64,000 bases of DNA from a bacterium (lineage in GTDB: Bacteria > Patescibacteriota > Minisyncoccia > Moranbacterales > UBA1568): NCBI GenBank assembly GCA_021821305.1, contig JAKACP010000001.1:468349-532348 (forward strand), given 5' to 3'. Of this stretch, positions 1 through 64,000 are shown piece after piece. A program made the position numbers and the translations under genes. How positions within the stretch are numbered: position 1 is the first letter of the stretch; each line of letters begins with the position of its first letter. Under the pieces are notes generated by a model. The model did no database searches. It had not been told where the DNA came from and worked only from the letters and a program-made list of their open reading frames with translations.

Positions 1-1
1 A

Positions 2-124
2 CAGAAGCAGCCGGGTGTGAACGGCATGCCCGTCACGATTTCCATCGTCGCCGAGGACGGCACGAGGACGGAGAAGGATATCGTCCTCAACCGTGACTTC
101 GTCCTGAGCCGGGCGACAGAATAG
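2..124 (+). CDS. partial CDS (3-prime end) of unknown protein running off window start
   Basis: Open frame from window edge to TAG at 122-124 (…GMPVTISIVAEDGTRTEKDIVLNRDFVLSRATE*). No recognisable family. Confidence 0.3.
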   Translation, partial: QKQPGVNGMPVTISIVAEDGTRTEKDIVLNRDFVLSRATE

Positions 125-162
125 GGACGGAAGGATTCCGTGGCGGCGAAGCGGAAGCGGTA

Positions 163-284
163 TGCTTCCGTTTTTGCTTTTTTCGGGCTACAATAAAGAA
201 AAGCACAACTCTCAAAACACAAAGACCAAACAAAACACAAAACACAGAAACCAAGCTAGTGCCTCTGTTCGTGTTTTTATACAT
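163..284. repeat. AC-rich/GT-rich imperfect inverted-repeat element, copy C (shorter), immediately upstream of trmD
   Basis: gtttttgcttttttcg … ctcaaaacacaaagaccaaacaaaacacaaaacacagaaacc … ctctgttcgtgttttt. Same caaaacaca/tgtgttttg building blocks as copies at 918-1062 and 50690-50820. AT-richer than the 65 percent GC background. Confidence 0.45.
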
Positions 285-986
285 ATGCGTTTCGACATCC
301 TCTCCCTGTTTCCCGAAAGTTTCGAATCCTACTTCGGTGCCTCCATGCTGAAGCGCGCGAGGGAGGACGGAAAAATCGATATCAGGCTCTGGAATCCGCG
401 CGACTTCACCCGCGACAAGCACCGCTCCGCTGACGACACGCCCTATGGCGGCGGGGCCGGGATGGTCATGAAGCCGGAGCCGATTTTCGAATGCGCGGAA
501 AGGGCGCTCTCGGAGGGTCCCTCCCGCGAGAAGACGCGGATCATCCTCTTTTCCGCGAAGGGGAAACCCTTCGTCCAGGAAGACGCGAGGCGGCTTTCGC
601 GGTATGAACGTCTCATCCTTATCTGCGGCCGATACGAGGGCGTGGACGAACGCGTGGCGGAGCACCTCGCCGACGAGGAGGTCTCGATCGGGGAGTACGT
701 GCTCACGGGAGGGGAATTGCCCGCGATGGTCGTGACCGACGCGGTGGCGCGGCTCGTGCCCGGTGTCCTCGGCAACGTCGAGAGCGCGGAGACGGAATCG
801 CACAGCGAGGAAGGCGTGCTCGAATATCCCCAGTACACGAAGCCCGAGGAATATCGGGGATGGCGCGTGCCGGACGTACTCCTCTCCGGGCATCACGCGG
901 AGATCGCCAAGTGGAGAAAAAGCAAATCACAAACCATCCAAAACACAAAAAGCCAAACAAAACACGAAACACAGGATCCAAACTGA
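285..986 (+). CDS. trmD: tRNA (guanine37-N1)-methyltransferase TrmD
   Basis: MRFDILSLFPESF…GYNKEK…DDTPYGGGAGMVMKPEPI…ICGRYEGVDERV…GEYVLTGGELPAMVV: SPOUT/TrmD signature. ATG at 285 after the repeat. Last ~20 aa (KSKSQTIQNTKSQTKHETQDPN) are encoded by repeat copy A. Confidence 0.9.
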   Translation: MRFDILSLFPESFESYFGASMLKRAREDGKIDIRLWNPRDFTRDKHRSADDTPYGGGAGMVMKPEPIFECAERALSEGPSREKTRIILFSAKGKPFVQEDARRLSRYERLILICGRYEGVDERVAEHLADEEVSIGEYVLTGGELPAMVVTDAVARLVPGVLGNVESAETESHSEEGVLEYPQYTKPEEYRGWRVPDVLLSGHHAEIAKWRKSKSQTIQNTKSQTKHETQDPN

Positions 987-1062
987 CGCGCTTATTTTGT
1001 GTTTTGAAATTTTTGGAGTTTGTTTGGTCTTTTGTGCTCTGGGCTTTGTGTTTTTGAAAAAA
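918..1062. repeat. AC-rich/GT-rich imperfect inverted-repeat element, copy A (trmD-ftsW intergenic, overlapping trmD 3-prime end)
   Basis: caaaacacaaaaagccaaacaaaacac is 27/27 identical to 50696-50722. It is followed by a GT-rich arm (ttttgtgttttg…gtttggtcttttgtgctctgggctttgtgtttttg) that can fold back on the AC arm, then a T/A run before the ftsW ATG. Confidence 0.55.
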
Positions 1063-2199
1063 ATGGTCAAAAAGAAAAAAACAGGTGCGATATCGGCTCC
1101 CTTCATCTCCGGCGATAAGCCGCTCCTGTTCACCGTGTTTCTCCTCCTCGGAATAGGACTGCTCATGGTGGCGAGCGCCGGGGTATCGTACGGCAATATC
1201 CGTTTCGACGACGGGTACTATTTTTTCAAGCGGCAGTTGATCGGCGTCGGCGTCGGACTCTTCGCGCTTTTCGTTTTCCAGCGGATCCCGTACGGATTCT
1301 GGAAAAAGATATCGATACCGTTTTTCCTCGGGTCCATCGTGCTCCTGGTGCTCGTGCTCATACCGAGTCTGGGTACGGAAGCCTACGGCGCCTCCCGGTG
1401 GCTCGATATCGGGCCGATATCCTTCCAGCCCTCGGAAGTCATGAAACTCGCGCTCGTCATCTATTTCGCCGCATGGCTCTCGAGCAAGAGCATGGCGAAA
1501 AAGACCGACTTCAGCGAGAGCGTCGTCCCGTTCTCGATCGTGCTCCTCGTCGTCGGTTTCCTCATCCTGAAACAGCCCGACACGGGGACCCTCGGGATCC
1601 TGTTCATCATCGCGCTTTCGCTCTTCTTCGCGTCCGGCGCCAAGCTCTCGCACATCGGGCTCCTGCTCGGTACGGGCTTCGCCGGTCTGCTCATCCTCAT
1701 CTGGCTCGCGCCGTACCGGATGCGCCGGATGCTCGTCTTCCTCGACCCGGAACATGATCCGAGCGGTGCCGGCTATCAGATCAAGCAGGCGCTCATCGCC
1801 GTCGGTTCCGGCGGCATACTCGGACTGGGGCTGGGGCACAGTCGGCAGAAATTCGCCTATCTTCCGGAGCCGATGACCGATTCCATCTTCGCGATCCTCG
1901 GGGAGGAACTCGGTATCGTCGGCGGAGCGTTCCTGATCGCCCTCTTTGTCTTCTTCGCGTATCGGGGATTTCATATCGCCCGGCGCGCGCCGGACGAGTT
2001 CGGCCGCTACCTCGCCATCGGTATCGTCTCGTGGATCGTATTCCAGGCGTTCGTGAATATCTTCGCCATCACCGGCATGATCCCGCTCACCGGCGTCCCG
2101 CTTCCGTTCATAAGCTACGGAGGCACGTCGATCGCGGTGCTCCTCGGAGCGGTCGGCATATTGCTCAACGTCTCCAAACATTCTAGAATGGTGAAATGA
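1063..2199 (+). CDS. ftsW: SEDS-family peptidoglycan glycosyltransferase FtsW/RodA (FtsW by dcw context)
   Basis: 379 aa polytopic membrane protein (…GGTSIAVLLGAVGILLNVS). Directly followed by murG-murC-murB. The listed ORF start at 763 is an artefactual extension through the repeat; ATG at 1063 chosen. Confidence 0.85.
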   Translation: MVKKKKTGAISAPFISGDKPLLFTVFLLLGIGLLMVASAGVSYGNIRFDDGYYFFKRQLIGVGVGLFALFVFQRIPYGFWKKISIPFFLGSIVLLVLVLIPSLGTEAYGASRWLDIGPISFQPSEVMKLALVIYFAAWLSSKSMAKKTDFSESVVPFSIVLLVVGFLILKQPDTGTLGILFIIALSLFFASGAKLSHIGLLLGTGFAGLLILIWLAPYRMRRMLVFLDPEHDPSGAGYQIKQALIAVGSGGILGLGLGHSRQKFAYLPEPMTDSIFAILGEELGIVGGAFLIALFVFFAYRGFHIARRAPDEFGRYLAIGIVSWIVFQAFVNIFAITGMIPLTGVPLPFISYGGTSIAVLLGAVGILLNVSKHSRMVK

Positions 2200-2229
2200 G
2201 CCGCGACATTCACGAGTTTCCGAAAAGCT

Positions 2230-3348
2230 ATGAGCAATGAGATCCGGGTCGTACTGACGGGAGGATTGTCGGGCGGGCACACGTTTCCGCTCATCGCGGT
2301 CGCCCGGGCGATCCGCGCGCGCGCCGGCGCGCCGGCGGATTTTCTCTATATCGGGTCGCGCGGACAGTTCGAGGAAAACGCGATGACCGCCGAGGGCATA
2401 CCGGTGCGATACGTGCTTTCCGGGAAGATGCGCCGGTATTTCTCGCTTCAGAACTTCGTCGACCCGTTCAAGGTCCCGATCGGGTTCCTGCAGTCGCTCT
2501 GGCATCTCTTCCGGTACATGCCCGACGCCGTGTTCGCCAAGGGCGGATCCGTCTCGATACCCGTGTGTCTCGCCGCATGGGTGTTCCGCATACCGATCGT
2601 CATCCATGATTCCGATGCGGTGGCCGGTCGGGCCAATAAACTGCTCGCGCGGTTCGCGTCGCGCATCGCGATCGCCTATCCGTCGGCGCAGGAATTTTTC
2701 CCCGCGCGGAAGACGGCGCTCACCGGCAACCCCGTCCGTGCGGAGATCCTTTCCGGGGACCCGGCTACGGCCGACGCCCGGTTCGGATTCGCTTCGGATC
2801 GACCGGTCGTACTCGTGCTCGGGGGGAGTCTCGGCGCGCAGTCGCTCAACAAGGCGGTCGTCCGCATGTTGCCGCAGCTCCTCCGCGAAGCGCAGGTACT
2901 GCATCAGACCGGAAACGCCAACTACCAGGAGACGGTGGCGCTCGCCGGGGAAATGGGGGTCAAGGCCGGATACGAGGGATATATCCCGGTCCCGTTCCTC
3001 GGTCCCGCGGATCTCGCGCTCGCGCTCGCGCGGGCGGATCTGGTCATTTCCCGCGCCGGAGCCGGATCGATCGCGGAGATCGCGGCCTGCGGCAAACCGG
3101 CGATACTCGTGCCGCTTCCGACGGCGGCCAACGACGAACAGCGCAAGAACGCCTATGATGTGGCGCACGGCGGCGGCGCGCTCGTACTCGAAGAGGCCAA
3201 TCTCGGCGAGCACATCTTCTTTTCGAAGACGGATGAGCTCCTGAAGAATCCCGAGCTCCGATCGACGATGGGACGGAATATCCGCTCGTTCTACAATCCC
3301 GACGCGGCGGACATGATCGCCGAAGGGGTCTTGTCGCTCACCCGCTAG
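2230..3348 (+). CDS. murG: UDP-GlcNAc:lipid I GlcNAc transferase MurG
   Basis: GGLSGGHTFPLIAVA N-terminus and GGSLGA motif; GT28 fold order; dcw context. Confidence 0.9.
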   Translation: MSNEIRVVLTGGLSGGHTFPLIAVARAIRARAGAPADFLYIGSRGQFEENAMTAEGIPVRYVLSGKMRRYFSLQNFVDPFKVPIGFLQSLWHLFRYMPDAVFAKGGSVSIPVCLAAWVFRIPIVIHDSDAVAGRANKLLARFASRIAIAYPSAQEFFPARKTALTGNPVRAEILSGDPATADARFGFASDRPVVLVLGGSLGAQSLNKAVVRMLPQLLREAQVLHQTGNANYQETVALAGEMGVKAGYEGYIPVPFLGPADLALALARADLVISRAGAGSIAEIAACGKPAILVPLPTAANDEQRKNAYDVAHGGGALVLEEANLGEHIFFSKTDELLKNPELRSTMGRNIRSFYNPDAADMIAEGVLSLTR

Positions 3349-3358
3349 GTACGCTTCT

Positions 3359-4798
3359 ATGACGCACGAACCGCGCATGACATCATTGGCCGGAAAAAAG
3401 ATCCACTTCATCGGCGTGAAAGGTGCCGGCATGGCCGCTTTGGCGGAGCTCTTCGCCGGGAGCGGTGCCGTCGTGTCCGGCTCCGATACCGATGAATCGT
3501 TTTTCACCGACAAGGTGCTGAAGGCTATCGGTCTCGTTCCCTCGGTCGGCTTCTCGCCGGAGCATATCCCGGGCGATGCCGATCTCGTGGTCTATTCGAC
3601 CGCCTATGAGCGGGAGACCAACGCCGAGCTCGAATCCGCGTTCTCGAGAAAGCTCCCCGTACTCTCCTATCCGGAAGCGGTCGGGGAGTTCACGAAGGAG
3701 CGGATGAGCCTGCTCGTGTCCGGGACGCACGGCAAGACCACAACGTCCGCCCTCCTTGCCGAGACGCTCCGCGTGGCGGGGCTCGACCCTTCCGCGATCA
3801 TCGGCAGCCGTGTCCGGAGCTGGGAAGGGAATGCGCTTGCCGGTTCCGGCGAGTACTTCGTCCTCGAAGCGGACGAGTATCAGAACAAGCTCCGATACTA
3901 TCAGCCGTTCGCGGTGATCCTCACGAGCGTCGACTGGGATCATCCGGACTTTTTCCCCGATGTGGAGAGCTACAAGAACACGTTCAAGGAGTTCGTCCGG
4001 CGCATTCCGCGACACGGCGTCCTCGTCTATTGCAACGACTCGGCCGCGGTGGCGGAGATAGCCGCGGAAGCGACCTGCGAGAAACGAAGCTACGGTTTCC
4101 ACGAAGATTCCGATTTCCTCGTGAGGGGATATGAGCCGAAGACGCTCGAGGGAGCGGATCCGGAGGGCGAGAAGCAACGGTTCGAAGTCGTGTCCGGCCA
4201 GGGTTCGCTCGGGAGTTTCTCGATCCGTCTCGCGGGACGGCATAACACGCAGAACGCGGCGGCCGTCGTCGCGCTCGCCTCGTTCCTCAGGATCGACATG
4301 GACCGGGTCCGGGAAGGACTGGCTTCGTTTCCCGGAACGGAACGGCGATTCGAATACGTCGGGGAGCGGCATGGCGCGCTCGTGTATGACGATTACGCGC
4401 ATCATCCGGAGGAGCTCATGGCGACGATCGGAGCGTTCCGCGATCTCTATCCGACCAGACGGCTCACGGCGGTCTTTCACCCCCATACGTTCAGCCGAAC
4501 GGAGGCTCTTCTCCCTGAGTTTTCCCAGAGTTTCGACCGTGCCGACCGCGTACTGGTGCTCGATGTCTACGGGAGCGCGCGCGAACACGGGGGCGGTGTC
4601 TCGTCCGAGGACCTCGTCCGGGAGATCAACCGCTACGCACCGGGAAAGGCCGAATATGTCGGAACCGTCGATGCCGCGGTCGCGGATCTGTCGGAAACGA
4701 TCGGGGCGAACGACCTTGTCGTGACCTTCGGTGCGGGCAATGTCTGGGAAGTGGCAAGGAAATTTGTCGAGTCCGAAAATCCTTCACCTAAAAGCTAA
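3359..4798 (+). CDS. murC: UDP-N-acetylmuramate--L-alanine ligase MurC
   Basis: IHFIGVKGAGMAALAE N-terminus and GTHGKTTTSALL P-loop; Mur ligase architecture. Alternative start at 3377. Confidence 0.9.
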   Translation: MTHEPRMTSLAGKKIHFIGVKGAGMAALAELFAGSGAVVSGSDTDESFFTDKVLKAIGLVPSVGFSPEHIPGDADLVVYSTAYERETNAELESAFSRKLPVLSYPEAVGEFTKERMSLLVSGTHGKTTTSALLAETLRVAGLDPSAIIGSRVRSWEGNALAGSGEYFVLEADEYQNKLRYYQPFAVILTSVDWDHPDFFPDVESYKNTFKEFVRRIPRHGVLVYCNDSAAVAEIAAEATCEKRSYGFHEDSDFLVRGYEPKTLEGADPEGEKQRFEVVSGQGSLGSFSIRLAGRHNTQNAAAVVALASFLRIDMDRVREGLASFPGTERRFEYVGERHGALVYDDYAHHPEELMATIGAFRDLYPTRRLTAVFHPHTFSRTEALLPEFSQSFDRADRVLVLDVYGSAREHGGGVSSEDLVREINRYAPGKAEYVGTVDAAVADLSETIGANDLVVTFGAGNVWEVARKFVESENPSPKS

Positions 4799-4817
4799 AA
4801 CCTATCATCTTCCACTT

Positions 4818-5759
4818 ATGACTTTCAGGAGTCACGTGCCCCTCGCGCAGTATACGACGTTCCGGATCGGCGGCAAGGCGTCCTTGTTCGCCGAGGCGGC
4901 CAATGCGATCGATCTCGCGGAGTGCTATGAGCGGGCCGCCCAGGATAATCTGCCGGTATTCGTATTCTCCGGCGGAAGCAACGTCCTGTTCTCCGACAAC
5001 GGATTTCCGGGTCTCGTCGTCCGTCTCATCGATGGCGGGATGCACGTCGGGGACAACGGTCGGATCTCCGCCGGGGCGGGACGGTCGCTCGCCGAGCTGG
5101 TGTCTTCCGCCGGTGAGGCCGGCCTTTCCGGTCTGGAAAATCTCGCGGGCATCCCCGGGTCGGTCGGCGGGGCGGTGCGCGGCAATGCCGGAGCGTTCGG
5201 TACGGAAATCGGGGACAGGGTCCTCTCCGTCAAGGCGTTCCATATCGAATCGGGCATGGTCAAGGAATATACCCGGGCCGAATGCGGATTCGAGTACCGG
5301 GACAGTTTTTTCAAGCAACATCCGAAATATATCGTCTTGTCCGCGGAATTCCGGCTGACGCCGTCCGCCGATCCGGAGCGGCTCTTCGAGAAGGCTCAGG
5401 AGATTCGTGATCTGCGCGAGGAAAAACATCCGCAGGACGTATTTTCGGCCGGCTCCTTCTTCATGAATCCGATCGTCCGTGACGAGAAGCTCCGGGACGA
5501 ATTCCGCAAGGACAGCGGCAAGGAGCCGAAGGACGACAAACTCCCGGCCGGATGGCTCATCGACCAGGTCGGTCTGCGCGGCAAGACCATCGGACACGCG
5601 AAAGTGAGCGAAGCGCACCCGAATTACCTCATCAATACCGGCGGCGCGACCGCCGAGGACGTGCTGACGCTCGCGAGCATCGTCAAACAAAAGGTTCGTG
5701 ACGAGGTCGGAGTGATGCTCACGCAGGAGGTGCAGTTGGTCGGGTTCGGGAAGGCATGA
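4818..5759 (+). CDS. murB: UDP-N-acetylenolpyruvoylglucosamine reductase MurB
   Basis: YTTFRIGGKA…VFSGGSNVLF FAD-binding motifs. ATG at 4818 chosen just after the murC stop; the ORF at 4731 overlaps murC. Confidence 0.9.
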   Translation: MTFRSHVPLAQYTTFRIGGKASLFAEAANAIDLAECYERAAQDNLPVFVFSGGSNVLFSDNGFPGLVVRLIDGGMHVGDNGRISAGAGRSLAELVSSAGEAGLSGLENLAGIPGSVGGAVRGNAGAFGTEIGDRVLSVKAFHIESGMVKEYTRAECGFEYRDSFFKQHPKYIVLSAEFRLTPSADPERLFEKAQEIRDLREEKHPQDVFSAGSFFMNPIVRDEKLRDEFRKDSGKEPKDDKLPAGWLIDQVGLRGKTIGHAKVSEAHPNYLINTGGATAEDVLTLASIVKQKVRDEVGVMLTQEVQLVGFGKA

Positions 5760-5833
5760 CGCATATCGGGATTTTTGGACTTTTGAAGAGGAAAGAATGG
5801 GTGTGGTATGCTTGTAGTAATGAATGAGGGATA

Positions 5834-6202
5834 ATGTTTAAGATAACTGTTATGAAAACCCGGTTTCTGTTCAAGGACGTGGAGGTGGATGAGAAGACGA
5901 AGGATTATATTCTGAAGCGATTGGAGGAAATAAGCGATTTGTTCCATGAATTGACCCTGTTCGATACGGAGGTAAGCAGGGACAAAAGAGGGTTTTTCTA
6001 CGTCGAGGTGAATGTCCGGGAGCCTCACAAACTGCATCGCGCCAAGGAGACGTCCAAAAGCATTGAGGGATCCATCGATATGGTCATCGCCAAACTCCGC
6101 GTGCATATCGTCAAGGAGAAGGACCGGCGGCGTGAACTGCGCGAACGCGGAGCCCGTTCCATCAAGAAGGGCGTCGTCGTCGACGAATCGGCGAGATTCT
6201 GA
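5834..6202 (+). CDS. hpf: ribosome hibernation promoting factor / RaiA (S30AE family)
   Basis: Typical HPF N-terminus (KDVEVDEKTKDYILKRLEEI…). hpf-secA synteny as in Bacillus. Alternative start at 5852. Confidence 0.8.
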   Translation: MFKITVMKTRFLFKDVEVDEKTKDYILKRLEEISDLFHELTLFDTEVSRDKRGFFYVEVNVREPHKLHRAKETSKSIEGSIDMVIAKLRVHIVKEKDRRRELRERGARSIKKGVVVDESARF

Positions 6203-6244
6203 TATGATGGAAATGTCGGAGAATAAACATAAACATATCGCGCT

Positions 6245-6340
6245 ATGAAACCTCAGGATAGGAAGAATGAGACGGTATTGCTTCTGTTCGTCATCGGCGG
6301 ACTCACCGCTTCCGCGCTCATCTTCGTGATCGGATTGTAG
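6245..6340 (+). CDS. small hydrophobic ORF (31 aa, single TM), hypothetical
   Basis: MKPQDRKNETVLLLFVIGGLTASALIFVIGL. Sits between hpf and a hairpin terminator. Not in the ORF track (too short). No clear SD. Confidence 0.3.
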   Translation: MKPQDRKNETVLLLFVIGGLTASALIFVIGL

Positions 6341-6364
6341 CGGCACATCGCGCCGATCGTACCG

Positions 6365-6396
6365 GACCCCCTCTTTTGACGGGGGTCTTTTTGTTT
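6365..6396 (+). terminator. rho-independent terminator-like hairpin after hpf/small ORF
   Basis: gaccccc-tcttttgac-gggggtc followed by tttttgttt. Confidence 0.5.
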
Positions 6397-6404
6397 GGTA
6401 CACT
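6376..6404 (+). promoter_or_regulatory. sigma-70-like promoter for secA (TTGACG-17-TACACT), overlapping the upstream terminator loop
   Basis: TTGACG 6376-6381, 17-nt spacer, TACACT 6399-6404; about 120 nt upstream of secA ATG. Confidence 0.4.
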
Positions 6405-6524
6405 GAAACGGCTTTATCAAGGGGAAAAGCAACAAGCAACTCACAGTCAACAAAAAGAGGGAACTGATTTTTCTGTCCCTTGTTCTCTGTTAATTGTTCT
6501 CTGTTTTTCTGTTAACTGACCTTT

Positions 6525-9167
<2,643 letters not shown>

Positions 9168-9292
9168 AGAAAAAACCGCCGGAACGACATGAAATGGGTA
9201 TCTGATCCATTTCACTCCGACGGTGGCACTCTGGCCACCCTGATACTAGCAACTTCCCGCGACAGTGACAATATTTACGGAATACGGACGCT

Positions 9293-9766
9293 ATGCGCAT
9301 CCTCGAGGCGAAAATCGGCGAGAAATGGATGGCTGCGGCGGCAGATGTCGCGAAGAAGGCGACTTGCGAGCGTTCGAAATGTGGATCGGTGATCGTCCGA
9401 GATGGGCGGATCATCGGCGAGGGATCCAACTCTCCGGCGGGGAATCTCGAGAGCGAGCGGCGATGCGGCGCCGACAAGTCCTCGTACGATACGAAGGTGA
9501 CGGACAAGACCTGCTGCGTGCATGCCGAGGAGCGGGCGATCATGGATGCGCTCCGGCGTCACCCGGACGAGGTTTCCGGATCGATGCTCTATTTCGTCCG
9601 GCTGGATGCGGACGGAAATCCGAAACATTCGGGGAAACCCTACTGCACCATCTGCAGCAAACTCGCCCTCGATGCCGGTATCGCGGAATTCATCCTCTGG
9701 CACGAGGAAGGCATCACCGCCTACCCGACGGATGAGTACAACCGTCTGTCGTATCTCTATCAATAA
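9293..9766 (+). CDS. cytidine/deoxycytidylate deaminase family zinc-binding protein
   Basis: CVHAEERAI (H-A-E zinc ligand motif) and PCTICSK (PCxxC) define the CDA fold. Confidence 0.8.
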   Translation: MRILEAKIGEKWMAAAADVAKKATCERSKCGSVIVRDGRIIGEGSNSPAGNLESERRCGADKSSYDTKVTDKTCCVHAEERAIMDALRRHPDEVSGSMLYFVRLDADGNPKHSGKPYCTICSKLALDAGIAEFILWHEEGITAYPTDEYNRLSYLYQ

Positions 9767-10035
9767 AAAAGAAAAGCCCCCGGACTCGTCAACTCTGCCG
9801 GGACGTTGCCGCGGCGAGATGGGCGCATGAGTTCGGGGGGCGCGAGGAAGGGGATCGGGGAGTGGGGGAAATGATGTCATGGGTTCGTCGTGAACCCTGC
9901 TGCCCCGAATGCCCTATCCTCGCACGATCAGTATACAAGGGGATGTCCCATGACACAACCGCACGGTTGACGGATGTTCCTTCCGGATGTATTTTCGAGA
10001 TAAGTTCCAGTTTTTTTACAGGAAGGAGAAGGAAA

Positions 10036-10509
10036 ATGGCAAAGTTTCTGGATGGATGGAGGGTTCAGCCATGGGTGCCGCGGAGTGTCGCCTTCGTTCT
10101 CGGTACGCAGGGATATCATTACGCTATCCGCCAGGGGAGCATCGAGGATCTGGCGGCCGCGATCTTCTTCATACGCGAGGCCGAAAAACGCGGAGTGCGT
10201 ATCCGGAAAGATTTTCCCGGAGAGGCGCTCATCGTCCGCGAGATGATGGAGAGCGGGTACTACGGTCTCAAGCGGAGCGACTATACGGATCAGATCACGC
10301 TCTGGATGTCGCTTGCGGACGGGAAACGCCTGGTCGTGGAAGACCTGAGGCAGGCGATCGTGTTCGGTGCGGATCCCGATCTGACATTTTGGCCACAACT
10401 CGAGGAATCGATGACGGGAACGGCTTGCGAGATATTCGTCGGCGGGAAATCCTATCCCTTTTCGATAGCCAACCTCTGCTTTTTCCTGGAGCAGGCCAAA
10501 GCCGCATGA
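10036..10509 (+). CDS. hypothetical protein (about 157 aa)
   Basis: Start chosen at MAKFLDGWRVQPW behind SD aggaaggagaagg. TTGACG-17-TATTTT promoter-like element at about 9976-10004. No family recognised. Confidence 0.5.
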   Translation: MAKFLDGWRVQPWVPRSVAFVLGTQGYHYAIRQGSIEDLAAAIFFIREAEKRGVRIRKDFPGEALIVREMMESGYYGLKRSDYTDQITLWMSLADGKRLVVEDLRQAIVFGADPDLTFWPQLEESMTGTACEIFVGGKSYPFSIANLCFFLEQAKAA

Positions 10510-10556
10510 ACCTATGCGGCTTTTTTTCGCGCTTCACAAAGTCCGCGCCATCCGCT

Positions 10557-11618
10557 ATGGTTCCGTATATGCGATACGAAGATCTGGAAAGATATGACTA
10601 TGTCCTCCCGCCGGAACTCATCCGGAAGGAGGGAATCGAACCGCGCGACTCGGCGAGGCTCTTCGTCTACGATACCCGGACGGACGAGCTCCGCCACGGC
10701 TTCTTTTACGAGCTTGCGGCGTATCTCCCGGAGAAATCCCTCATGATCCTCAATGAGACGCGCGTCGTCCCGGCGAGACTCTGGCTTCGCAAGGAGACCG
10801 GCGGCAGGATCGAGGCCTTCGTGCTCGCGAACGAGTGGGATGGCGCAGGCGAGATCCCGCTCCTTGTCGATCGCAAGTGCATGCCGGGGATGCGGCTCTC
10901 CTTCCCGAACGGGAGTTTCCTCGAAATCGTCCGTCAGGAGGAGAGCCGGTTCTTCGCGCGGCTCGAAAGCGGGAAACCGCTCGAGATACTCCTCGACACG
11001 TTCGGCGAGACACCGATCCCGCACTACCTCGAAGGAGCGGAGAAAGGAGACGAGCAGGAGCTTCGGAGACGGTATCAGACCGTATTCGCGAAGACGGGCG
11101 CTTCGGTCGCCGCACCGACCGCATCGCTCCACTTCACCGATCGCGTGTTCGAATCACTCGATCGCAAGGGTATCGATATCGCGAAGGTGACGCTCGACGT
11201 CGGACAGGGGACGTTCGCGCCGCTCCGTGAGGAGAATTTCCGGACGAAGACGCTCCATCGGGAGCGTATCGACGTATCCCCCGAGACCGCTCGCCGCCTC
11301 GATACCGCAAAGCAGGACGGAAGGCCGATCGTCGCCGTCGGCACCACCGCACTCCGTACGCTCGAGTCGGTGTCGGGGGACGACGGATTCCGGGCGCATT
11401 CCGGACCGACCGATATCTTCATCTTCCCGCCGCACGTGTTCCGCTCGGCCGATATCCTCCTCACCAACTTTCATCTGCCGAAGACCTCGCTCATGCTCCT
11501 CGTGGATGCTTTCCTCGAACACAAGGGGTCGAAACGACGCATCCTCGATCTCTACGGGGAAGCGATCCGCGAGAAGTACGCGTTCTACTCCTTCGGCGAT
11601 TCGATGCTCATCCTTTGA
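10557..11618 (+). CDS. queA: S-adenosylmethionine:tRNA ribosyltransferase-isomerase QueA
   Basis: YDYVLPPELI…LFVYD…MILNETRVVPARL…GTTALR: QueA signature. The ORF from 9987 is an upstream extension; alternative starts at 10506 and 10569. Confidence 0.9.
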   Translation: MVPYMRYEDLERYDYVLPPELIRKEGIEPRDSARLFVYDTRTDELRHGFFYELAAYLPEKSLMILNETRVVPARLWLRKETGGRIEAFVLANEWDGAGEIPLLVDRKCMPGMRLSFPNGSFLEIVRQEESRFFARLESGKPLEILLDTFGETPIPHYLEGAEKGDEQELRRRYQTVFAKTGASVAAPTASLHFTDRVFESLDRKGIDIAKVTLDVGQGTFAPLREENFRTKTLHRERIDVSPETARRLDTAKQDGRPIVAVGTTALRTLESVSGDDGFRAHSGPTDIFIFPPHVFRSADILLTNFHLPKTSLMLLVDAFLEHKGSKRRILDLYGEAIREKYAFYSFGDSMLIL

Positions 11619-11622
11619 AATT

Positions 11623-11651
11623 TTGCGCGGATGAAATAAAGACAGTATACT
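11623..11651 (+). promoter_or_regulatory. sigma-70-like promoter for the PBP gene (TTGCGC-17-TATACT)
   Basis: TTGCGC 11623-11628, 17-nt spacer, TATACT 11646-11651. Confidence 0.45.
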
Positions 11652-11675
11652 GGAAACGTTTCCGAAATCCGTATC

Positions 11676-13712
11676 ATGACCGAACGAATGACCAAGAAAT
11701 CAGGGGAAAAGATTCGACTTACGAGGCTCGTATACGGTATTTTCCGGGAGGCACTGTTCTTGTGCCTCCTTTTCGTCGCCGGCGGTGTGGCCGGCTTCGC
11801 GCTCATCTATTTCTTCCGCGTGCCGTCCGGGGACGACCTGTTCGAACGCAAGCTCGCGCAGACCTCGATCATCTACGACCGGACCGGGACGCGCGTCCTC
11901 TATGAGATCCACGGCGAGGAGAATCGAAAGCTCCTCCCGCACGACGCGATACCCGATGTCGTGCGCTCTGCCACGATAGCGGCCGAGGACGACGCGTTCT
12001 ACCGTCATTTCGGGTTTGATCCGGTCTCGATCGGTCGTGCGTTCATGAAAAACCTGGAGGAAGGGAGTATCGTCCAGGGCGGATCGACCATCACCCAGCA
12101 GGTCGCGCGCATCTTCTACCTCGACCGGGAGCGATCCTTCGTGCGCAAACTGAACGAGATCGTGCTCGCGTTCAAGATCGACCGGAAATACGAGAAGGAT
12201 GATATCCTCGATCTCTACCTCAATACCGTCCCGTACGGATCGAACGCCTACGGGATACAGGCGGCGGCCGAAGTCTTCTTCGGCAAGGATGCCATCGATC
12301 TCTCCGTCGACGAGGCGGCATTCCTCGCGGCATTGCCCAAGGCGACGACGACGCTGTCTCCCTATCGGGATCCGAACAAGGCGCTCGCCGACCGCCAGCG
12401 ACAGATCATTCTCCGGATGGCGGAGATCGGCCTCATCGATGAGGCGACCCGGCGCCAAGCCATCGCGAGCGACACCTTCGCCCGCGTACAGCCGAGGCGC
12501 GATCCGATCGTCGCCCCGCATTTCGTCTTCTCCGTCCTCGGTGACCTCGAAGAGCGCTATGGGCGCACCGCGCTCGAGACGGACGGTCTCCGTATCACGA
12601 CGACGATCGACCTTGATCTTCAGGAGAAGGCCGAAGCGAGCGTTGAGCGCGGCGTCGAGCGCAACCGGTCCCGTAATGCGGAAAACGCGGCCTTGGTCGC
12701 GGTCGACGTCGCGACGGGCGAGGTGCTCGCGATGGCCGGCAGCCGCGACTATTTCGATACCGCCATCGACGGGCAGGTCAACGTGGCCATCCGCGCCCGC
12801 CAACCGGGTTCGGCGTTCAAGCCGTTCGTCTACGCGAGGGCCTTCGAGGAGGGATTCGAACCCGAAACGAGGATACTCGACGCCCCGGTCAATTTCGGCC
12901 CCGACGGCTCCGGCCGCGACTATATCCCGCAGAACTACAGCGGCAAATCCTACGGCATGCTCACCATGCGGCAGGCGCTCTCGATGTCGCTCAATGTCCC
13001 GGCCGTGCAGACGCTCGCCGTCGTCGGCGTCGAAGATGCGATCGGCCTCGCCGAGCGGCTCGGCATCACGACGCTTGGCGATCCCAAGCGGTACGGGCTC
13101 TCGCTCGTGCTCGGGGGCGCCGAGGTTCGGCCGCTCGACATGGCGTCGGCGTTCTCGGTGTTCGCCGCAGACGGCATCCGCCGCCCCTCGGTATCGATCC
13201 GGAGCATCAAACGCGACGGACGCGAGATATACGGGATCCTCGATCGCGATCCGGAGGAGCGTGTGCTCGAGCCGGAGATAGCCCGCCGCATCAACTCGAT
13301 ACTCTCCGACAACGCCGCCCGCACGCCCGTGTTCGGGCCGTCGAGCCCGCTCGCCTTCCCGGACGGTTCCGCCGCCGCCAAGACGGGGACGACCCAAGGG
13401 TTCCGTGACGCGTGGACGGTCGGGTACACCTCCCGCCTGTCGGTCGCGGTCTGGGCGGGCAACAACGACAACCGTCCGATGGCGCCCGGAGCGGATGGCG
13501 TGTTCGTCGCGGCTCCCATATGGCGCGATTTCATCGACCGGGTCCCGGAATATCGCACGGGACCCTTCATCGCCTATGCGCCGAGGACGGCGGACGACAC
13601 GCGCCTCATCGCCGGCGGGACGCTGACCACCTATGACAAGGACCGCTTCGAGCCCGAGGACGAGAAGAAGACCAAGAAGGGCGGGAAGAAGAAAAAGACG
13701 AAAAAAGGCTAA
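11676..13712 (+). CDS. class A penicillin-binding protein (bifunctional GT51 transglycosylase / transpeptidase)
   Basis: N-terminal TM, GT51 motifs (ATIAAEDDAFYRHFG, GGSTITQQ), transpeptidase module (SAFKPF, KTG). Lys-rich C-terminal tail EDEKKTKKGGKKKKTKKG. Confidence 0.9.
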   Translation: MTERMTKKSGEKIRLTRLVYGIFREALFLCLLFVAGGVAGFALIYFFRVPSGDDLFERKLAQTSIIYDRTGTRVLYEIHGEENRKLLPHDAIPDVVRSATIAAEDDAFYRHFGFDPVSIGRAFMKNLEEGSIVQGGSTITQQVARIFYLDRERSFVRKLNEIVLAFKIDRKYEKDDILDLYLNTVPYGSNAYGIQAAAEVFFGKDAIDLSVDEAAFLAALPKATTTLSPYRDPNKALADRQRQIILRMAEIGLIDEATRRQAIASDTFARVQPRRDPIVAPHFVFSVLGDLEERYGRTALETDGLRITTTIDLDLQEKAEASVERGVERNRSRNAENAALVAVDVATGEVLAMAGSRDYFDTAIDGQVNVAIRARQPGSAFKPFVYARAFEEGFEPETRILDAPVNFGPDGSGRDYIPQNYSGKSYGMLTMRQALSMSLNVPAVQTLAVVGVEDAIGLAERLGITTLGDPKRYGLSLVLGGAEVRPLDMASAFSVFAADGIRRPSVSIRSIKRDGREIYGILDRDPEERVLEPEIARRINSILSDNAARTPVFGPSSPLAFPDGSAAAKTGTTQGFRDAWTVGYTSRLSVAVWAGNNDNRPMAPGADGVFVAAPIWRDFIDRVPEYRTGPFIAYAPRTADDTRLIAGGTLTTYDKDRFEPEDEKKTKKGGKKKKTKKG

Positions 13713-13736
13713 GGGCCAGTCGAAACGTGCTATACT

Positions 13737-14045
13737 GTGGGCATGCGATACGACAAACTCGTCCGGGATCGGATCCCGGGTATCATCATGGCGAAAGGGG
13801 AATCGTGCACGACCCATATCGCCGACGAAGCCGAATACGAGACCAAGCTCTTCGAAAAACTTCGCGAGGAGGCGGAGGAACTTGTCCGTGACAAATCGAT
13901 CGGCGAGATCGCCGATGTGCTCGAGGTGATCGATGCGATCGCGGCTCTCAAGGGATTCTCCCAGGAGGAAATCGGTGCGGTAAAACGAAAAAAACTCGAG
14001 GAGCGCGGCGGATTTTCCGGGCGCATCGTCCTCGAGGAATCATAG
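13737..14045 (+). CDS. MazG/HisE-like nucleoside triphosphate pyrophosphohydrolase family small protein
   Basis: YDKLVRDRIPGII…EELVRDK…EIADVLEVIDAIA is the characteristic all-alpha NTP-PPase motif. Alternative start at 13743. Confidence 0.6.
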   Translation: MGMRYDKLVRDRIPGIIMAKGESCTTHIADEAEYETKLFEKLREEAEELVRDKSIGEIADVLEVIDAIAALKGFSQEEIGAVKRKKLEERGGFSGRIVLEES

Positions 14046-14050
14046 ATCAT

Positions 14051-14440
14051 ATGAAAACCGTCGTCATACTGGGCGCGAGCGACAAGCCGGAGCGCTATTC
14101 GAACAAGGCATTGCTTCTCCTCAAGGAAAAAGGGTACGACGTCGTACCCGTCAATCCGACGCTCGAAACGATCGAGGGAATACCGGTCGTCCACGCGCTC
14201 TCCGATGTCGCCCGGCATCCCGATGTCCTCACCGTGTATGTGAACCCCGAGCGGAGCGCGGCTCTGGCCGATGATATCCTCGCGCTCTCACCCCGAGTCG
14301 CCATCTTCAATCCGGACACCGAAAACGACGCGCTGGAATCCCGACTCGCCGAAGCCGGCATAAGGATCGTCCGAGCCTGTTCCGTCGTGCTTCTCACGAC
14401 CGACGCATTCGAACCGACCGTCACTCAGAAAACGGTATGA
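14051..14440 (+). CDS. CoA-binding domain protein (YccU/YneT-like)
   Basis: VVILGASDKPERYSNKALLLLKEKGYDVVPVNP Rossmann-like CoA-binding signature. Confidence 0.7.
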   Translation: MKTVVILGASDKPERYSNKALLLLKEKGYDVVPVNPTLETIEGIPVVHALSDVARHPDVLTVYVNPERSAALADDILALSPRVAIFNPDTENDALESRLAEAGIRIVRACSVVLLTTDAFEPTVTQKTV

Positions 14441-15576
14441 AGCGAAGATCTTTCATGAAAATGGCATCCGTCACGCTGGCGGTGATCGCCGGGCTCGTTC
14501 CCGTATTCCTCTTCATATCCGGTTCGGAGTGGGCGCTCGAAAATGTGCGGGCCGAAGTCCTCTCCGAGAGCATCCTTCGCACGCCTCAGGATCCCTTCGA
14601 GATCCGTTTCTCGCGGGCGGTCGATCCGGAGAGCTACCGCGACAATATCTCCGTCGTGCCCGCGACCCCGCTTCTCTACTCGTGGAGCAAGGACGGTCGG
14701 ACCCTGTCGCTCAAACCCGAGGGCAAATGGGCGGAAGGATCGCAGTATCAGATACTCCTCGGTCCGGGGAAATCGGGCTTCGGCAGGACGGTGCCGATGG
14801 CGTCGTTTTCTTTTCATACCCCTACCTATCCGGAAATCGTGTCCATGACTCCCAAGGACGGCGCCACGGACCTCATCCTCGACATCGAGGATCCGATCAC
14901 TGTCCGTTTCGACCGCTCCGTCGCCGATTTCTACGTCGATTTCCGTCTGTCCCCCTCGATACCGGTGACGTATCAGAACGACGACGCCAAGACCGAGTTC
15001 AAGATCCTCCCGAAGGAGCCGGTCAAACCCGGTACCGAGTATCGTCTCGAGGTGTTCGCCAAGTGGCGGAGCGAGCCGGATGGCGCCTATCGATCGATCG
15101 GCGCGACGACCTTTACCACGCTGCCCGAGCGGCCGAAGGAATGGAGCCGCGACCTCGCGGCGCGTCTCATCGAGGCCAAGCGCTTCGCTCGCCCGATCAT
15201 CGCGACGGGGAAATACATCGATATCGATACCGAGGCGCAGGTCATGACCATCTTCGAGGACGGCTCGCTCCTCGACACCTACCTCGTCTCCTCGGGTCTC
15301 CCCGGCATGGACACCCCGAAGGGGCAGTACAAGATCGAGAACAAGGCGAGGCGTCCTTGGTCGAAGATGTATGAACTCTATATGCCCAACTGGATGGCGT
15401 TCACGGCGGACGGAAAGTATGGCATCCATGAATTGCCCGAATGGCCGAGCGGGTACAAGGAAGGCGCGAATCACCTCGGCATACCGGTCTCGCACGGCTG
15501 TGTCCGGCTCGGCGTCGGTTCCGCCGCACGCGTATGGAACTGGGCGGAAATCGGCACGCCGGTCGTGGTGCATTGA
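14437..15576 (+). CDS. L,D-transpeptidase (YkuD domain) with N-terminal Ig-like domains
   Basis: Signal/TM N-terminus. C-terminal YkuD catalytic motif …GIHELPEW…GANHLGIPVSHGCVRL. Confidence 0.85.
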   Translation: MKRRSFMKMASVTLAVIAGLVPVFLFISGSEWALENVRAEVLSESILRTPQDPFEIRFSRAVDPESYRDNISVVPATPLLYSWSKDGRTLSLKPEGKWAEGSQYQILLGPGKSGFGRTVPMASFSFHTPTYPEIVSMTPKDGATDLILDIEDPITVRFDRSVADFYVDFRLSPSIPVTYQNDDAKTEFKILPKEPVKPGTEYRLEVFAKWRSEPDGAYRSIGATTFTTLPERPKEWSRDLAARLIEAKRFARPIIATGKYIDIDTEAQVMTIFEDGSLLDTYLVSSGLPGMDTPKGQYKIENKARRPWSKMYELYMPNWMAFTADGKYGIHELPEWPSGYKEGANHLGIPVSHGCVRLGVGSAARVWNWAEIGTPVVVH

Positions 15577-15727
15577 GCGGCGATGCAAGATTCGGAAACA
15601 AGTATTGTAGTAATCGGCATCAAGAGAAAATCGGACAGCGTACAATAAAATATCTCAGCGTCGTTTCCGTAATTCGCTCACAGGGGGATCTATGAGCCGG
15701 ACAGGGGACAGGTTTTTTGGAGGTGCC

Positions 15728-15782
15728 CAAAAAGACCGACGATCGTCAGCCCGTTTTCGGGTAACGGCCGTCGGTCTTTTTG
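15728..15782. terminator. long hairpin with flanking A/T runs (bidirectional terminator-like) downstream of the L,D-transpeptidase
   Basis: caaaaagaccgacg … cgtcggtctttttg (13-14 bp stem) with inner cccg-tttt-cggg mini-hairpin. Confidence 0.45.
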
Positions 15783-15892
15783 ATTCTCCATTTCTTTCTT
15801 CATTCGTAGCCTTTCGATCGAAGGGCAGGGCATCGGAGTGCACCCTATTTCGGTGCCCGGCTTTTTGATTGTTTGTCGGAAGGGTCTATCCG

Positions 15893-15914
15893 GACTTTTC
15901 CGACAGGCTCTCAG
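15893..15914 (+). promoter_or_regulatory. conserved 22-nt intergenic motif GACTTTTCCGACAGGCTCTCAG (copy 1 of 4)
   Basis: Near-identical to 41518-41539 and 28521-28542, partial at 62287-62305. Embedded mini-hairpin cgga-cuuu-uccg. 135 nt upstream of the first secreted repeat-protein gene. Confidence 0.4.
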
Positions 15915-16047
15915 GGGGCCTCGGTCGATCGGACAAATGCGCGAGGCAAAGAGGTGCAAGCGCCTCGGGCATTCTGTCTGAAAAGTATTCCCGTTCGGCG
16001 CGTCGCGGCGCGCGGAGCGGAGCACTAGGAAGGAAGGTGAACAGACT

Positions 16048-16563
16048 ATGAAAACAATGTTTATGGTTCTTCCGGCGCTCGCCCTCGCTTTCGCGTTCGC
16101 GGCTCCGGCATCGGCGAATGGTGATGGCCATTGGTGGATGCACTTCAACGATGAGCTCAATGTGCAGAGTTCGAACAACGCGAACGTATACAACGTCACG
16201 AAGGCGGAGAGCGACACGGGCGACAACTCGACGTTTCTCAACTATGGATTCGGCTCGGGGAATATCGTGACCGGCGCGGCTATGGCCGGTGCGGACTCGG
16301 GTCTCTTCGTGAACAGCAACATGACGACCCTCGGGGCGCCGTGTGACTGTTTCGACGACGTGACGATCACGAGCGCGAACAACGCGGTCGTCTACAATAA
16401 GACGAAGGCCGAGGCGGAAACCGGCGAGAATACCACCACGGGCAATGGTGGGTACTTCGATGACTGGTACTACGGTGGAGGGAGCGGCAATATCGTGACC
16501 GGCGCCGCGGTAGCGGGCGCTACGTCGTGGACAGTCGTCAACTCCAACGTGACGGGTTTCTAG
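16048..16563 (+). CDS. secreted repeat protein R1 (signal peptide plus 2 copies of a TG(D/E)N-containing repeat)
   Basis: Signal peptide MKTMFMVLPALALAFAFAAPASA. Two internal repeats: NANVYNVTKAESDTGDNST…GSGNIVTGAAMAG…VNSNMT and NAVVYNKTKAEAETGENTT…GSGNIVTGAAVAG…VNSNVT. Strong SD (aggaaggaagg). Confidence 0.7.
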   Translation: MKTMFMVLPALALAFAFAAPASANGDGHWWMHFNDELNVQSSNNANVYNVTKAESDTGDNSTFLNYGFGSGNIVTGAAMAGADSGLFVNSNMTTLGAPCDCFDDVTITSANNAVVYNKTKAEAETGENTTTGNGGYFDDWYYGGGSGNIVTGAAVAGATSWTVVNSNVTGF

Positions 16564-16643
16564 CCGATTTTTTCCAGGAGGCGGGGGCGTGAACCGCGGA
16601 TCATCGCCCCCGCGCTTCCGGAAAGGGAAAAAATATCCCGAGT

Positions 16644-17108
16644 ATGAATTTCAAGACCTTTTTCTTCGCTCTCGTATCCTTTCTCCTGTTTTCGAGCGGC
16701 GCGGATGCCGTGATGGTCATCGAGAACAGCGGACAGAATACGATCATCGAGTCGAGGACGAGCGCGGTCTCGGATACCGGCGGGAATAGCGGATCGGGAA
16801 ACATCGAGACCGGTGACGCCAAGGCGACGAGCGCGACCGAAGTGCGTTCCTCCGGTAGCGAGACGACGGTAAAGGCGGAAGCCGTGTCGGAAGCGGACGG
16901 GCAGGAATCATCCGTCAGTGCGGTCCAGGAGGGTCCGGGGACGGTCTCCGTAGAGGAGCAAGAAGGTGGCGCGGAGGCGCGGATCGACGTGTCGGTATCC
17001 GAGGAAAGCGCGGCTGGTGCGTCCTCGGAAGAGGCAACAGGAGTGTTCGAAAAAGTCGGGGCGTTCCTGTCGGGAATAGGGGATTTCATACGGTCTATCT
17101 TCGAATGA
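16644..17108 (+). CDS. secreted protein R2 (signal peptide, one TGGN-type repeat, Ser/Glu-rich tail)
   Basis: Signal peptide MNFKTFFFALVSFLLFSSGADA. VIENSGQNTIIESRTSAVSDTGGNSGSGNIETGDAKATSA matches the R1/R3 repeat. Confidence 0.65.
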   Translation: MNFKTFFFALVSFLLFSSGADAVMVIENSGQNTIIESRTSAVSDTGGNSGSGNIETGDAKATSATEVRSSGSETTVKAEAVSEADGQESSVSAVQEGPGTVSVEEQEGGAEARIDVSVSEESAAGASSEEATGVFEKVGAFLSGIGDFIRSIFE

Positions 17109-17126
17109 TTTCATGAGAAAGAGAGT

Positions 17127-19874
17127 ATGTCGTCCGAACGGATGCGATATGTCTACGCGGCAAGCAGAGGGCAGAGGATATATTTCTCGCCCCGTTGGTC
17201 GCGCCCCGTTTCTCCGAGGAGGGTCTCTTGGATCCTCCCCGCGTACGCGCGGGCAGTTTTTCTGAAAAAATCCTTCATCATAAGCCTTTCTTTGGCTGTC
17301 GCGTTTTATCCCATGGCGCCGATGGCCGCGGTCGCGGACGATACCGCTCCGGAAAGCGAGCCCGTCCTTGAGTCCGAGTCACCGGAAGCGGATCCGGAAG
17401 AAGCGCCTGCGGAGGAGACTGCGGAGAAAGAACCTACTGAAGAGACTCCGGAAGAAGCACCGGCGGAAGAAGAAGCGGCACCCGAGAAGGTCGTCGAACC
17501 CGATGCCGAACCTGATATGGCTGTAACCGCGTCGTCGGAACCGGAAGTCGCGCCGGACCCGGAGGCGGAGCCGGAAACATCGGAAGCGTCTCCCTGTGAC
17601 GAGGGAGCGCCAGCGGATGAACATGAAGTGCCAGTGGATGGACATGAGGACGGCACGGTCATCGAGAGCTGTAACGAAGCCGAAACGGAGAGTGATGTGA
17701 CAGCCTCATCCGATACCGGTGAAAATGCCATCGTCATCGAGGAGGGTGATCCCGTCGGAGAGGAGGAAGGAACTGATACCGATGAATCGACGGAAGCGGA
17801 TACCGTGAGTGCCGCCGCCGAACCCGCCGTCGCGGAAGTCGCTCCGGATGAGGGCGTCGATTCCGCTATCGACACCGGCGATGCCGGCGCGACCGCCGTG
17901 CTCGTCCAGGACGTGAATACCGATATCGTGGGGAATGATGTCGACAAGGAAGTGATCGTGGCGGACGAGGAGACGGGAGATATCGACCTGCTCGAGGCAT
18001 TCGTCGGCACGGAGGAGGAAAATGGAGAAGCGGCGGAAACGAATCAGCCCGGGGAAACGGATGGATCCGGTGGCGGGGTCGCGGTCGTGAACGGCAATGA
18101 GGCCACCGTCGAGAATACCGTCGTCGCGACAGCCGAGACCGGGGACAACTCGATCGAGGGCGGCGACGGGGCGGCCATCGATACCGGGGACGCTTCCGCG
18201 CTCGCGGTGGCGGTCAACGTCGTCAACACCACGCTCGTCGGGTCCAACGGACTCCTCGCCATCGTCAATATTGTCGGCGACTATGCCGGCGATGTCATTT
18301 TGCCCGGCGAGGGCCTGCTCTCCTTCGGCGGAGGCGACCCGAGTCTGGAGACCGTCGAGAACGGGAACGAGGCGACCATCGAGAATACGGTCACGGCATC
18401 CGCCGATACGGGCGGCAATACGATCGAGGGTTCCGGCGACGCATCCATCGAGACGGGCGATGCGGTCGCCGTGGCGGAAAGCGATACCATCGCCAATACG
18501 AATTTCGTCGGCGACAACTGGCTTGTCGTCGTGGTCAATGTGTTCGGTGAATGGCTGGGCGGCATCGTCGACGGCGAGGATGCGGATGGCGACGGAGTCA
18601 TCGGATTCCTCTTCGGCGGCGGAGGGGAGAGCGATGGTTGCGACGCGGAGTGCGGCGATATCGTGTCGGTCTCGGGCAAGAACGTCGCCTATGTGGTCAA
18701 CACCGTCTCGGCGAGCGCGGACACGGGCGGCAACACCATCACCAGCGCGGACGATGCGTCGATCGTGACCGGAAACGCCTCCGCGACCGCCGCCGCGTTC
18801 AACTTCGTGAACAACAATATCGTCGGGCATAACTGGCTCCTCGCGGTCATCAACGTCTTCGGAAGCTGGGGTGGCAACCTCGTCTTCGCCTATCCGGACC
18901 TCTCGACCTCGGTCAGCGACGGGAGAGAGACCGCACTTCCCGGCGACACCCTCGAATATGTCGTCCGGGTCGAAAACGGCGGCATGGCCGACGCGGAGGG
19001 TGTGTCGGTGGCATTCCGGATTCCGGGATCATCCGAATACCGGTCCGCTTCCGACGGGGCGGAGCGCAACGGCGACACGGTCATCTGGACGCTTTCATCT
19101 CTGAAAAAAGGCGAAAGTAAGGGATTTACCGTGACGGTGGCAGTGGACGGCGGGACACCTGACGGAGCCGAGCTCCGCGCATACGCGCAGGCGGGGACGG
19201 ATACCGCCGAGAAGCATCCGGAGAACAACGTCTCAGACGACGAGACGACCGTCGATATCCCCGATGCGGTCATCACGCAGATCGACGCGGAATACGTTGA
19301 TGGAAACTCTTATCACACTGGGCTCCGCGTGAAGCGGAGTAAACCCGATGGCGCGTTCCGAGGCGGGGACACGGTCACGCATCGGATCACCGTCGAGAAC
19401 ACCGGCAAGAATCCAGCCTACGATGTCGTGGCGGAGGACTCGTTCGAGACACCCGACGGTACGCTTATCGCCACGCTCGAATGGAACATAGGCGGAATCG
19501 ACTCGGGCAAGGGCGTGCTCATCGAATACACGATCGCCATCCCGAACCAGGTCGGAGCCGGACAGTATCGCTACACCGCCCGTGCCGAGGGCAAACAGTA
19601 CGATGACGATGATATACGGTCCAAGAAGGCCTATGCCACGCTCACCATCGTCGGGTCCGCCTTCGCCGGGGCGTTCGGTGCGGAGACGGTCGAAGCGGCA
19701 TCGCCGGAAGACGTGACGATCCCGGGCGAAGTGCAGGGCGCGCAGGCCGCGACGGTCGGGGAGGTCGTCGGGAACGGGAAGTTCCCGCTCTGGATGCTTC
19801 TTCTCTCCGGGCTCGCCTATTTCCTCATGATCAACTGGTCGTTCTTCCCGAAAACTCACCGGAGAATCATATGA
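17127..19874 (+). CDS. large cell-surface protein R3: acidic Pro/Glu-rich linker, 3 tandem TG(D/G)N repeats, DUF11-like conserved-repeat domains, C-terminal hydrophobic anchor
   Basis: Three ~95-aa repeats (ENTVVATAETGDNSIEGGDGAAIDTGDASALAVAVNVVNTTLVG / ENTVTASADTGGNTIEGSGDASIETGDAVAVAESDTIANTNFVG / VNTVSASADTGGNTITSADDASIVTGNASATAAAFNFVNNNIVG). Then TLEYVVRVENGGMADAEGVSVAFRIP and VTHRITVENTGKNPAYDVVAED (DUF11-like). C-terminal PLWMLLLSGLAYFLMINWSFFPKTHRRII. True start uncertain (no start codon directly before the hydrophobic segment). Confidence 0.75.
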   Translation: MSSERMRYVYAASRGQRIYFSPRWSRPVSPRRVSWILPAYARAVFLKKSFIISLSLAVAFYPMAPMAAVADDTAPESEPVLESESPEADPEEAPAEETAEKEPTEETPEEAPAEEEAAPEKVVEPDAEPDMAVTASSEPEVAPDPEAEPETSEASPCDEGAPADEHEVPVDGHEDGTVIESCNEAETESDVTASSDTGENAIVIEEGDPVGEEEGTDTDESTEADTVSAAAEPAVAEVAPDEGVDSAIDTGDAGATAVLVQDVNTDIVGNDVDKEVIVADEETGDIDLLEAFVGTEEENGEAAETNQPGETDGSGGGVAVVNGNEATVENTVVATAETGDNSIEGGDGAAIDTGDASALAVAVNVVNTTLVGSNGLLAIVNIVGDYAGDVILPGEGLLSFGGGDPSLETVENGNEATIENTVTASADTGGNTIEGSGDASIETGDAVAVAESDTIANTNFVGDNWLVVVVNVFGEWLGGIVDGEDADGDGVIGFLFGGGGESDGCDAECGDIVSVSGKNVAYVVNTVSASADTGGNTITSADDASIVTGNASATAAAFNFVNNNIVGHNWLLAVINVFGSWGGNLVFAYPDLSTSVSDGRETALPGDTLEYVVRVENGGMADAEGVSVAFRIPGSSEYRSASDGAERNGDTVIWTLSSLKKGESKGFTVTVAVDGGTPDGAELRAYAQAGTDTAEKHPENNVSDDETTVDIPDAVITQIDAEYVDGNSYHTGLRVKRSKPDGAFRGGDTVTHRITVENTGKNPAYDVVAEDSFETPDGTLIATLEWNIGGIDSGKGVLIEYTIAIPNQVGAGQYRYTARAEGKQYDDDDIRSKKAYATLTIVGSAFAGAFGAETVEAASPEDVTIPGEVQGAQAATVGEVVGNGKFPLWMLLLSGLAYFLMINWSFFPKTHRRII
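18080..18880 (+). repeat. three tandem protein-level repeats (~280-300 nt period) inside R3
   Basis: Repeat cores at about 18109, 18380 and 18695 (gagaataccgtc…accggggacaac / gagaatacggtc…acgggcggcaat / aacaccgtctcg…acgggcggcaac). Confidence 0.6.
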
Positions 19875-20065
19875 GTGAAAATCGTACAAACGTGAACCTA
19901 TCGGGATGGCGGACGATATTCGTCCCGTTGCTCGTGACCGTGGCCGCGATCGCGTTTTGGATGACATATTACGGTTCCATCGGTTGGTGGCCGTTCGTCC
20001 TCTTCGTCATCTGGGTGGTGCAATACACGCGATTTTCGCAGAGGCGGAGGTCTTCGGATGATTGA
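19871..20065 (+). CDS. small 2-TM membrane protein (64 aa), hypothetical; start overlaps R3 stop (ATGA)
   Basis: MSENRTNVNLSGWRTIFVPLLVTVAAIAFWMTYYGSIGWWPFVLFVIWVVQY…; translationally coupled geometry. Confidence 0.4.
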   Translation: MSENRTNVNLSGWRTIFVPLLVTVAAIAFWMTYYGSIGWWPFVLFVIWVVQYTRFSQRRRSSDD

Positions 20066-20160
20066 CATCGGTGTTTTTTCGGTTCCGGCTCGGGTGTATA
20101 CTGGAACGGTAACGAAGACGGTGCGCAGGTCGACGTGCCGAAAACGGAGGGAAATTAATC

Positions 20161-20694
20161 ATGAAGACAAATGATATGAAGAAATCTCTTATCTTGTCCG
20201 GTGTCCTCACGTTCGCCTTTATTTTCATCGGTGGAGTCATTGCGACTCCCGTGTCTGCGGGAAAACCGGATACGACCGGATTCAATCAGTTCGGATATAA
20301 TTATGGAGCCAGATTATTTAACGGATTGGCGGATGGCGTCGATAAGAATCTTGATGGAAAGGTGTGGGGCAGTCCGACGTATGCGAGTGACAGGGTTGTC
20401 ATGAAATGGAATGCGGCTTGGGATGCATGCAATGCTGCCGGGTACGATGATCCGGACGTCTGCGCCGGAGCCTGGACCGATAACGAATGGAACGGAAAAG
20501 GCAAGGATGGTTCGGGCGAGGTGTGGCACTATAAAATCATCTGGGTTGGGTCAGAAGCCGAACAGAGTCCTTATTGGAAAGATGGCGGGTATTCCGTCTG
20601 GGGAAATTATGAAGTCATAATGGACCAGGGTACGTTCGAGGGAGTGCATACGTGGTATGCGCATGGCATACCCAACGGATATGGGGCCGAATAA
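20161..20694 (+). CDS. secreted Trp-rich hypothetical protein (signal peptide)
   Basis: Signal peptide MKTNDMKKSLILSGVLTFAFIFIGGVIATPVSA; W/G/Y/D-rich mature part. GC about 48-50 percent, well below background; start of lower-GC island. Confidence 0.6.
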   Translation: MKTNDMKKSLILSGVLTFAFIFIGGVIATPVSAGKPDTTGFNQFGYNYGARLFNGLADGVDKNLDGKVWGSPTYASDRVVMKWNAAWDACNAAGYDDPDVCAGAWTDNEWNGKGKDGSGEVWHYKIIWVGSEAEQSPYWKDGGYSVWGNYEVIMDQGTFEGVHTWYAHGIPNGYGAE

Positions 20695-20847
20695 TTGCAG
20701 GTAACTGTCGAAAACAGCCATATTCTTGGCTGTTTTCGCTTTTTTATACGGAGGAAAATGATGCCACGCTATACTAATGGGCGGAGGGAGCACATCATTT
20801 CCCGACGGGTGGTGGCGACGGTTTTGAGGAAGACAGGGAGGTTGCCC

Positions 20848-20876
20848 TTGACAGAACCACAAAATTCTGCTATATT
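20848..20876 (+). promoter_or_regulatory. consensus sigma-70 promoter (TTGACA-17-TATATT) for the GT2 gene
   Basis: TTGACA 20848-20853, 17-nt spacer, TATATT 20871-20876. Lies inside the listed ORF 20695.., so the true GT2 start must be downstream. Confidence 0.55.
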
Positions 20877-20988
20877 CTCATGTCTGCGATTGCACAGGCA
20901 ATTGTATTTTTTTGGCTTATTTGATGCAGACCGCATCGGGTATTTATTCAATGGGCTCCCCAGGGGAGACTGGTACGGAAGCAACATT

Positions 20989-23283
20989 ATGAATGGTAAA
21001 ACCCTACATAAGAAAACACGTGGCACGCATGCTGTCCGTAAAAGACAATGGGGAACCGAGCGAGAGACTCTGCCGCTGTCCAATCTCCATGACCAACCTT
21101 CAAGCTACGCCGTCGTATTCAGCAGGCTTTCAATCGTCCTGACGATACTGTTTTGGGCGATGTATGTCATTTCGGTTGTTATCCGCCAACTTATCGATGG
21201 CCCCCAAAACTATCACTTTACTGTGGAAGCCTTCGGCTACCTTATCGTCGTAACCTTCCTGACTTTCTCGGCGTTGGTGTACTTGATCGCTCGACAGGGA
21301 GCGTTTCAGCGTTTCAGTGCGCATGTGCGTGTTCCGCGGGCCGTACTCGAGAGATATTTTTCTACTAACCAGCCATCGATTACCGTTCTGGTTCCCTCCT
21401 ATAGCGAGGAGACCCAGGTCATACGGAAGACGATGTTGTCCGCGGCGCTGCAGGAGTATCCCGATATCCGCGTGGTCCTTTTGCTCGATGACGATCCCGC
21501 GAGGGTTCGCCCAGAGGACGTTCCTCGGCTTGAAGCGACACGTGCGCTGAGCGGTGAAATCAAGGCTCTTCTCTCCGAACCGCACAAACGCTTCGATGAA
21601 GCGTTGGCGCGGTTTGAAGATGCTGATCTCAAGGATGAAGCATTGATCAGGAACTCTATTCCGGAAATAGCGCAACATTATAAATGGGCGGCGAAATGGT
21701 TGGAAAAGCTTGCGGAAAAGGAGGTGGCCGAAGATCATGTGGACATATTTTTTGCCGATCAGGTGCTGCGTGAGCTTGCTAAAGACCTACGTCTCGTCGG
21801 GGAAGCGCTGATCGCCTCGCATAAGGAAGGCGCGCGATTCTCTGCGGATCGCCTATTGCAGCTCTATCACCGGCTTGTGTGGATATTCAATGCGGACTTG
21901 GAAGTCTTCGAGCGGAAAAGATATGTTTCGTTGTCGCATGAGCCGAACAAGGCGATGAATCTCAATTCGTACATCGGACTCATGGGAAGCGCATATCGGC
22001 AGGAGCAGACACCCGATGGAATCGTCCTGGTACCGATGGCGCGCCGTAGAGGCGCGGACATGATCGTCCGTGACAGCGAGTTCATACTTACGTTGGATGC
22101 GGACTCCATTCTGTTGCGGGACTATTGTTCGCGTCTGGTCTACTTCCTGCAGCAGCCCGATAACGCGGATGTCGCGGTCGCACAGACGCCGTACTCCTCG
22201 TTCCGTGGCGCTCCTACGCGTATCGAACGGTTGTCCGGCGCCACGACCGACATCCAACACATCATTCACCAGGGAATGAGCCATTATGGCGCGACTTTTT
22301 GGGTGGGGGCCAATGCGGTCATACGAAAACGCGCCCTCGAGGATATAGTCGAGAAAGAATGGGTAGGCGGATTCGAGATAAAGAGATACGTACAGGATCG
22401 CACGGTCATAGAAGACACCGAGTCGAGCATCGACTTGGCGCTTCATGGTTGGAGACTGGTAAATTATCCGGAGCGCCTCAGCTATAGCGCGACACCTCCC
22501 GATTTCGGGTCCTTGGTCATACAGCGTCGTCGGTGGGCGAACGGCGGCCTCTTGATACTTCCGAAATTGTGGACGCTGCTTCGCGAACGCAAAAATCAGG
22601 GCAAGCCCGTATCGAAGGTCGAGTTCATGATCAGGCTCAACTACATGGCCTCTATCGCCTGGTCGAATCTTGGACTCGTGTTTCTTCTCATGTACCCTTA
22701 CGATGGACGGTTATTGAGCTCACTGGTTCTTCTTGCCGCGACACCCTACTTTTTGGCCATGGCTGCCGATTTGAAATACTGCCGCTACAACTATAGCGAC
22801 ATCGTCCGCATCTATGGTTTCAATCTGATACTGCTTCCGGTCAATATCGCTGGAACGCTTAAATCGCTGGAGCAAGCGTTGACTACTAAAAAAACACCGT
22901 TTGCTCGAACCCCGAAGGTCAAGGACCGGACAGCGGTGGCGTTGCCGTATGTCCTTTCGCCTCTGCTTATCGTCGGTTTCTCGTTCTTTACGTTGTGGCG
23001 CAATGTCGAAGGGGAGAATTGGGGGAATGCGGCATTCGCCGGATTCAATACCTTCGCGGCCACATGGGCTATCGTCTCGTATATCGGAATCAAAAATCTG
23101 TTTGTTGATGTGTGGCTCGGGTTGACGGACATGCTCTATGTCGAGACTGCTCCCGGCAAAGTGTCTCAAAAACCCGTCGAAACCGAATCCGAGTTCAATT
23201 GGAAGAGCGTGCTGTATCATGGAGAAGCAGGTGGCGTCGCACCCCATGAATCCATGAGCCGCGCGATGTTACATGAAAAGTAG
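20989..23283 (+). CDS. processive family-2 glycosyltransferase (cellulose/chitin-synthase-like beta-glycan synthase), polytopic membrane protein
   Basis: N-terminal TMs. GT-A core VLVPSYSEE…LLLDDDP…TLDADSILL (DxD)…IEDTES (TED)…QRRRWANGG (QxxRW). 4-5 C-terminal TMs. First in-frame ATG downstream of the promoter taken as start. Confidence 0.8.
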   Translation: MNGKTLHKKTRGTHAVRKRQWGTERETLPLSNLHDQPSSYAVVFSRLSIVLTILFWAMYVISVVIRQLIDGPQNYHFTVEAFGYLIVVTFLTFSALVYLIARQGAFQRFSAHVRVPRAVLERYFSTNQPSITVLVPSYSEETQVIRKTMLSAALQEYPDIRVVLLLDDDPARVRPEDVPRLEATRALSGEIKALLSEPHKRFDEALARFEDADLKDEALIRNSIPEIAQHYKWAAKWLEKLAEKEVAEDHVDIFFADQVLRELAKDLRLVGEALIASHKEGARFSADRLLQLYHRLVWIFNADLEVFERKRYVSLSHEPNKAMNLNSYIGLMGSAYRQEQTPDGIVLVPMARRRGADMIVRDSEFILTLDADSILLRDYCSRLVYFLQQPDNADVAVAQTPYSSFRGAPTRIERLSGATTDIQHIIHQGMSHYGATFWVGANAVIRKRALEDIVEKEWVGGFEIKRYVQDRTVIEDTESSIDLALHGWRLVNYPERLSYSATPPDFGSLVIQRRRWANGGLLILPKLWTLLRERKNQGKPVSKVEFMIRLNYMASIAWSNLGLVFLLMYPYDGRLLSSLVLLAATPYFLAMAADLKYCRYNYSDIVRIYGFNLILLPVNIAGTLKSLEQALTTKKTPFARTPKVKDRTAVALPYVLSPLLIVGFSFFTLWRNVEGENWGNAAFAGFNTFAATWAIVSYIGIKNLFVDVWLGLTDMLYVETAPGKVSQKPVETESEFNWKSVLYHGEAGGVAPHESMSRAMLHEK

Positions 23284-24889
23284 TTCAAATGCTATGAAAG
23301 AGTCCGGCGCGGAAAAAGTAAACATCGGCCCCAGAAGGCGACTGTCCCCATGGCGGGTCTTGAGCGCTATCCTGATAGTGGGCGGGCTTGTCTATGGAAC
23401 GACCCTTGGCTGGAGCGAACGGCGGGAAACCGAGTCCGCTGCCGTTCATAAGCCATGGTTTGCCGCCTATGTGGATGTGACATCCACTCCGGCGTATGCC
23501 TTTGAGCAATTGGGGTCGACTACGACACCCGCTGTCGTGCTTTCTTTTATCGTGTCTTCCGCATCCGATGCTTGCATGCCTACTTGGGGAACCCACTATA
23601 CGCTGGATGAAGCGGCAGCATCGCTTGATCTCGACCGCCGGATCGCCCGGCTCCAACAGCAGGAGGGCAGAATAGCGGTGTCTTTCGGGGGAGCGTTGAA
23701 TTCCGAGCTTGCCCTTGGATGCACGGATCCCGACAAGCTATTCGCCGCGTATGAATCCGTCATAGAACGCTATACTATCGATACCGTAGACTTGGACATC
23801 GAGAACCAGGCGCTGAAGGATATCGAGGCATCCAAACGCCGTGCAGACGTCATCGCACGGCTGCAGGAACATTATCGGAGCAAGGATAAAAATTTGGCGG
23901 TTTGGCTGACTTTGCCGGTGACTCCACAGGGCCTGACTCCGGAAGGTACGGATATTGTCGCTCAAATGCTCTCAAGCGGAGTGGATTTGGCCGGAGTCAA
24001 CTTGATGACCATGGACTACGGCGCAAGCCGTGCGGAGGGTCAGACGATGCTCGAGGCGTCCGAACGGGCCCTGATCGAGACACATCGCCAGCTCGGAGTG
24101 CTCTACAAACAGGCCAGGATCAATCTGAACGAAGGTTCGCTGTGGCGGAAGATCGGAGCGACGCCGATGGTCGGTCAGAACGATGTCGTGGAGGAGGTGT
24201 TCACGCTTGAAGACGCCAAGGCTTTCAATCTCTTCGCGCGCGACCGTGGCATCGGTCGGATGTCGATGTGGTCGGCCAATCGGGATATCCCTTGCGGAGA
24301 GAACTATGTAGACGTAAAAGTCGTTTCTGATTCGTGCAGTGGTGTAAAGGCTTCCAAGTTCAGTTTTGCTCAGGCATTGAGCGATGGGTTCGACGGGGAT
24401 CTCGCGCAGAGTGCCAATATTTTGACGACGGAAGACCCGGAAAGCAACACGTATGTGGTCGATGACCCGGAGAGAAGTCCGTATCAGATATGGCAAGGGA
24501 CGGGAGCGTACCCGAAAGGAGTGAAGGTCGTCTGGCATGGCAATGTCTACGAGGCGAAATGGTGGACGAAGAACGACCTGCCTGACAACCCTGTGTTGCA
24601 ATCATGGGAAACTCCTTGGCAATTGATCGGGCCTGTCTTGTCGGGCGAAAAACCCATTCAGCAGGCGACGCTTCCCAGTGGAACATATCCGAAATGGTCT
24701 GGAGAGGTCGTGTACGAGGGTGGCGACCGCGTGTTGTTCGAAGGCATGCCCTTTCAGGCAAAATGGTGGAATCAGGGCGAAAGCCCGGCCGCCTCTGCCG
24801 CTAATTCGGACAGTTCGCCTTGGATCCCGCTTACGCAGTCGCAAATCATGGACATACTCAAAGAGTTCGATGAAACTACAGAAGAATAG
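23273..24889 (+). CDS. GH18 chitinase-like glycoside hydrolase with N-terminal TM anchor and two C-terminal CBM5/12 chitin-binding modules
   Basis: GH18 catalytic motif IDTVDLDIEN (DxxDxDxE). C-terminal repeats YQIWQGTGAYPKGVKVVWHGNVYEAKWWTKNDLPDNP and GTYPKWSGEVVYEGGDRVLFEGMPFQAKWWNQGESP fit CBM5/12 (…Y.AKWW..G..P). Alternative start at 23294. Confidence 0.8.
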   Translation: MKSSSNAMKESGAEKVNIGPRRRLSPWRVLSAILIVGGLVYGTTLGWSERRETESAAVHKPWFAAYVDVTSTPAYAFEQLGSTTTPAVVLSFIVSSASDACMPTWGTHYTLDEAAASLDLDRRIARLQQQEGRIAVSFGGALNSELALGCTDPDKLFAAYESVIERYTIDTVDLDIENQALKDIEASKRRADVIARLQEHYRSKDKNLAVWLTLPVTPQGLTPEGTDIVAQMLSSGVDLAGVNLMTMDYGASRAEGQTMLEASERALIETHRQLGVLYKQARINLNEGSLWRKIGATPMVGQNDVVEEVFTLEDAKAFNLFARDRGIGRMSMWSANRDIPCGENYVDVKVVSDSCSGVKASKFSFAQALSDGFDGDLAQSANILTTEDPESNTYVVDDPERSPYQIWQGTGAYPKGVKVVWHGNVYEAKWWTKNDLPDNPVLQSWETPWQLIGPVLSGEKPIQQATLPSGTYPKWSGEVVYEGGDRVLFEGMPFQAKWWNQGESPAASAANSDSSPWIPLTQSQIMDILKEFDETTEE

Positions 24890-24953
24890 AACGTGCCAAA
24901 ATAAAGTGAAAGAAAAATCGCTCCGATACGATGTATCGGAGCGATAGCTGCTT

Positions 24954-25646
24954 CTAGTGGCGGTGGCCATGGTGATCGTGGTCATGATCAGCCTCCCTGT
25001 TTTTCCCTAGGACCGCGTCGGAGAGCGTCATGAAGACATATTTCCCGGTGCGGAGCCAGATGAAAAGCACGATCGCGAACGAGACGTAGACATCGGCGAG
25101 GGGGAATCCCGCCCAGGCGATCGCGATGCCGATGAGGGCCAAGACGCTGCCGCTTATGTCCGCCACGATGTGGAGTTTCTGCCATGCGTGGGTGATGTTG
25201 CGGTGCTCGTCGGGTGCCTCCTCGTGGATCAGGTACTGCCACGCGTTGACGCTGATCGCGGCTATGGCCATGACCGCGGCTCCGAGGATGTGGAGCTCGG
25301 TCGGTGCGTTGAGCCGTTCGAGGGCTTCCATGGCGATATACCACGCGATGATCGATATGAGGACGGCGCTCACCATCCCGCCGATCTTGCGTATCCGCCG
25401 CTCGTGGTCCGAGAACCGCGACTTGTGGGCGACGAAGGCCGAGAGGATGTTCTCGGTGCCGTCGAAGATCGTGTGGAAGGCGTCCGCGAGGAGCGCCATG
25501 CTGCCGGCGAGGATGCCTCCGGCGGCCTCGATGATAAACATGAGAAACGAGAGCTTGGCGAGCTTGATATATCGCGCGCTCTCCTCCTTGCAGACGCAGG
25601 TTCCGGTTTCTTGGTACCGGCACGCGGCGATGTGGCCATTTGACAT
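24954..25646 (-). CDS. cation diffusion facilitator (CDF) family transporter, TMD-only with His-rich C-terminal tail
   Basis: LLADAFHTIFD signature and 6 TMs. Only 230 aa (no cytoplasmic CTD); ends HDHDHHGHRH. N-terminal Cys cluster CRYQETGTCVCKEE. Confidence 0.8.
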   Translation of the reverse strand: MSNGHIAACRYQETGTCVCKEESARYIKLAKLSFLMFIIEAAGGILAGSMALLADAFHTIFDGTENILSAFVAHKSRFSDHERRIRKIGGMVSAVLISIIAWYIAMEALERLNAPTELHILGAAVMAIAAISVNAWQYLIHEEAPDEHRNITHAWQKLHIVADISGSVLALIGIAIAWAGFPLADVYVSFAIVLFIWLRTGKYVFMTLSDAVLGKNREADHDHDHHGHRH

Positions 25647-25822
25647 GATACGCCTCCTTTGACGTCGGTTGTGAAAAAACTGGTTCAGGGAAGTATGTGG
25701 GGAAACGGGTCTTGGGTCAAGCTCGGGACGACAGACTCGGGATTCTTGCCTTCCTCGGGGTTTTTTGATACCGTAATACTGTTCTGGGCCCCGAGGGTCG
25801 GAAGGGGCCCGTAGCCCCTCAC

Positions 25823-26098
25823 ATGGATTCGATTATGTTTTATGTGTATGTGTTAAAAAGCAGGAAAGACGCTAGTTTGTACGTCGGTTATACGAATGAT
25901 TTGAAAAGGCGTTTTGAAGAGCATAACAACGGAAAAAGTTTTGCTACCAAGAACAAAGCACCTTTTGAGATCGTTTATTACGAAGCGTATCAGTCGAAAA
26001 GCGATGCGAAGTATCGTGAAACGAATCTCAAAAGGCATTCTGGGGCATATACGCACCTGAAGAAAAGGATTCAAAACAGCCTTATCGAATCCATGTGA
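25823..26098 (+). CDS. GIY-YIG nuclease superfamily protein (UPF0213-like)
   Basis: FYVYVLKSRKDASLYVGYTNDLKRRFEEHN is the GIY-YIG motif. AT-rich gene ending 1 nt before tRNA-Ala. Alternative start at 25838. Confidence 0.75.
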   Translation: MDSIMFYVYVLKSRKDASLYVGYTNDLKRRFEEHNNGKSFATKNKAPFEIVYYEAYQSKSDAKYRETNLKRHSGAYTHLKKRIQNSLIESM

Positions 26099-26099
26099 G

Positions 26100-26172
26100 G
26101 GGCCTGTAGTTAAGTGGTACAACGCTGCATTCGCATTGCAGAGGCGGGAGTTCGATTCTCCCCAGGTCCACC
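26100..26172 (+). tRNA. tRNA-Ala (anticodon CGC)
   Basis: Manual fold: acceptor GGGCCTG/CAGGTCC with G3:U70 wobble (Ala identity); anticodon stem CTGCA/TGCAG; loop TTCGCAT (anticodon CGC); T-arm GGGAG-TTCGATT-CTCCC; discriminator A. CCA not fully encoded. Confidence 0.8.
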
Positions 26173-26246
26173 GAGAGAAACCAAACGGATTCCCCGGAAG
26201 GGGAAAGAGGTACTTTTACAACGTGTTTTCGAGGAAGGAGAACGTG

Positions 26247-27188
26247 ATGATCCGCTTTCTGATAGCAGTACTGCTTTTCCTGCCGTTCTCCCTCGGGAGG
26301 GCCGCGGAAGGGGATATTCGCCTCGTCTTCGGGGGAGATGTGACGCTGGCCGCGTGGTATCCGGAAGTCGTTCCGGACGCCCGCGATCATGAGTGGCCGT
26401 TCGCACGGCCACAGGAACTGTTCCGCTCCGCCGATGTCGTGATGGTAAATTGCGAGACGGCGATCACCCGTTCGGAGAAACGGGAGCCGAAACAGTTCAA
26501 CTTCAAGATGGATCCCGATCTCGTATCGGTGTTTCCGAAGAGCGGTATCTCGCTCGTGACACTCGCGAACAACCATGTCTACGACTACGGAGCAGAAGGA
26601 TTGCGCGATACCCTCGCGTATCTCGATCAGGCGGGCGTGGAGCATGTCGGCGCGGGGATGACCCTCGCCGAGGCTCGAAAGCCGGTCGTTCGCGATATCA
26701 AGGGGAAGAAGTTCACCTTTCTCGGCTACGGGAACTATTCCGCGGCGACGGAGAAGGGTCCCGGGACTGCCTATCGGCACCCCGAACATGTCGCGGAGGA
26801 TGTCCGTCTCGCGAAGAAGAATGGCGCCGATATCGTGATCGTCAATTTCCACTGGGGTCTCGAGCGGGCGACCGAGCCGACCGAACGCGATCGCGCGCTC
26901 GCCCGTCTCGCGATCGACAGCGGCGCCGACGTCATCGTCGGTCATCATCCGCACGTGCTCCAGCCGGTCGAGATCTACCGGGGCAAGGTGATCGCCTATT
27001 CGTTGGGCAATTTCGTCTTCGGTGGCAACCGACGTGCGGGCAAGAACAGCGCTTTGCTGGAAATCCTCGTCGTACCATCAGGTGGCATCGCTCACCGGCT
27101 CCTGCCGATACGGATCGATACGGCGGAGACGCGGTATCAGCCGTATCTTCTCGATCCGGCCACGACGCTCGCCGATCGCTCGAATTGA
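26247..27188 (+). CDS. CapA/PgsA-family metallophosphatase (poly-gamma-glutamate capsule synthesis-like)
   Basis: Signal peptide MIRFLIAVLLFLPFSLG, then GGDVTLA…ANNHVYDYG…GHHPHVLQP. The listed ORF start 26136 overlaps the tRNA; ATG 26247 chosen. Confidence 0.75.
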   Translation: MIRFLIAVLLFLPFSLGRAAEGDIRLVFGGDVTLAAWYPEVVPDARDHEWPFARPQELFRSADVVMVNCETAITRSEKREPKQFNFKMDPDLVSVFPKSGISLVTLANNHVYDYGAEGLRDTLAYLDQAGVEHVGAGMTLAEARKPVVRDIKGKKFTFLGYGNYSAATEKGPGTAYRHPEHVAEDVRLAKKNGADIVIVNFHWGLERATEPTERDRALARLAIDSGADVIVGHHPHVLQPVEIYRGKVIAYSLGNFVFGGNRRAGKNSALLEILVVPSGGIAHRLLPIRIDTAETRYQPYLLDPATTLADRSN

Positions 27189-27282
27189 CAGCAGGGCCTT
27201 CTCCTATGAGAAGGCTCTTTTTTTTATTTTTATAAAAAAACCGACCCGATGGTTTTCGGGTCAGGATGCGTCCGAAAGGCGT

Positions 27283-28332
27283 TTATCCTTTCGCGGTTTG
27301 ACGCAGGGTATATCGCGACAGGCGTTGGGCGAAGCGTCGGAGTTTGGGGATACCGCTCTCTTCGGCTTGCTTGCACCATGTCTGCAGGTGATCGAGGAGC
27401 TGTTCCTTGGAATGCGTGGAACGTTGCCACAAGGCGACGAGACTTTGTCGCAATGCGTCGATTTCCTCGGTCTTCGCGTGCATTTTCTTGGAGAGCCGGT
27501 CGAAACGGGCCAGTATGTCCAATCGGAGCGCGAGGACCGCCTCGAGTGTCCCGAAGTCGCACGCCTGTTTGGGCGCGACGAGCTTCACTTTCGGAGCGAC
27601 GCGCTTGACGTGCGCCAGGCCCAGCATCTGCATGGAGCGTATGTACAGCCAGCCGATGTCGAACTCGTACCACTTGTTCGACAGGCGTGCCGACGTGCAG
27701 TATGCGTGGTGGTTGTTGTGCAGTTCCTCACCGCCGATGAGAATTCCCCAGGGAAGTATGTTGGTACTCGCGTCTTCACAGGGAAAATTCCGGTAGCCCC
27801 GGTAGTGGCCGAGACCGTTTATGATTCCGGCGGCGGTGACGGGGATCCAAAGCATCTGAACCGCCCACATGGTGAGCCCGATGGGACCGAACAAGACGAG
27901 ATCGATCACGAGCATGAGGCCGACTCCTCGCCAGCTGTAGCGCGAGTAGAGGTGTTTCTCGATCCAGTCATCGGGAGTGCCGTGGCCGTACGTGGTCAGG
28001 GTCTCGGAATTCTTCGATTCCTTCCGATACAGTTCGGACCCCTGCAAGAGCACCGTCCCTATGCCGAGGATCTGCGGACTGTGCGGATCCTCGGGGGTCT
28101 CGCACTTGGCATGGTGTTTGCGGTGGATGGCGACCCATTCCTTGGTCACCATGCCGGTCGTGAGCCACAGCCAGAAACGGAAGAAGTGGCTGACGATGGG
28201 GTGAAGATCGAGCGCGCGATGCGCCTGGTGACGGTGGAGGAATATCGTCACGGATGCGATGGTGATATGTGTCAGGGTCAGCGTGACCAGCACGTATCCC
28301 CACCAGGGAAGTGCGACGAGGCCGATATGCAT
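27283..28332 (-). CDS. membrane fatty-acid desaturase (delta-9-type, three His boxes) with C-terminal extension
   Basis: HRHQAH, HRKHH and HNNHH histidine boxes; N-terminal TMs; about 100-aa soluble C-terminal tail. Confidence 0.8.
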   Translation of the reverse strand: MHIGLVALPWWGYVLVTLTLTHITIASVTIFLHRHQAHRALDLHPIVSHFFRFWLWLTTGMVTKEWVAIHRKHHAKCETPEDPHSPQILGIGTVLLQGSELYRKESKNSETLTTYGHGTPDDWIEKHLYSRYSWRGVGLMLVIDLVLFGPIGLTMWAVQMLWIPVTAAGIINGLGHYRGYRNFPCEDASTNILPWGILIGGEELHNNHHAYCTSARLSNKWYEFDIGWLYIRSMQMLGLAHVKRVAPKVKLVAPKQACDFGTLEAVLALRLDILARFDRLSKKMHAKTEEIDALRQSLVALWQRSTHSKEQLLDHLQTWCKQAEESGIPKLRRFAQRLSRYTLRQTAKG

Positions 28333-28520
28333 GGATGCTCTCCTTTTGTGTCAGAGGGTTGTCAAAGAAACTGCTAAGAGCCTGTTGAAAAAGTCCGTAT
28401 TCTGCTGCAATCCCGGAATTCCGGCTGCAAAATCCGTGCATCTCGTCGGGTTATATTCCATATAGCCCTCCTCCATCCCCGAATTTTTCGCTCGGGATTC
28501 CAGGATTTCGCGACGAAAGA

Positions 28521-28542
28521 GACTTTCTCAACAGGCTCTGAG
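28521..28542 (+). promoter_or_regulatory. conserved 22-nt intergenic motif GACTTTCTCAACAGGCTCTGAG (copy 3 of 4)
   Basis: Matches the motif family; mini-hairpin gaga-ctt-tctc shows compensatory changes relative to copies 1 and 2. Confidence 0.4.
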
Positions 28543-28565
28543 AGTATAGGATACTTTTTCGTATT

Positions 28566-28592
28566 TACAAAAAAACCGCTTCGACAATTGCT
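28566..28592 (-). terminator. rho-independent terminator downstream of the PIN-PhoH gene (minus strand)
   Basis: ccgcttcgaca-attgc-tgtcgaagcgg perfect 11-bp stem. T-run on the minus strand (aaaaaaa on plus at 28559-28565). Confidence 0.55.
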
Positions 28593-28618
28593 GTCGAAGC
28601 GGGGAGCGGATGTGCCGA

Positions 28619-30070
28619 TCAGAGCACTTCCGCGGCGTAGTCGGCGAGACGCGAACGTTCGCCTTTGAGGAGAGTGATGTGCCCATTGTGCGGCCATCCT
28701 TTGAAACGGTCGACCACGAAAGTCAGGCCCGAACTGCCTTCCGTCAGATAGGGCGTGTCGATCTGCGCGAGATTGCCGAGACAGACCACCTTGGTGCCGG
28801 GACCGGCTCGGGTGATGAGCGTCTTCATCTGTTTCGGCGTGAGGTTCTGCGCCTCATCGATGATGAGGAACTTATTGAGGAAGGTCCTCCCGCGCATGAA
28901 GTTGAGCGACTTCACCTTGATCCGTGAACGTATGAGATCGCGTTGTGACACTCGGTCCCAGTCTCCCTTGTCATGGTGCTGGTCGCTGAGGACATCGAGG
29001 TTGTCGTCGACGGCACCCATCCAGGGATTCATTTTTTCCTCTTCGGTTCCGGGAAGGAAGCCGATGTCTTCGCCCACGGGGACAGTGACTCGGGTGAAGA
29101 TGATCTCGGAATACCGCTCAGACCCTTTCGTCAGGGTCTGCTGCAGTGCTGCCGCGAGCGTGAGGAGCGTCTTGCCGGTGCCGGCCTGTCCGAGAAGGGT
29201 GATGAAGTCGATCTCGGGATCCATGAGGATGTTGAGGGCGAAATTCTGCTCTCGGTTCCTCGCGGTGATGCCCCAGACGTTGTTCTTGGCATGGCTGAAG
29301 TCGCGCACCGTGATCATTTCAGCCTGTCTCCCCCTGGTTTTCGTTACCTTGGCGTAGAGGGGCTTCAGTCCTTCCAGATAGACGAACTCGTTCAGCGACA
29401 AACTCGGTACCAGCGGGCCCTTGATGCGGTAGTGGGTGTGACCCTTGTCCTGCCAGGATTCCATACCTTTGCCATGAGTATTCCAGAAATCCGAGGGCAA
29501 TTCGTGCAAGCCCGTATACAGGAGATCGGTATCCTCCAATACCTTGTCGTTGAAATAGTCTTCGGCGGGCAATCCCAACGCACGGGCCTTGATGCGCATG
29601 TTGATATCTTTCGATACCAGGATGACCTGCCGTTTCGGATGGTGGCGGGCGAGGAAGAGGACGACGCCGAGAATCTGGTTGTCGACCTTGCTGGTCGGCA
29701 GACTCATGGGAATGTCGCCCGTGATCGCCTGGGTCTGCAAGAACAGCTTGCCGGTGGCGGAATCGTTGCTGTGTATGGCGAGCGGCGCGCCGTCCTCGAT
29801 GCTATCGAGTTGTCTGATGACCTCGTCGATGTAGCGGCTGGCCTGGCGCGCGTTGCGCGACACCTCGGTCGAGCCTTTCTTGTGTTGGTCCAGCTCTTCC
29901 AGCGTGGCGATCGGCACGTAGACATCGTGCTCCTCGAACCGGAAGAGGCTCGTCGGGTCGTGCATGAGCACGTTCGTGTCGAGCACGAACAGCTTGGTCG
30001 GGGCTTTTTCTTCCTTCGGAAGTGCCCCCTCCATATGTTCATGAACTTCCCTGCGTCTCAGTGCGGGCAT
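28619..30070 (-). CDS. PhoH-like ATPase with N-terminal PIN domain (YlaK-like)
   Basis: N-terminal KLFVLDTNVLMHD…ILGVVLFLARH (PIN). C-terminal LLGQAGTGKTLLTLAAAL (Walker A) and FLIIDEAQNLTP (Walker B). ATG at 30070 chosen (MPALRR…). Confidence 0.85.
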   Translation of the reverse strand: MPALRRREVHEHMEGALPKEEKAPTKLFVLDTNVLMHDPTSLFRFEEHDVYVPIATLEELDQHKKGSTEVSRNARQASRYIDEVIRQLDSIEDGAPLAIHSNDSATGKLFLQTQAITGDIPMSLPTSKVDNQILGVVLFLARHHPKRQVILVSKDINMRIKARALGLPAEDYFNDKVLEDTDLLYTGLHELPSDFWNTHGKGMESWQDKGHTHYRIKGPLVPSLSLNEFVYLEGLKPLYAKVTKTRGRQAEMITVRDFSHAKNNVWGITARNREQNFALNILMDPEIDFITLLGQAGTGKTLLTLAAALQQTLTKGSERYSEIIFTRVTVPVGEDIGFLPGTEEEKMNPWMGAVDDNLDVLSDQHHDKGDWDRVSQRDLIRSRIKVKSLNFMRGRTFLNKFLIIDEAQNLTPKQMKTLITRAGPGTKVVCLGNLAQIDTPYLTEGSSGLTFVVDRFKGWPHNGHITLLKGERSRLADYAAEVL

Positions 30071-30155
30071 GGTAGCGCTCCTTTCGTGGTTGGTTGTCAA
30101 AGTGCAACAAGGAATCGTCCCATGATGCGGTATTTTTTGCAAGTTTCCCTGTTCC

Positions 30156-30184
30156 TTGCCAAAAAGACGCCAAAAACCTATACT
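30156..30184 (+). promoter_or_regulatory. sigma-70-like promoter for rplI (TTGCCA-17-TATACT)
   Basis: TTGCCA 30156-30161, 17-nt spacer, TATACT 30179-30184; about 30 nt upstream of rplI ATG. Confidence 0.55.
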
Positions 30185-30213
30185 GAAACGAAGAAAATAT
30201 ATCGGAAGTGTCC

Positions 30214-30660
30214 ATGAAAGTCGTTTTCCTGAAAGCCGTGAAGAATGTCGGGAATCCGGGAGAGATCAAGGAGGTCTCCACCGGCTATGCCTCCAACTTT
30301 CTCATCCCCAAAGGATTGGCCATCGCCGCGACCAAGGACGCCGTCGTCCGCGTCGAGAGCGAGAGACGGAAGAAGGAGACGTCCCTGTCGCGGCAGAAGG
30401 AGCTCGATCGGAAACTCGCGACCGGCCTGTCCGGGCAGGAAGTGACGATCGCGGCCAAATCGGAAGGCGGCAAGCTCTTCGGCTCGATCGGGCCGCGCGA
30501 GATCGTGTCCGCCCTGGAGAAACCGTTTCCGGGCGTCACGGAAAAGAATATTTCCCTCAAGGAGCACATCAAGACGACGGGGACATTCCCCATGGAAGCG
30601 CGATTCGGGTCCGAACGGGCGAAGTTCACGGTCATCGTCCGGTCGGATGAGAGGGGATAG
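30214..30660 (+). CDS. rplI: 50S ribosomal protein L9
   Basis: [40 protein letters not shown] is the canonical L9 N-domain. Alternative start at 30208. Confidence 0.85.
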
Positions 30661-30723
30661 CCCCCTCTTTTTTCATGAGATAGCAGAGAGGCCCTAACTC
30701 ATCAATCGGCATATCCATACCAT

Positions 30724-32367
30724 ATGGCGACACGGAAACAGAGGCGGACCAAGTATATCTTCGTGGTGGGCGGCGTGATGTCGGGCGTCGGCAAGGGCAT
30801 CGCCGCCTCGTCGATCGGCAAGATTCTCCAGGCGAGAGGGCTGACCGTCACCGCGCTCAAGATCGACCCGTATATCAACGTCGACGCGGGGACGATGAAC
30901 CCGACCGAGCACGGGGAAGTGTTCGTACTCCAGGATGGCTATGAGACCGACCAGGACATGGGCAACTACGAGCGGTTCATGGGGCTGTCGCTCGACCGGG
31001 GCAACTACATGACGACCGGGTCGGTGTACAAGAGCGTGATCGACCGGGAGCGCAACCTCGAGTACGGTGGACGGTGCGTGGAGGTGGTCCCGCATATCCC
31101 GCTCGAGGTGATCGGCCGGATACGTGCCGCGGCCAAGAAGGCCGATGCCGACGTCGCGATCATCGAGATCGGCGGGACGATCGGTGAGTACCAGAATATC
31201 CTCTTCCTGGAAGCGGTTCGGATGATGAAGATCGAACGGCCCGAGGATGTCCTCGTCGCACTCGTGAGCTATCTCCCCATCCCGGGGAAGATCGGCGAGA
31301 TGAAAACCAAGCCGACTCAGTACGCCTCGCGGACTCTCAACTCCGCCGGTCTCCAGGCGGATATCATCATCGCCCGATCGGCTGTCCCGCTCGATGAACG
31401 GCGCAAGGAAAAGATCGCGACCTTCTGCAGTCTTCGCAAGGATTCCATCGTCTCGGCGCCGGACGTCGACAGCATCTACGACGTACCGCTCAATTTCGAA
31501 AAAGACCACCTCTCCGACATCCTTCTCAAGAAGCTCGGCCTCCGCGCCCGCAAGAACACGCTCGGAGATTGGGCCCGGGTCGTCTCGCGCGCCAAAAAGG
31601 CCGAGAAGCCGGTCAGGGTCGCCGTCGTGGGGAAATATTTCAAGACGGGGGATTTCGTGCTCTCGGACGTGTACATAAGCGTCATCGAGGCGCTGAAGCA
31701 CGCGGCGTTCGCGGTCGGACGCAAGCCGGAGCTCACCTGGATCGACAGCGAGGAATACGAGAACGATCGGAAGAAACTCGCGGAGCTCAAGGGGTTCGAC
31801 GGCGTACTCATACCGGGAGGATTCGGCTCGCGCGGCGTCGAGGGAAAACTGCAGGCGATACGGTTCTGCCGGGAAAACAAGATCCCGTATTTCGGCCTCT
31901 GCTACGGCATGCAGCTCATGGTCATCGAATATGCGCGTCACGTGCTCGGGCTCAAGTCCGCGAACACGACCGAGGTCGATCCGAGGACGAAGGATCCGGT
32001 CATCGATATCCTGCCCGAACAGCGGGCCAAGCTCGCCCGCAAGGACTACGGCGGAAGCATGCGCCTCGGATCGTACACGGCGGTCATCGCGCCCAAGACG
32101 ATCGCGGCCGCGGCCTATGGCGCAAGCGAGGCGCTCGAACGCCACCGCCACCGCTACGAGGTGAATCCGGAATATGTCGACAGGATCCGCGGAGCCGGAC
32201 TCGTCTTCTCGGGGACGTCTCCCGACGGTACGCTCATGGAGATCGCCGAGCTTCCGAAGTCGAAGCACCCGTTCTTCCTCGCGGCGCAGTTCCATCCGGA
32301 ATTCCAGTCGTCGCTCGAACATCCGCATCCGCTTTTCCTCGCCTTCCTCAAGGCGTGCGCGAAGTAG
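30724..32367 (+). CDS. pyrG: CTP synthase PyrG
   Basis: YIFVVGGVMSGVGKGIAASS N-terminus; GATase domain with GLCYGMQ catalytic Cys; 547 aa. Confidence 0.95.
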   Translation: MATRKQRRTKYIFVVGGVMSGVGKGIAASSIGKILQARGLTVTALKIDPYINVDAGTMNPTEHGEVFVLQDGYETDQDMGNYERFMGLSLDRGNYMTTGSVYKSVIDRERNLEYGGRCVEVVPHIPLEVIGRIRAAAKKADADVAIIEIGGTIGEYQNILFLEAVRMMKIERPEDVLVALVSYLPIPGKIGEMKTKPTQYASRTLNSAGLQADIIIARSAVPLDERRKEKIATFCSLRKDSIVSAPDVDSIYDVPLNFEKDHLSDILLKKLGLRARKNTLGDWARVVSRAKKAEKPVRVAVVGKYFKTGDFVLSDVYISVIEALKHAAFAVGRKPELTWIDSEEYENDRKKLAELKGFDGVLIPGGFGSRGVEGKLQAIRFCRENKIPYFGLCYGMQLMVIEYARHVLGLKSANTTEVDPRTKDPVIDILPEQRAKLARKDYGGSMRLGSYTAVIAPKTIAAAAYGASEALERHRHRYEVNPEYVDRIRGAGLVFSGTSPDGTLMEIAELPKSKHPFFLAAQFHPEFQSSLEHPHPLFLAFLKACAK

Positions 32368-32404
32368 CCTGTCAAAAATCTCACGCTGAAACGGCCGGAA
32401 AGAC

Positions 32405-32440
32405 AAAACCGGTCCGACGTGAGTCGGACCGGTTTTCTTT
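32405..32440. terminator. bidirectional rho-independent terminator between convergent pyrG and rpmA
   Basis: aaaa-ccggtccgac-gtga-gtcggaccgg-ttttcttt. Confidence 0.6.
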
Positions 32441-32448
32441 CGTGGAAT

Positions 32449-32736
32449 CTACTTCTTCTCGGCGGGGAGGACGTTGACGAAGGTCCTCTTGGCGAGCTTG
32501 CCGGTGAAGCTGACGACCTGCTTGGTCTTGAAGCTGACGATGCCGGTCACGAGGGACACGAGCGTATCGTCGCCGCCTTTCATCACGTTCTCGCCGGGAT
32601 GGAACTTGGTGCCGCGCTGGCGTATGACGATGTTACCGGGCTTGGCGACCTGACCTCCGAAGAGCTTGACGCCGAGGCGCTGGGACCTCGAATCGCGGCC
32701 GAGACTGGTAGAACCGCCTGCTTTCCTGTGTGCCAT
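32449..32736 (-). CDS. rpmA: 50S ribosomal protein L27
   Basis: [29 protein letters not shown]…[16 protein letters not shown] is the canonical L27. Confidence 0.9.
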
Positions 32737-32804
32737 AGTATTCCTTTTAGATTGAAATCAGTATATACTAGGATAAAACGAAACGGGACGCATGTCAAGA
32801 TGCT

Positions 32805-33191
32805 ATGAAGAAGCTTCTTTTGCGGTGGATGAGCGCATTGCGGCGTGAACGGGAGCGTATAGGGGTATTCGCCTCGATATGCCTCGTCGGAGTCCTCGGA
32901 TTCGAGGCGGGGACGATGGTCGCGGGGTCCGCCGGAGCCGCTCCGATCGTGATAGAGATCCCGGCCGCGGCGCCGCCGATAGCGGCCGCCGAAGGCGTCG
33001 TCGCAGGGGTCACGGCCACTGCCACGGATGTCGCGAAAAAGGACTGTGCCTTCGTCGGAAGCCGGAACTCGGATCTCTACCACTTGCCGACCTGCGCCTC
33101 CGCGAAGCGCATCAAACCCGAAAATATCGTCTGCTTCACGGATCCGGAGGATGCCGAAAAACGCGGGTATCGACCGGGGTGCCTGAAGTAA
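32805..33191 (+). CDS. membrane-anchored hypothetical protein with small C-terminal Cys/His domain
   Basis: N-terminal TM (IGVFASICLVGVLGF), Ala/Pro-rich linker, C-terminal …SDLYHLPTCASAKRIKPENIVCFTDPEDAEKRGYRPGCLK (YHxPxC…F…A…GYRPxC). Confidence 0.5.
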   Translation: MKKLLLRWMSALRRERERIGVFASICLVGVLGFEAGTMVAGSAGAAPIVIEIPAAAPPIAAAEGVVAGVTATATDVAKKDCAFVGSRNSDLYHLPTCASAKRIKPENIVCFTDPEDAEKRGYRPGCLK

Positions 33192-33201
33192 ACAAAAAAC
33201 C

Positions 33202-34422
33202 ATGATCACGCCATCGTCTGGAAACGCGCATCAGGAGAAACTCGATGAACGGAAGATACGTTTCATCAGTATCCTCTCCTTCATTTTCGGATTCACCGAC
33301 GCGTTCTTCATCTATATCATCTCGTCGTATTTCTCCGAGGTCGTCGGCTCGGACAGCGTCGGTGCCTTTTATCTCGTCGCCTTCTCCATCGTCCTCACCC
33401 TCCTGTGGTGGCTCCATCGGATCATACGGAAAATCGGCGGAAGCATCCGCGCGTTCTTCCTCTTCATCCTGATGGCCGTGGTCCTCGGGACGGTGCTCTC
33501 CGCTCTCCAGACGGGATGGGTCGGCGCCCTCTGTATCGCGCTTCTCCTCATCGTTTCCAATATCGCCTGGGTGATCCTCGACGTGATCCTCGAGGAGCAC
33601 TCTTCCGACGGGGCGACCGGCCGCGTCCGCGGGCTCCATCTTACCATCATGAACGCGGGGCTCCTCCTCGCGCCGTTCCTCTCGACACGGGTCGTCGATA
33701 TCTACGGATTCAGCGGGGTGTTCTTCGGTATCACGCTCGGGTACGCGCTCCTTTTCGCGGCCGCCATACTCTTCCTCCGCAACGGTCGGACCTATACCTC
33801 GGCCAAGATGGACGCGGGCGACGCGTGGAGGAAGATGCTCCGGCAGAAGAACCTGCTCCGCATCTACGGCATCTCCTTCGCGCTCGAGTTCTTCTACGTG
33901 ATCATGATCATCTATTCGCCGATCTACCTCCGGTCCATCGGGGTATCGTGGGGCGATATCGGTATCCTGTTCACGTTCATGCTCCTGCCGTTCGTCCTCT
34001 TCCAGTATCCGCTCGGCGTGCTCGCCGACAAGCGGTTCGGCGAGAAGGAGTTCCTCGTGCTCAGCCTGGCGCTCGGCGCCGTGAGCGTCGCCGTATTGGG
34101 GATATTCCCGTCGGCGGACCTGCTGTTCCTCGGCGCCGTTCTCTTTCTCACCCGTATCGGAGCGGCCGGTATCGAGGTCCTCCGCGACGCGTATTTCTAC
34201 AAGCAGATCGACGGCGGGGATGACGATCTCATCGCGTTTTTCCGGACCGCACGCCCGACGGCCAATATCCTCGGCGCCGTGGTGGCGATCCCGTTTCTCG
34301 CCGTGTTTCCGCTTCAGGGGATATTCCTCCTCGCGGCCATTATGCTCGGGGTTATGGTCATCCCGGCGCTCGCGCTCGATGATACGCCCGGGGAGCGGGA
34401 GTCAACTGGAATTCCCGTCTGA
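33202..34422 (+). CDS. MFS-type transporter (12 TM), hypothetical substrate
   Basis: 406 aa; alternating hydrophobic segments typical of the major facilitator superfamily. Confidence 0.7.
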   Translation: MITPSSGNAHQEKLDERKIRFISILSFIFGFTDAFFIYIISSYFSEVVGSDSVGAFYLVAFSIVLTLLWWLHRIIRKIGGSIRAFFLFILMAVVLGTVLSALQTGWVGALCIALLLIVSNIAWVILDVILEEHSSDGATGRVRGLHLTIMNAGLLLAPFLSTRVVDIYGFSGVFFGITLGYALLFAAAILFLRNGRTYTSAKMDAGDAWRKMLRQKNLLRIYGISFALEFFYVIMIIYSPIYLRSIGVSWGDIGILFTFMLLPFVLFQYPLGVLADKRFGEKEFLVLSLALGAVSVAVLGIFPSADLLFLGAVLFLTRIGAAGIEVLRDAYFYKQIDGGDDDLIAFFRTARPTANILGAVVAIPFLAVFPLQGIFLLAAIMLGVMVIPALALDDTPGERESTGIPV

Positions 34423-34468
34423 TTTATGCTATTTTAAGGAGGAAGGAGCCTTCCTGTGCCTATTTTCT

Positions 34469-35191
34469 ATGCCCTGTCACGTGAAACTCGCACAATTCGA
34501 AGGCCCGCTCGAGCTCCTGCTCTCCCTCATCGAGGATCGCAAGCTCGATATCACGCAGGTGAGCCTCGGATCGGTCGCTGACCAGTACCTCGAACGGCTC
34601 GCCGTCGACAAGGACGCGATCTCGCTCGAGAACCTCTCGAGTTTTCTCGTCATCGCGGCGCGGCTCATCCTCATCAAGTCGAAGATGCTCCTGCCGGTGC
34701 TCGAGTTCACCGACGATGAGGAAGAGGCGATGGAGGACCTCGAGCTCCGGCTCGCGGAGTACAAGCGTTTCCGGGAAGCCGCTCTCGGCATAGGCGCTCT
34801 CCTCGCGCAGGGCGGCCGCTCGTTCACGCGCGAGAAATTCGCCGGAGCACCCGAGGTCTTCGCGCCGCCGAAAGGGGTCACGGGAGATACGCTCCGGGCC
34901 CACTTCGCGTCGATACTCGGTGAACTGCCCACGCGGGAGGAGACGATCGAAGAGGTGATCGAGGAGATCATCAGCCTCGAGGAACGCATCGTTTCCCTGC
35001 GGCACTCGCTTCGGAACCGCGCCGAGCAGACCTTCCGCGAACTCGCGGCGGATGCCGAGAACCGCATGGAGGTCATCGTCTCGTTTCTCGCGATGCTCGA
35101 GCTCGTCAAACAGCGTACCGTCGTCGTACACCAGCAGGACGTCTTCGGCGATATCCGTATCACCATGAGCGAAACCGTCACCGTCCGTTGA
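34469..35191 (+). CDS. scpA: segregation and condensation protein A (ScpA kleisin)
   Basis: …KLAQFEGPLELLLSLIEDRKLDITQVSLGSVADQYL is the ScpA N-terminal signature; followed by scpB. ATG at 34469; the listed ORF 34220 is an extension. Confidence 0.75.
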   Translation: MPCHVKLAQFEGPLELLLSLIEDRKLDITQVSLGSVADQYLERLAVDKDAISLENLSSFLVIAARLILIKSKMLLPVLEFTDDEEEAMEDLELRLAEYKRFREAALGIGALLAQGGRSFTREKFAGAPEVFAPPKGVTGDTLRAHFASILGELPTREETIEEVIEEIISLEERIVSLRHSLRNRAEQTFRELAADAENRMEVIVSFLAMLELVKQRTVVVHQQDVFGDIRITMSETVTVR

Positions 35192-35805
35192 ACACACTCC
35201 CTATGTCGAACACGTCACCATCCGTCGCATCCCTCATCGAATCGCTCCTCTTCATCCATGGCGAGCCGCTTTCGCGCGCCCGCCTCGCCAAGGCGCTCTC
35301 CGTTTCCGAAAAGGACATCGCATCCGGCCTCGACATGCTGCGCAAGCGCTACGAGGACCCGGACTCCGGGCTCACCCTCATCGAGAAGGGAAAGGATGTC
35401 GAGATAGCCACGAGACCCGACAACGCGGGTGCGGTGGAGCGGCTCATCGTGGCCGATCGCGAAGAGACGCTCGGCAAGGCGACGCTTGAGACGCTCTCGG
35501 TCGTCGCGTATCGGGCACCGGTCAGCCGGGCGAGCATCGACGCGATCCGGGGAGTCAATTCCTCGTTCGCGCTCCGCAGCCTGCTCCTCCGGGGGCTGAT
35601 CGAGCGCCGGTCGAATCCGCTCGACGCGCGCGAATACGAATATGAGCCGTCGTTGCGATTGCTCGAGCTCCTCGGCATCGGATCCATCGAGGAGTTGCCG
35701 GACTACGGCTCGCTCGCACGCGATGCCGCGCTCGAAGCGGTCGTCGCGGGGGACACCGTTCCCCGGGAACATCAAGACCTCCATGAAACGGACAATGGAC
35801 ACTAA
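35188..35805 (+). CDS. scpB: segregation and condensation protein B (ScpB)
   Basis: ESLLFIHGEPLSRARLAKAL…TLETLSVVAYRAPVSRASIDAIRGVNSSFALRSLLLRGLI winged-helix tandem; start overlaps scpA stop (ATGA). Confidence 0.8.
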   Translation: MNTLPMSNTSPSVASLIESLLFIHGEPLSRARLAKALSVSEKDIASGLDMLRKRYEDPDSGLTLIEKGKDVEIATRPDNAGAVERLIVADREETLGKATLETLSVVAYRAPVSRASIDAIRGVNSSFALRSLLLRGLIERRSNPLDAREYEYEPSLRLLELLGIGSIEELPDYGSLARDAALEAVVAGDTVPREHQDLHETDNGH

Positions 35806-35821
35806 CGGCACATTGCGCGGT

Positions 35822-36871
35822 ATGAGAAGATTCCTCCTCTTTTTTTCAGTCGCTTTCCTCGTCGGTTTTTCCCTGCTCATCGGGGGAACGGCGATACTCG
35901 CGAGCGGGGATTTTCTCTCCAAGACGATCTCCCTGATCCCCGGATCCCAGGGGTATTCGGAGCGCTTCGACGGACGCGTCGCGGGGGATTTCGCCGTCGC
36001 GGCACAGCCGGTCATCTCGGAACAGCGGGCCTCCTCGTCGGAGTTCCGCCCCATCAGGAAGGACGGCATCGGCACCTTCGCGGTCCCTACGGCGCACGCC
36101 GCCATCATCCTCGACGCCGGGACGGAAACCGCGCTCTTCGAATCGTCCGCCGACGAGCGGCGATCCATCGCCTCGATCACCAAACTGTTCACCGCGATGA
36201 TCGTCGTGGAAACCGTCAAGGATCTCGATGAGCCCGTGACGATCACCGAGGACTCCGTCTACGCGGAAGGGACACGGGTCGGCTGTCCGCGCTCCGGATA
36301 CTGCATCAGCCAGCGGCTAGAGGTCGGGGAAAAGATCTCCGTGCGAAGCCTGCTCAAGGCGGCGCTCATGAACAGCGCCAACGATGCGGCGATCGCGCTC
36401 GCGATCCACGTGGACGGGAGCCAGGAGCGTTTCGCCGACCGCATGAACGCGCGGGCGAAGGAGCTCGGCATGGAGAATTCGCATTTCTGCACGTCGTCCG
36501 GCCTGGAGCTCGACGGGCGGGAGGAAGAATGCTATTCTTCGGCCCGTGATATCGCCAAGGTGGCCGCCCACGCGCTGGAATATGATGTCCTCTGGAATAT
36601 CATGCGAACCGGAGAAACGACGATCACATCCGTCGACGGAGCGTATGTCCATGAGATTTTCAATACGAACCAGCTGCTCGGGCAGTACCCGAATCTCGTC
36701 GGCACCAAGACGGGGTTCACTCCGCGTTCCGGATACTCGCTTCTCGCGGTCGCCGAAGACCCCGCCGACCGGAAACACCGCCTGATCGCCGTGGTGCTCG
36801 ACGACGCGTATCGCTGGGACAGCATCCAGGAGATGTTCGCGTGGGGGTTCGGATCCTTCGAGTGGCGTTGA
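35822..36871 (+). CDS. D-alanyl-D-alanine carboxypeptidase (serine-type, PBP5/6-like, peptidase S11)
   Basis: Signal peptide MRRFLLFFSVAFLVGFSLLIG. SITKLFTAM (SxxK), SANDAA (SxN), KTGFT (KTG). The listed ORF 35642 overlaps scpB. Confidence 0.8.
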   Translation: MRRFLLFFSVAFLVGFSLLIGGTAILASGDFLSKTISLIPGSQGYSERFDGRVAGDFAVAAQPVISEQRASSSEFRPIRKDGIGTFAVPTAHAAIILDAGTETALFESSADERRSIASITKLFTAMIVVETVKDLDEPVTITEDSVYAEGTRVGCPRSGYCISQRLEVGEKISVRSLLKAALMNSANDAAIALAIHVDGSQERFADRMNARAKELGMENSHFCTSSGLELDGREEECYSSARDIAKVAAHALEYDVLWNIMRTGETTITSVDGAYVHEIFNTNQLLGQYPNLVGTKTGFTPRSGYSLLAVAEDPADRKHRLIAVVLDDAYRWDSIQEMFAWGFGSFEWR

Positions 36872-36904
36872 GCATGCGATGTTAAATACCTTTGAAACGG
36901 ACAT

Positions 36905-38026
36905 ATGAACGAAGTGGCGCCGATCATGGAAGTGGCACAGATACAGAATATTCCGGCGGTCATGAACACGCTCAAGGTGCTCACGACCGGACTGCTCGCG
37001 TTCCTGCTCGCCTTCGCGCTCACGCCGCTGTGGACGCATATCCTCTACAGGTACAAGATCGGCATCAAGATCAAGAGTGCCGACGTGAACGGGGAGAAGC
37101 TGACCTTCGTGAGCAAGCTCCACGCGAGCAAGGCCGGGACCCCTACCATGGGTGGCGTCATCGTCTGGGTGACGGTGCTCATACTCGCGTTTTCCTCGGA
37201 ATACCTGCTCCCGCTCATCGCGGAGTGGACGGATACCAATTTCCTCGCGCGACTCGATTTCCTTCGCCGTTCGCAGACCTGGCTCCCGCTTTTCGTGCTC
37301 GTGACCGCCGGCATCCTCGGGCTCTTCGACGACTGGATGAGCGTGCGCGGCAAGGGGACGAACAAAGGGGGCGGCATGCGGTTCGCGCTCCGGTTCTGGT
37401 GGCTCATCGGGATCGCTTCGGCCGGCGCGTGGTGGTTTTATTCCAAGCTCGGATGGGACGAACTGCATGTCCCGGCGCTCGGGGATTTCACGATCGGCTG
37501 GTGGTATATCCCGCTTTTCCTCTTCATCATCCTGTTCTCCGCGATCTCCTCGAACGAGACGGACGGCCTCGACGGTCTCAATGGCGGAGTGCTGCTTCTC
37601 GCCTTCGGCTCTTTTTCGCTCATCGCGTACTTCCAGAACAGCATGGATCTCGCGGCCTTCTGCGCGGCGGTGGCGGGGGCGCTTCTCGCGTTCCTGTGGT
37701 TCAACATCTATCCGGCGCGGTTCTTCATGGGTGATACGGGCGCCATGGCGCTCGGTACGACGCTCGGCGTGGTCGCGATGCTGACCAATTCGGCGCTGGT
37801 CCTCTTCCTCATCGTCTTCATCTACGTCCTCGAGTCCGGCAGTGCGGCGATACAGCTCCTCTCGAAACGGTTCCTGCACCGAAAAGTGTTCCTCGCCGCT
37901 CCTCTTCACCACCACTTCGAGGCCAAGGGGTGGCCGGAGCCGAAGGTCGTCATGCGCGCGTGGATCTTCACGGCGATCACGGCGCTCCTCGGGGTGATCA
38001 TCGGCATCATCGGTATGGGAGAGTAG
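36905..38026 (+). CDS. mraY: phospho-N-acetylmuramoyl-pentapeptide transferase MraY
   Basis: NETDGLDGL, GDTGAMALG and PLHHHFE motifs; 10 TMs. Alternative internal starts exist. Confidence 0.9.
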   Translation: MNEVAPIMEVAQIQNIPAVMNTLKVLTTGLLAFLLAFALTPLWTHILYRYKIGIKIKSADVNGEKLTFVSKLHASKAGTPTMGGVIVWVTVLILAFSSEYLLPLIAEWTDTNFLARLDFLRRSQTWLPLFVLVTAGILGLFDDWMSVRGKGTNKGGGMRFALRFWWLIGIASAGAWWFYSKLGWDELHVPALGDFTIGWWYIPLFLFIILFSAISSNETDGLDGLNGGVLLLAFGSFSLIAYFQNSMDLAAFCAAVAGALLAFLWFNIYPARFFMGDTGAMALGTTLGVVAMLTNSALVLFLIVFIYVLESGSAAIQLLSKRFLHRKVFLAAPLHHHFEAKGWPEPKVVMRAWIFTAITALLGVIIGIIGMGE

Positions 38027-38109
38027 CGAAAGTCTGGTATACTCAGGGAAACGGTCTTATCATAGCGGTGAGATATTGAACAGGCTTTTATCATAATAAA
38101 CGAGCGAAT

Positions 38110-39180
38110 ATGGCAGGCATCCGAAGCATCGAATCGATCGATTTCACGGGAAAGAAAGTGCTGCTCCGGGTCGATTTCAATGTCGAACTCAACAAGAAGC
38201 AGGATGTCCAGGAACAATTCAAACTCGAGGCTCCGAAAAAGACCCTCGCGCACATCCTCTCGTACCCGGGGGTGAAGGTCGCGCTTCTCACGCACTTCGG
38301 CCGGCCGGACGGAGCGCGGAACATGCTGTTCTCGCTCCAGCCGGTCGTGGACGATGCCGAGCGCGCGCTCGGGGTCAAGGTCCGTTTCCATGAGGACTGC
38401 GTCGGTGACGGCGTGTCCGCCGCGCTCGAGACGCTTCCGGAAGGGGAGGCGCTCCTCCTCGAGAACGTGCGTTTCTACCCCGGCGAGGAGTCCGATGACC
38501 CGGCGTTCGCGGCACGGCTCGCGGCACCGTTCGATATCTATGTCAACGAGGCGTTCAGCGTCTGCCACCGTGCGCAGGCATCCGTCTCCGCAATCACCGA
38601 GACTCTCCCTTCGTTCGCGGGATTCCGCCTGGCCGAGGAAGTCCGAAGACTCGAGGAGGTCCGCACGAATCCGGCGCGACCGGCCGTGGCGATCATCGGA
38701 GGCGCTAAGATCGAGACCAAACTGCCGCTCATACGCGAGTTCGAGCGGCTCTATGACGCGGTGCTCGTCGGCGGCAGGGTCGCCAACGAGGCGCTCGACG
38801 AGAACATCGAGTTCTCCGAGAAGGTGCTCCTCCCCAAGGATTTCCAGGGCGGCGACGCGAGGCTTGATATCGGCCCCGTGACGACGGCCATGTTCATCGA
38901 GATCATCGGCAAGGCCAAGACCATCGTCTGGAACGGTCCGATGGGGAAATTCGAGGAGAAGCCGTATGATGCGGGGACCGGTGCGATCCTCCACGCGATG
39001 CTCGCGTCGCAGGCCGATGTCGTCATCGGCGGCGGCGAGTCGCTCGTCATCATCGAGGAGGCGGGACTCATGCACAAGATCGGTTTCGTCTCGACCGGCG
39101 GAGGTGCCATGCTCGAGTACCTTTCCGGGGACGAGCTTCCGGGCTTGGTCGCGCTCGAGCGCGCGGCCGCGCGCGTGTAG
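38110..39180 (+). CDS. pgk: phosphoglycerate kinase (compact form)
   Basis: IDFTGKKVLLRVDFNV N-terminus and …TIVWNGPMGKFEE hinge motif; 356 aa. Confidence 0.85.
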   Translation: MAGIRSIESIDFTGKKVLLRVDFNVELNKKQDVQEQFKLEAPKKTLAHILSYPGVKVALLTHFGRPDGARNMLFSLQPVVDDAERALGVKVRFHEDCVGDGVSAALETLPEGEALLLENVRFYPGEESDDPAFAARLAAPFDIYVNEAFSVCHRAQASVSAITETLPSFAGFRLAEEVRRLEEVRTNPARPAVAIIGGAKIETKLPLIREFERLYDAVLVGGRVANEALDENIEFSEKVLLPKDFQGGDARLDIGPVTTAMFIEIIGKAKTIVWNGPMGKFEEKPYDAGTGAILHAMLASQADVVIGGGESLVIIEEAGLMHKIGFVSTGGGAMLEYLSGDELPGLVALERAAARV

Positions 39181-39211
39181 TCGTTTCCATGATCAGTTTT
39201 AGTGAAAACAT

Positions 39212-40489
39212 ATGAAGATCGTACGCGTAGAAGGGAGAGAGATACTGGATTCGCGCGGGAACCCGACGATCGAGGTCGAAGTCGGGCTCGAGGACGGATC
39301 GGTTGCCGTCGCGGGCGTGCCGTCCGGCGCGTCGACGGGAAAATTCGAAGCGGTCGAACTTCGCGACGGTGACGCGAACCGGTTCGGCGGCAAGGGGGTG
39401 CTCCAGGCGGTCGCGAACGTCAACGGCGAACTTCGCGAGGCGGTGGTCGGCATGGATGCCGCCCTTCAGCGCGAGCTTGACGAGAAGATGATCGCGCTCG
39501 ACGGGACGGAGAACAAGGCACGGCTCGGCGCCAATGCCATCCTCGGTATCTCGCTCGCCGCGGCACGTGCGGAGGCCGTGAGCCGCAAACAGCCGCTCTA
39601 CCGATATATCCGATCGCTCGCCGGACTGCCGGAGAAAATAGGGAAATTTCCGGTTCCGATGTTCAACGTGATCAACGGTGGCAAGCACAGCGACTCCGGC
39701 CTTTCGGCGCAGGAGTTCAAGCTCGTGCCGTCCGGTATCGAAGGGTATCCGGATCAGCTCCGCGCGGGAAGCGAGATCTTCCACGCGCTCAAGGGGATCC
39801 TCGAGAAGGCCGGCCTCTCTGTCGGTGTCGGCGACGAGGGCGGATTCGCACCGCGCATGGAGAGCCATGCCCAGGCACTCGAGACGCTCCACGCGGCGAT
39901 CAGCGAGGCGGGATACGTCCCGGGCAAGGACGTCTTCATCGGGTTCGACGTCGCCGCGAACTCGTTTTATGACGAGAAGGAGGATCAGTACTATCTCCAG
40001 CCGGAAAACGTGAAGCTGTCCCGCGAGAGCATCGTCAACGTCTACCGTGACTGGATGGCCAAATACGCGGTCGTATCGATCGAGGACGGCCTCCACGAGG
40101 AGGACTGGTCCGGGTGGGCGCAGATGAAGGAGAAACTCGAGAAGGAATCCGCCGCCTGGGGTCGCAAGGTGATGCTCATCGGCGATGACTTGCTCGTGAC
40201 CAACGTCAAGCGCGTCGAGAAGGCGATCGCGGAAGGTTCCTGCAACGCGGTCCTGATCAAGCCGAACCAGATCGGGACGCTCACCGAGACGCTCGATTGC
40301 ATGAAACTCACGCACGGGAACGGGTGGGATACCGTCATATCGCATCGCTCAGGTGAGACCGTCGACGACTTCATCGCGGATCTCGCGATCGGCGCCGATT
40401 CGGAGTTCATCAAGACCGGGTCGCTGTCCCGCGGTGAGCGGCTCGCGAAGTACAACCGGATGCTCAAGATTTGGAACGAAACGAGATAA
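39212..40489 (+). CDS. eno: enolase
   Basis: MKIVRVEGREILDSRGNPTIEVEV…SHRSGETVD…LIKPNQIGTLTET are canonical enolase motifs. Confidence 0.95.
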   Translation: MKIVRVEGREILDSRGNPTIEVEVGLEDGSVAVAGVPSGASTGKFEAVELRDGDANRFGGKGVLQAVANVNGELREAVVGMDAALQRELDEKMIALDGTENKARLGANAILGISLAAARAEAVSRKQPLYRYIRSLAGLPEKIGKFPVPMFNVINGGKHSDSGLSAQEFKLVPSGIEGYPDQLRAGSEIFHALKGILEKAGLSVGVGDEGGFAPRMESHAQALETLHAAISEAGYVPGKDVFIGFDVAANSFYDEKEDQYYLQPENVKLSRESIVNVYRDWMAKYAVVSIEDGLHEEDWSGWAQMKEKLEKESAAWGRKVMLIGDDLLVTNVKRVEKAIAEGSCNAVLIKPNQIGTLTETLDCMKLTHGNGWDTVISHRSGETVDDFIADLAIGADSEFIKTGSLSRGERLAKYNRMLKIWNETR

Positions 40490-40492
40490 CCT

Positions 40493-41515
40493 ATGTTTTT
40501 CAAGACACGACCGAAAGTCATCTGCATCGGATCCGCCTCGAAGGACATCTTCTTTCCGACGAGCGAGGGAATCGTGCTCGAGACTCCGGAGGACCTGACC
40601 GCCCAGCGGAAGGTCGCGTTCGAACTTGGCGGCAAATACCGCGTCGACGACCGCTACGAGGCGGTAGGCGGCGTCGCGGCCAACGTCGCGCAGGCGCTCG
40701 CCAAGCTGGATATCCCTACGGCCGTCTACAGCAACGTCGGCGAGGACGAGATCGGGCAGTGGATCGTCTCCGAGCTCGAGCGCGCCCACGTATCGACCAA
40801 GCTGCTCTCCATCGATCCGCTCTCGAGAAGCGACCTGTCCGCGATCATCATCCTGACCCAAAGCGGCGAACGGACCATTTTCCATAATCGCGACGCCAAC
40901 GAGAAACTCGCCGTCGTCCCCGGGAAAATCGCGGGAGCCGAGTGGTTCTTCGTTTCCTCGCTCAACGGCGACTGGAAAGCGAATCTCCGCACGATACTCG
41001 ACACGGCCGAAGCGAACGGGACGAAAATCGCCCTCAACCCGGGACAGCACAACCTCCGCGACGACGCGAGTGCCATCCTCGAGGCGACGTCGAAATCCGA
41101 ACTGCTCGTCCTCAACAAGGACGAAGCGCTCGAACTCGTGATGAAGTCCGGTGTTGAGGCGTCCGACGTCGAACTCAACGACGAACGGTTCCTGCTCACG
41201 GCGCTCCATCATGCCGGGGCCAAGATCATCGGCATGACCGACGGCGCCCGCGGTGCGTGGGGATCCGACGGCAAGGAGATCTGGCACTGCCCGATCGGCT
41301 ACGTCGAACGCGTCGTGGATGCCACGGGAGCGGGCGACGCTTTCAGTGCCGCGTTTTTCGCCGCATTCGTTCTCGGAAAGACGATTCCGGACATGCTCCG
41401 ATACGGCATCGCGGAGAGCGGTAGCGTCGTCGGTCAGTATGGCGCGAACTGGGGATTGCTCACGGTTTCCGAGCTCGAGGAACGCGCGCGTCCGCTCGTC
41501 CCGGAACGCCTGTAA
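40493..41515 (+). CDS. PfkB-family carbohydrate/nucleoside kinase (ribokinase fold)
   Basis: VICIGSASKDIFF N-terminus and DATGAGDAFSAAFF anion-hole/catalytic motif. Confidence 0.75.
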   Translation: MFFKTRPKVICIGSASKDIFFPTSEGIVLETPEDLTAQRKVAFELGGKYRVDDRYEAVGGVAANVAQALAKLDIPTAVYSNVGEDEIGQWIVSELERAHVSTKLLSIDPLSRSDLSAIIILTQSGERTIFHNRDANEKLAVVPGKIAGAEWFFVSSLNGDWKANLRTILDTAEANGTKIALNPGQHNLRDDASAILEATSKSELLVLNKDEALELVMKSGVEASDVELNDERFLLTALHHAGAKIIGMTDGARGAWGSDGKEIWHCPIGYVERVVDATGAGDAFSAAFFAAFVLGKTIPDMLRYGIAESGSVVGQYGANWGLLTVSELEERARPLVPERL

Positions 41516-41517
41516 GG

Positions 41518-41539
41518 GACTTTCCCGACAGGCTCTCAG
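41518..41539 (+). promoter_or_regulatory. conserved 22-nt intergenic motif GACTTTCCCGACAGGCTCTCAG (copy 2 of 4), 57 nt upstream of ftsA
   Basis: Family consensus with ggga-cuu-uccc mini-hairpin; 3 nt after the pfkB stop. Confidence 0.4.
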
Positions 41540-41597
41540 CCTTCGCGGACGCTCTTTTCGTATGCTATACTGATACTGAAAACAAACCGATCATACT

Positions 41598-42863
41598 ATG
41601 AGTTGGCTTCCCTTTTCCTTCGGGAGCGATAAAAAAGTCTATCTCGCGCTCGACATCGGCACCGAAGTCGTCAAAGCGCTGGTTTTCCGCATCGATCGGG
41701 AGACGAAGCGTGCCGAAGTCATCGGTGTGGGCCGCACGCGCCAGAAGATCGGCAACATGCAGAACGGGGCCGTTTCGGATATCGCCGGAGTGGTCGCGTC
41801 CTCGCGCGAGGCGATCGCGCTCGCCAAGAAAAAGGCCGGGGTCAAGGAAGTCCGCAAGAGCATCATCGGCATCGCCGGAGAGCTCGTGAAGGGGACCACG
41901 ACGACCGTCCACTACGATCGCGTGAACCCGACGATCCATATCGGGATGCAGGAACTGAGGATGATCATCGAAAAGGTCCAGGAAAAGGCGTTCGAACGGA
42001 TCAAGCGACAGCTCGCCTGGGAGACGGGACAGGACGATATCGACGCGAAGCTGATCAACGCGGCGCTCGTCGATGTCCAGATCGACGGATACAAGGTGAC
42101 CAACCCGCTCAATTTCCAGGGGCACGAAGTCTCGATGAGCGTCTTCAACGCCTACGCGCCGATGATGCATCTCGGGGCGCTCGGCACCATAGCCAAGGAT
42201 CTCGGGCTCGATCTCATGAGCATCGCCGCGGAGCCGTATGCGGTCGCCCGTGCGGTCGAGGTCGAGGACATGACCGATTTCAGCGCCATATTCGTCGACG
42301 TCGGCGGCGGAACGACCGACATCGCCATCGTCCGCAGCGGCGGTCTCGAAGGGACCAAGATGTTCGCGGTCGGCGGTCGCGCGTTCACCAAACGCCTCGC
42401 GCAGGTTTTCAATATCACCTTCGAGGAGGCGGAAAAGATGAAGATCGCCTACTCCTTCGGTCAGCTTCCTCCCGAACAGATGCGCTCCGTCGCCGACCTT
42501 TTCCAGGAGGACTGCCATGTCTGGCTCGGCGGCGTCGAACTGTCGCTCCTCGAATTCGCGGAAACGGACCTTCTGCCGACGAGGATCTTTCTCTGCGGGG
42601 GCGGATCGGCCCTGCCGGGCATCAAATCGTCGCTCCTGCTCGAGGAATGGTCCGCCGGGCTTCCGTTTCCCAAGAATCTCCAGGTGAGTTATCTCCAGCC
42701 CAAGGATATCGTCCGGGTCGTGGACACCACCGGAGAGCTGACCAATCCGCAGGACATCACCCCGCTCGGTCTCGTGAACCTCATACTCATCGACGAACTG
42801 GACGAAGAAAAGATGCTTTCCGGATTGCTGCGGAGGAGCATGGAATCCATAGATAAAAAGTAA
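41598..42863 (+). CDS. ftsA: cell division protein FtsA (actin-like ATPase)
   Basis: YLALDIGTEVVKALVF…FVDVGGGTTDIAIV…FLCGGGSALPGI actin-fold phosphate motifs. Confidence 0.85.
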   Translation: MSWLPFSFGSDKKVYLALDIGTEVVKALVFRIDRETKRAEVIGVGRTRQKIGNMQNGAVSDIAGVVASSREAIALAKKKAGVKEVRKSIIGIAGELVKGTTTTVHYDRVNPTIHIGMQELRMIIEKVQEKAFERIKRQLAWETGQDDIDAKLINAALVDVQIDGYKVTNPLNFQGHEVSMSVFNAYAPMMHLGALGTIAKDLGLDLMSIAAEPYAVARAVEVEDMTDFSAIFVDVGGGTTDIAIVRSGGLEGTKMFAVGGRAFTKRLAQVFNITFEEAEKMKIAYSFGQLPPEQMRSVADLFQEDCHVWLGGVELSLLEFAETDLLPTRIFLCGGGSALPGIKSSLLLEEWSAGLPFPKNLQVSYLQPKDIVRVVDTTGELTNPQDITPLGLVNLILIDELDEEKMLSGLLRRSMESIDKK

Positions 42864-42875
42864 AGGAGCGCCGCT

Positions 42876-44810
42876 ATGCCGCAGACATTTTACGTCACAC
42901 AGGATGAAGAAATCCTTTCGCTGGTCGGGAGACTCCGGTCGTCCGCGCTCCTCGAGAACGTGTTCGTCGTTCCGAATCATGCGCTCATCCTCCAGAGCGC
43001 CGTCAATCTGCGCATCCTCCATCGTGAGGCGGAAAAACTCGGGAAGGTCGTGACCATCATCACCCAGGACGAGGCCGGGAGAGCGCTCGCGGAAAAAGCC
43101 GGTATCGGAACGAAGCCGTATTCCGAAGAGACCCGACAGGAGGCCGTGGCCGCCGCGCCTCTCAAACCGCATTTTCCGGCCGACGCTTCGATCGGGTCGT
43201 CCGACTTCTTTTCCGGCGCTCCCGAGGCCGCTCCTGCGACGCAGACCCTGCGATCCGCTCCGCCCGCGATCGCCCCGACTCCGATGCCGCTCCGGGTCCG
43301 CGATGCCACTCCGAAGAAACTCACGACACTCAATTCCGTCCGTGAGACCGGACAGGCTCCCGCCCAGGAGGGGACACTCCGGATAGACACGCGGCGCCCC
43401 GCGGCGGAGCAGAACGCGGCCGCTCCGCTTCGTTCTTCGGCCGGTCAGCCCGCGGCGGCCCCTGCCGCTCCCGTCCGTCCTGTCGTCGCACCCGTCATGT
43501 CCCGCGAAACCCCGGAGCGGAGCGCCTCGGCGGCCCAGGCTCCCACGGGTGAGCGGCTCGCCCGAATGTACCGGAAGAACGCTCCGCCGCTTCCGCCCGA
43601 AAGGAGATCGCCGGTCGCCGACCGCCGATCCTCCGCTTCCGGTGAGGTCAAGGGAAAGGGTGGTCTGTGGTTTCTCCTCTTCGCCGGTGTCTCGCTTCTC
43701 TCGCTCATCAGCGCCGGAGTCTTCTTCCTGCTCCCGAAAGCGGAGATAACCGTCGTTCCTCATTCGCTCTCCAAGTCGCTTGAGATCGAGTTCGAGGGGA
43801 AAAAGGACGGTGTCAGCGCGGACCGTGAGGTGCCCATCCGTCTCGTCGAACGTGAGGAGGAGGTCTCGGTTTCCGTCGAGACGACGGGCACGTCGGCCGG
43901 GAACGGGACCAAGGCCCGGGGCACCATCATCATCTCCAACGCGTACGGATCGGAAGCTCAGCCGCTCATCGCGACGACCAGATTCGAGACAGCGGACGGG
44001 AAGGTCTTCAGATTGACCAAGGGTGTTACCGTACCGGGCATTTCGGACGTGGATGGCAAAAAGGAGCCGGGCGTCATCGAAGCCGAGGTGCTCGCCGACG
44101 AACCGGGGGAATCATACAATATCGGCGCCTCGTCGTTCTCCATTCCGGGGTTCAAGGGCAATCCGAAGTATGAGAAAATAACGGGGAAGTCGAAAGAGCC
44201 CATGGCGGGAGGATCCTCGGAGGGCGATTCCGGGGTGAAGACCGTTTCTTCCGAAGATATCACCACGGCGAAAGAGGAGTCCGAAAGCATGTTCCGGTCG
44301 ATGTTCGAGGAGTCACTCAGGAGCGGCATGATCGAGGGTGAGAATTTCCTCCCGGACTCGGTGGAGATCTCATTGGTCGGTTCTCCGGCCCATCCGGAAG
44401 CCGGTGTCGTGGCATCATCCTTCGAATACAAGGCCCGGTTCAAGGCGCGCGTGTTCGTCTTCTCCGAATCGACACTCAAGGACAACGCCTCTCTCATGCT
44501 CCGTCGCGGAGCCGGGCTGGACGATACCTATGAGACCCGGGATGTCTCCTTGGAGTACGGCGAGGCGTCGTCCGATTTCGACAAGGGTACCATGTATATC
44601 AAGGTCCGGGCGACGGCGCTCTTCGCCTCCCATATCGACGTCGGTATGTTGCGCACGGATTTCCTGGGCAAGGACACCGACGGGATCCGGGAAGTCCTCG
44701 AACGGCATACGGAAGTGAAGAAGATCGAGGTGAATCTCAAACCCAAGCTGTTCATCGTCTCCGTGCCGAACGATCCGGATCGGGTGACGATCATCGTCGA
44801 AAAGCCCTAG
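42876..44810 (+). CDS. hypothetical bitopic membrane protein (N-terminal cytoplasmic domain, Pro/Ala-rich linker, TM, large extracytoplasmic domain), possibly divisome-associated
   Basis: 644 aa. TM at …LWFLLFAGVSLLSLISAGVFFLL. Sits where ftsZ/ftsQ would be expected after ftsA, but no tubulin motifs. Confidence 0.6.
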   Translation: MPQTFYVTQDEEILSLVGRLRSSALLENVFVVPNHALILQSAVNLRILHREAEKLGKVVTIITQDEAGRALAEKAGIGTKPYSEETRQEAVAAAPLKPHFPADASIGSSDFFSGAPEAAPATQTLRSAPPAIAPTPMPLRVRDATPKKLTTLNSVRETGQAPAQEGTLRIDTRRPAAEQNAAAPLRSSAGQPAAAPAAPVRPVVAPVMSRETPERSASAAQAPTGERLARMYRKNAPPLPPERRSPVADRRSSASGEVKGKGGLWFLLFAGVSLLSLISAGVFFLLPKAEITVVPHSLSKSLEIEFEGKKDGVSADREVPIRLVEREEEVSVSVETTGTSAGNGTKARGTIIISNAYGSEAQPLIATTRFETADGKVFRLTKGVTVPGISDVDGKKEPGVIEAEVLADEPGESYNIGASSFSIPGFKGNPKYEKITGKSKEPMAGGSSEGDSGVKTVSSEDITTAKEESESMFRSMFEESLRSGMIEGENFLPDSVEISLVGSPAHPEAGVVASSFEYKARFKARVFVFSESTLKDNASLMLRRGAGLDDTYETRDVSLEYGEASSDFDKGTMYIKVRATALFASHIDVGMLRTDFLGKDTDGIREVLERHTEVKKIEVNLKPKLFIVSVPNDPDRVTIIVEKP

Positions 44811-44821
44811 CGCCTGCCGGT

Positions 44822-45151
44822 TTGTCGGTGGGCTTCACATATCCTGAAAACCATAGTATGCTACCAAGCTTCCAGTCCGGCCCGCACGGGGCCCAGGGAG
44901 AGGATCCGGACCGAAAATCAGCCCTACACAGGCTCCAGTCCGAATTCCTCATCCTCCAGCAGGAGCGACAGAAGAAATCGCGATACCGCGATGCGATCGC
45001 GCTCGAGCTGCGGAGGCTCGAGATGGAGCAGGACCGTCTCGCGGTCCGGATCGACGACAAGAAACAGGAAGAAAGCACGCTGTCCCGGGAGCTCGGCATG
45101 CTCGAAGCGGAGGAAAAACGTATGAAACGGAAGATAAGCCTCCTTTCCTGA
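44822..45151 (+). CDS. small coiled-coil hypothetical protein
   Basis: Heptad-rich …LQSEFLILQQERQKKSRYRDAIALELRRLEMEQDRLAVRIDDKKQEESTLSRELGMLEAEEKRMKRKISLLS. Start uncertain. Confidence 0.35.
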   Translation: MSVGFTYPENHSMLPSFQSGPHGAQGEDPDRKSALHRLQSEFLILQQERQKKSRYRDAIALELRRLEMEQDRLAVRIDDKKQEESTLSRELGMLEAEEKRMKRKISLLS

Positions 45152-45210
45152 GTAACTGTCCACACTCTCGACGGATTGGATATGCTGAAACGATATTTTA
45201 GATAGGCTTT

Positions 45211-47004
45211 ATGCACGCGAACGAAATACGGCGCCGCTTCCTCGAATTTTTCCGGAAACGCGGCCACGCCATAATCCCATCCGCACCACTCGTTCCCGAG
45301 AACGATCCTTCGGTCCTGTTCACGACGGCGGGCATGCAGCCGCTCGTACCGTATCTTCTCGGCGCGCCGCACCCCGCGGGCAAGCGGATCGCGAACTCGC
45401 AGAAATGCGTTCGGACGCAGGACATCGACGAAGTCGGCGACAATACGCACGACACGTTTTTCGAGATGCTCGGCAACTGGTCGCTCGGGGACTATTTCAA
45501 GGATGACGCGATCAAGTGGAGCTATGAATTCCTCACCTCGCGGGAAGAGGGGCTCGGGCTCGATCCGAATCGGCTCTACGTGACCGTGTTCGGGGGCAAT
45601 GACGATGCTCCGCGCGACGAGGAATCGTTCGCGATCTGGAAAAGCCTGGGCATCCCCGAGCACCGTATCTATTTCATGACCACGGAACCCTCGGGCAAGG
45701 AACCGAACTGGTGGAGTCCGGGCGACAACGGCCCCTGCGGCCCGGATTCGGAGATGTTCTACGATGTGACCGAGGACGGCCTCGGCGATCTTACCAAGGA
45801 GGAATACATGGCGGCGGACGACCGGCAGGAGGTGGTCGAGATCTGGAACGACGTCTTCATGGAATACGCGAAGAAGGACGGAAAAGTGACGGGCAAGCTC
45901 ACGACCAAGAACGTCGATACCGGGGCCGGCCTCGAGCGCCTCGCGATGGTCATGCAGAAGACCGACAACGTGTTCGCCACCGATCTCTTCGCTCCGCTCA
46001 TGACAGCTATCCGGACGCTGGCGAAAAACGACTGGGACGAGCGCGCGGCGCGCATCGTGGCGGATCATGTCCGGACGAGCGTCTTCCTCGTCGGTGACGG
46101 GGTCTCGCCGTCCAATACCGATCAGGGATATATTTTGCGGAGGCTGTTGCGCCGCGCGGTCCGCTATGCCGATACGCTCGGGATGCCGGGAGGAAGCCTC
46201 GCCTCGCTCGTCCCGACGGTGCTCGACACCTACGCCGAAGCCTATCCCGATCTCGCGGAAGCGAGCGAGGCGATCACGGGAGCGATACTTGCCGAGGAGG
46301 AGAAATTCCGCCGGACGCTCGCGCGCGGCATGAAGGAATTCGAGAAACGGATCGCGTCCGGAGGGCTCACCGGGACGGACGCGTTCGAGCTTTTCTCCAC
46401 GTATGGATTTCCGCTCGAGATGACGGTCGAGCTGGCCTCGGAAAAGGGCGTGACGTTCGACCACGCGGCGTTCGCGGAGGAGTTCCGCCGGCACCAGGAC
46501 CTCTCGCGCACCGCGTCCGCGGGCAAGTTCAAAGGCGGACTCGCGGATCACAGCGAACAGGTGACCATGCTCCATACCGCGACCCATCTCATGCTCGCCG
46601 GCCTCCGGAAATACCTCGGGGACCATGTCCACCAGGCGGGATCCAACATCACCGAGGAACGGACCCGGTTCGATTTCACGCATCCGGAAAAAGTCCCGCG
46701 CGAGACGCTCGACCTCGTGGAAGCCTATGTCAACGAGGCGATAGCGCATAAGTGTCCCATGACCATCGAGCGCATGCCCAAGGACGCCGCGAAGGACCGC
46801 GGAGTGGAGGGGAGCTTCTGGGACAAGTATCCGGAGACGGTGGATGTCTATATGGCCAAGGCGGAGGACGGCACCGTATATTCCCAGGAGCTCTGCGGCG
46901 GGCCGCACGTGAAGAATACCGGTGACATCAAGGGGACATTCCGTATCATCAAGGAAGAGGCGTCGTCGGCGGGTGTTCGGAGAATCAAAGCCGTGATAGA
47001 ATAG
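45211..47004 (+). CDS. alaS: alanine--tRNA ligase, short form (catalytic plus editing domains, no C-terminal DHHA1/oligomerisation domain)
   Basis: N-terminal class II AlaS core (FLEFFRKRGHAIIPSAPLVPENDPSVLFTTAGMQ…GNWSLGDYFK). Editing HxxxH (HTATHLMLAGL) and GGPHV. 597 aa versus ~870 typical. Confidence 0.85.
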   Translation: MHANEIRRRFLEFFRKRGHAIIPSAPLVPENDPSVLFTTAGMQPLVPYLLGAPHPAGKRIANSQKCVRTQDIDEVGDNTHDTFFEMLGNWSLGDYFKDDAIKWSYEFLTSREEGLGLDPNRLYVTVFGGNDDAPRDEESFAIWKSLGIPEHRIYFMTTEPSGKEPNWWSPGDNGPCGPDSEMFYDVTEDGLGDLTKEEYMAADDRQEVVEIWNDVFMEYAKKDGKVTGKLTTKNVDTGAGLERLAMVMQKTDNVFATDLFAPLMTAIRTLAKNDWDERAARIVADHVRTSVFLVGDGVSPSNTDQGYILRRLLRRAVRYADTLGMPGGSLASLVPTVLDTYAEAYPDLAEASEAITGAILAEEEKFRRTLARGMKEFEKRIASGGLTGTDAFELFSTYGFPLEMTVELASEKGVTFDHAAFAEEFRRHQDLSRTASAGKFKGGLADHSEQVTMLHTATHLMLAGLRKYLGDHVHQAGSNITEERTRFDFTHPEKVPRETLDLVEAYVNEAIAHKCPMTIERMPKDAAKDRGVEGSFWDKYPETVDVYMAKAEDGTVYSQELCGGPHVKNTGDIKGTFRIIKEEASSAGVRRIKAVIE

Positions 47005-47063
47005 GGGCACGGCAGGCGATCGTCCGTCTCCGTCCCAGTTCCTTGAAGAAAGGAGAATCGTTC

Positions 47064-47258
47064 ATGAAATCAGCCGACATCATATCTTTTCCCGATCCGA
47101 GCGAACGAAAAAAAAGGCACTCAAAAAAGCGACGGCAGGCGAGACTCATCGATTGCCTTTTCGGTGAAATCGACCTCTTCCGACTCCTCCGGGACTCCGA
47201 AGAAAAGATCATCGCCCTCCGTCGAAAAAACAAACGGGATCCCGAGAGGAACCCATGA
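47064..47258 (+). CDS. small basic hypothetical ORF (64 aa) with good SD
   Basis: gaaaggagaatcgttcATG. MKSADIISFPDPSERKKRHSKKRRQARLIDCLFGEIDLFRLLRD… No homology recognised. Confidence 0.25.
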   Translation: MKSADIISFPDPSERKKRHSKKRRQARLIDCLFGEIDLFRLLRDSEEKIIALRRKNKRDPERNP

Positions 47259-47320
47259 ACCCCGAGCGCTCGGCCGCGAGGGGATTTTTGTTTCTCGAAA
47301 AAGATTGTCTTGAAAAAAGA

Positions 47321-47346
47321 AAATCTCCGTATGGATTCATACGGAG
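47321..47346 (-). terminator. rho-independent terminator downstream of minus-strand gene 47369..47854
   Basis: tctccgtat-ggattc-atacggaga, with T-run on the minus strand (aaagaaaa on plus at 47308-47320). Confidence 0.45.
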
Positions 47347-47368
47347 ATAGCGGTCGAATGTGGTCGCA

Positions 47369-47854
47369 TCAGCTGTCCCTTCGGAGAAGTTTCGGGGAAA
47401 CGGAATAGATGTTCCCGTTTACCGTATCCAGAACCAGGACGCGTTTCGCGGGAATGGTAGTTCCGCCTCCTCGCCGGAACGCTACGATTGTTTTTGTATA
47501 CGACTCCGCTCGTGCGGCGAAGTCGGTGAACTCACAGGGATACATGCGGAGGGATGGTCTTCCTTCCTCGACCGCAAGGACCGAAAGAAGGTGGTCGTTC
47601 AAGGATGTCTCACTGAGGACGGAATGCGTAAATCGCATCCGATCGCCCGGATACAGACAATCCTCTTCCGCCTCCTCCGGAAGATCCGATTCAAGTACGA
47701 AGGTCTTGACCAGCGCTCCCGCGTTCGGTTTCTGCGGTATCACTTTGTTGAATGATTCGCACCAGGGAACATCCCCGAAAATCGATTCATCCCATTCCCT
47801 TGGTTCCTTGCTGTGAGGAAAAGGTTCATAGTACATCATCAGTGCGTGGCCCAT
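47369..47854 (-). CDS. hypothetical protein X1 (161 aa), expressed from duplicated promoter/leader cassette
   Basis: MGHALMMYYEPFPHSKEPREWDESIFGDVPWCESFNKVIPQKP… GC about 54 percent. Strong SD (aaggag) inside the conserved leader. Confidence 0.6.
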   Translation of the reverse strand: MGHALMMYYEPFPHSKEPREWDESIFGDVPWCESFNKVIPQKPNAGALVKTFVLESDLPEEAEEDCLYPGDRMRFTHSVLSETSLNDHLLSVLAVEEGRPSLRMYPCEFTDFAARAESYTKTIVAFRRGGGTTIPAKRVLVLDTVNGNIYSVSPKLLRRDS

Positions 47855-48011
47855 CTCGGTCTCCTTCTTTCAGATTGAAAGGTTCGCGCGTCTGCGCAAG
47901 GAGATACCCCGGAAATCCGGGGAACAGGCAGACACACGACAGAGACCCTCGCGGGCGCTTTTGTGAATGTACTCAGCTGACCATCGTACTCCAAAAAGGC
48001 TTTTTTGTCAA
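47855..48011 (-). promoter_or_regulatory. consensus promoter (TTGACA-17-TACGAT) plus about 120-nt structured 5-prime leader, copy A of a duplicated cassette
   Basis: Minus strand: TTGACA (48006-48011), 17-nt spacer, TACGAT (47983-47988). Leader has CCC-GCGA-GGG (GNRA) hairpin, CCCCGG-AUUU-CCGGGG hairpin, and CUCCUU…AAGGAG pairing that can sequester the SD. About 97 percent identical to 48609-48765. Confidence 0.55.
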
Positions 48012-48089
48012 GAGATTCGGATGTCTGTTCCCGGAATCCGAGTGAAAAAACAACCCCTGAGAGAATTTTCTCTTCAGGGGCTTCGTGTG

Positions 48090-48608
48090 TCAGACATGGA
48101 CCGATTGTTCCGGTTTCATGTTGTCGCTTCGTCTGCGGGCGAAGAACTTGGAAATGGCCGCGTTGTATGCGGCGAGCGTTGTTTCGTTGCTTTCCATTTC
48201 CTGCATCAAACGGTTGAACCGGACATCGAAATCGCACATGAGCACCGCTTTCGTCTGCAAGTCGAGAGACCGGCTCTGGGTGGAGCGGGATATCTCGCAT
48301 ATTATTTCCGCGAGGTCGATCTGGTTCCGTTGAAGCGCGAAAAGGACTTCCTTTCTGGCCACGCTCAGCTCCTCCGCTGATTTTCCCGCGGTCAGTTCCG
48401 ATATTTCGAGCTCGGATGCTTCCGATTCGAATTCTTGGAGCCAGTCCGAATCCGGATTCTCCTTCAGGGCGATCGTCTCGTCCGTCGGAGCTTTCTTGCC
48501 GAATAAGGAAATGGTGTGGACCACTTCCTGCAGGGATGTCGCGAGGAATCCGGCGAACCTGGGAAAAGAAAGGTGCTGATAGCGACCTGCTAGCTGGTGA
48601 AAGTTCAT
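48090..48608 (-). CDS. hypothetical protein X2 (172 aa), expressed from the second copy of the promoter/leader cassette
   Basis: MNFHQLAGRYQHLSFPRFAGFLATSLQEVVHTISLF… Not similar to X1. Confidence 0.55.
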   Translation of the reverse strand: MNFHQLAGRYQHLSFPRFAGFLATSLQEVVHTISLFGKKAPTDETIALKENPDSDWLQEFESEASELEISELTAGKSAEELSVARKEVLFALQRNQIDLAEIICEISRSTQSRSLDLQTKAVLMCDFDVRFNRLMQEMESNETTLAAYNAAISKFFARRRSDNMKPEQSVHV

Positions 48609-48765
48609 GGTTATCTCCTTCTTTCAGATTGAAAGGTTCGCGCGTCTGCGCAAGGAGATACCCCGGAAATCCGGGGAACAGGCAGACACACGACAGAGAC
48701 CCTCGCGGGCGCTTTTGTGAACGTACTCAACTTGCCATTATACTCCGAAATGGCTTTTTTGTCAA
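48609..48765 (-). promoter_or_regulatory. consensus promoter (TTGACA-17-TATAAT) plus structured 5-prime leader, copy B
   Basis: Minus strand: TTGACA (48760-48765), 17-nt spacer, TATAAT (48737-48742). Leader 48611-48712 is identical to copy A. Confidence 0.55.
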
Positions 48766-48916
48766 GATACCGGGGTAATCCGGATATCGTTGTCGAAAAT
48801 CCAAAAAAACGTTTCATTTTTGCCCCTCCTTCTGAAAAAAGGCTTTTCAGAGATTTCGATGCCTTCAGTATAGCATGAAAATGGCTTGTAAAAAACCCTG
48901 TCCGGACACCGAAACA

Positions 48917-48944
48917 TTGACAAAAATCGGAAAACCCGTAGAAT
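48917..48944 (+). promoter_or_regulatory. sigma-70-like promoter for rplU (TTGACA-16-TAGAAT)
   Basis: TTGACA 48917-48922, 16-nt spacer, TAGAAT 48939-48944. Confidence 0.5.
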
Positions 48945-48976
48945 GGGGAATGTTACTTCTTTTTGATGGCATCCTT

Positions 48977-49288
48977 ATGTTCGCAGTGATCAAGACCGGC
49001 GGGAAACAGTACCTCGTATCCGCCGGAACCAAGGTAAAGGTCGAGAAGCTTGAGGGGGAGATCGGCTCCAAACTCTCGTTCGAGACGCTCTATGTCGGCG
49101 ATGAGAAGACCGCCGCTGTCGGTACGCCGCTCGTGTCGGGCGCCGTCGTGGAGGGAAAGATCGTCGACCAGGACCGGCACGACAAGGTCGTCGGTATCAA
49201 ATACAAGCCGAAGAAGCGCTACAAGATGAAATTCGGCCATCGTCAGGCGTATACCGAGGTCGAGATCACCAAGGTGTCGGCGAAATAG
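48977..49288 (+). CDS. rplU: 50S ribosomal protein L21
   Basis: MFAVIKTGGKQYLVSAGTKVKVEKL…KYKPKKRYKMKFGHRQAYTEVEI is the canonical L21. The listed ORF 48875 is an N-terminal extension. Confidence 0.85.
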   Translation: MFAVIKTGGKQYLVSAGTKVKVEKLEGEIGSKLSFETLYVGDEKTAAVGTPLVSGAVVEGKIVDQDRHDKVVGIKYKPKKRYKMKFGHRQAYTEVEITKVSAK

Positions 49289-49305
49289 CTTCCTGCGGAC
49301 AAATG

Positions 49306-49342
49306 AAAACCGCCCATCATTATGACTGGGCGGTTTTTTGTC
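49306..49342. terminator. bidirectional rho-independent terminator after rplU (and after minus-strand gene Y1)
   Basis: aaaa-accgccca-tcattatgac-tgggcggt-tttttg. Confidence 0.55.
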
Positions 49343-49343
49343 G

Positions 49344-49679
49344 CTATGCTTTGGCAAGCACCAGCGGTTCGCTGGAAAGTTCCTTGTAGAAGAAAAGGAT
49401 GATCGAAAATTGTGTGGATTCGCGTTCGGAGGGGAAGAACCCTTTGATGAAGACGTCTTTCCCGTGCCACATGTTCAATGTGGTGATGCCGAGGTGGTAC
49501 TTCGCATTTTGCAGGAACGTTCCGTACGACGAGGTGTATCCGCCGAACTTGCACGGAACCTTGTCTTTCGGATCCTGCTCCGAGGCATTCGCCTGGTTCA
49601 GATAGTGCTGCCTGAGGCTCTCGATGATCGTATCGAGATCGTCATCGGGGCAGGTCCATTCGATGATAGGTCGGTTCAT
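49344..49679 (-). CDS. hypothetical protein Y1 (111 aa)
   Basis: MNRPIIEWTCPDDDLDTIIESLRQHYLNQ…KYHLGITTLNMWHGKDVF… 12 nt downstream of Y2; same orientation. Confidence 0.5.
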   Translation of the reverse strand: MNRPIIEWTCPDDDLDTIIESLRQHYLNQANASEQDPKDKVPCKFGGYTSSYGTFLQNAKYHLGITTLNMWHGKDVFIKGFFPSERESTQFSIILFFYKELSSEPLVLAKA

Positions 49680-49691
49680 GAGATGTCCCTT

Positions 49692-50030
49692 TCATTCGAC
49701 TACGAACACGTGAATCTGGCCGCGAAACGCTTCGCACGGGGCTTCCCCATACTGCCCGCTTCCGGTGGCAGATATCTCGCCACGCCATTCGGGTCCGAAA
49801 TACGGATCCACGACGCGATCGATCTCGACCCGGCCCTCGAAGTCCTTGAGTTCCGGGCCGGCCTCGCGGGGCGGATCCCATTTTCCGGTCAATGCGACCT
49901 GGAAATCCTGCAACGGAATATTGGCCCGATCGGCCACCCTTGCGGCGATGAAGCGTTTGGTTACATCGGAAAAATCCTGACGGGTCACGTAATGGCCCCC
50001 GAGTGAAATCGAAAAGTCTTCGCGTTCCAT
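49692..50030 (-). CDS. hypothetical protein Y2 (112 aa)
   Basis: MEREDFSISLGGHYVTRQDFSDVTKRFIAARVADRANIP… SD aaaaggaggg. Driven by the consensus promoter located in the recR 3-prime end. Confidence 0.5.
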   Translation of the reverse strand: MEREDFSISLGGHYVTRQDFSDVTKRFIAARVADRANIPLQDFQVALTGKWDPPREAGPELKDFEGRVEIDRVVDPYFGPEWRGEISATGSGQYGEAPCEAFRGQIHVFVVE

Positions 50031-50083
50031 GGCTGTACCCTCCTTTTCTCCTCAAAATGTGAACGAACTTCAAAACTGCGTAT

Positions 50084-50111
50084 ATTATACCAGTTTCTCA
50101 CGATTTGTCAA
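50084..50111 (-). promoter_or_regulatory. consensus sigma-70 promoter (TTGACA-16-TATAAT) on minus strand, embedded in the last codons of recR, driving Y2-Y1
   Basis: Minus strand: TTGACA (50106-50111), 16-nt spacer, TATAAT (50084-50089). Confidence 0.5.
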
Positions 50112-50678
50112 TGCTGACTTGAGCGTCATCTCGTCGGCGTATTCGATATCGCCGCCGGTCGCGAGTCCGCGTGCGAGCCGGGAAACGCGTACGCCGAGCG
50201 GTTCGAGCTTCTTTTTCAGGTAAAGGGCGGTCAGATCTCCTTCGGTGGTCGGGTTGAGCGCGAGAATCACCTCCTCGACATGCTCCTCGCCGATGCGGTT
50301 CTGGAGCTCGGGGATGCGCAAGGCGGTACCGCCGTCGCCTCCTGCCTGCATGACTCCGCCCAGGCAGTGATAGCGCCCGTGGAAACTCGCCGACCGCTCG
50401 AGGGCGATCACGTCCATGGGTTCCTCGACGACGCAGAGGATCGACGTATCGCGCTTGGGATCCTCGCAGATGTCGCAGTATTCTCCCTCGGATATGTGGA
50501 AACAGCGGGAGCAGAACGAGAGGTTCTTCAGCTCCTCGAGGCTTTCGGCGAAAGCGAGCAGTTTCGCGTCTTCCTGTTTGAAGAGGTAGAGCACGATGCG
50601 CTCGGCCATCTTCGGTCCGACGGACGGAAGGGCCGCGAAATGCGATATCAGGTTCTGGAACGATTTTGGATACCTCAT
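50085..50678 (-). CDS. recR: recombination protein RecR
   Basis: C4 zinc finger (CSRCFHISEGEYCDIC), Toprim domain, Walker-B-like region. ATG at 50678; the listed ORF extends into the repeat. Confidence 0.9.
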   Translation of the reverse strand: MRYPKSFQNLISHFAALPSVGPKMAERIVLYLFKQEDAKLLAFAESLEELKNLSFCSRCFHISEGEYCDICEDPKRDTSILCVVEEPMDVIALERSASFHGRYHCLGGVMQAGGDGGTALRIPELQNRIGEEHVEEVILALNPTTEGDLTALYLKKKLEPLGVRVSRLARGLATGGDIEYADEMTLKSALTNREKLV

Positions 50679-50689
50679 ACTGAAAACAC

Positions 50690-50820
50690 GATATTCAAAA
50701 CACAAAAAGCCAAACAAAACACAGTCATCAAAGCACAAACGATTTCTTTTTTGTGCTTCTTAACCTTATGTTTTGTGCTTTGTTTGGTATTTTGTGCATC
50801 TGTCTTTTGTGTTTTCCGAA
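50690..50820. repeat. AC-rich/GT-rich imperfect inverted-repeat element, copy B (between dnaB and recR)
   Basis: caaaacacaaaaagccaaacaaaacac is identical to copy A. Followed by GT-rich arm (ttttttgtgctt…gttttgtgctttgtttggtattttgtgcatctgtcttttgtgtttt). Fills the whole dnaB-recR spacer. Confidence 0.55.
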
Positions 50821-50821
50821 A

Positions 50822-52186
50822 TTACATTTCGGAATGGACCCTCTCGAGATTGCGGAAGGTGGTCGAATTCTCGTCGAAGTAGAGGGAGACCTTGCCGACG
50901 GGGCCGTTGCGGTGCTTGGCGATGATGACGTCGGCGATGTTCTTGTTCGGGGTATCCGGTTTCACGCGGTCTTCGCGGTAGAGGAAGAGCACGACGTCGG
51001 CGTCCTGTTCGATGGAACCGGATTCACGGAGGTCGGAGAGCTTCGGTATCTGGTCGGGCCGCGATTCGACGGCGCGGGAGAGCTGGGAGAGCGCGATGAC
51101 CGGGACATTGAGCTCCTTGGCGAGCTGTTTGAGACCGCGGGAGATCTCGGAGATCTCCTGGACGCGGTTGTCGCCGCCGCGGGAGCGTCCTTCCATGAGC
51201 TGGAGGTAGTCGATGATGATGAGGCCGAGCTTGTGCTCCGACTGCAGACGCCGCGCCATGGTGCGCATTTCCATGATATTGGCGGACGAGGTGTCGTCGA
51301 TGAAGATCGGGGCCTCGGAAAGGACGCCGATCGCTTCGCCGATCTTCTGGAAGTCGTTGCCTTCGCCCTCGGTCTGGAGCTTGCCGGTGCGCAGGCGCCA
51401 CAGATCGACGCCGGACTGTGCGGCGATCATACGGTCGACGAGCTGATCCGAGGACATTTCGAGCGAGAAGATGCCGACCGGCACCTTGGAGTGGACACCG
51501 ACCTGCCGCGCGATGTCGAGGGCGAAGGTCGTCTTACCGACCGACGGACGGGCCGCGAGGATGATGAGGTCGGAGTTCTGGAGTCCCGAGAGGACGTTGT
51601 CGAGGTCGGTATAGGTGGTGGGGACGCCGCGGAAGGACTTGTCGCTCTTGTGGAGCTCGTCGATGCGGTTGAACGCGTCCTCGAGGATGGAACGGATCGG
51701 GATGAAGTCCTGCTTGAGGTACTTCTGGCTGACGCCGAAGAGACGCTGTTCCGCGTCGTCGAGGACCTTCTGGACGTCGTCTTCCTCGTTGAACCCCATC
51801 TCGACGATCTCCGAGGCCGCCGTGATGAGTCGGCGGAGGAGGGATTTCTTCTGGACGACCTTGGCGTAGTGCGCGACGTTGGACGCGGAGGGGACGGTAT
51901 TGACGAGCGAGGCGAGGTAGCCCGAGCCGCCGACGGAGTCGAGCTTGCCTTTTTCCTCGAGTTTGTTCGCGAGCGAGAGGACGTCGATCGGATCGCGGTC
52001 CTCGTAGAGCTCGAACATCGACTCGTAGATCAGGTTGTGGTCTCCCTTGTAGAAATCACCGGGGCGGACGAGGTCGGCGACCTTGATGATGGCGTCCTTG
52101 TCCAGCATCAAAGAGCCGAGCACCGACTGCTCGGCTTCGATATTGTGCGGCGGGACGCGGAGGTGTTCGGTGTTCTTGGTAGCCAT
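50822..52186 (-). CDS. dnaB: replicative DNA helicase DnaB
   Basis: N-terminal PPHNIEAEQSVLGSLMLD and RecA-like core (AARPSVGKTTFALDIA Walker A, LIIIDYLQLM Walker B). Confidence 0.95.
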   Translation of the reverse strand: MATKNTEHLRVPPHNIEAEQSVLGSLMLDKDAIIKVADLVRPGDFYKGDHNLIYESMFELYEDRDPIDVLSLANKLEEKGKLDSVGGSGYLASLVNTVPSASNVAHYAKVVQKKSLLRRLITAASEIVEMGFNEEDDVQKVLDDAEQRLFGVSQKYLKQDFIPIRSILEDAFNRIDELHKSDKSFRGVPTTYTDLDNVLSGLQNSDLIILAARPSVGKTTFALDIARQVGVHSKVPVGIFSLEMSSDQLVDRMIAAQSGVDLWRLRTGKLQTEGEGNDFQKIGEAIGVLSEAPIFIDDTSSANIMEMRTMARRLQSEHKLGLIIIDYLQLMEGRSRGGDNRVQEISEISRGLKQLAKELNVPVIALSQLSRAVESRPDQIPKLSDLRESGSIEQDADVVLFLYREDRVKPDTPNKNIADVIIAKHRNGPVGKVSLYFDENSTTFRNLERVHSEM

Positions 52187-52312
52187 GGGAGCCTGTCTTG
52201 AGTGAATCTCATTCTAGCACCATTTCCCGGAAACGGAAACACTGGACAAACGGCGGGAAATAGGGTATATTGTGACGATGTGTCCCTTATCAACCGGAAC
52301 GGAGGATGTGCC

Positions 52313-52681
52313 ATGGCAGTGGAAAATGTCAAGAATCTCGAGAAGTTCTTCGCCAAAAAAATCGATGGAATCGATCTCGAGGGAGAAAACTGCATTCAGG
52401 AATTCTGGGAGTGGTATCGCGGAAACGACGTACGACTGCTTCTCCCGCCGTATATCAATTTCCGAAAAAAGACCCTGAACGCGATCTTCATCCCGCTCAA
52501 GGACGTGCGGAGAGCGGTCTTCCAGGCGAAGAGCCGCGAGAAGGTGCGGGAAAAAGTCGAGAAGTGGAAAAAGACGGAATGCGGAAAAAAATCCTGCATC
52601 CATGACGAGTGGTACGCGTCGTTTCCCTCGGACCTTTCTGCCGATGAACATATCTTCGTCGCCACCGTCTTTTACGAATAG
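52313..52681 (+). CDS. hypothetical protein (122 aa), divergent from dnaB
   Basis: SD ggagg 7 nt upstream of ATG. MAVENVKNLEKFFAKKIDGIDLEGENCIQEFWEWYRGNDVRLLLPPYINF… GC about 52 percent. Confidence 0.45.
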   Translation: MAVENVKNLEKFFAKKIDGIDLEGENCIQEFWEWYRGNDVRLLLPPYINFRKKTLNAIFIPLKDVRRAVFQAKSREKVREKVEKWKKTECGKKSCIHDEWYASFPSDLSADEHIFVATVFYE

Positions 52682-52725
52682 CGAGGCGTAGCGGCATCAC
52701 GAGCCGGAGAATAACACTCCGGCTT

Positions 52726-54129
<1,404 letters not shown>

Positions 54130-54217
54130 AGGCAGGAAGCACTGAACATATATCATGATACCAAACAAAGCAAAAGAGGGATACCTCCCTCTTTTTTCCG
54201 GTATCCGTCGGCGGTGC

Positions 54218-55126
54218 CTAGAACCACTGTTTCCACCTGAAGACCGTGACGGTGAAGGCGGCGATGACGAGCATGAACCCGAAATGGATCCAGAACGCCA
54301 GCGGATGGCTGCCGAACGGGATCGACGCGCTCATCGCGAGCATGTTGGTATACACCGTCATCGGAAGGAGCACCGCCGAGAAGATCGTGAGGACCTTCAT
54401 GGTCATGTCGAGCTTGTTCGAGAGGAGGGAGTTGTTGGTCGCCTCGAGCGCCTCGACGGTCTCCTTGGCGCTCTCGAGGATGTTCCAGATGCGGATGTTG
54501 GTACCGATGAGGTCCTGGAAGTACATCTTGAGTTCGTGGGGGATGAGCGGATGCTCCTTCTGCGCGAGGGAATCGAGGATGGAACGCTGGGGCTTGAGCG
54601 TCCGGCGGAAGTTGAGGATATCGCGCTTCACGATCGAGATCTCGAGCACCATTTCCTTCTCATGCTCGGAGAACACCTGGGTCTCGATATAGTCGAGGTT
54701 CTCGGTGATGTGGTTGAGCTTGGGGAAACAGGAGTTGAGGAGGATCTCCAGGATATGGTAGAGGAGGTCGGCCGGCGTCTTGCCGAAATAGACCCGGCGC
54801 TTGCCCTCGCTCGCGCTCAGCTGTTCGAAGAACTTGTCGAGCTGGTAGATGGCGTGCCGGTGCGAAGTGATGAGGTAATCCTTGGTGAGGATGATATCGA
54901 GTTCGCCCGGATACGTGGTCCGCATCGCTACGTCGAAGAGGGGGATGTGCACGGACAGGAACAGACAGCCGTCGTACTGGACGACTTTGGGCTGGTAGGT
55001 CGGCGTGACGAGCTCCTCGATCGCGAGCGGATGGATGTCGAAGTTCTCCTGGAGGTACGTGATGTCGCTTTGCTGGGGATCCCGGAAATCGATCCAGGTG
55101 AACTTCTTTTCCTTGATGATATTCAT
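54218..55126 (-). CDS. corA: CorA-family divalent cation transporter
   Basis: About 300 aa with N-terminal soluble domain (MNIIKEKKFTWIDFRDPQQSDITYLQ…) and two C-terminal TMs carrying a variant loop motif (YTNMLAM in place of YGMNF). Start chosen at 55126. Confidence 0.75.
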   Translation of the reverse strand: MNIIKEKKFTWIDFRDPQQSDITYLQENFDIHPLAIEELVTPTYQPKVVQYDGCLFLSVHIPLFDVAMRTTYPGELDIILTKDYLITSHRHAIYQLDKFFEQLSASEGKRRVYFGKTPADLLYHILEILLNSCFPKLNHITENLDYIETQVFSEHEKEMVLEISIVKRDILNFRRTLKPQRSILDSLAQKEHPLIPHELKMYFQDLIGTNIRIWNILESAKETVEALEATNNSLLSNKLDMTMKVLTIFSAVLLPMTVYTNMLAMSASIPFGSHPLAFWIHFGFMLVIAAFTVTVFRWKQWF

Positions 55127-55219
55127 GATGTGCGGAGTTTGTTGTTTGTTGCCGTGTCGACCGCATCGTAGCATATTTTCCGATTGACAGGAAGCCCGAA
55201 AAGAGGTATCGTATATCCC

Positions 55220-55462
55220 ATGCTCAAGCGAATACTCCTTTTGACGATACGCGCGTATCAGAAGACATTGTCTTTCGATCATGGCATCGTCGGAATGATA
55301 TCCGGTGAGCGTTTCTGTCGGTTCCATCCGAGTTGCAGTCAGTACACGTACGAGGCGGTGGATCGTCTCGGTATCGTGCGCGGGCTCTGGCTCGGGTTCC
55401 GGCGCATCATCCGGTGTCATCCCTGGAATCCCGGGGGCTATGATCCGGTACCGAAGCGGTAG
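55220..55462 (+). CDS. yidD: membrane protein insertion efficiency factor YidD
   Basis: YQKTLS…[15 protein letters not shown]…[28 protein letters not shown] is the YidD signature. Alternative start at 55184. Confidence 0.75.
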
Positions 55463-55496
55463 CAGTCCATTCACAACATCATACAAGGAGCAGAAA

Positions 55497-55781
55497 TTGT
55501 CACAGAACGCATCGAATCAGCCGTTGTATTGCGGGCTCCTCGAACCGGCGAAAGGGCCGCTCGAGGTAGTCGTCTGTCCCAGAGCCTCCCTTCGTTCCGT
55601 CGCCCGATGTTCCGTCGAAGTCTCGATCAGGACCGTCGCCAACTTCTACGACGAGGAGAGTCTCACCTGTCAGGAATGCCAGCACAGGAAGATCTGCGAC
55701 GTGGCGGCGCCCCGTGTCAGGGACATCAGGGCATCGCAGGATCGGATCATTCCGGAAGTATCCGCCACGCACTCCGCGTGA
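55497..55781 (+). CDS. small Cys-rich hypothetical protein, paralog 1 (putative TTG start)
   Basis: No in-frame ATG/GTG; TTG at 55497 sits 6 nt after AAGGAG. …VVVCPRASLRSVARCSVEVSIRTVANFYDEESLTCQECQHRKICD parallels the downstream gene. Confidence 0.35.
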   Translation: MSQNASNQPLYCGLLEPAKGPLEVVVCPRASLRSVARCSVEVSIRTVANFYDEESLTCQECQHRKICDVAAPRVRDIRASQDRIIPEVSATHSA

Positions 55782-55821
55782 AATGATGTCCGGGACCACC
55801 AAATGGAAAAGGAGAGAAGAC

Positions 55822-56115
55822 ATGTTCACCGATTCACGGAGAAAAGACCAGCGCCCGCAGGCCGGGTTCGCGGCGGTAGTCGTATGTCCGCGTATCGCGG
55901 ATGCCGCACTGCACAACAAGTCCGTCGTCATCTGTATCAGCACCGAAAGTACCACGCATATCTACAACGATGACAGCAAGATATGTTTGGAGTGTCAGAA
56001 TCGATCCGCCTGCAAGGGGAGGGTCGACCGAATGAAAGAGGCCAAGGAGGCCGAACGTCCCCCACGGGAGAGAGTTCCCTTATCGATGGCCGAGGCCCAA
56101 CGTATGCCCATGTAG
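55822..56115 (+). CDS. small Cys-rich hypothetical protein, paralog 2
   Basis: SD aaggag then ATG. …AVVVCPRIADAALHNKSVVICISTESTTHIYNDDSKICLECQNRSACKG shares the VVVCPR…C.EC…C pattern (zinc-ribbon-like). Confidence 0.5.
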   Translation: MFTDSRRKDQRPQAGFAAVVVCPRIADAALHNKSVVICISTESTTHIYNDDSKICLECQNRSACKGRVDRMKEAKEAERPPRERVPLSMAEAQRMPM

Positions 56116-56193
56116 TCCGAAGCAAGGCCGGAAATCGGTTTTTACCGTTCAAAACCCTGAATAATTCAGGGTTTTTTCTTTTTCCCGCGCACG

Positions 56194-56220
56194 CTGGCAC
56201 TCAGTCTTGACGAGTGCCAA
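56194..56220 (+). promoter_or_regulatory. CIRCE operator (HrcA binding site) CTGGCACTC-N9-GAGTGCCAA
   Basis: Matches the CIRCE consensus TTAGCACTC-N9-GAGTGCTAA in the core GCACTC-N9-GAGTGC. Immediately upstream of hrcA and overlapping its promoter. Confidence 0.7.
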
Positions 56221-56235
56221 ACATATATCTATACT
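56207..56235 (+). promoter_or_regulatory. sigma-70 promoter of the hrcA-grpE-hsp20-dnaK operon (TTGACG-17-TATACT) overlapping CIRCE
   Basis: TTGACG 56207-56212 (inside the CIRCE spacer), 17-nt spacer, TATACT 56230-56235; hrcA ATG at 56242. Confidence 0.55.
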
Positions 56236-56241
56236 GGATAT

Positions 56242-56976
56242 ATGAATACGAGACAGCAACAGATACTCGCCGGCGTCGTCGAGCTCTATACCGAGACGGC
56301 CGTCCCGGTCGGTTCGCATGCCCTCCTCGAGCAGGGGCGGTTCGACGTCTCTCCGGCGACGATCCGCAGCGACATGGCGACCCTCGAAAAGGAAGGCTAC
56401 CTCTATCAGCCGCATACGAGCGCCGGGCGGATCCCGACGGACCTCGGGTACCGCTTCTATGTCGAGGAGATCATGTCCGACGAGGAGCTCTCGCTCGCGG
56501 ATCAGAAGAAGCTCAAGCATGAGCTCCTCACTCTCCGTGCCAAGCAGGCCCGCCTCTCGCGGAGCACGGCCAAGCTCCTCTCGGCGCTTTCCGGCAACCT
56601 CGTCATCACCGGCATGATCGGCAAGGACGAGCTCCACGATTTCGGGATGAAGGAACTCCTCGACAAGCCCGAGTTCCAGGAGCTCGATGAGTTCTGCCGC
56701 CTCGTCGAAGCCCTCGACTCGCTCGACGAGCGCTTCGACGCGATATTGAAACAGGTCAAGGACGGAGAAACACATATCTTCATCGGTTCGGAGAATCCCA
56801 TCAAGGGGATCGGCAACTGCTCGATGGTGGTCGCGCCGTATGAATCCAAGGAAGGCAAGGGCATCCTCGCCATCATCGGCCCCAAGCGCATGCAGTATGC
56901 CAAGAACAAATCCCTCCTCGAACATATGAGGAAACTCCTCGGCTCGTCGCTCGTCCTCATCGTCGTCTTATCCTAA
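56242..56976 (+). CDS. hrcA: heat-inducible transcription repressor HrcA (short form)
   Basis: MNTRQQQILAGVVELYTETAVPVGSHAL…ATIRSDMATLEKEGYL winged-helix N-terminus; CIRCE upstream. Confidence 0.9.
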   Translation: MNTRQQQILAGVVELYTETAVPVGSHALLEQGRFDVSPATIRSDMATLEKEGYLYQPHTSAGRIPTDLGYRFYVEEIMSDEELSLADQKKLKHELLTLRAKQARLSRSTAKLLSALSGNLVITGMIGKDELHDFGMKELLDKPEFQELDEFCRLVEALDSLDERFDAILKQVKDGETHIFIGSENPIKGIGNCSMVVAPYESKEGKGILAIIGPKRMQYAKNKSLLEHMRKLLGSSLVLIVVLS

Positions 56977-56987
56977 CCGAAACCCCT

Positions 56988-57557
56988 ATGAAAAAAGAAA
57001 AGAAACAGGCGAATCCCGAGAAAGATGAGATCCTGGAAGAGAATGGAGAGCCTACCGAAAGCGAGGCGGCTATCGCCGAAAAGACCTCCGAAGAACTCGT
57101 CGTCGAATACCTCGACGGATGGAAGCGATGCCAGGCGGAATTCGAGAACTACAAGAAACGCCAGGCGGAATCGCAGAAGGAGCTCGGCGGGTATCTGATA
57201 GAGAAACTGCTCTTCGATATCATTCCGGTCCTCGACAATTTCCGGATGGCGACGGGACATGTGCCCAAGGAAGCGGAAGGAAGTCCCTGGGTCACCGGTA
57301 TACAATATATAGAGAAACAATTGGAAGACGCCCTCCGGGCCCACGGCGTCGAGGTGATAGAGGTCAAGGAAGGGGACGCGTTCGACCCCAATATCCACGA
57401 AGCCATAGACAGTCAACAGCCGACAGAGAACAGTCAGCAGGAAGCCGAAGAAAAAGAAAGCGAAGAGAAGAAAGAGGTCGTCGCGAAGGTATTACAGAAC
57501 GGATACAAGATAGGCGGCCGGGTCGTCAGGCCGGCGAAAGTGACGGTAAAATCCTAG
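56988..57557 (+). CDS. grpE: nucleotide exchange factor GrpE
   Basis: …WKRCQAEFENYKKRQAESQKE…IIPVLDNF… is the GrpE coiled-coil/four-helix signature. Confidence 0.9.
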   Translation: MKKEKKQANPEKDEILEENGEPTESEAAIAEKTSEELVVEYLDGWKRCQAEFENYKKRQAESQKELGGYLIEKLLFDIIPVLDNFRMATGHVPKEAEGSPWVTGIQYIEKQLEDALRAHGVEVIEVKEGDAFDPNIHEAIDSQQPTENSQQEAEEKESEEKKEVVAKVLQNGYKIGGRVVRPAKVTVKS

Positions 57558-57647
57558 AAGGTTGTCGGGTCGGTTCCGCCAAGTAAGTATTCGTCCGCCA
57601 GAGCGTATTATTAATGGGTGAAGAATAACCATTGAACTGGAAAGGAG

Positions 57648-58100
57648 GTGAGTGATATGCGAAACATCATTTCTCTTGAGCCGTTCCTTCCGTCGCTTCG
57701 CGATTTCGATCGCCTTATGAACGACGGGATCGCGACGGGCGACTTTGTCCCGGCGGTGGATATCTTCCAGGACAGGGATAATCTCGTCGTCGAGATGGCC
57801 GCGCCGAGGATCGATCCGGATAAGGTCGAAATCTCGGTCGAGTACGATGTCCTGACCATCTCCGGCCGCACGGCGTCGAAACAGGAGGTGAAGCGCGAGG
57901 ATTACTATCGCAAAGAGGTCCGTGAGGGCGGTTTCTCCCGATCGCTCATCCTCCCGATGCCCGTAAGGGGCGACAAGGCGGAAGCGACCTACGAGAACGG
58001 GACGCTGCGCGTCGTTCTTCCGAAGCGGGAAGAAGTGAAGCCGAAACGGATCGCGATCAAGGTGTCCGCGCCGCCGAAAAAACTGGCGGTCAAGAAGTAA
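57648..58100 (+). CDS. Hsp20/alpha-crystallin family small heat shock protein
   Basis: [40 protein letters not shown]…[11 protein letters not shown] is the ACD domain. Confidence 0.85.
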
Positions 58101-58216
58101 GCTGTCATTCCGAGCGAGAGCGAGGAAAGAGGTTCCTTGCTCCGCTCGGGATAACATCCGAAAAACAAGATGACGCAGTGCCACATCATAATAATAACCA
58201 AGTAAATGTATACAAT

Positions 58217-60163
<1,947 letters not shown>

Positions 60164-60170
60164 TGATTAA

Positions 60171-60195
60171 GCGGGGCCATTTTGGCCCCGCTTTT
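60171..60195 (+). terminator. rho-independent terminator after dnaK
   Basis: gcggggcca-ttt-tggccccgc-tttt. Confidence 0.6.
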
Positions 60196-60220
60196 GTATA
60201 AAATTTAAAAGTAAACTTTT

Positions 60221-60994
60221 ATGGGCAGGTCGTACAAAGCTGATTTGGTAGAAGCGAAAAAACAGAGTAAGGAATTGGAGTCCCTAATAGCGGAACTGAC
60301 AGATAGAAATACTACGTTGGAGGAAGAACTTGCTTCTGCGAAACAGGAGTCTATTGATAATAGATTGGCGTTTGAACAAAAATATTCTACCAAAGAGAGT
60401 GAGCTTTTTTCAGAAAAACAGGCCCTGGAAGTGGAGAAAGGAGTCTTGAAGTCTGAAAATGATTCCCTCAAAAACACCATTACTGAAAAACAGGGCGAGA
60501 TAAATAAAATGCAGGTGAAAAAAATGGCATCAGAGTATGGAAATCAGGAAGATGCGTATCTTGAAGATACTATCAAGTGGAGTAAATATCTCTTGCTAAG
60601 TGCACTGGTACTTTTTTTATCTACATTTTGGTCAGTAATCTTTGCTTCTGGCAAAGCATGGTACGAGCGATTTGAATTCTACCTGATTGATTTCATACTT
60701 ATAAGTGCTGTTTGGTTTTGCGCGTGGCAATATTCTTACTATGTAAAGCTACGAAACGATTACGCGAATAGAAAAACTTTAGCACAAACTTATCACAATA
60801 TACTCCTGAGTATTGGCGAATCCGAAGACCCTAATGAAAATGTAATAAATATTGAAACTAAAAAAGAATTCATGAAGAAAGCAACGGATGTATTGTGCGC
60901 ACCAAGTATTATTGAAGCGAAAGAGCCGCTTCTCTCAAAAGAGCTGTTAAAGAATGCTGGAAAGACTGCGGAGGTTATTATTAAAATGAAATAA
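60221..60994 (+). CDS. AT-rich hypothetical protein: N-terminal coiled coil, two TM helices, C-terminal domain (island gene 1)
   Basis: GC about 35-40 percent versus 65 percent background. Coiled coil residues about 1-100; TMs YLLLSALVLFLSTFWSVIFASG and FYLIDFILISAVWFCAWQYSYYV. Confidence 0.6.
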   Translation: MGRSYKADLVEAKKQSKELESLIAELTDRNTTLEEELASAKQESIDNRLAFEQKYSTKESELFSEKQALEVEKGVLKSENDSLKNTITEKQGEINKMQVKKMASEYGNQEDAYLEDTIKWSKYLLLSALVLFLSTFWSVIFASGKAWYERFEFYLIDFILISAVWFCAWQYSYYVKLRNDYANRKTLAQTYHNILLSIGESEDPNENVINIETKKEFMKKATDVLCAPSIIEAKEPLLSKELLKNAGKTAEVIIKMK

Positions 60995-61024
60995 GCACCA
61001 CAGAAAAATCCGGTGCTTTTTGAG
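60994..61024 (+). terminator. terminator-like hairpin after island gene 1
   Basis: agcacc-acagaaaaatcc-ggtgct-ttttg. Confidence 0.45.
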
Positions 61025-61054
61025 AAGAAGCAATTCCTCTTATTTAGTAATTCT

Positions 61055-61642
61055 ATGGGTATCAGTAAAGCTCATGAAGATTTGTTGGATAGTGCTGAAA
61101 ATCTTTCTCAAAATATCAATCTATTTAGAAATGGTAAAGCCTCTGCCTATAGAATTATTGCGACAATATTATGCTCGTTACTTATTAATGACAAAAAGAA
61201 CGGAGCCTTTCTGAAAAGACTGTTTCCGAAAATAAAACTCCATCCGGTACAGGAAAATAATATGTTAAACATATTAAAATCTATAGGAGTAGATGAAAAG
61301 CATATAAAATTTCTTCAAGACGGGACCCTGTCAGTTAGAGGCAATGGAGATTCTGAACTAATACTTTTCGATTTTTTTGCCAAGCCAATAGAGCTGGATT
61401 CATGGTTAAAGCAAAGAGTTGTATACATCGAAAGCCCCATATCAATAGAAGAACTTTTAAGATCAGTTCGAGATAAAGAGTCATCTCATTTGGATCCAGA
61501 CTACAATGATACGCTTGCAAATACTCGCTCAGTTTCATATGGGGAAAATGGCTGTCACAAGGAAATTATTATTTCGATTGGAGAATATATATTACAAATA
61601 CTAAATGGTATAATTAATTTCAAAAATCTTCCGGATAAATAA
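61055..61642 (+). CDS. AT-rich hypothetical soluble protein (island gene 2)
   Basis: MGISKAHEDLLDSAENLSQNINLFRNGKASAYRIIATILCSLLINDKKNGAF… The ORF opens at 61013; ATG 61055 chosen. Confidence 0.5.
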   Translation: MGISKAHEDLLDSAENLSQNINLFRNGKASAYRIIATILCSLLINDKKNGAFLKRLFPKIKLHPVQENNMLNILKSIGVDEKHIKFLQDGTLSVRGNGDSELILFDFFAKPIELDSWLKQRVVYIESPISIEELLRSVRDKESSHLDPDYNDTLANTRSVSYGENGCHKEIIISIGEYILQILNGIINFKNLPDK

Positions 61643-61680
61643 ATTTTTGAGAAGAAAAGGAATCAAGTACCTTTTTCAAT

Positions 61681-61708
61681 AAAAACTGATATACTCGGAG
61701 CATAAAAG
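61681..61708 (+). promoter_or_regulatory. repeated cassette-leading motif AAAAACTGATATACTCGGAGCATAAAAG (extended -10 TGaTATACT), copy 1
   Basis: 28/28 identical to 63476-63503. Preceded in both copies by GAG(A/C)AGAAAAGGA… 25 nt upstream of island gene 3. Confidence 0.4.
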
Positions 61709-61732
61709 TTCATTGGTTAAAGTATCAAAAAT

Positions 61733-62242
61733 ATGGATAAAATGCTGAGAAATTCAATTATATTAGGAATTGTGGTCGTATCTTTTTCTGTTGGATACTA
61801 TCTTGTTGTATTTTTGCCAGAGAAAGAGGCGACTAGAATAGCTCAACAACAGCAAGAAAAATTATTGGATGAGCAGAAGGAGAGCGAGCGAAAAAGCAAA
61901 GAAGTGGCAAAGGAGCTGGAAATAAAAACAGCAAAGTGCTTTGAGGACGCAAAGAAATTTCATGAAAATTATATTAAATCCATAGCAGGCTATTATCAAG
62001 AACCAAAATATAACTATAATCAGAAGCTAGGAAAGTGTTTATATAGTGGGGGGTATAATAAAAAAACAGTACTTTTATCTGATGTAAATTCGGACAAGCT
62101 AGTAAAAACTCCCGAATATTATTGGGAGCGAATGGTAAAAGATGTTTATACAAACGAAACCTTAATATCAGTCTATAACTTCCAAGATACGGAAAGTATC
62201 AAGGCTTATTGGGATGAGCATAGTAAGCTCATGGGTAACTAG
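61733..62242 (+). CDS. AT-rich hypothetical protein with N-terminal TM anchor and extracytoplasmic domain (island gene 3)
   Basis: MDKMLRNSIILGIVVVSFSVGYYLVVFL…, then charged coiled segment and a Cys-containing Tyr-rich domain. Confidence 0.55.
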   Translation: MDKMLRNSIILGIVVVSFSVGYYLVVFLPEKEATRIAQQQQEKLLDEQKESERKSKEVAKELEIKTAKCFEDAKKFHENYIKSIAGYYQEPKYNYNQKLGKCLYSGGYNKKTVLLSDVNSDKLVKTPEYYWERMVKDVYTNETLISVYNFQDTESIKAYWDEHSKLMGN

Positions 62243-62286
62243 AGCAGAAAAGGAGCCCCTCCAAAGGCGGGATCGACGGGACTGTC

Positions 62287-62305
62287 GACTTTCCGACAGA
62301 AGGGC
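62287..62305 (+). promoter_or_regulatory. partial copy of the GACTTTCCGACAG… motif (copy 4), within hairpin ctgtcg-actttc-cgacag
   Basis: GACTTTCCGACAGAAGGGC matches the first 13 nt of the 22-nt family and sits about 55 nt upstream of island gene 4. Confidence 0.3.
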
Positions 62306-62355
62306 ATATTTTCAAGTTACAAGCTATTTAAATTCTTAGATTGAGGTGTGAGATT

Positions 62356-62682
62356 ATGAAAAAATTTGAAGAAATGCATTTATTGGTTCGGTACCTTGGA
62401 TATCTTTTCGTTGCCAGCATATTTTCGGCTGTTATCTTTGTGCGACCGAGCGACTCTTTTGATGAGTTAAAAAATAGTTGGGGATTTTTCCATATGGTAT
62501 CCACGCTTACGATGGGCATGAGCCTGATCGATATGGTGAAAAGTAGATTTACAGAGAATAGCAAAGCGGATTCTGGCGACGACCGCTCATTTGCTTCGGA
62601 TCAGTTTGTCTATCTGGTTTCCGGAGTTTTCGTCTATATGATCACCTTCGGATTGATTGTATCTGTGCTATCTTTTCTGTAA
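62356..62682 (+). CDS. AT-rich hypothetical small membrane protein (island gene 4)
   Basis: MKKFEEMHLLVRYLGYLFVASIFSAVIFV…FVYLVSGVFVYMITFGLIVSVLSFL with 2-3 TMs. The ORF opens at 62341. Confidence 0.45.
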   Translation: MKKFEEMHLLVRYLGYLFVASIFSAVIFVRPSDSFDELKNSWGFFHMVSTLTMGMSLIDMVKSRFTENSKADSGDDRSFASDQFVYLVSGVFVYMITFGLIVSVLSFL

Positions 62683-62739
62683 GGATATCGGAGAATCCTC
62701 CAATTCCAGATTGTTCTTGGAACTTATAGGTCTAAAGAG

Positions 62740-63441
62740 ATGGAAAGTGCAGGAATTGATTTTGTGAAAATCGACCTCGATGGAGCGGAGATCGACCTTC
62801 ATATACATCGCGCTGACAGTGATGCGGTATTGATTATGTATCCCGGTGCCGACGGGGACATCGATGGCTACAATGGAAAATACCGGAAAATCGCCGAACT
62901 CATCCGGTCGCGAAATATCGCGACGGTCGTCCGGATGGACAACCGATATTGTCCTGTCGCCCGTTTGCCATATCAGGAGTCGATGATCGTAAGGCTGGCG
63001 CATGTCATTGAGCACATCTATGACAATGCCGAACGGATAGCGCTGAGGAAAGAGGTCGGTCTATATCTCGCTGGCGTTTCCGCTGGGGCAAGTAGTGTAG
63101 CTGCGGTTCTGGATGATTTTCCGCTTGTGAAGAAAGTTTTGCTCGTCGCGCCTGCCGATAGCGCAGGTCGGGAAAATATGGAGCGCGGACTGCGGAATTA
63201 TAGGGGTGAGTTGTTTCTTGCAGCCGGAGAGGATGACGAAATCGGGGCACTTGACACCGCGCGGTTTTGCCATGACATATCTGGATTCGCTATGAGGAAA
63301 GAAATAGGGATCATTCCCGAGTGCGGCCACCAGTTCCGCGGTGAAAAAAATGGAAGGATTTTGGCGAACGCCTATCTATGGGCTTTTGCTGGCGAGGGAA
63401 ATTTTCCGAGTCACGAGGGTGGCATTGCTTTGTATGAGTAA
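62740..63441 (+). CDS. alpha/beta-hydrolase fold protein (esterase/dienelactone-hydrolase-like)
   Basis: Nucleophile elbow GVSAGAS (GxSxG); conserved His near the C-terminus (ECGHQF). GC about 50 percent, intermediate. Confidence 0.65.
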   Translation: MESAGIDFVKIDLDGAEIDLHIHRADSDAVLIMYPGADGDIDGYNGKYRKIAELIRSRNIATVVRMDNRYCPVARLPYQESMIVRLAHVIEHIYDNAERIALRKEVGLYLAGVSAGASSVAAVLDDFPLVKKVLLVAPADSAGRENMERGLRNYRGELFLAAGEDDEIGALDTARFCHDISGFAMRKEIGIIPECGHQFRGEKNGRILANAYLWAFAGEGNFPSHEGGIALYE

Positions 63442-63475
63442 TATGAGCAGAAAAGGAGCTAGATACCCTTTTAGG

Positions 63476-63503
63476 AAAAACTGATATACTCGGAGCATAA
63501 AAG
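63476..63503 (+). promoter_or_regulatory. repeated cassette-leading motif AAAAACTGATATACTCGGAGCATAAAAG, copy 2
   Basis: Identical to 61681-61708; 24 nt upstream of a small membrane ORF. Confidence 0.4.
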
Positions 63504-63526
63504 CGTATAAGTATTAAACAGCCATT

Positions 63527-63694
63527 ATGGACAAGATAAAGATCGAGAATCACAGCTTCACCGGATTCTCGTGGTTCGCCGGATGGCTCTTCACGATCGG
63601 ATTTCTCAAGCTGACATTCTTGAAGGGTGTCCTCGCGCTCGTGCTCTGGCCATACTTCATCGGACAGTACATAAGCGCCGTCGTCGCGGACTGA
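63527..63694 (+). CDS. small membrane ORF (55 aa), hypothetical
   Basis: MDKIKIENHSFTGFSWFAGWLFTIGFLKLTFLKGVLALVLWPYFIGQYISAVVAD. Below the ORF-track length cutoff; follows the repeated promoter motif. Confidence 0.3.
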   Translation: MDKIKIENHSFTGFSWFAGWLFTIGFLKLTFLKGVLALVLWPYFIGQYISAVVAD

Positions 63695-63833
63695 GGCAAG
63701 CGGGAAAGCTACACTCGGGCCATGGCGGCCTCGATCGCGATGAGCTACTGTCGAGCGAATACGCCGCCCGGGTATTACTGCTTCATCACCGACTGTAGTC
63801 CGACCTGACAACGGCGCGGGGGAACCCTTTGAG

Positions 63834-63862
63834 CCGGGTATCGAATGATACCCGGTTTTTTT
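63834..63862 (+). terminator. rho-independent terminator
   Basis: ccgggtatc-gaat-gatacccgg-ttttttt. Confidence 0.5.
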
Positions 63863-63942
63863 ATTTGATGAATGCAGGTACTCATCACGGGGTCGATCCG
63901 CCGGATGTAGGCTGATGCCGTAGTGAGGTGTATCATGACAGC

Positions 63943-64000
63943 ATGACATCGCAACGATACTTTCTTTTCATACTCGCCGCCATCGCATTCCCCCTGGTAA
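63943..64000 (+). CDS. partial CDS (5-prime end) of a hydrophobic protein running off the window end
   Basis: ATG 63943 then MTSQRYFLFILAAIAFPLV…; open to the window edge. Confidence 0.2.
   Translation, partial: MTSQRYFLFILAAIAFPLV

Follow-up and report, generated by a model that had tools for sequence, protein, structure and literature searches.

The window analysed here, a stretch of 64,000 nt of patescibacterial DNA, holds two minus-strand genes, gene 1 and gene 2 (also called gene X), that lie where the original prediction placed them and encode orphan proteins (Table 1). The two genes are mutually unrelated, as had been claimed, an hhalign comparison of their families giving a probability of 0.14%. 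Each is preceded by a copy, on the same minus strand, of one promoter and leader, and each is followed by a terminator of its own; the gene 2 terminator divides the two transcription units, and an equivalent hairpin is found in relatives. Both of the sigma-70 promoters that had been proposed are present, and the ends of the promoter spacer, TTGACAAAA...TTTYGGAGTAYRMT, are conserved among relatives. We infer that transcription of the leaders starts at about 47974 and 48728. The gene rplU adjoins the locus in divergent orientation.

Table 1. Features of the two promoter, leader and gene units (positions in the window)
Feature	Position	Strand	Remarks
Gene 1 promoter	47983..48011	-	-35 TTGACA 48011-48006, 17-nt spacer, -10 TACGAT 47988-47983; consensus match 10/12
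Gene 2 (gene X) promoter	48737..48765	-	TTGACA-17-TATAAT; consensus match 12/12
Leader RNA copy 1	47855..47974	-	from the putative +1 at ~47974 to the base before the ATG (47854-47852)
Copy 1, 5' tail	47974-47957	-	
Copy 1, P1 GNRA hairpin	47956-47945	-	
Copy 1, J1/2 pyrimidine tract (anti-SD1)	47945-47940	-	
Copy 1, P2 5' strand a	47939-47928	-	
Copy 1, P3 hairpin	47922-47907	-	
Copy 1, AUCUCCUU (anti-SD2)	47905-47898	-	
Copy 1, b..c segment (P2' hairpin / P2 3' strand)	47899-47884	-	
Copy 1, P4 hairpin	47881-47867	-	
Copy 1, SD AAGGAGA	47866-47860	-	
Leader RNA copy 2	48609..48728	-	elements of copy 1 shifted by +754; SD AAGGAGA 48620-48614; ATG 48608-48606
Gene 1	47369..47854	-	161-aa orphan protein
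Gene 1 intrinsic terminator	47313..47348	-	11-bp stem, then T tract
Gene 2 (gene X)	48090..48608	-	172-aa orphan protein, predicted all-helical
Gene 2 intrinsic terminator	48045..48080	-	CCCCUGAAGAGAAAAUUCUCUCAGGGG then UUGUUUUUU; read from sequence

A repeat search of the window finds a direct repeat of 154 nt, 95% identical, between 47860-48013 and 48614-48767, and base-by-base comparison gives an unbroken identical run of 108 nt (47860-47967 and 48614-48721), which bears out the near-identical promoter-leader block predicted before the two genes. The claim of fully identical leader portions holds over this run, apart from a trivial shift of about 3 nt in the register of the second interval given, 48611-48712. 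Identity was said to stop exactly at the -35 box and at the start codon; this is nearly right, the real ends being 2 nt upstream of the -35 box and at AAGGAGA, 5 nt before each ATG. A 40-nt core of the leader has two exact matches in the window and none in 100 shuffles, and an exhaustive, filter-free covariance-model search finds only two copies in the window (141.9 and 138.7 bits). One might think that the duplication is a recent event peculiar to this genome. It is not, as relatives hold both copies in diverged form: within relatives the two leaders are 73-89% identical to each other, and only in the window's genome does the figure reach 97%. This suggests that an ancestral pair has recently been homogenised in the window's genome. 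The repeat also leaves its mark on the data, breaking short-read assemblies (L001, L002 and L009) and causing a gene-calling artefact, the N-terminal extension of protein P0005.

Sixteen distinct leaders were available, from syntenic loci of about ten related metagenomic genomes (Patescibacteria, with Minisyncoccia as nearest named relatives). Leaders are 75-93% identical between genomes, to be compared with 87-97% for the dnaB, rplU and alaS coding sequences, 61-78% for the leader-controlled coding sequences and 65-76% for neighbouring intergenic DNA. Conservation follows the layout of a transcript: it is present at the -35 and -10 boxes, lapses in the discriminator, returns from GAGUAC to AGGAGA, and lapses again in the spacer between the Shine-Dalgarno sequence (SD) and the ATG. 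How widely does the leader occur? Pattern scans found no match in GTDB representative genomes, in JGI metagenome contigs or, with two patterns, in IMG/VR; the degenerate leader pattern used in these public scans matches all local copies. Neither the leader, by the covariance model, nor gene 1, gene X or orf64, by tblastn, turns up in 80 GTDB loci anchored on AlaRS (935 kb, with AlaRS at most 68% identical). The leader thus appears to be confined to a genus- or family-level clade. A literature search on regulatory RNAs of the candidate phyla radiation (CPR) found no description of this leader or of a similar CPR leader.

At gathering thresholds, Rfam 15 (4227 covariance models) identifies a single tRNA in the whole window and assigns no family to the leader, in keeping with the proposal that the leader lies outside the known riboswitch classes. 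A permissive scan (E<=10) of 47300-49000 gave no match centred on the leader; the sole match touching it is FdoG1_thermometer, over 30 nt at the SD, which reaches 11.7 bits where the gathering score is 50. Might the leader encode a peptide? In the window one reading frame is open throughout. Among the homologs, however, there are 14 indel sites, nearly all of them 1-2-nt length differences, so that every frame is broken across the homologs, and some frames contain stops. These indels, and the lack of any AUG in the leader, led us to reject a leader peptide or small ORF. The six-frame translated leader, used as a protein query against called proteins, returned nothing at E<=10, and a 68-aa ORF upstream is unconserved, being frameshifted in L003 and lacking an ATG in L004. 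The leader has neither the conserved short ORF with a start codon on which ribosome-mediated attenuation by a leader peptide depends, nor the terminator hairpin and U tract of a transcription attenuator: no intrinsic terminator lies within either leader (47855-47974 and 48609-48728), and the scan finds sites only after the coding sequences.

The three motifs named in the original prediction, CCC-GCGA-GGG, CCCCGG-AUUU-CCGGGG and CUCCUU...AAGGAG, are all found. The named hairpins stand, but the architecture is richer than was proposed, with a dominant helix, a competitor hairpin and two alternative anti-SD tracts that were missed. The dominant helix, P2, is a long-range pairing of 12 bp, UCGUGUGUCUGC:GCAGACGCGCGA, and the competitor, P2', is a local hairpin with the form GCGC-AGAC-GCGC in the window. 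The two are mutually exclusive, as strand c is common to both; we call the fold with P2 fold A and the fold with P2' fold B. Among the 16 leaders, which come from one narrow clade and represent few independent events, fold A has 94.2% of cells paired on the covariance-model alignment A7, itself fitted to this fold, against 27-60% for slid controls; five pairs are changed on both sides, and the covariation score of 0.127 exceeds that of shuffles (0.095, reached by 0 of 500), a control that ignores relatedness. For P2' 93.8% of cells are paired, in an alignment fitted to fold A and not to fold B; three of the six pairs are doubly changed, and the score is 0.139 against 0.077 for the same kind of shuffles (0 of 500). 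Independent rewrites of P2' are seen as UGUGUG-CAGA-CACACA (L099_X), UCGUGCA/UGCACGA (L010), GAUG/CAUC (L004_X) and AGGCG/CGCCU (L007), and in L010 P2 is itself wholly rewritten, as UCGUGCAUUUG:CAAAUGCACGA. At two positions of P2, 11-12 of the 16 sequences have U•G pairs, and because of these the P2 structure is specific to the sense strand. P3 pairs perfectly in 12 distinct variants, with a loop that varies in length and sequence, and the P1 loop is of GNRA type in all leaders (GCGA, GCAA, GUGA or GGGA). For P5, the pairing of the 5' tail with strand a, the paired share is 94%, where slid controls reach 10-57%, and its changes are one-sided only. An all-against-all search for column covariation, which is noisy in the G/U-rich columns, finds no helix beyond P2, P2' and P3. 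Covariation in the aligned sequences supports P1, P2, P3 and P2', and P1, P2 and P3 make up a structured domain with covariation, as is seen in riboswitch classes. Relatives, in short, supply both further copies and structural covariation beyond that of a recent duplication.

In every leader the SD is predicted to be paired, with p = 0.6-1.0, to one of the two pyrimidine tracts, which supports the proposal that the leader is able to occlude it. Across relatives, CUCC:GGAG is 98% paired and UUCCU:AGGAG 96% paired, the latter being the register that suits most relatives. A closing helix P0 in the window register, GGUCUCU:GGAGACC, was rejected; it is 82% paired, no better than a 1-nt slide, and the register is unconserved. 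The evidence for SD masking is conservation and thermodynamics, not covariation, because there is hardly any variation in the SD or in either anti-SD tract. Since, among the pseudoknot-free folds modelled, CUCCUU:AAGGAG forms only with P2', the leader has, by computation, mutually exclusive pairings that would gate the SD, again as in riboswitch classes. The predicted energies of the two folds are nearly equal: constrained MFEs for A and B are 0.4-8 kcal/mol apart per sequence, and their constrained ensembles differ by 0.2-0.7 kcal/mol on average. The cost of freeing the SD inside fold A is 0-4.6 kcal/mol. The window's two copies have fold energies of -44 to -46 kcal/mol, with z = -2.45 for the copy before gene 1; in both, fold A has a predicted advantage of 2-5 kcal/mol, and within it the SD is still paired through GGUCUCU:GGAGACC.

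What do the two genes tell us? Gene 1 has 11 homologs, 41-77% identical, all at syntenic loci of close relatives, and a profile search places its family in four real clusters among 1.84 billion representatives. A further candidate relative, P0015, proved spurious, being a translated tandem repeat, and the gene 1 profile, back-translated and compared with JGI metagenomes, gave 80 pattern matches, none of which was confirmed. Despite fast evolution overall, gene 1 retains conserved blocks, EEDCLYPGDRMRF... and RVL..D.V.G.IYSVSPKLLR, and it accompanies the leader in 16 of 16 cases, including lineages without gene X. Syntenic homologs of gene X are 39-47% identical, and gene X is missing from some relatives (L007, L016/L017 and L098). 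Profile searches of Pfam, NCBIfam, PHROG and PDB gave no credible match for either protein, PADLOC gave marginal matches for gene X only (E 0.016-0.027), and neither protein has a recognisable RNA-binding domain or a transporter or enzyme signature. The predicted structures are unusable, with a pLDDT of 44.7 both for gene 1, modelled from an 11-sequence alignment, and for gene X, modelled from its sequence alone. In place of the coherent metabolic or transport genes across wide taxa that a riboswitch class would usually control, the leader serves two orphan families in one clade.

A promoter and structured 5' leader common to two unrelated genes, the core of the original prediction, is supported. 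How might such an RNA work? From computational evidence throughout, we conclude with moderate confidence that the leader is a lineage-specific, cis-acting RNA of about 115 nt that would control translation initiation of two monocistronic orphan genes, its bistable fold masking their SD; it is probably a new, lineage-restricted leader for bistable translational control. It would be transcribed from a near-consensus sigma-70-type promoter. In fold B, the putative OFF state, the 5' tail would pair with strand a (P5) and strands c and b would form P2'; the conserved CUCCUU would then pair with AAGGAG in a helix that encloses P2' and P4 and clamps the SD. In fold A, the putative ON or leaky state, strands a and c would form the 12-bp P2, capped by P3; CUCCUU would lie in an internal loop of 4x9 nt, the 5' tail would be free, and the pyrimidine tract that follows P1 would pair only weakly with the SD. 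The assignment of A as ON is uncertain, because the window copies favour A yet keep the SD paired. The ratio of A to B would be set by a putative effector acting on the conserved single-stranded parts (the 5' tail, the P1 GNRA loop, J1/2 and the internal loop); this could be a small molecule or a protein that binds RNA, perhaps the one encoded by gene 1. Here we infer the switching in vivo, the identity of the ON fold and the nature of the effector, and P2' could be a guide for co-transcriptional folding instead of a regulatory state. A bolder proposition, about which we are rather more hesitant than convinced, is that the leader represents a new class of effector-responsive translational switch native to the CPR, either a riboswitch or an RNA-protein feedback pair; two rapidly diversifying, lineage-specific proteins would be co-regulated through a pairing cascade of four strands (tail:a, a:c, b:c, anti-SD:SD), in which the two anti-SD tracts are redundant.

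Two sub-cases of the switch model differ in the effector. That the leader is controlled by a protein in autogenous fashion, with one of the encoded proteins or a dedicated RNA-binding regulator binding the conserved 5' tail, P1 and internal loop, shifting A:B and feeding back on both genes, is a possibility of some substance, if on the doubtful side. Of encoded regulators gene 1 would be the most plausible, because it is present in every leader-bearing lineage; its strict co-occurrence with the leader, its conserved blocks, the narrow distribution, the "regulon" of two genes and the adjoining rplU are all consistent with such feedback. Neither protein, however, shows an RNA-binding domain, and the structure models offer no help. 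The hairpin followed by AUCUCCUU loosely resembles what we take to be the 3' end of 16S rRNA, helix 45 and then the anti-SD, so that rRNA mimicry is conceivable; but this likeness follows trivially from complementarity to the SD. Rather unlikely, in our judgement, is the other sub-case, a strict metabolite or ion riboswitch in which P1-J1/2-P2-internal loop-P3 would be the aptamer and a bound ligand, by stabilising A (or B), would decide how accessible the SD is. The multi-helix domain with its conserved junction and internal-loop nucleotides, the GNRA loop suited to a tertiary dock and the platform of mutually exclusive helices are what one would look for, and, with no known class matched, this would be a new one. 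Against it, the narrow clade is atypical for metabolite riboswitches, given the empty GTDB-representative and JGI pattern scans and the 935 kb from nearest relatives; there are just one or two copies per locus; and the controlled genes are two fast-evolving, lineage-specific orphans without transporter or enzyme signature, from which no ligand can be inferred.

Must the leader switch at all? It might be constitutive, its stable 5' structure guarding the mRNA from 5'-end-dependent decay and holding translation from a very strong promoter at a fixed, low level, with P2' as no more than a co-transcriptional folding intermediate. A near-consensus promoter and a perfect SD joined to permanent predicted SD pairing, and the stable fold of the window copies, would suit this reading, which we nevertheless think improbable: two mutually exclusive helices are kept by compensatory change in four independent lineages, near iso-energetic folds across homologs are unneeded in a static stabiliser, and the strong conservation of the 5' tail and the internal loop, both single-stranded, would be left to explain. 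An RNA thermometer, in which the SD-masking helix melts on warming, had been offered in the original prediction and finds some sympathy in the pairing of the SD with pyrimidine tracts, but is very unlikely. Predicted SD pairing is about 82-84% throughout 4-45 °C (over the 16 leaders the mean unpaired probability goes from 0.19 at 4 °C to 0.16 at 45 °C), and over that range the energy gap between A and B is predicted to stay flat; the helices are G+C-rich; no ROSE, fourU or other thermoregulator matches above noise, FdoG1 included; and the metagenome that yielded one related contig is of groundwater, which is generally thermally stable. Scarcely credible is that the block is a non-functional recent duplication, a protein-coding or leader-peptide element, or an operator acting purely at the DNA level. 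The 97% identity of the window copies, the one open frame and the conserved promoter spacer could be read in this way, but the diverged pairs of relatives, the indels and stops in homologs with no AUG, the unconserved upstream ORF and the failure of the translated leader to match any called protein speak against it, and strand-specific covariation with G•U pairs argues for RNA. The bistable translational-control leader is the preferred reading.

In the tiny genomes of Patescibacteria (CPR), recognisable regulators are few and orphan genes make up a large share. The leader is conserved like a housekeeping coding sequence while its two proteins diverge several-fold faster, so that control appears to be under stronger constraint than the protein sequences. 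As a compact RNA of about 115 nt, with covariation behind both states, it offers a testable model of a bistable SD-masking switch, and an effector, if found, would give a first hint of what the two orphan protein families do. If it is indeed a new class of switch, it would be among very few regulatory RNAs defined in the largely uncultured, reduced-genome CPR, and would give a handle on the stimuli to which these abundant orphan proteins respond.

How does the leader compare with known systems? In ROSE and fourU thermometers and the cspA cold sensor, pyrimidine-rich strands likewise mask the SD, and cspA has two alternative global folds of a long leader; the present leader differs in its strong G-C helices, in having no predicted response over 4-45 °C and in matching none of these families. 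With autogenous ribosomal-protein leaders, such as the L20-interacting leader (PMC6097659) and that of rpmE (PMC7297116), it shares a structured 5' UTR that would occlude the SD, a narrow, lineage-specific RNA family, a ribosomal-protein neighbourhood and possible rRNA mimicry. Unlike those leaders, it serves two unrelated genes from separate promoters with one leader type, neither downstream protein is recognisable as a ribosomal protein or an RNA binder, and protein binding is here hypothetical. Another parallel is with translational riboswitches that have a bistable expression platform, such as the add adenine riboswitch of Vibrio vulnificus, described as allosteric and multi-state (PMC5847336). 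The features in common are a 5' UTR of roughly 100-120 nt, exclusive helices of which one releases or engages an anti-SD strand, alternative folds that are near iso-energetic, and the lack of a terminator. Here, unlike in translational riboswitches, there are two anti-SD tracts instead of one, the leader has no Rfam riboswitch match or named ligand, and the genes controlled are orphans in one CPR clade, not metabolic or transport genes across phyla. Finally, although its output would be SD access and not a terminator, and no leader peptide is involved, the leader resembles the 1:2 / 2:3 / 3:4 cascades of the trp and pyrBI attenuators, in that chained exclusive pairings (tail:a, a:c, b:c and CUCCUU:SD) would carry a decision made at the 5' end to the expression signal.

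The promoter and leader block lies twice on the minus strand as a 154-nt direct repeat, 95% identical in a repeat search of the window, and base-by-base comparison finds an unbroken identical run of 108 nt within it. A 40-nt core occurs exactly twice in the window and never in shuffled sequence, and a covariance-model search run exhaustively over the 64-kb window returned just these two leader copies, at 141.9 and 138.7 bits. Each copy has the same layout: a near-consensus promoter, a leader of ~120 nt with AAGGAGA at its end, a 5-nt spacer and ATG. Gene 1 and gene X (the second gene) are each followed by an intrinsic terminator of their own, so that they form two independent monocistronic units. 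The original prediction of a promoter-leader block doubled ahead of two unrelated genes is thus borne out for the repeat, the promoters and the ORFs; its intervals were correct overall, one having slipped by 3 nt, and the two gene families are indeed unrelated (hhalign probability 0.14%).

Positions of the leader copies, their genes and neighboring features in the window
Feature	Position	Strand	Detail
Repeat, copy 1 (gene 1)	47860-48013	minus	identical run 47860-47967
Repeat, copy 2 (gene X)	48614-48767	minus	identical run 48614-48721
Gene 1 promoter	48011-47983	minus	TTGACA-17-TACGAT
Gene X promoter	48765-48737	minus	TTGACA-17-TATAAT
Gene 1 ORF	47369-47854	minus	161 aa
Gene X ORF	48090-48608	minus	172 aa
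Small ORF between gene 1 and alaS	47064-47258	plus	64 aa
Remaining rplU/gene X intergenic DNA	48768-48976		conserved in relatives
Divergent rplU promoter	48917-48944	plus	TTGACA-16-TAGAAT
ATG of 68-aa ORF	48817	minus	
tRNA	26100-26170		
Weak match downstream of tRNA	26208-26249	plus	19.1 bits, E ~0.005-0.01
Weak match, G+C-rich stretch	57900-58048	plus	11.9-14.2 bits, E 0.2-0.4

Where else is the leader found? For gene 1, 11 homologs came up that are 41-77% identical to it, and their contigs, one of them from a groundwater metagenome, share a syntenic locus: rplU (minus), in some cases gene X, gene 1, an ORF of 61-64 aa (minus) and alaS (minus). A word-indexed search gave no apparent homologs of gene X, which seemed orphan-like; the ORF at its position in the relatives is 39-47% identical to it. 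Every relative with both genes has this promoter and leader ahead of each, and those lacking gene X (contigs L007, L016/L017 and L098) have it ahead of gene 1 alone. The original prediction had allowed that no further copies might exist; 16 distinct leaders were collected, those at the relatives' syntenic loci included. Several short-read contigs are broken within the leader (L001, of 840 nt; L002, starting 35 nt before gene 1; L009, starting inside the leader), as expected of a genuine repeat, and one gene call, P0005 (202 aa), has a 41-aa N-terminal extension that is translated leader; the element accounts for these assembly and annotation artefacts.

Searches for the leader pattern in GTDB representative genomes, JGI metagenome contigs and IMG/VR gave no match. 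In the alaS neighborhoods of 80 genomes, from the nearest to more distant ones (935 kb in all), the covariance model found no copy, and these loci also lack gene 1, gene X and the small ORF. Among GTDB representatives the nearest genomes, labeled Minisyncoccia or other Patescibacteria, have an AlaRS identity of just 68%. In a set of 1.84 billion representatives, the gene 1 family amounts to four real clusters. A 1258-aa library protein, P0015, with nine matches to the C-terminal motif of gene 1, was rejected as a relative: it is tandemly repeated DNA in translation, and its Pfam hits are spurious. Neither gene product matches Pfam, NCBIfam, PHROGs or PDB; PADLOC offers marginal matches for gene X and nothing better, and both structure models are low-confidence. 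The small ORF keeps its position and length in all relatives and has no family match; more distant genomes lack it in the neighborhood of alaS. As to the two weak covariance-model matches in the window, the one that closely follows the tRNA is a short 5' UTR, GAGGUACUUUUACAACGUGUUUUCGAGGAAGGAGAACGUGAUG, with a leader-like start (GAGUAC.UU.ACAA) and SD context and without the structured core; it may reflect a 5'-end/SD design shared in this organism, or chance. The other was treated as noise.

In the promoter-to-ATG alignment both promoter boxes (-35 and -10) are conserved and the 8-nt discriminator varies; conservation restarts exactly at (G/A)AGUAC, ~7 nt past the -10 box, continuing to AGGAGA before a variable SD-to-ATG spacer. 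Judged from the alignment, this profile is the footprint of constraint on the transcript, and we infer the transcription start from the promoter and from the point where conservation sets in. The promoter spacer is itself conserved across relatives, as TTGACAAAA-N6-7-TTTYGGAGTAYRMT, a form found in the window at these two promoters only; it could serve as an operator or as a promoter element specific to the lineage, on top of RNA control. When the window is compared with contigs L003, L004 and L008, the leader is 75-93% identical (86-93% in five of six comparisons), the dnaB, rplU and alaS coding sequences 87-97%, gene 1 69-78%, gene X 61-65% and other intergenic DNA at the locus 65-76%. At the protein level the corresponding identities are 63-70% for gene 1 and 39-47% for gene X; DnaB is 99% identical among the window, L003 and L004. 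Genes 1 and X evolve far faster than their neighbors; the DNA from rplU to alaS holds a small hypervariable island whose conserved part is the leader.

Might the repeat be a recent duplication without meaning, as the original prediction had entertained? This is disfavored, since relatives carry both copies, 73-89% identical to each other within a genome, which places the duplication in the ancestor of the gene X-bearing sub-clade. The 96.7% identity in the window's genome indicates recent homogenization, presumably by gene conversion. A peptide-coding element is likewise disfavored: the leader has no AUG, and its 14 indel sites nearly all differ by 1-2 nt in length, so that it is not conserved coding sequence. 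A 68-aa ORF that crosses the promoter and leader of copy 2 is frameshifted in L003 and without a start codon in L004, and when all open translations of the leader were used as protein queries, no miscalled ORFs turned up elsewhere. On its minus strand, the remaining intergenic DNA has a hairpin, CUGAAAAGCCUUUUUUCAG, then AGGAGG and the ATG with which this ORF opens.

No Rfam family matches the leader, at gathering thresholds or at E<=10, in line with the earlier failure to place it in a known riboswitch class. The window leader has a predicted fold of -45.7 kcal/mol (z = -2.45). All copies were realigned with a covariance model built from a leader-only alignment with four helices, giving alignment A7, on which a first fold, fold A, has 94.2% of cells paired vs 27-60% with partners slid, and five pairs changed on both sides. 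Its covariation score is 0.127 vs 0.095 shuffled and was reached by 0 of 500 shuffles, a control that does not correct for relatedness among the sequences. P1, CCC-GNRA-GGG, is the GNRA-capped hairpin first proposed, with loop GCGA, GCAA, GUGA or GGGA by lineage. P2 is a 12-bp long-range helix of strands a and c (UCGUGUGUCUGC:GCAGACGCGCGA in the window) that retains 9-12 pairs in every sequence and is wholly rewritten in L010 (UCGUGCAUUUG:CAAAUGCACGA). U•G pairs are frequent in P2 and would turn into A·C if the other strand were read, which assigns the structure to the sense transcript. P3 shows perfect pairing in each of 12 distinct variants (among them CCCCGG/CCGGGG, CCCGGG/CCCGGG, UCCCUGG/CCAGGGA and CCCGGGG/CCCCGGG), with loops of 3-6 nt of free sequence, and in P4, CUUUC-loop-GAAAG, the stem is invariant and the loop varies.

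Partition-function folding predicts the SD to be paired in all leaders (p = 0.6-1.0), with two alternative partners. In some, both window copies among them, the partner is the pyrimidine tract immediately 3' of P1. In most relatives the P2 3' strand is predicted to fold on itself into P2' (GCGC-AGAC-GCGC, strands b and c), and the conserved CUCCUU of the P2/P3 internal loop to pair with AAGGAG, the SD-occluding helix of the original prediction; this is fold B. P2 and P2' cannot coexist because strand c is common to both. On A7, which was fitted to fold A and so has no bias toward P2', P2' is 93.8% paired, three of six pairs are changed on both sides, and its score of 0.139 vs 0.077 is reached by 0 of 500 shuffles of the same kind. 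Structural covariation, whose absence had been contemplated, is seen for fold A and for P2' of fold B. In L099_X (_X marks a gene X leader) P2' is rewritten as UGUGUG-CAGA-CACACA; the strand-c G-to-A changes improve P2, and the complementary C-to-U changes are in strand b, outside P2. Other rewrites are UCGUGCA/UGCACGA in L010, GAUG/CAUC in L004_X and AGGCG/CGCCU in L007. The anti-SD:SD pairings CUCC:GGAG and UUCCU:AGGAG are 98% and 96% paired, and cannot covary because the SD is invariant; a window-specific register, GGUCUCU:GGAGACC, is not conserved. P5, between the 5' tail and the strand a freed in fold B, is 94% paired vs 10-57% when slid; five of its pairs vary, each on one side only, and it would explain the strong conservation of an apparently single-stranded 18-nt tail.

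The constrained MFEs of folds A and B (P2 enforced for the former, P2' with CUCC:GGAG for the latter) lie 0.4-8 kcal/mol apart per sequence, and the mean constrained-ensemble difference over the 16 leaders is 0.2-0.7 kcal/mol. Forcing the SD open inside fold A costs just 0-4.6 kcal/mol, which makes it plausible that fold A is the translation-competent state and fold B the clamped one. The A-B difference is predicted to be unchanged from 4 to 45 °C, and so is SD accessibility, the mean unpaired probability being 0.19 at the lower temperature and 0.16 at the higher; the RNA thermometer originally suggested is therefore disfavored. A terminator scan found none inside the leader.

The best-supported reading of these 16 related sequences and the nearest-neighbor thermodynamics of pseudoknot-free folds is a new, lineage-restricted cis-regulatory leader that would gate translation by SD masking and be able to take up either of two folds, which exclude each other and are both maintained in evolution. 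What would tip the balance between folds? A small-molecule riboswitch is possible, though the narrow distribution and the orphan genes it precedes make this less likely. A protein that binds RNA, perhaps the product of gene 1, would fit both the tiny regulon and the strict co-occurrence of leader and gene 1. A purely static leader that stabilizes or tunes expression is a serious rival; it leaves the compensatory maintenance of P2' without explanation.

In the literature searched, this leader family is not described. The bistable SD-masking leader is a well known type of mechanism; the RNA family is new to Rfam.

Follow-up and report, generated by a model that had tools for sequence, protein, structure and literature searches.

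What kind of DNA is the AT-rich stretch that follows dnaK in this genome of the Moranbacteria (CPR), and how could its genes have come to be there? The window considered here is the whole stretch of 64,000 nucleotides, for which an earlier, sequence-only reading had proposed a horizontally acquired, cassette-like island with its own promoters. Results here show that the stretch genuinely serves as a slot into which small accessory genes are swapped. It represents an unusual case of a type of genome feature already known, since its boundary motifs combine RAYT-family REP-like repeats with a putative portable promoter. The full reading that we prefer, at a probability of about 0.55, is that of a lineage-wide accessory-gene hotspot with REP-derived junctions, cassette exchange by recombination and conflict-related cargo.

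Composition and layout of the island

All six ORFs proposed previously were recovered with the same coordinates, and the features of the locus are as follows.

60171–60195, plus strand: intrinsic terminator of dnaK, forming the left boundary of the variable slot
60221–60994, plus strand: gene 1, 257-aa coiled-coil protein with two TM segments, of a CPR family of ~230–260 aa
60996–61029, plus strand: hairpin AGCACC-N12-GGTGCT and T run, then TTTTTGAGAAGAA (start of the boundary motif), as read from the sequence
61055–61642, plus strand: gene 2, 195-aa soluble protein of mixed alpha/beta fold, from a widespread unnamed family
61649–61708, plus strand: element A1, degenerate REP-like motif (61652–61676) and extended -10, upstream of gene 3
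61733–62242, plus strand: gene 3, 169-aa protein with N-terminal TM anchor and Cys/Tyr-rich C-terminal domain
62242–62275, plus strand: element B, GAGCAGAAAAGG then CCCCTCCAAAGGCGGG, a conserved junction with the left half of the REP only
62356–62682, plus strand: gene 4, ORF for a 108-aa small membrane protein, orphan
62740–63441, plus strand: gene 5, 233-aa alpha/beta-hydrolase-like protein, intermediate GC (GC3 0.53)
63445–63503, plus strand: element A2, more decayed REP-like motif and identical 28-mer, upstream of the 55-aa gene
63527–63694, plus strand: 55-aa two-TM peptide, native conserved core gene of the right flank (GC3 0.79)

The GC content was 0.29–0.42 across 60.2–62.7 kb, compared with ~0.58–0.62 elsewhere in the window. 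In a profile of 300-nt windows, it was 0.39 at 60150–60449, reached the island minimum of 0.287 at 61500–61799, and then rose to 0.41–0.44 over 62250–62849, 0.49–0.53 across 62700–63449 and 0.56 from 63600. The GC drop reported after dnaK is hence real, but it starts from a lower background than the ~65% originally given, as values per kb outside the island were 0.49–0.66 and mostly 0.55–0.64, which corresponds to ~0.58–0.62. The GC3 of genes 1 to 5 (0.37, 0.27, 0.34, 0.46 and 0.53, respectively) contrasts with that of the native neighbours dnaK (0.84), hsp20 (0.76) and the 55-aa peptide gene. This foreign composition agrees with the proposal of a horizontally acquired module.

The 55-aa peptide gene had been counted among the island genes, and was rejected as cargo based on its GC3 and its conservation: relatives were found at 80 loci (at least 80 species) in Moranbacteria and other Patescibacteria, which places it in the native flank. 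The peptide has two TM segments (hydropathy) and belongs to a 19-member cluster at 90% identity. A terminator reported after this last ORF is present, but is located at 63831–63858, 137 nt beyond the stop codon.

A variable slot shared by related genomes

In at least 15 related species, the dnaK terminator is followed by one to four AT-rich same-strand genes that differ between species. The terminator itself forms a GC-rich hairpin with perfectly paired arms (GCGGGGCC-ATTTT-GGCCCCGC) ahead of a T run, and similarity between related genomes stops right after it. Where dnaK lies upstream of the 55-aa gene (14 loci), the interval between the two measured 1.5–6.7 kb, and 14/14 intervals contained a 300-nt window with a GC of 0.28–0.38, compared with locus GC of 0.43–0.58. 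The ORFs that come first after the terminator, or after a DUF1189-like gene, lie on the plus strand, are rich in AT and are unrelated from species to species. At locus L203, the arrangement is the same: the dnaK terminator is identical and precedes a gene 1 homologue, and element B lies at the right edge of an AT-rich island of 3.9 kb. The window, L203 and L002 share a common skeleton (dnaK terminator, slot, A or REP, slot, B) with different slot genes.

Pairwise comparisons show content being swapped at this site, which bears out the cassette-like character suggested previously. For example, the AT-rich genes that separate the dnaK terminator from a REP-like motif in L007 differ from those in L011, and similarity between the two loci restarts within that motif; the next 2 kb are 96.5% identical versus 82% for dnaK, a sign of recent recombination. 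The equivalent position is occupied by a KAP NTPase in L003 and by an HNH protein in L005. Some swap boundaries, including that of L003/L005, lack the REP motif, which is hence not required for exchange.

These patterns suggest that the space 3' of the dnaK terminator in Moranbacteria has been repeatedly refilled with AT-rich genes (GC ~0.30–0.40), probably drawn from a shared CPR mobile gene pool. The slot described here would hold five genes in four blocks (gene 1 plus hairpin; gene 2; gene 3; genes 4 plus 5), apparently joined at short conserved intergenic elements. Cassettes were most likely exchanged by recombination in conserved flanks and junction elements after DNA uptake, with the dnaK terminator, A, B and the downstream core genes as candidate exchange sites, rather than via an island-encoded recombinase.

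REP-like boundary elements and a promoter-like module

Repeats at the cassette boundaries were present where described previously, although the positions given for the boundary motif were 1–3 nt off. Exact copies of GAGMAGAAAAGGA start at 61649, 62242 and 63445 (0.23 expected), and within the window the 28-mer is exact only at 61681 and 63476 (0.00 expected by chance). Likeness between the motif copies extends over ~60 nt (repeat families D1–D3), and A2 is a direct repeat of A1 at a distance of 1,795 nt. Four of the five island genes end within 0–28 nt of the motif or its left half. The hairpin after gene 1 (12-nt loop, T run TTTTT), proposed earlier as a terminator, is missed by a terminator scan; an additional GAGAAGAA follows at 61022, and the 13-mer TTTTTGAGAAGAA is exact at both 61017 and 61644 (repeat family D11). 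One-mismatch matches to the motif at 49387 and 50041 are unrelated, the latter being a ribosome-binding site.

Sequence comparison traces the boundary motif GAG(A/C)AGAAAAGG... to a 21-nt REP-like element, AAAAGGGGTCA(A/G)GTACCTTTT, of which it is a degenerate copy. In other contigs, an IS200-like Y1 (RAYT) transposase gene is bracketed by inverted copies of this 21-mer. The 226-aa ORFs between inverted copies match Pfam Y1_Tnp (E 3e-18 and 6e-20), RAYT homologues adjoin the motif in at least 15 loci, and the RAYT stop codon falls within the 3' REP. The REP consensus occurs 10 times in 1.2 Mb (loci plus window) versus 0 times in shuffles, and the motif is present in >120 metagenome stretches, with stuttered partial 5'-half copies upstream of many REP copies. 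Copies in the window are degenerate (three mismatches to the 25-nt REP consensus in A1 and six in A2) and fold weakly (-4.3 kcal/mol, z -0.3 to -0.7), and there is no RAYT gene within the 64 kb. A1 is 82% identical to L203:7625-7681, and the core of B, AG(C/A)AGAAAAG-N5-CC(C/T)CCA(A/G)AG(G/A)CGG, is kept in L002:1731 and L203:9716.

RAYT genes have the promoter geometry REP, TGATATA(A/C)T, 6 nt, ATG, while in the window (twice), L004 and L203 the order is REP, TGATATACT, 6 nt, ATA, with ATA in place of the RAYT ATG. In A1, TGATATACT occupies 61687–61695 and is followed after 6 nt by ATAAAAG. This promoter-like module, whose repetition on the island had been noted earlier, also recurs before unrelated genes in other species. 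The idea that it is the island's own promoter grammar does not hold, as the motifs are degenerate RAYT-family REP-like elements found in many unrelated metagenome contigs. The A elements are missing from the output of a generic sigma-70 scan because they have no -35 box. They are decayed RAYT-family REP-like sequence followed by the putative extended -10 promoter of RAYT, its start codon lost, and today are most likely portable promoters that drive gene 3 and the native 55-aa gene. Transcription would start ~7 nt after TATACT, and the hairpin part may end or stabilise the upstream message.

Gene content and putative functions

The gene 1 product has two TM segments (residues 122–144 and 151–169, hydropathy), and its AF2 model is entirely helical (pLDDT 86). 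The 44 homologues (32–58% identity) conserve ELKKLAxAYxEQE, the two TM helices and KLRNDYANRKTLAQSFHNIL ... ATDVLCAPS. Pfam DUF6161 is matched by 7/44 family members, and by sequence the family is distantly related to DUF6161; gene 1 itself is below every Pfam cut-off. A resemblance to SLATT proteins suggested earlier was not upheld, as no SLATT model matched gene 1 at E ≤1 or any of the 44 relatives at E ≤0.01. Homologues lie directly 3' of dnaK in L011 and L203, and the occurrence of gene 1 at the same slot in three genomes (54–58% identity) could reflect vertical descent with fast divergence instead of transfer. Genes 1 and 2 do not form a conserved pair: in L011 and L203, no gene 2 homologue adjoins the gene 1 homologues. 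Relatives of gene 1 often adjoin restriction-modification and toxin genes; their neighbours include Fic, methyltransferase, PvuII-like, HicA and DUF559 genes, as well as a type III restriction-modification system. Gene 1 shares the coiled coil and two TM helices with SieB-type exclusion/abortive-infection proteins and SLATT 2-TM effectors, and its defence-type neighbourhoods and the members reaching the DUF6161 threshold are also reminiscent of exclusion/abortive-infection proteins. It differs in that neither SLATT nor SieB models match, and in having no nearby nucleotide-signalling partner genes. The gene 1 product, from a DUF6161-like family, would be a membrane-acting protein of the single-gene exclusion or abortive-infection type.

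The family of gene 2 comprises >150 clusters, and the gene 2 product has no TM segments (hydropathy). The fold model is confident and matches no solved structure; its helical part resembles HEPN only weakly, and neither Foldseek nor sequence profiles gave a significant match. In common with HEPN toxins/RNases (HEPN/MNT, AbiV, Csm6), gene 2 has R139-x5-H145, with the His invariant in its family, whereas the Arg occurs in 11/60 members and beta strands are inserted in the model. One relative is located between SieB and AAA_21/RloB genes. The product would serve as an effector, or as a domain coupled to a sensor, built on a HEPN-like helical core.

A search with gene 3 (one TM segment, residues 7–30, hydropathy) gave 16 matches including its own product (P0227, 100%), the 15 homologues being 46–77% identical. 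The family is limited to Moranbacteria and carried on mobile elements, where homologues adjoin tyrosine integrase, large serine recombinases, a Rep protein, restriction-modification genes and ThsB_TIR, i.e., a Thoeris TIR is among the element neighbours. The gene 3 product is probably a surface protein whose gene is usually carried by integrative elements. Gene 4, with hydrophobic segments at its N- and C-terminus (hydropathy), is a singleton cluster at 90% identity with no family match among PADLOC, PHROGs and Pfam models. The gene 5 translation carries a GVSAG nucleophile-elbow motif and gave 15 matches including its own product (P0063, 100%); among the 14 homologues (39–73% identity), two match Pfam Hydrolase_4, and gene 5 has a weak NCBIfam acetyl-esterase match (E 9e-4). 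A homologue was found in another context, with FtsK/SpoIIIE-like and Macro-domain genes in its neighbourhood.

No protein of the window significantly matched PADLOC, PHROGs or Pfam models; a defence role rests on neighbourhoods in other genomes. The defence or mobile-element function proposed earlier is accordingly plausible by association, given the neighbourhoods of gene 1 and gene 3 relatives and the L003 slot protein, a KAP NTPase hit by two defence models, QatA (E 3e-19) and PifA (E 3e-15), but PADLOC detected nothing in the window. The cargo probably comprises phage-defence, conflict or mobile-element genes.

Alternative explanations

The REP-like elements may themselves be recombination sites, used by a RAYT-type Y1 transposase whose gene lies elsewhere in the genome. 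Such a transposase would cut and join single-stranded hairpins at GAG(A/C)AGAAAAGG junctions, making the locus an integron-like cassette array that is transposase-driven instead of integrase-driven. The position of the motif near the ends of most island genes fits this explanation, as do the right breakpoint of the L007/L011 swap inside the motif, the resemblance of B (kept in three genomes) to a left half-REP joined to other sequence, the direct repeats A1/A2 that bracket gene 3, B, gene 4 and gene 5, and the partial 5'-half stutters. We nonetheless consider it unlikely: the window has no RAYT, the motif is missing from some swaps, and REPs are known after stop codons for unrelated reasons (e.g., mRNA stability) and can also be passive homology patches. 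To our knowledge, no RAYT-mobilised gene cassette has been described so far. It is similarly improbable that the island is what remains, in decayed form, of one integrative element that inserted beside dnaK by means of its own integrase or serine recombinase and later lost that enzyme. Gene 3 homologues do occur on elements with tyrosine integrase, excisionase-like HTH and large serine recombinases, one of these elements adjoining the chaperonin gene groES, and FtsK/SpoIIIE-like and Macro-domain genes lie near the gene 5 homologue. However, as the sequence-only reading had observed, no integrase or transposase is visible, and no recombinase was found in the dnaK operon, the island or 10 kb downstream of it. 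Att-like direct repeats were absent from the island edges, besides the internal A repeats, and the sole tRNA of the window lies at 26.1 kb. Moreover, 0/15 related loci have a recombinase in the slot, though 15/15 have AT-rich cargo, and GC3 differs between blocks (0.27–0.37 vs 0.46–0.53), which suggests several acquisition events.

More doubtful is that these are native, vertically inherited genes whose low GC and rapid divergence result from selection that is relaxed or diversifying, as might act on surface or membrane proteins, and not from horizontal acquisition. The shared post-dnaK position of gene 1 homologues in three genomes is consistent with this, as are the gene 3 and gene 5 relatives at 46–77% identity, which are mostly from the same lineage. 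Yet the gap in GC3 (0.27–0.37 vs 0.76–0.84 in native neighbours) is too wide for within-genome drift, slot content is non-homologous between close relatives (L007 vs L011, L003 vs L005), and AT-rich islands elsewhere, including those of other phyla-level groups such as Liptonbacteria, contain homologues of gene 1 and gene 3. An assembly chimera joining dnaK to AT-rich DNA, as the abrupt shift in composition at a terminator might indicate, is extremely improbable. Positions 58985–64000, covering dnaK, the island and downstream genes, are 100% identical in an independent Logan assembly of run SRR13304626, which extends further downstream, and the architecture is found in >15 other assemblies from other studies; together these effectively rule out the artefact that the sequence-only reading had named as a possible refutation.

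Comparison with known systems

The preferred reading, an accessory-gene hotspot, has parallels in chromosomal accessory and defence hotspots between core genes, such as E. coli integration, P2/P4 satellite and Pseudomonas core defence hotspots. Like these, the dnaK slot is a fixed site between conserved genes, with cargo of foreign composition that differs between close relatives and, in relatives, occasional defence proteins (KAP NTPase similar to QatA/PifA, HNH, HEPN-like). It differs in belonging to a CPR lineage with a genome of ~0.8 Mb or more, in its cargo of mostly single small orphan genes on one strand, in having no integrase, satellite or prophage backbone, and in junctions with REP-like elements and the A ... 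B skeleton. The island also resembles integron cassettes in that its small, promoter-poor ORFs form a single-strand-oriented array, variable between relatives, with each ORF followed by a short conserved, partly palindromic element. However, it has no IntI integrase or attI site, there are putative promoters within the array, and the elements are ~22–30 nt long without RYYYAAC / GTTRRRY cores, while attC sites measure 57–141 nt; the locus is hence not of the integron family.

In REP/REPIN-RAYT systems (PMC3116915, PMC5581495), the motif is likewise a short imperfect palindrome after stop codons, with inverted copies flanking a single Y1_Tnp gene. The window differs in having two or three degenerate singlets in 64 kb, all inside the island, and the hotspot in coupling REP to a putative promoter with no transposase gene behind it; a further difference is the RAYT stop codon inside the 3' REP. 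REPIN-RAYT systems have been described as mostly inherited vertically (PMC3116915, PMC5581495), whereas the 21-mer described here is nearly invariant across contigs of widely varied GC (0.29–0.73). As with REPINs, inverted doublets 7–60 nt apart are frequent in metagenome contigs.

A variable, AT-rich slot follows dnaK

The AT-rich interval 3′ of dnaK is a hotspot for accessory genes at a conserved site, and its junctions hold elements derived from REP sequences and REP-associated Y1 (IS200-like, HUH) transposases (RAYTs). All six open reading frames (ORFs) proposed in the sequence-only reading were found, and their predicted membrane segments agree with its description. Features of the locus are as follows.

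60171–60195: dnaK terminator
60221–60994 (+): gene 1, coiled coil with two transmembrane (TM) helices
61055–61642 (+): gene 2
61649–61708: element A1, degenerate REP-like motif plus 28-mer module
61733–62242 (+): gene 3
62242–62275: element B
62356–62682 (+): gene 4
62740–63441 (+): gene 5, alpha/beta hydrolase
63445–63503: element A2, as A1
63527–63694 (+): 55-aa peptide gene

GC content (300-nt windows) falls from 0.53–0.62 over dnaK to 0.39 at 60150–60449, is lowest (0.287) at 61500–61799, returns to 0.49–0.53 over 62700–63449 and reaches 0.56 past 63600. The drop is therefore real and sharp, as had been noted, although the background was overstated at 65%: per-kb GC outside the island is 0.49–0.66 and mostly 0.55–0.64, hence about 0.6. 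Third-position GC cleanly separates native genes (dnaK 0.84, hsp20 0.76, 55-aa peptide 0.79) from foreign ones (genes 1 to 5: 0.37, 0.27, 0.34, 0.46 and 0.53, respectively). The source contig is 826 kb long, and a chimeric assembly is very unlikely because an independent Logan assembly (one run) is 100% identical over 58985–64000. A further GC dip occurs at 20001–21000 (0.49 versus ~0.6), where GC skew is high (0.23).

The 55-aa peptide belongs to a 19-member cluster at 90% identity. Used as a query against one genome per species, it located at least 80 loci, the closest labelled Candidatus Moranbacteria or Moraniibacteriota and the remainder comprising other Patescibacteria and a number of bins whose automatic labels are doubtful. 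Fourteen of these loci have dnaK upstream, on the same strand and at a distance of 1.5–6.7 kb, and all 14 intervals contain a 300-nt window with GC of 0.28–0.38, whether locus GC is 0.43 or 0.58. ORF calling and all-against-all BLASTP showed that the first one to four ORFs past the dnaK terminator are AT-rich, on the + strand and unrelated between species, whereas genes further downstream are common to species. In four species a DUF1189-like gene comes after dnaK, and the AT-rich ORFs start behind it. Hence, the conserved 55-aa peptide, previously counted among the island genes, is a native gene that bounds the slot on the right, and the island is what presently occupies this conserved slot. 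Comparison with related genomes thus bears out a variable hotspot: in the 14 loci and in L203, a third Moranbacteria genome, the flanking genes are the same while the content between them differs. The dnaK terminator of L203 is identical to that of the window, and L203 carries a gene 1 homologue (57% identity) and a 3.9-kb island with GC of 0.32–0.40.

Pairs of related loci illustrate the exchange of slot content. Downstream of the slot, loci L007 and L011 have a 2-kb block in common that is 96.5% identical in nucleotide sequence (L007:8676–10674 and L011:8673–10674), while identity between their dnaK genes is only 82%, which points to recombination or transfer of core-adjacent DNA in the recent past. 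In the stretch from the dnaK terminator to this block, L007 carries a 178-aa AT-rich ORF and L011 a 258-aa ORF homologous to gene 1 (58%). Similarity picks up again inside a short motif, GAGCAGAAAAATGGAGTCAAGTACCTTTTTTAAAG in L011 and a decayed version of it in L007. Likewise, where locus L003 has a KAP NTPase, L005 has an HNH protein; the left breakpoint lies directly past the terminator, and the boundary motif is absent from the right breakpoint. Besides these two proteins and a weak HEPN match, most slot cargo in relatives consists of orphans.

CPR bacteria have tiny genomes with few recognised defence or mobile elements, and this conserved site, which gathers AT-rich orphan genes, shows where their flexible gene pool is located. 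The arrangement of dnaK, slot and 55-aa gene offers a simple anchor for mining flexible genes over hundreds of genomes.

REP-like elements at the junctions

The repeated elements reported at gene boundaries are present: a 28-mer has its only exact copies in the window at 61681 and 63476 (zero expected by chance), a 13-mer occurs exactly at 61649, 62242 and 63445, and similarity between copies extends over ~60 nt. The shorter TTTTTGAGAAGAA is also found after gene 1. Aligning the boundary copies gave the consensus CAGAAAAGGGGTCAAGTACCTTTTT, which at up to six mismatches occurs 10 times in the 1.2 Mb of comparison loci plus the window and not at all in five shuffles; two of the copies lie within the 64-kb window, and all 10 follow shortly after a stop codon. 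The consensus folds into a hairpin (−9.5 kcal/mol, z −2.7), while the window copies fold weakly. We rejected this hairpin as a classical intrinsic terminator, its T run being within an AT-rich stem.

The exact string AAAAGGNNTCARGTACCTTTT was found in at least 120 stretches of metagenome contigs (at least 154 copies; contig GC 0.29–0.73), with three to four motif copies in some contigs (L087 and L133). Among the matches listed, many copies are paired in inverted orientation 7–60 nt apart, and some 700–770 nt apart. The latter pairs enclose a 226-aa ORF (MARIPR ... KKGT) matching the Pfam IS200-like transposase family Y1_Tnp (E 3e-18 and 6e-20), with motif copies around the ORF at 1512(+) and 2258(−) in contig L010 and at 1053(+) and 1782(−) in L124. 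Inverted copies flanking a Y1 transposase gene constitute the REP/RAYT arrangement of Bertels and Rainey (PMC3116915, PMC5581495), and RAYT homologues adjoin the motif in at least 15 loci. None was found within the 64-kb window. One-mismatch matches at 49387 and 50041 (~650 nt apart) resembled an inverted pair flanking a RAYT gene, a reading we rejected: they fall in coding or ribosome-binding-site sequence, and a RAYT homologue is absent.

The motif string was not found in the literature searched, nor was the exact motif found in viral contigs. Rfam at gathering thresholds returned only tRNA-Ala for the whole window (its sole tRNA, at 26100), and a search of 60–64 kb at E ≤5 gave no match at the A or B elements. 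Among the matches listed (L083–L202), the 21-nt REP-like sequence AAAAGG(G/T)GTCA(G/A)GTACCTTTT is almost invariant across contig GC from 0.29 to 0.73, a cross-lineage constancy that is unexpected for REPs. It often forms inverted doublets with stuttered partial 5′ copies (e.g., L098:3125–3173, L133:4063–5049 and L087), and the stop codon of the 226-aa RAYT falls within the 3′ REP (..AAAGGTACCTGA = KGT*).

A putatively reused control region and a shared skeleton

Downstream of the 5′ REP, RAYT genes carry TGATATA(A/C)T followed after exactly 6 nt by ATG, a leaderless geometry. Both A elements of the window and those of loci L004 and L203 show a corresponding order of REP, 11 nt, TGATATACT, 6 nt and ATAAA; behind them the transposase gene is absent and differing genes are found instead, namely gene 3, the 55-aa gene, a 102-aa membrane protein (L004) and a 240-aa ORF (L203). 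The module had been described as an extended −10 promoter motif. It is indeed repeated and precedes unrelated genes, and its RAYT-like geometry marks it as a REP-linked transposase control region that has lost its gene, with putative promoter activity. With such activity, the module shows how the control region of a transposase can be put to new use in expressing captured genes.

The core of element B, AG(C/A)AGAAAAG-N5-CC(C/T)CCA(A/G)AG(G/A)CGG, consists of the REP motif's left half and, after it, CC(C/T)CCA(A/G)AG(G/A)CGG. It is conserved at 62242–62275 in the window, at L002:1731–1765 and at L203:9716–9750, in the last case forming the right-hand boundary of the island. Rfam has no match to B. 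Behind B, the window and L203 have a hairpin, and L002 shows no clear one. All three loci are arranged as dnaK terminator, slot 1, A or REP, slot 2, B.

Contents of the two slots in loci sharing the skeleton
Window: slot 1, genes 1 and 2; slot 2, gene 3
L203: slot 1, gene 1 homologue and 172-aa ORF; slot 2, ORFs of 240 and 296 aa
L002: slot 1, 218-aa AT-rich ORF; slot 2, 102-aa protein

This common skeleton with differing genes is the strongest evidence for an exchange of cassettes at conserved intergenic elements, and it fits enzyme targets and homology patches alike. Gene 3 (61733), the 55-aa peptide (63527) and the relatives' 102-aa membrane protein (L002:1408, L004:3562), all directly downstream of A-type elements, have an MDK(I/M) start (ATGGAYAARAT) in common, which may reflect either a common 5′ junction or coincidence.

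Cargo genes

Gene 1 has 44 homologues, all from CPR-type sources. The family combines a variable N-terminal coiled coil, an ELKKLAxAYxEQE motif, two TM helices and a conserved C-terminal region (KLRNDYANRKTLAQSFHNIL ... ATDVLCAPS). In gene 1 itself hydropathy places adjacent TM segments at residues 122–144 and 151–169, and the AF2 model shows a helical hairpin. The two-TM architecture proposed earlier is thus upheld, while its likeness to SLATT effectors is not: gene 1 matched no SLATT family at E ≤1, and none of the 44 members did so at E ≤0.01. Nor were SMODS, SLOG, CBASS or TIR signalling genes present in six neighbourhoods of family members. Pfam DUF6161 was matched by 7 of the 44 homologues at E ≤0.01, three of them at 27.4–32.6 bits (gathering cut-off 27 bits), with no match for gene 1 itself. 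One relative lies among Fic, methyltransferase, PvuII-like, LexA-methyltransferase, HicA and DUF559 genes, another immediately ahead of a type III restriction-modification pair and a T5orf172 protein, and a third after an HTH gene inside an AT-rich island. Since homologues of gene 1 are found with no gene 2, we rejected an obligate two-gene system of genes 1 and 2.

Gene 2 is no orphan: an exhaustive HMMER search recovered 153 cluster representatives of its family (~190 aa each). W117 and H145 are invariant, K141 and D147 nearly so, and the family motif is DKE(G/A)AH.D. As to the Rx4-6H motif of HEPN domains, to which gene 2 bears a weak resemblance, gene 2 itself has R139-x5-H145, with H145 in 60/60 members and R139 in 11/60. 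Family members are fused to TPR repeats, a UDG domain or an N-terminal 2-TM segment, and one relative sits between SieB and AAA_21/RloB genes. AF2 models gene 2 with very high confidence (pLDDT 93, pTM 0.90), and the predicted fold matches no solved structure. PDB sequence-profile searches with the gene 1 and gene 2 families returned nothing. A pattern scan found no relatives of either gene in viral contigs, and tblastn of gene 2 and its relative P0080 against GenBank phages and PLSDB plasmids gave no match. The DUF6161-like 2-TM family and the gene 2 family, with more than 150 clusters, are candidate new components of conflict systems.

Gene 3 has 15 homologues (46–77% identity), the only source-named one being from Moranbacteria. 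Two are located on elements with a tyrosine integrase, large serine recombinases, a Rep protein, restriction-modification genes and ThsB_TIR. Contig L218 carries a gene 3 homologue in an AT-rich element (4874–9951 and 10248–10517) with a tyrosine integrase, EcoRII-type restriction-modification and a large serine recombinase; it adjoins groES and is hence a second case of foreign DNA by a chaperone gene. The assignment of gene 5 as an alpha/beta hydrolase agrees with its GVSAG (GxSxG) nucleophile elbow and with PF12146 Hydrolase_4 in two homologues; gene 5 itself has a weak NCBIfam acetyl-esterase match (E 9e-4) and falls under Pfam cut-offs. Gene 4 remains an orphan.

Foreign composition and a variable slot give good support to horizontal acquisition of the cargo, while the defence or mobile-element role also proposed for the island is suggested by association only. 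PADLOC models did not match the six window proteins at E ≤1, and PADLOC, PHROGs, NCBIfam and Pfam together gave nothing significant for them. Among slot proteins of relatives PADLOC matched only the KAP NTPase of L003, a 452-aa KAP-family P-loop protein (L003:1982–3340; QatA E 3e-19, PifA E 3e-15).

Possible modes of cassette exchange

We favour cassette exchange by recombination in the conserved flanks and junction elements, at a probability of about 55%; it would be consistent with the near-identical block shared by L007 and L011 and with breakpoints at the terminator. Exchange catalysed by a RAYT is unlikely; the RAYT-associated origin of the junction elements speaks for it, and the absence of the motif from the L003/L005 right breakpoint speaks against it. 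A decayed integrative element also appears improbable. Gene 3 homologues reside on integrase-bearing elements, and here the features of a classical integrase-type genomic island are lacking: no recombinase family is visible in the dnaK operon, the island or 10 kb downstream (the sequence-only reading had likewise seen no integrase or transposase), the one tRNA of the window is at 26100, and direct repeats at the island edges are absent. The island DNA has no match in GenBank phages or PLSDB plasmids.

More speculatively, and rather doubtfully, REP-like elements of a multi-phylum RAYT family might serve as junction sites and portable promoters at the CPR dnaK locus, in an integron-like capture platform with a domesticated Y1 transposase acting in trans. 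Its scaffold would be the conserved order of dnaK terminator, A and B, with the half-REP B elements as footprints of cleavage and joining. The locus is not itself an integron cassette array, which would have an IntI tyrosine recombinase with attI and Pc alongside: no recombinase family is seen from the dnaK operon to 10 kb past the island, and the ~22–30-nt junction element differs from attC in being without RYYYAAC/GTTRRRY cores (R″/L″-L′/R′). Were REPs the exchange sites, RAYT/REP systems would acquire a gene-capture role.

Elsewhere in the window, a 154-nt direct repeat (95% identical) occupies 47860–48013 and 48614–48767, its copies lying just upstream, on the − strand, of ORFs 47369–47854 and 48090–48608. 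On that strand each has a near-consensus TTGACA-N17-TATAAT and a ~110-nt leader with a CCCCGGATTTCCGGGG hairpin, without an Rfam match.
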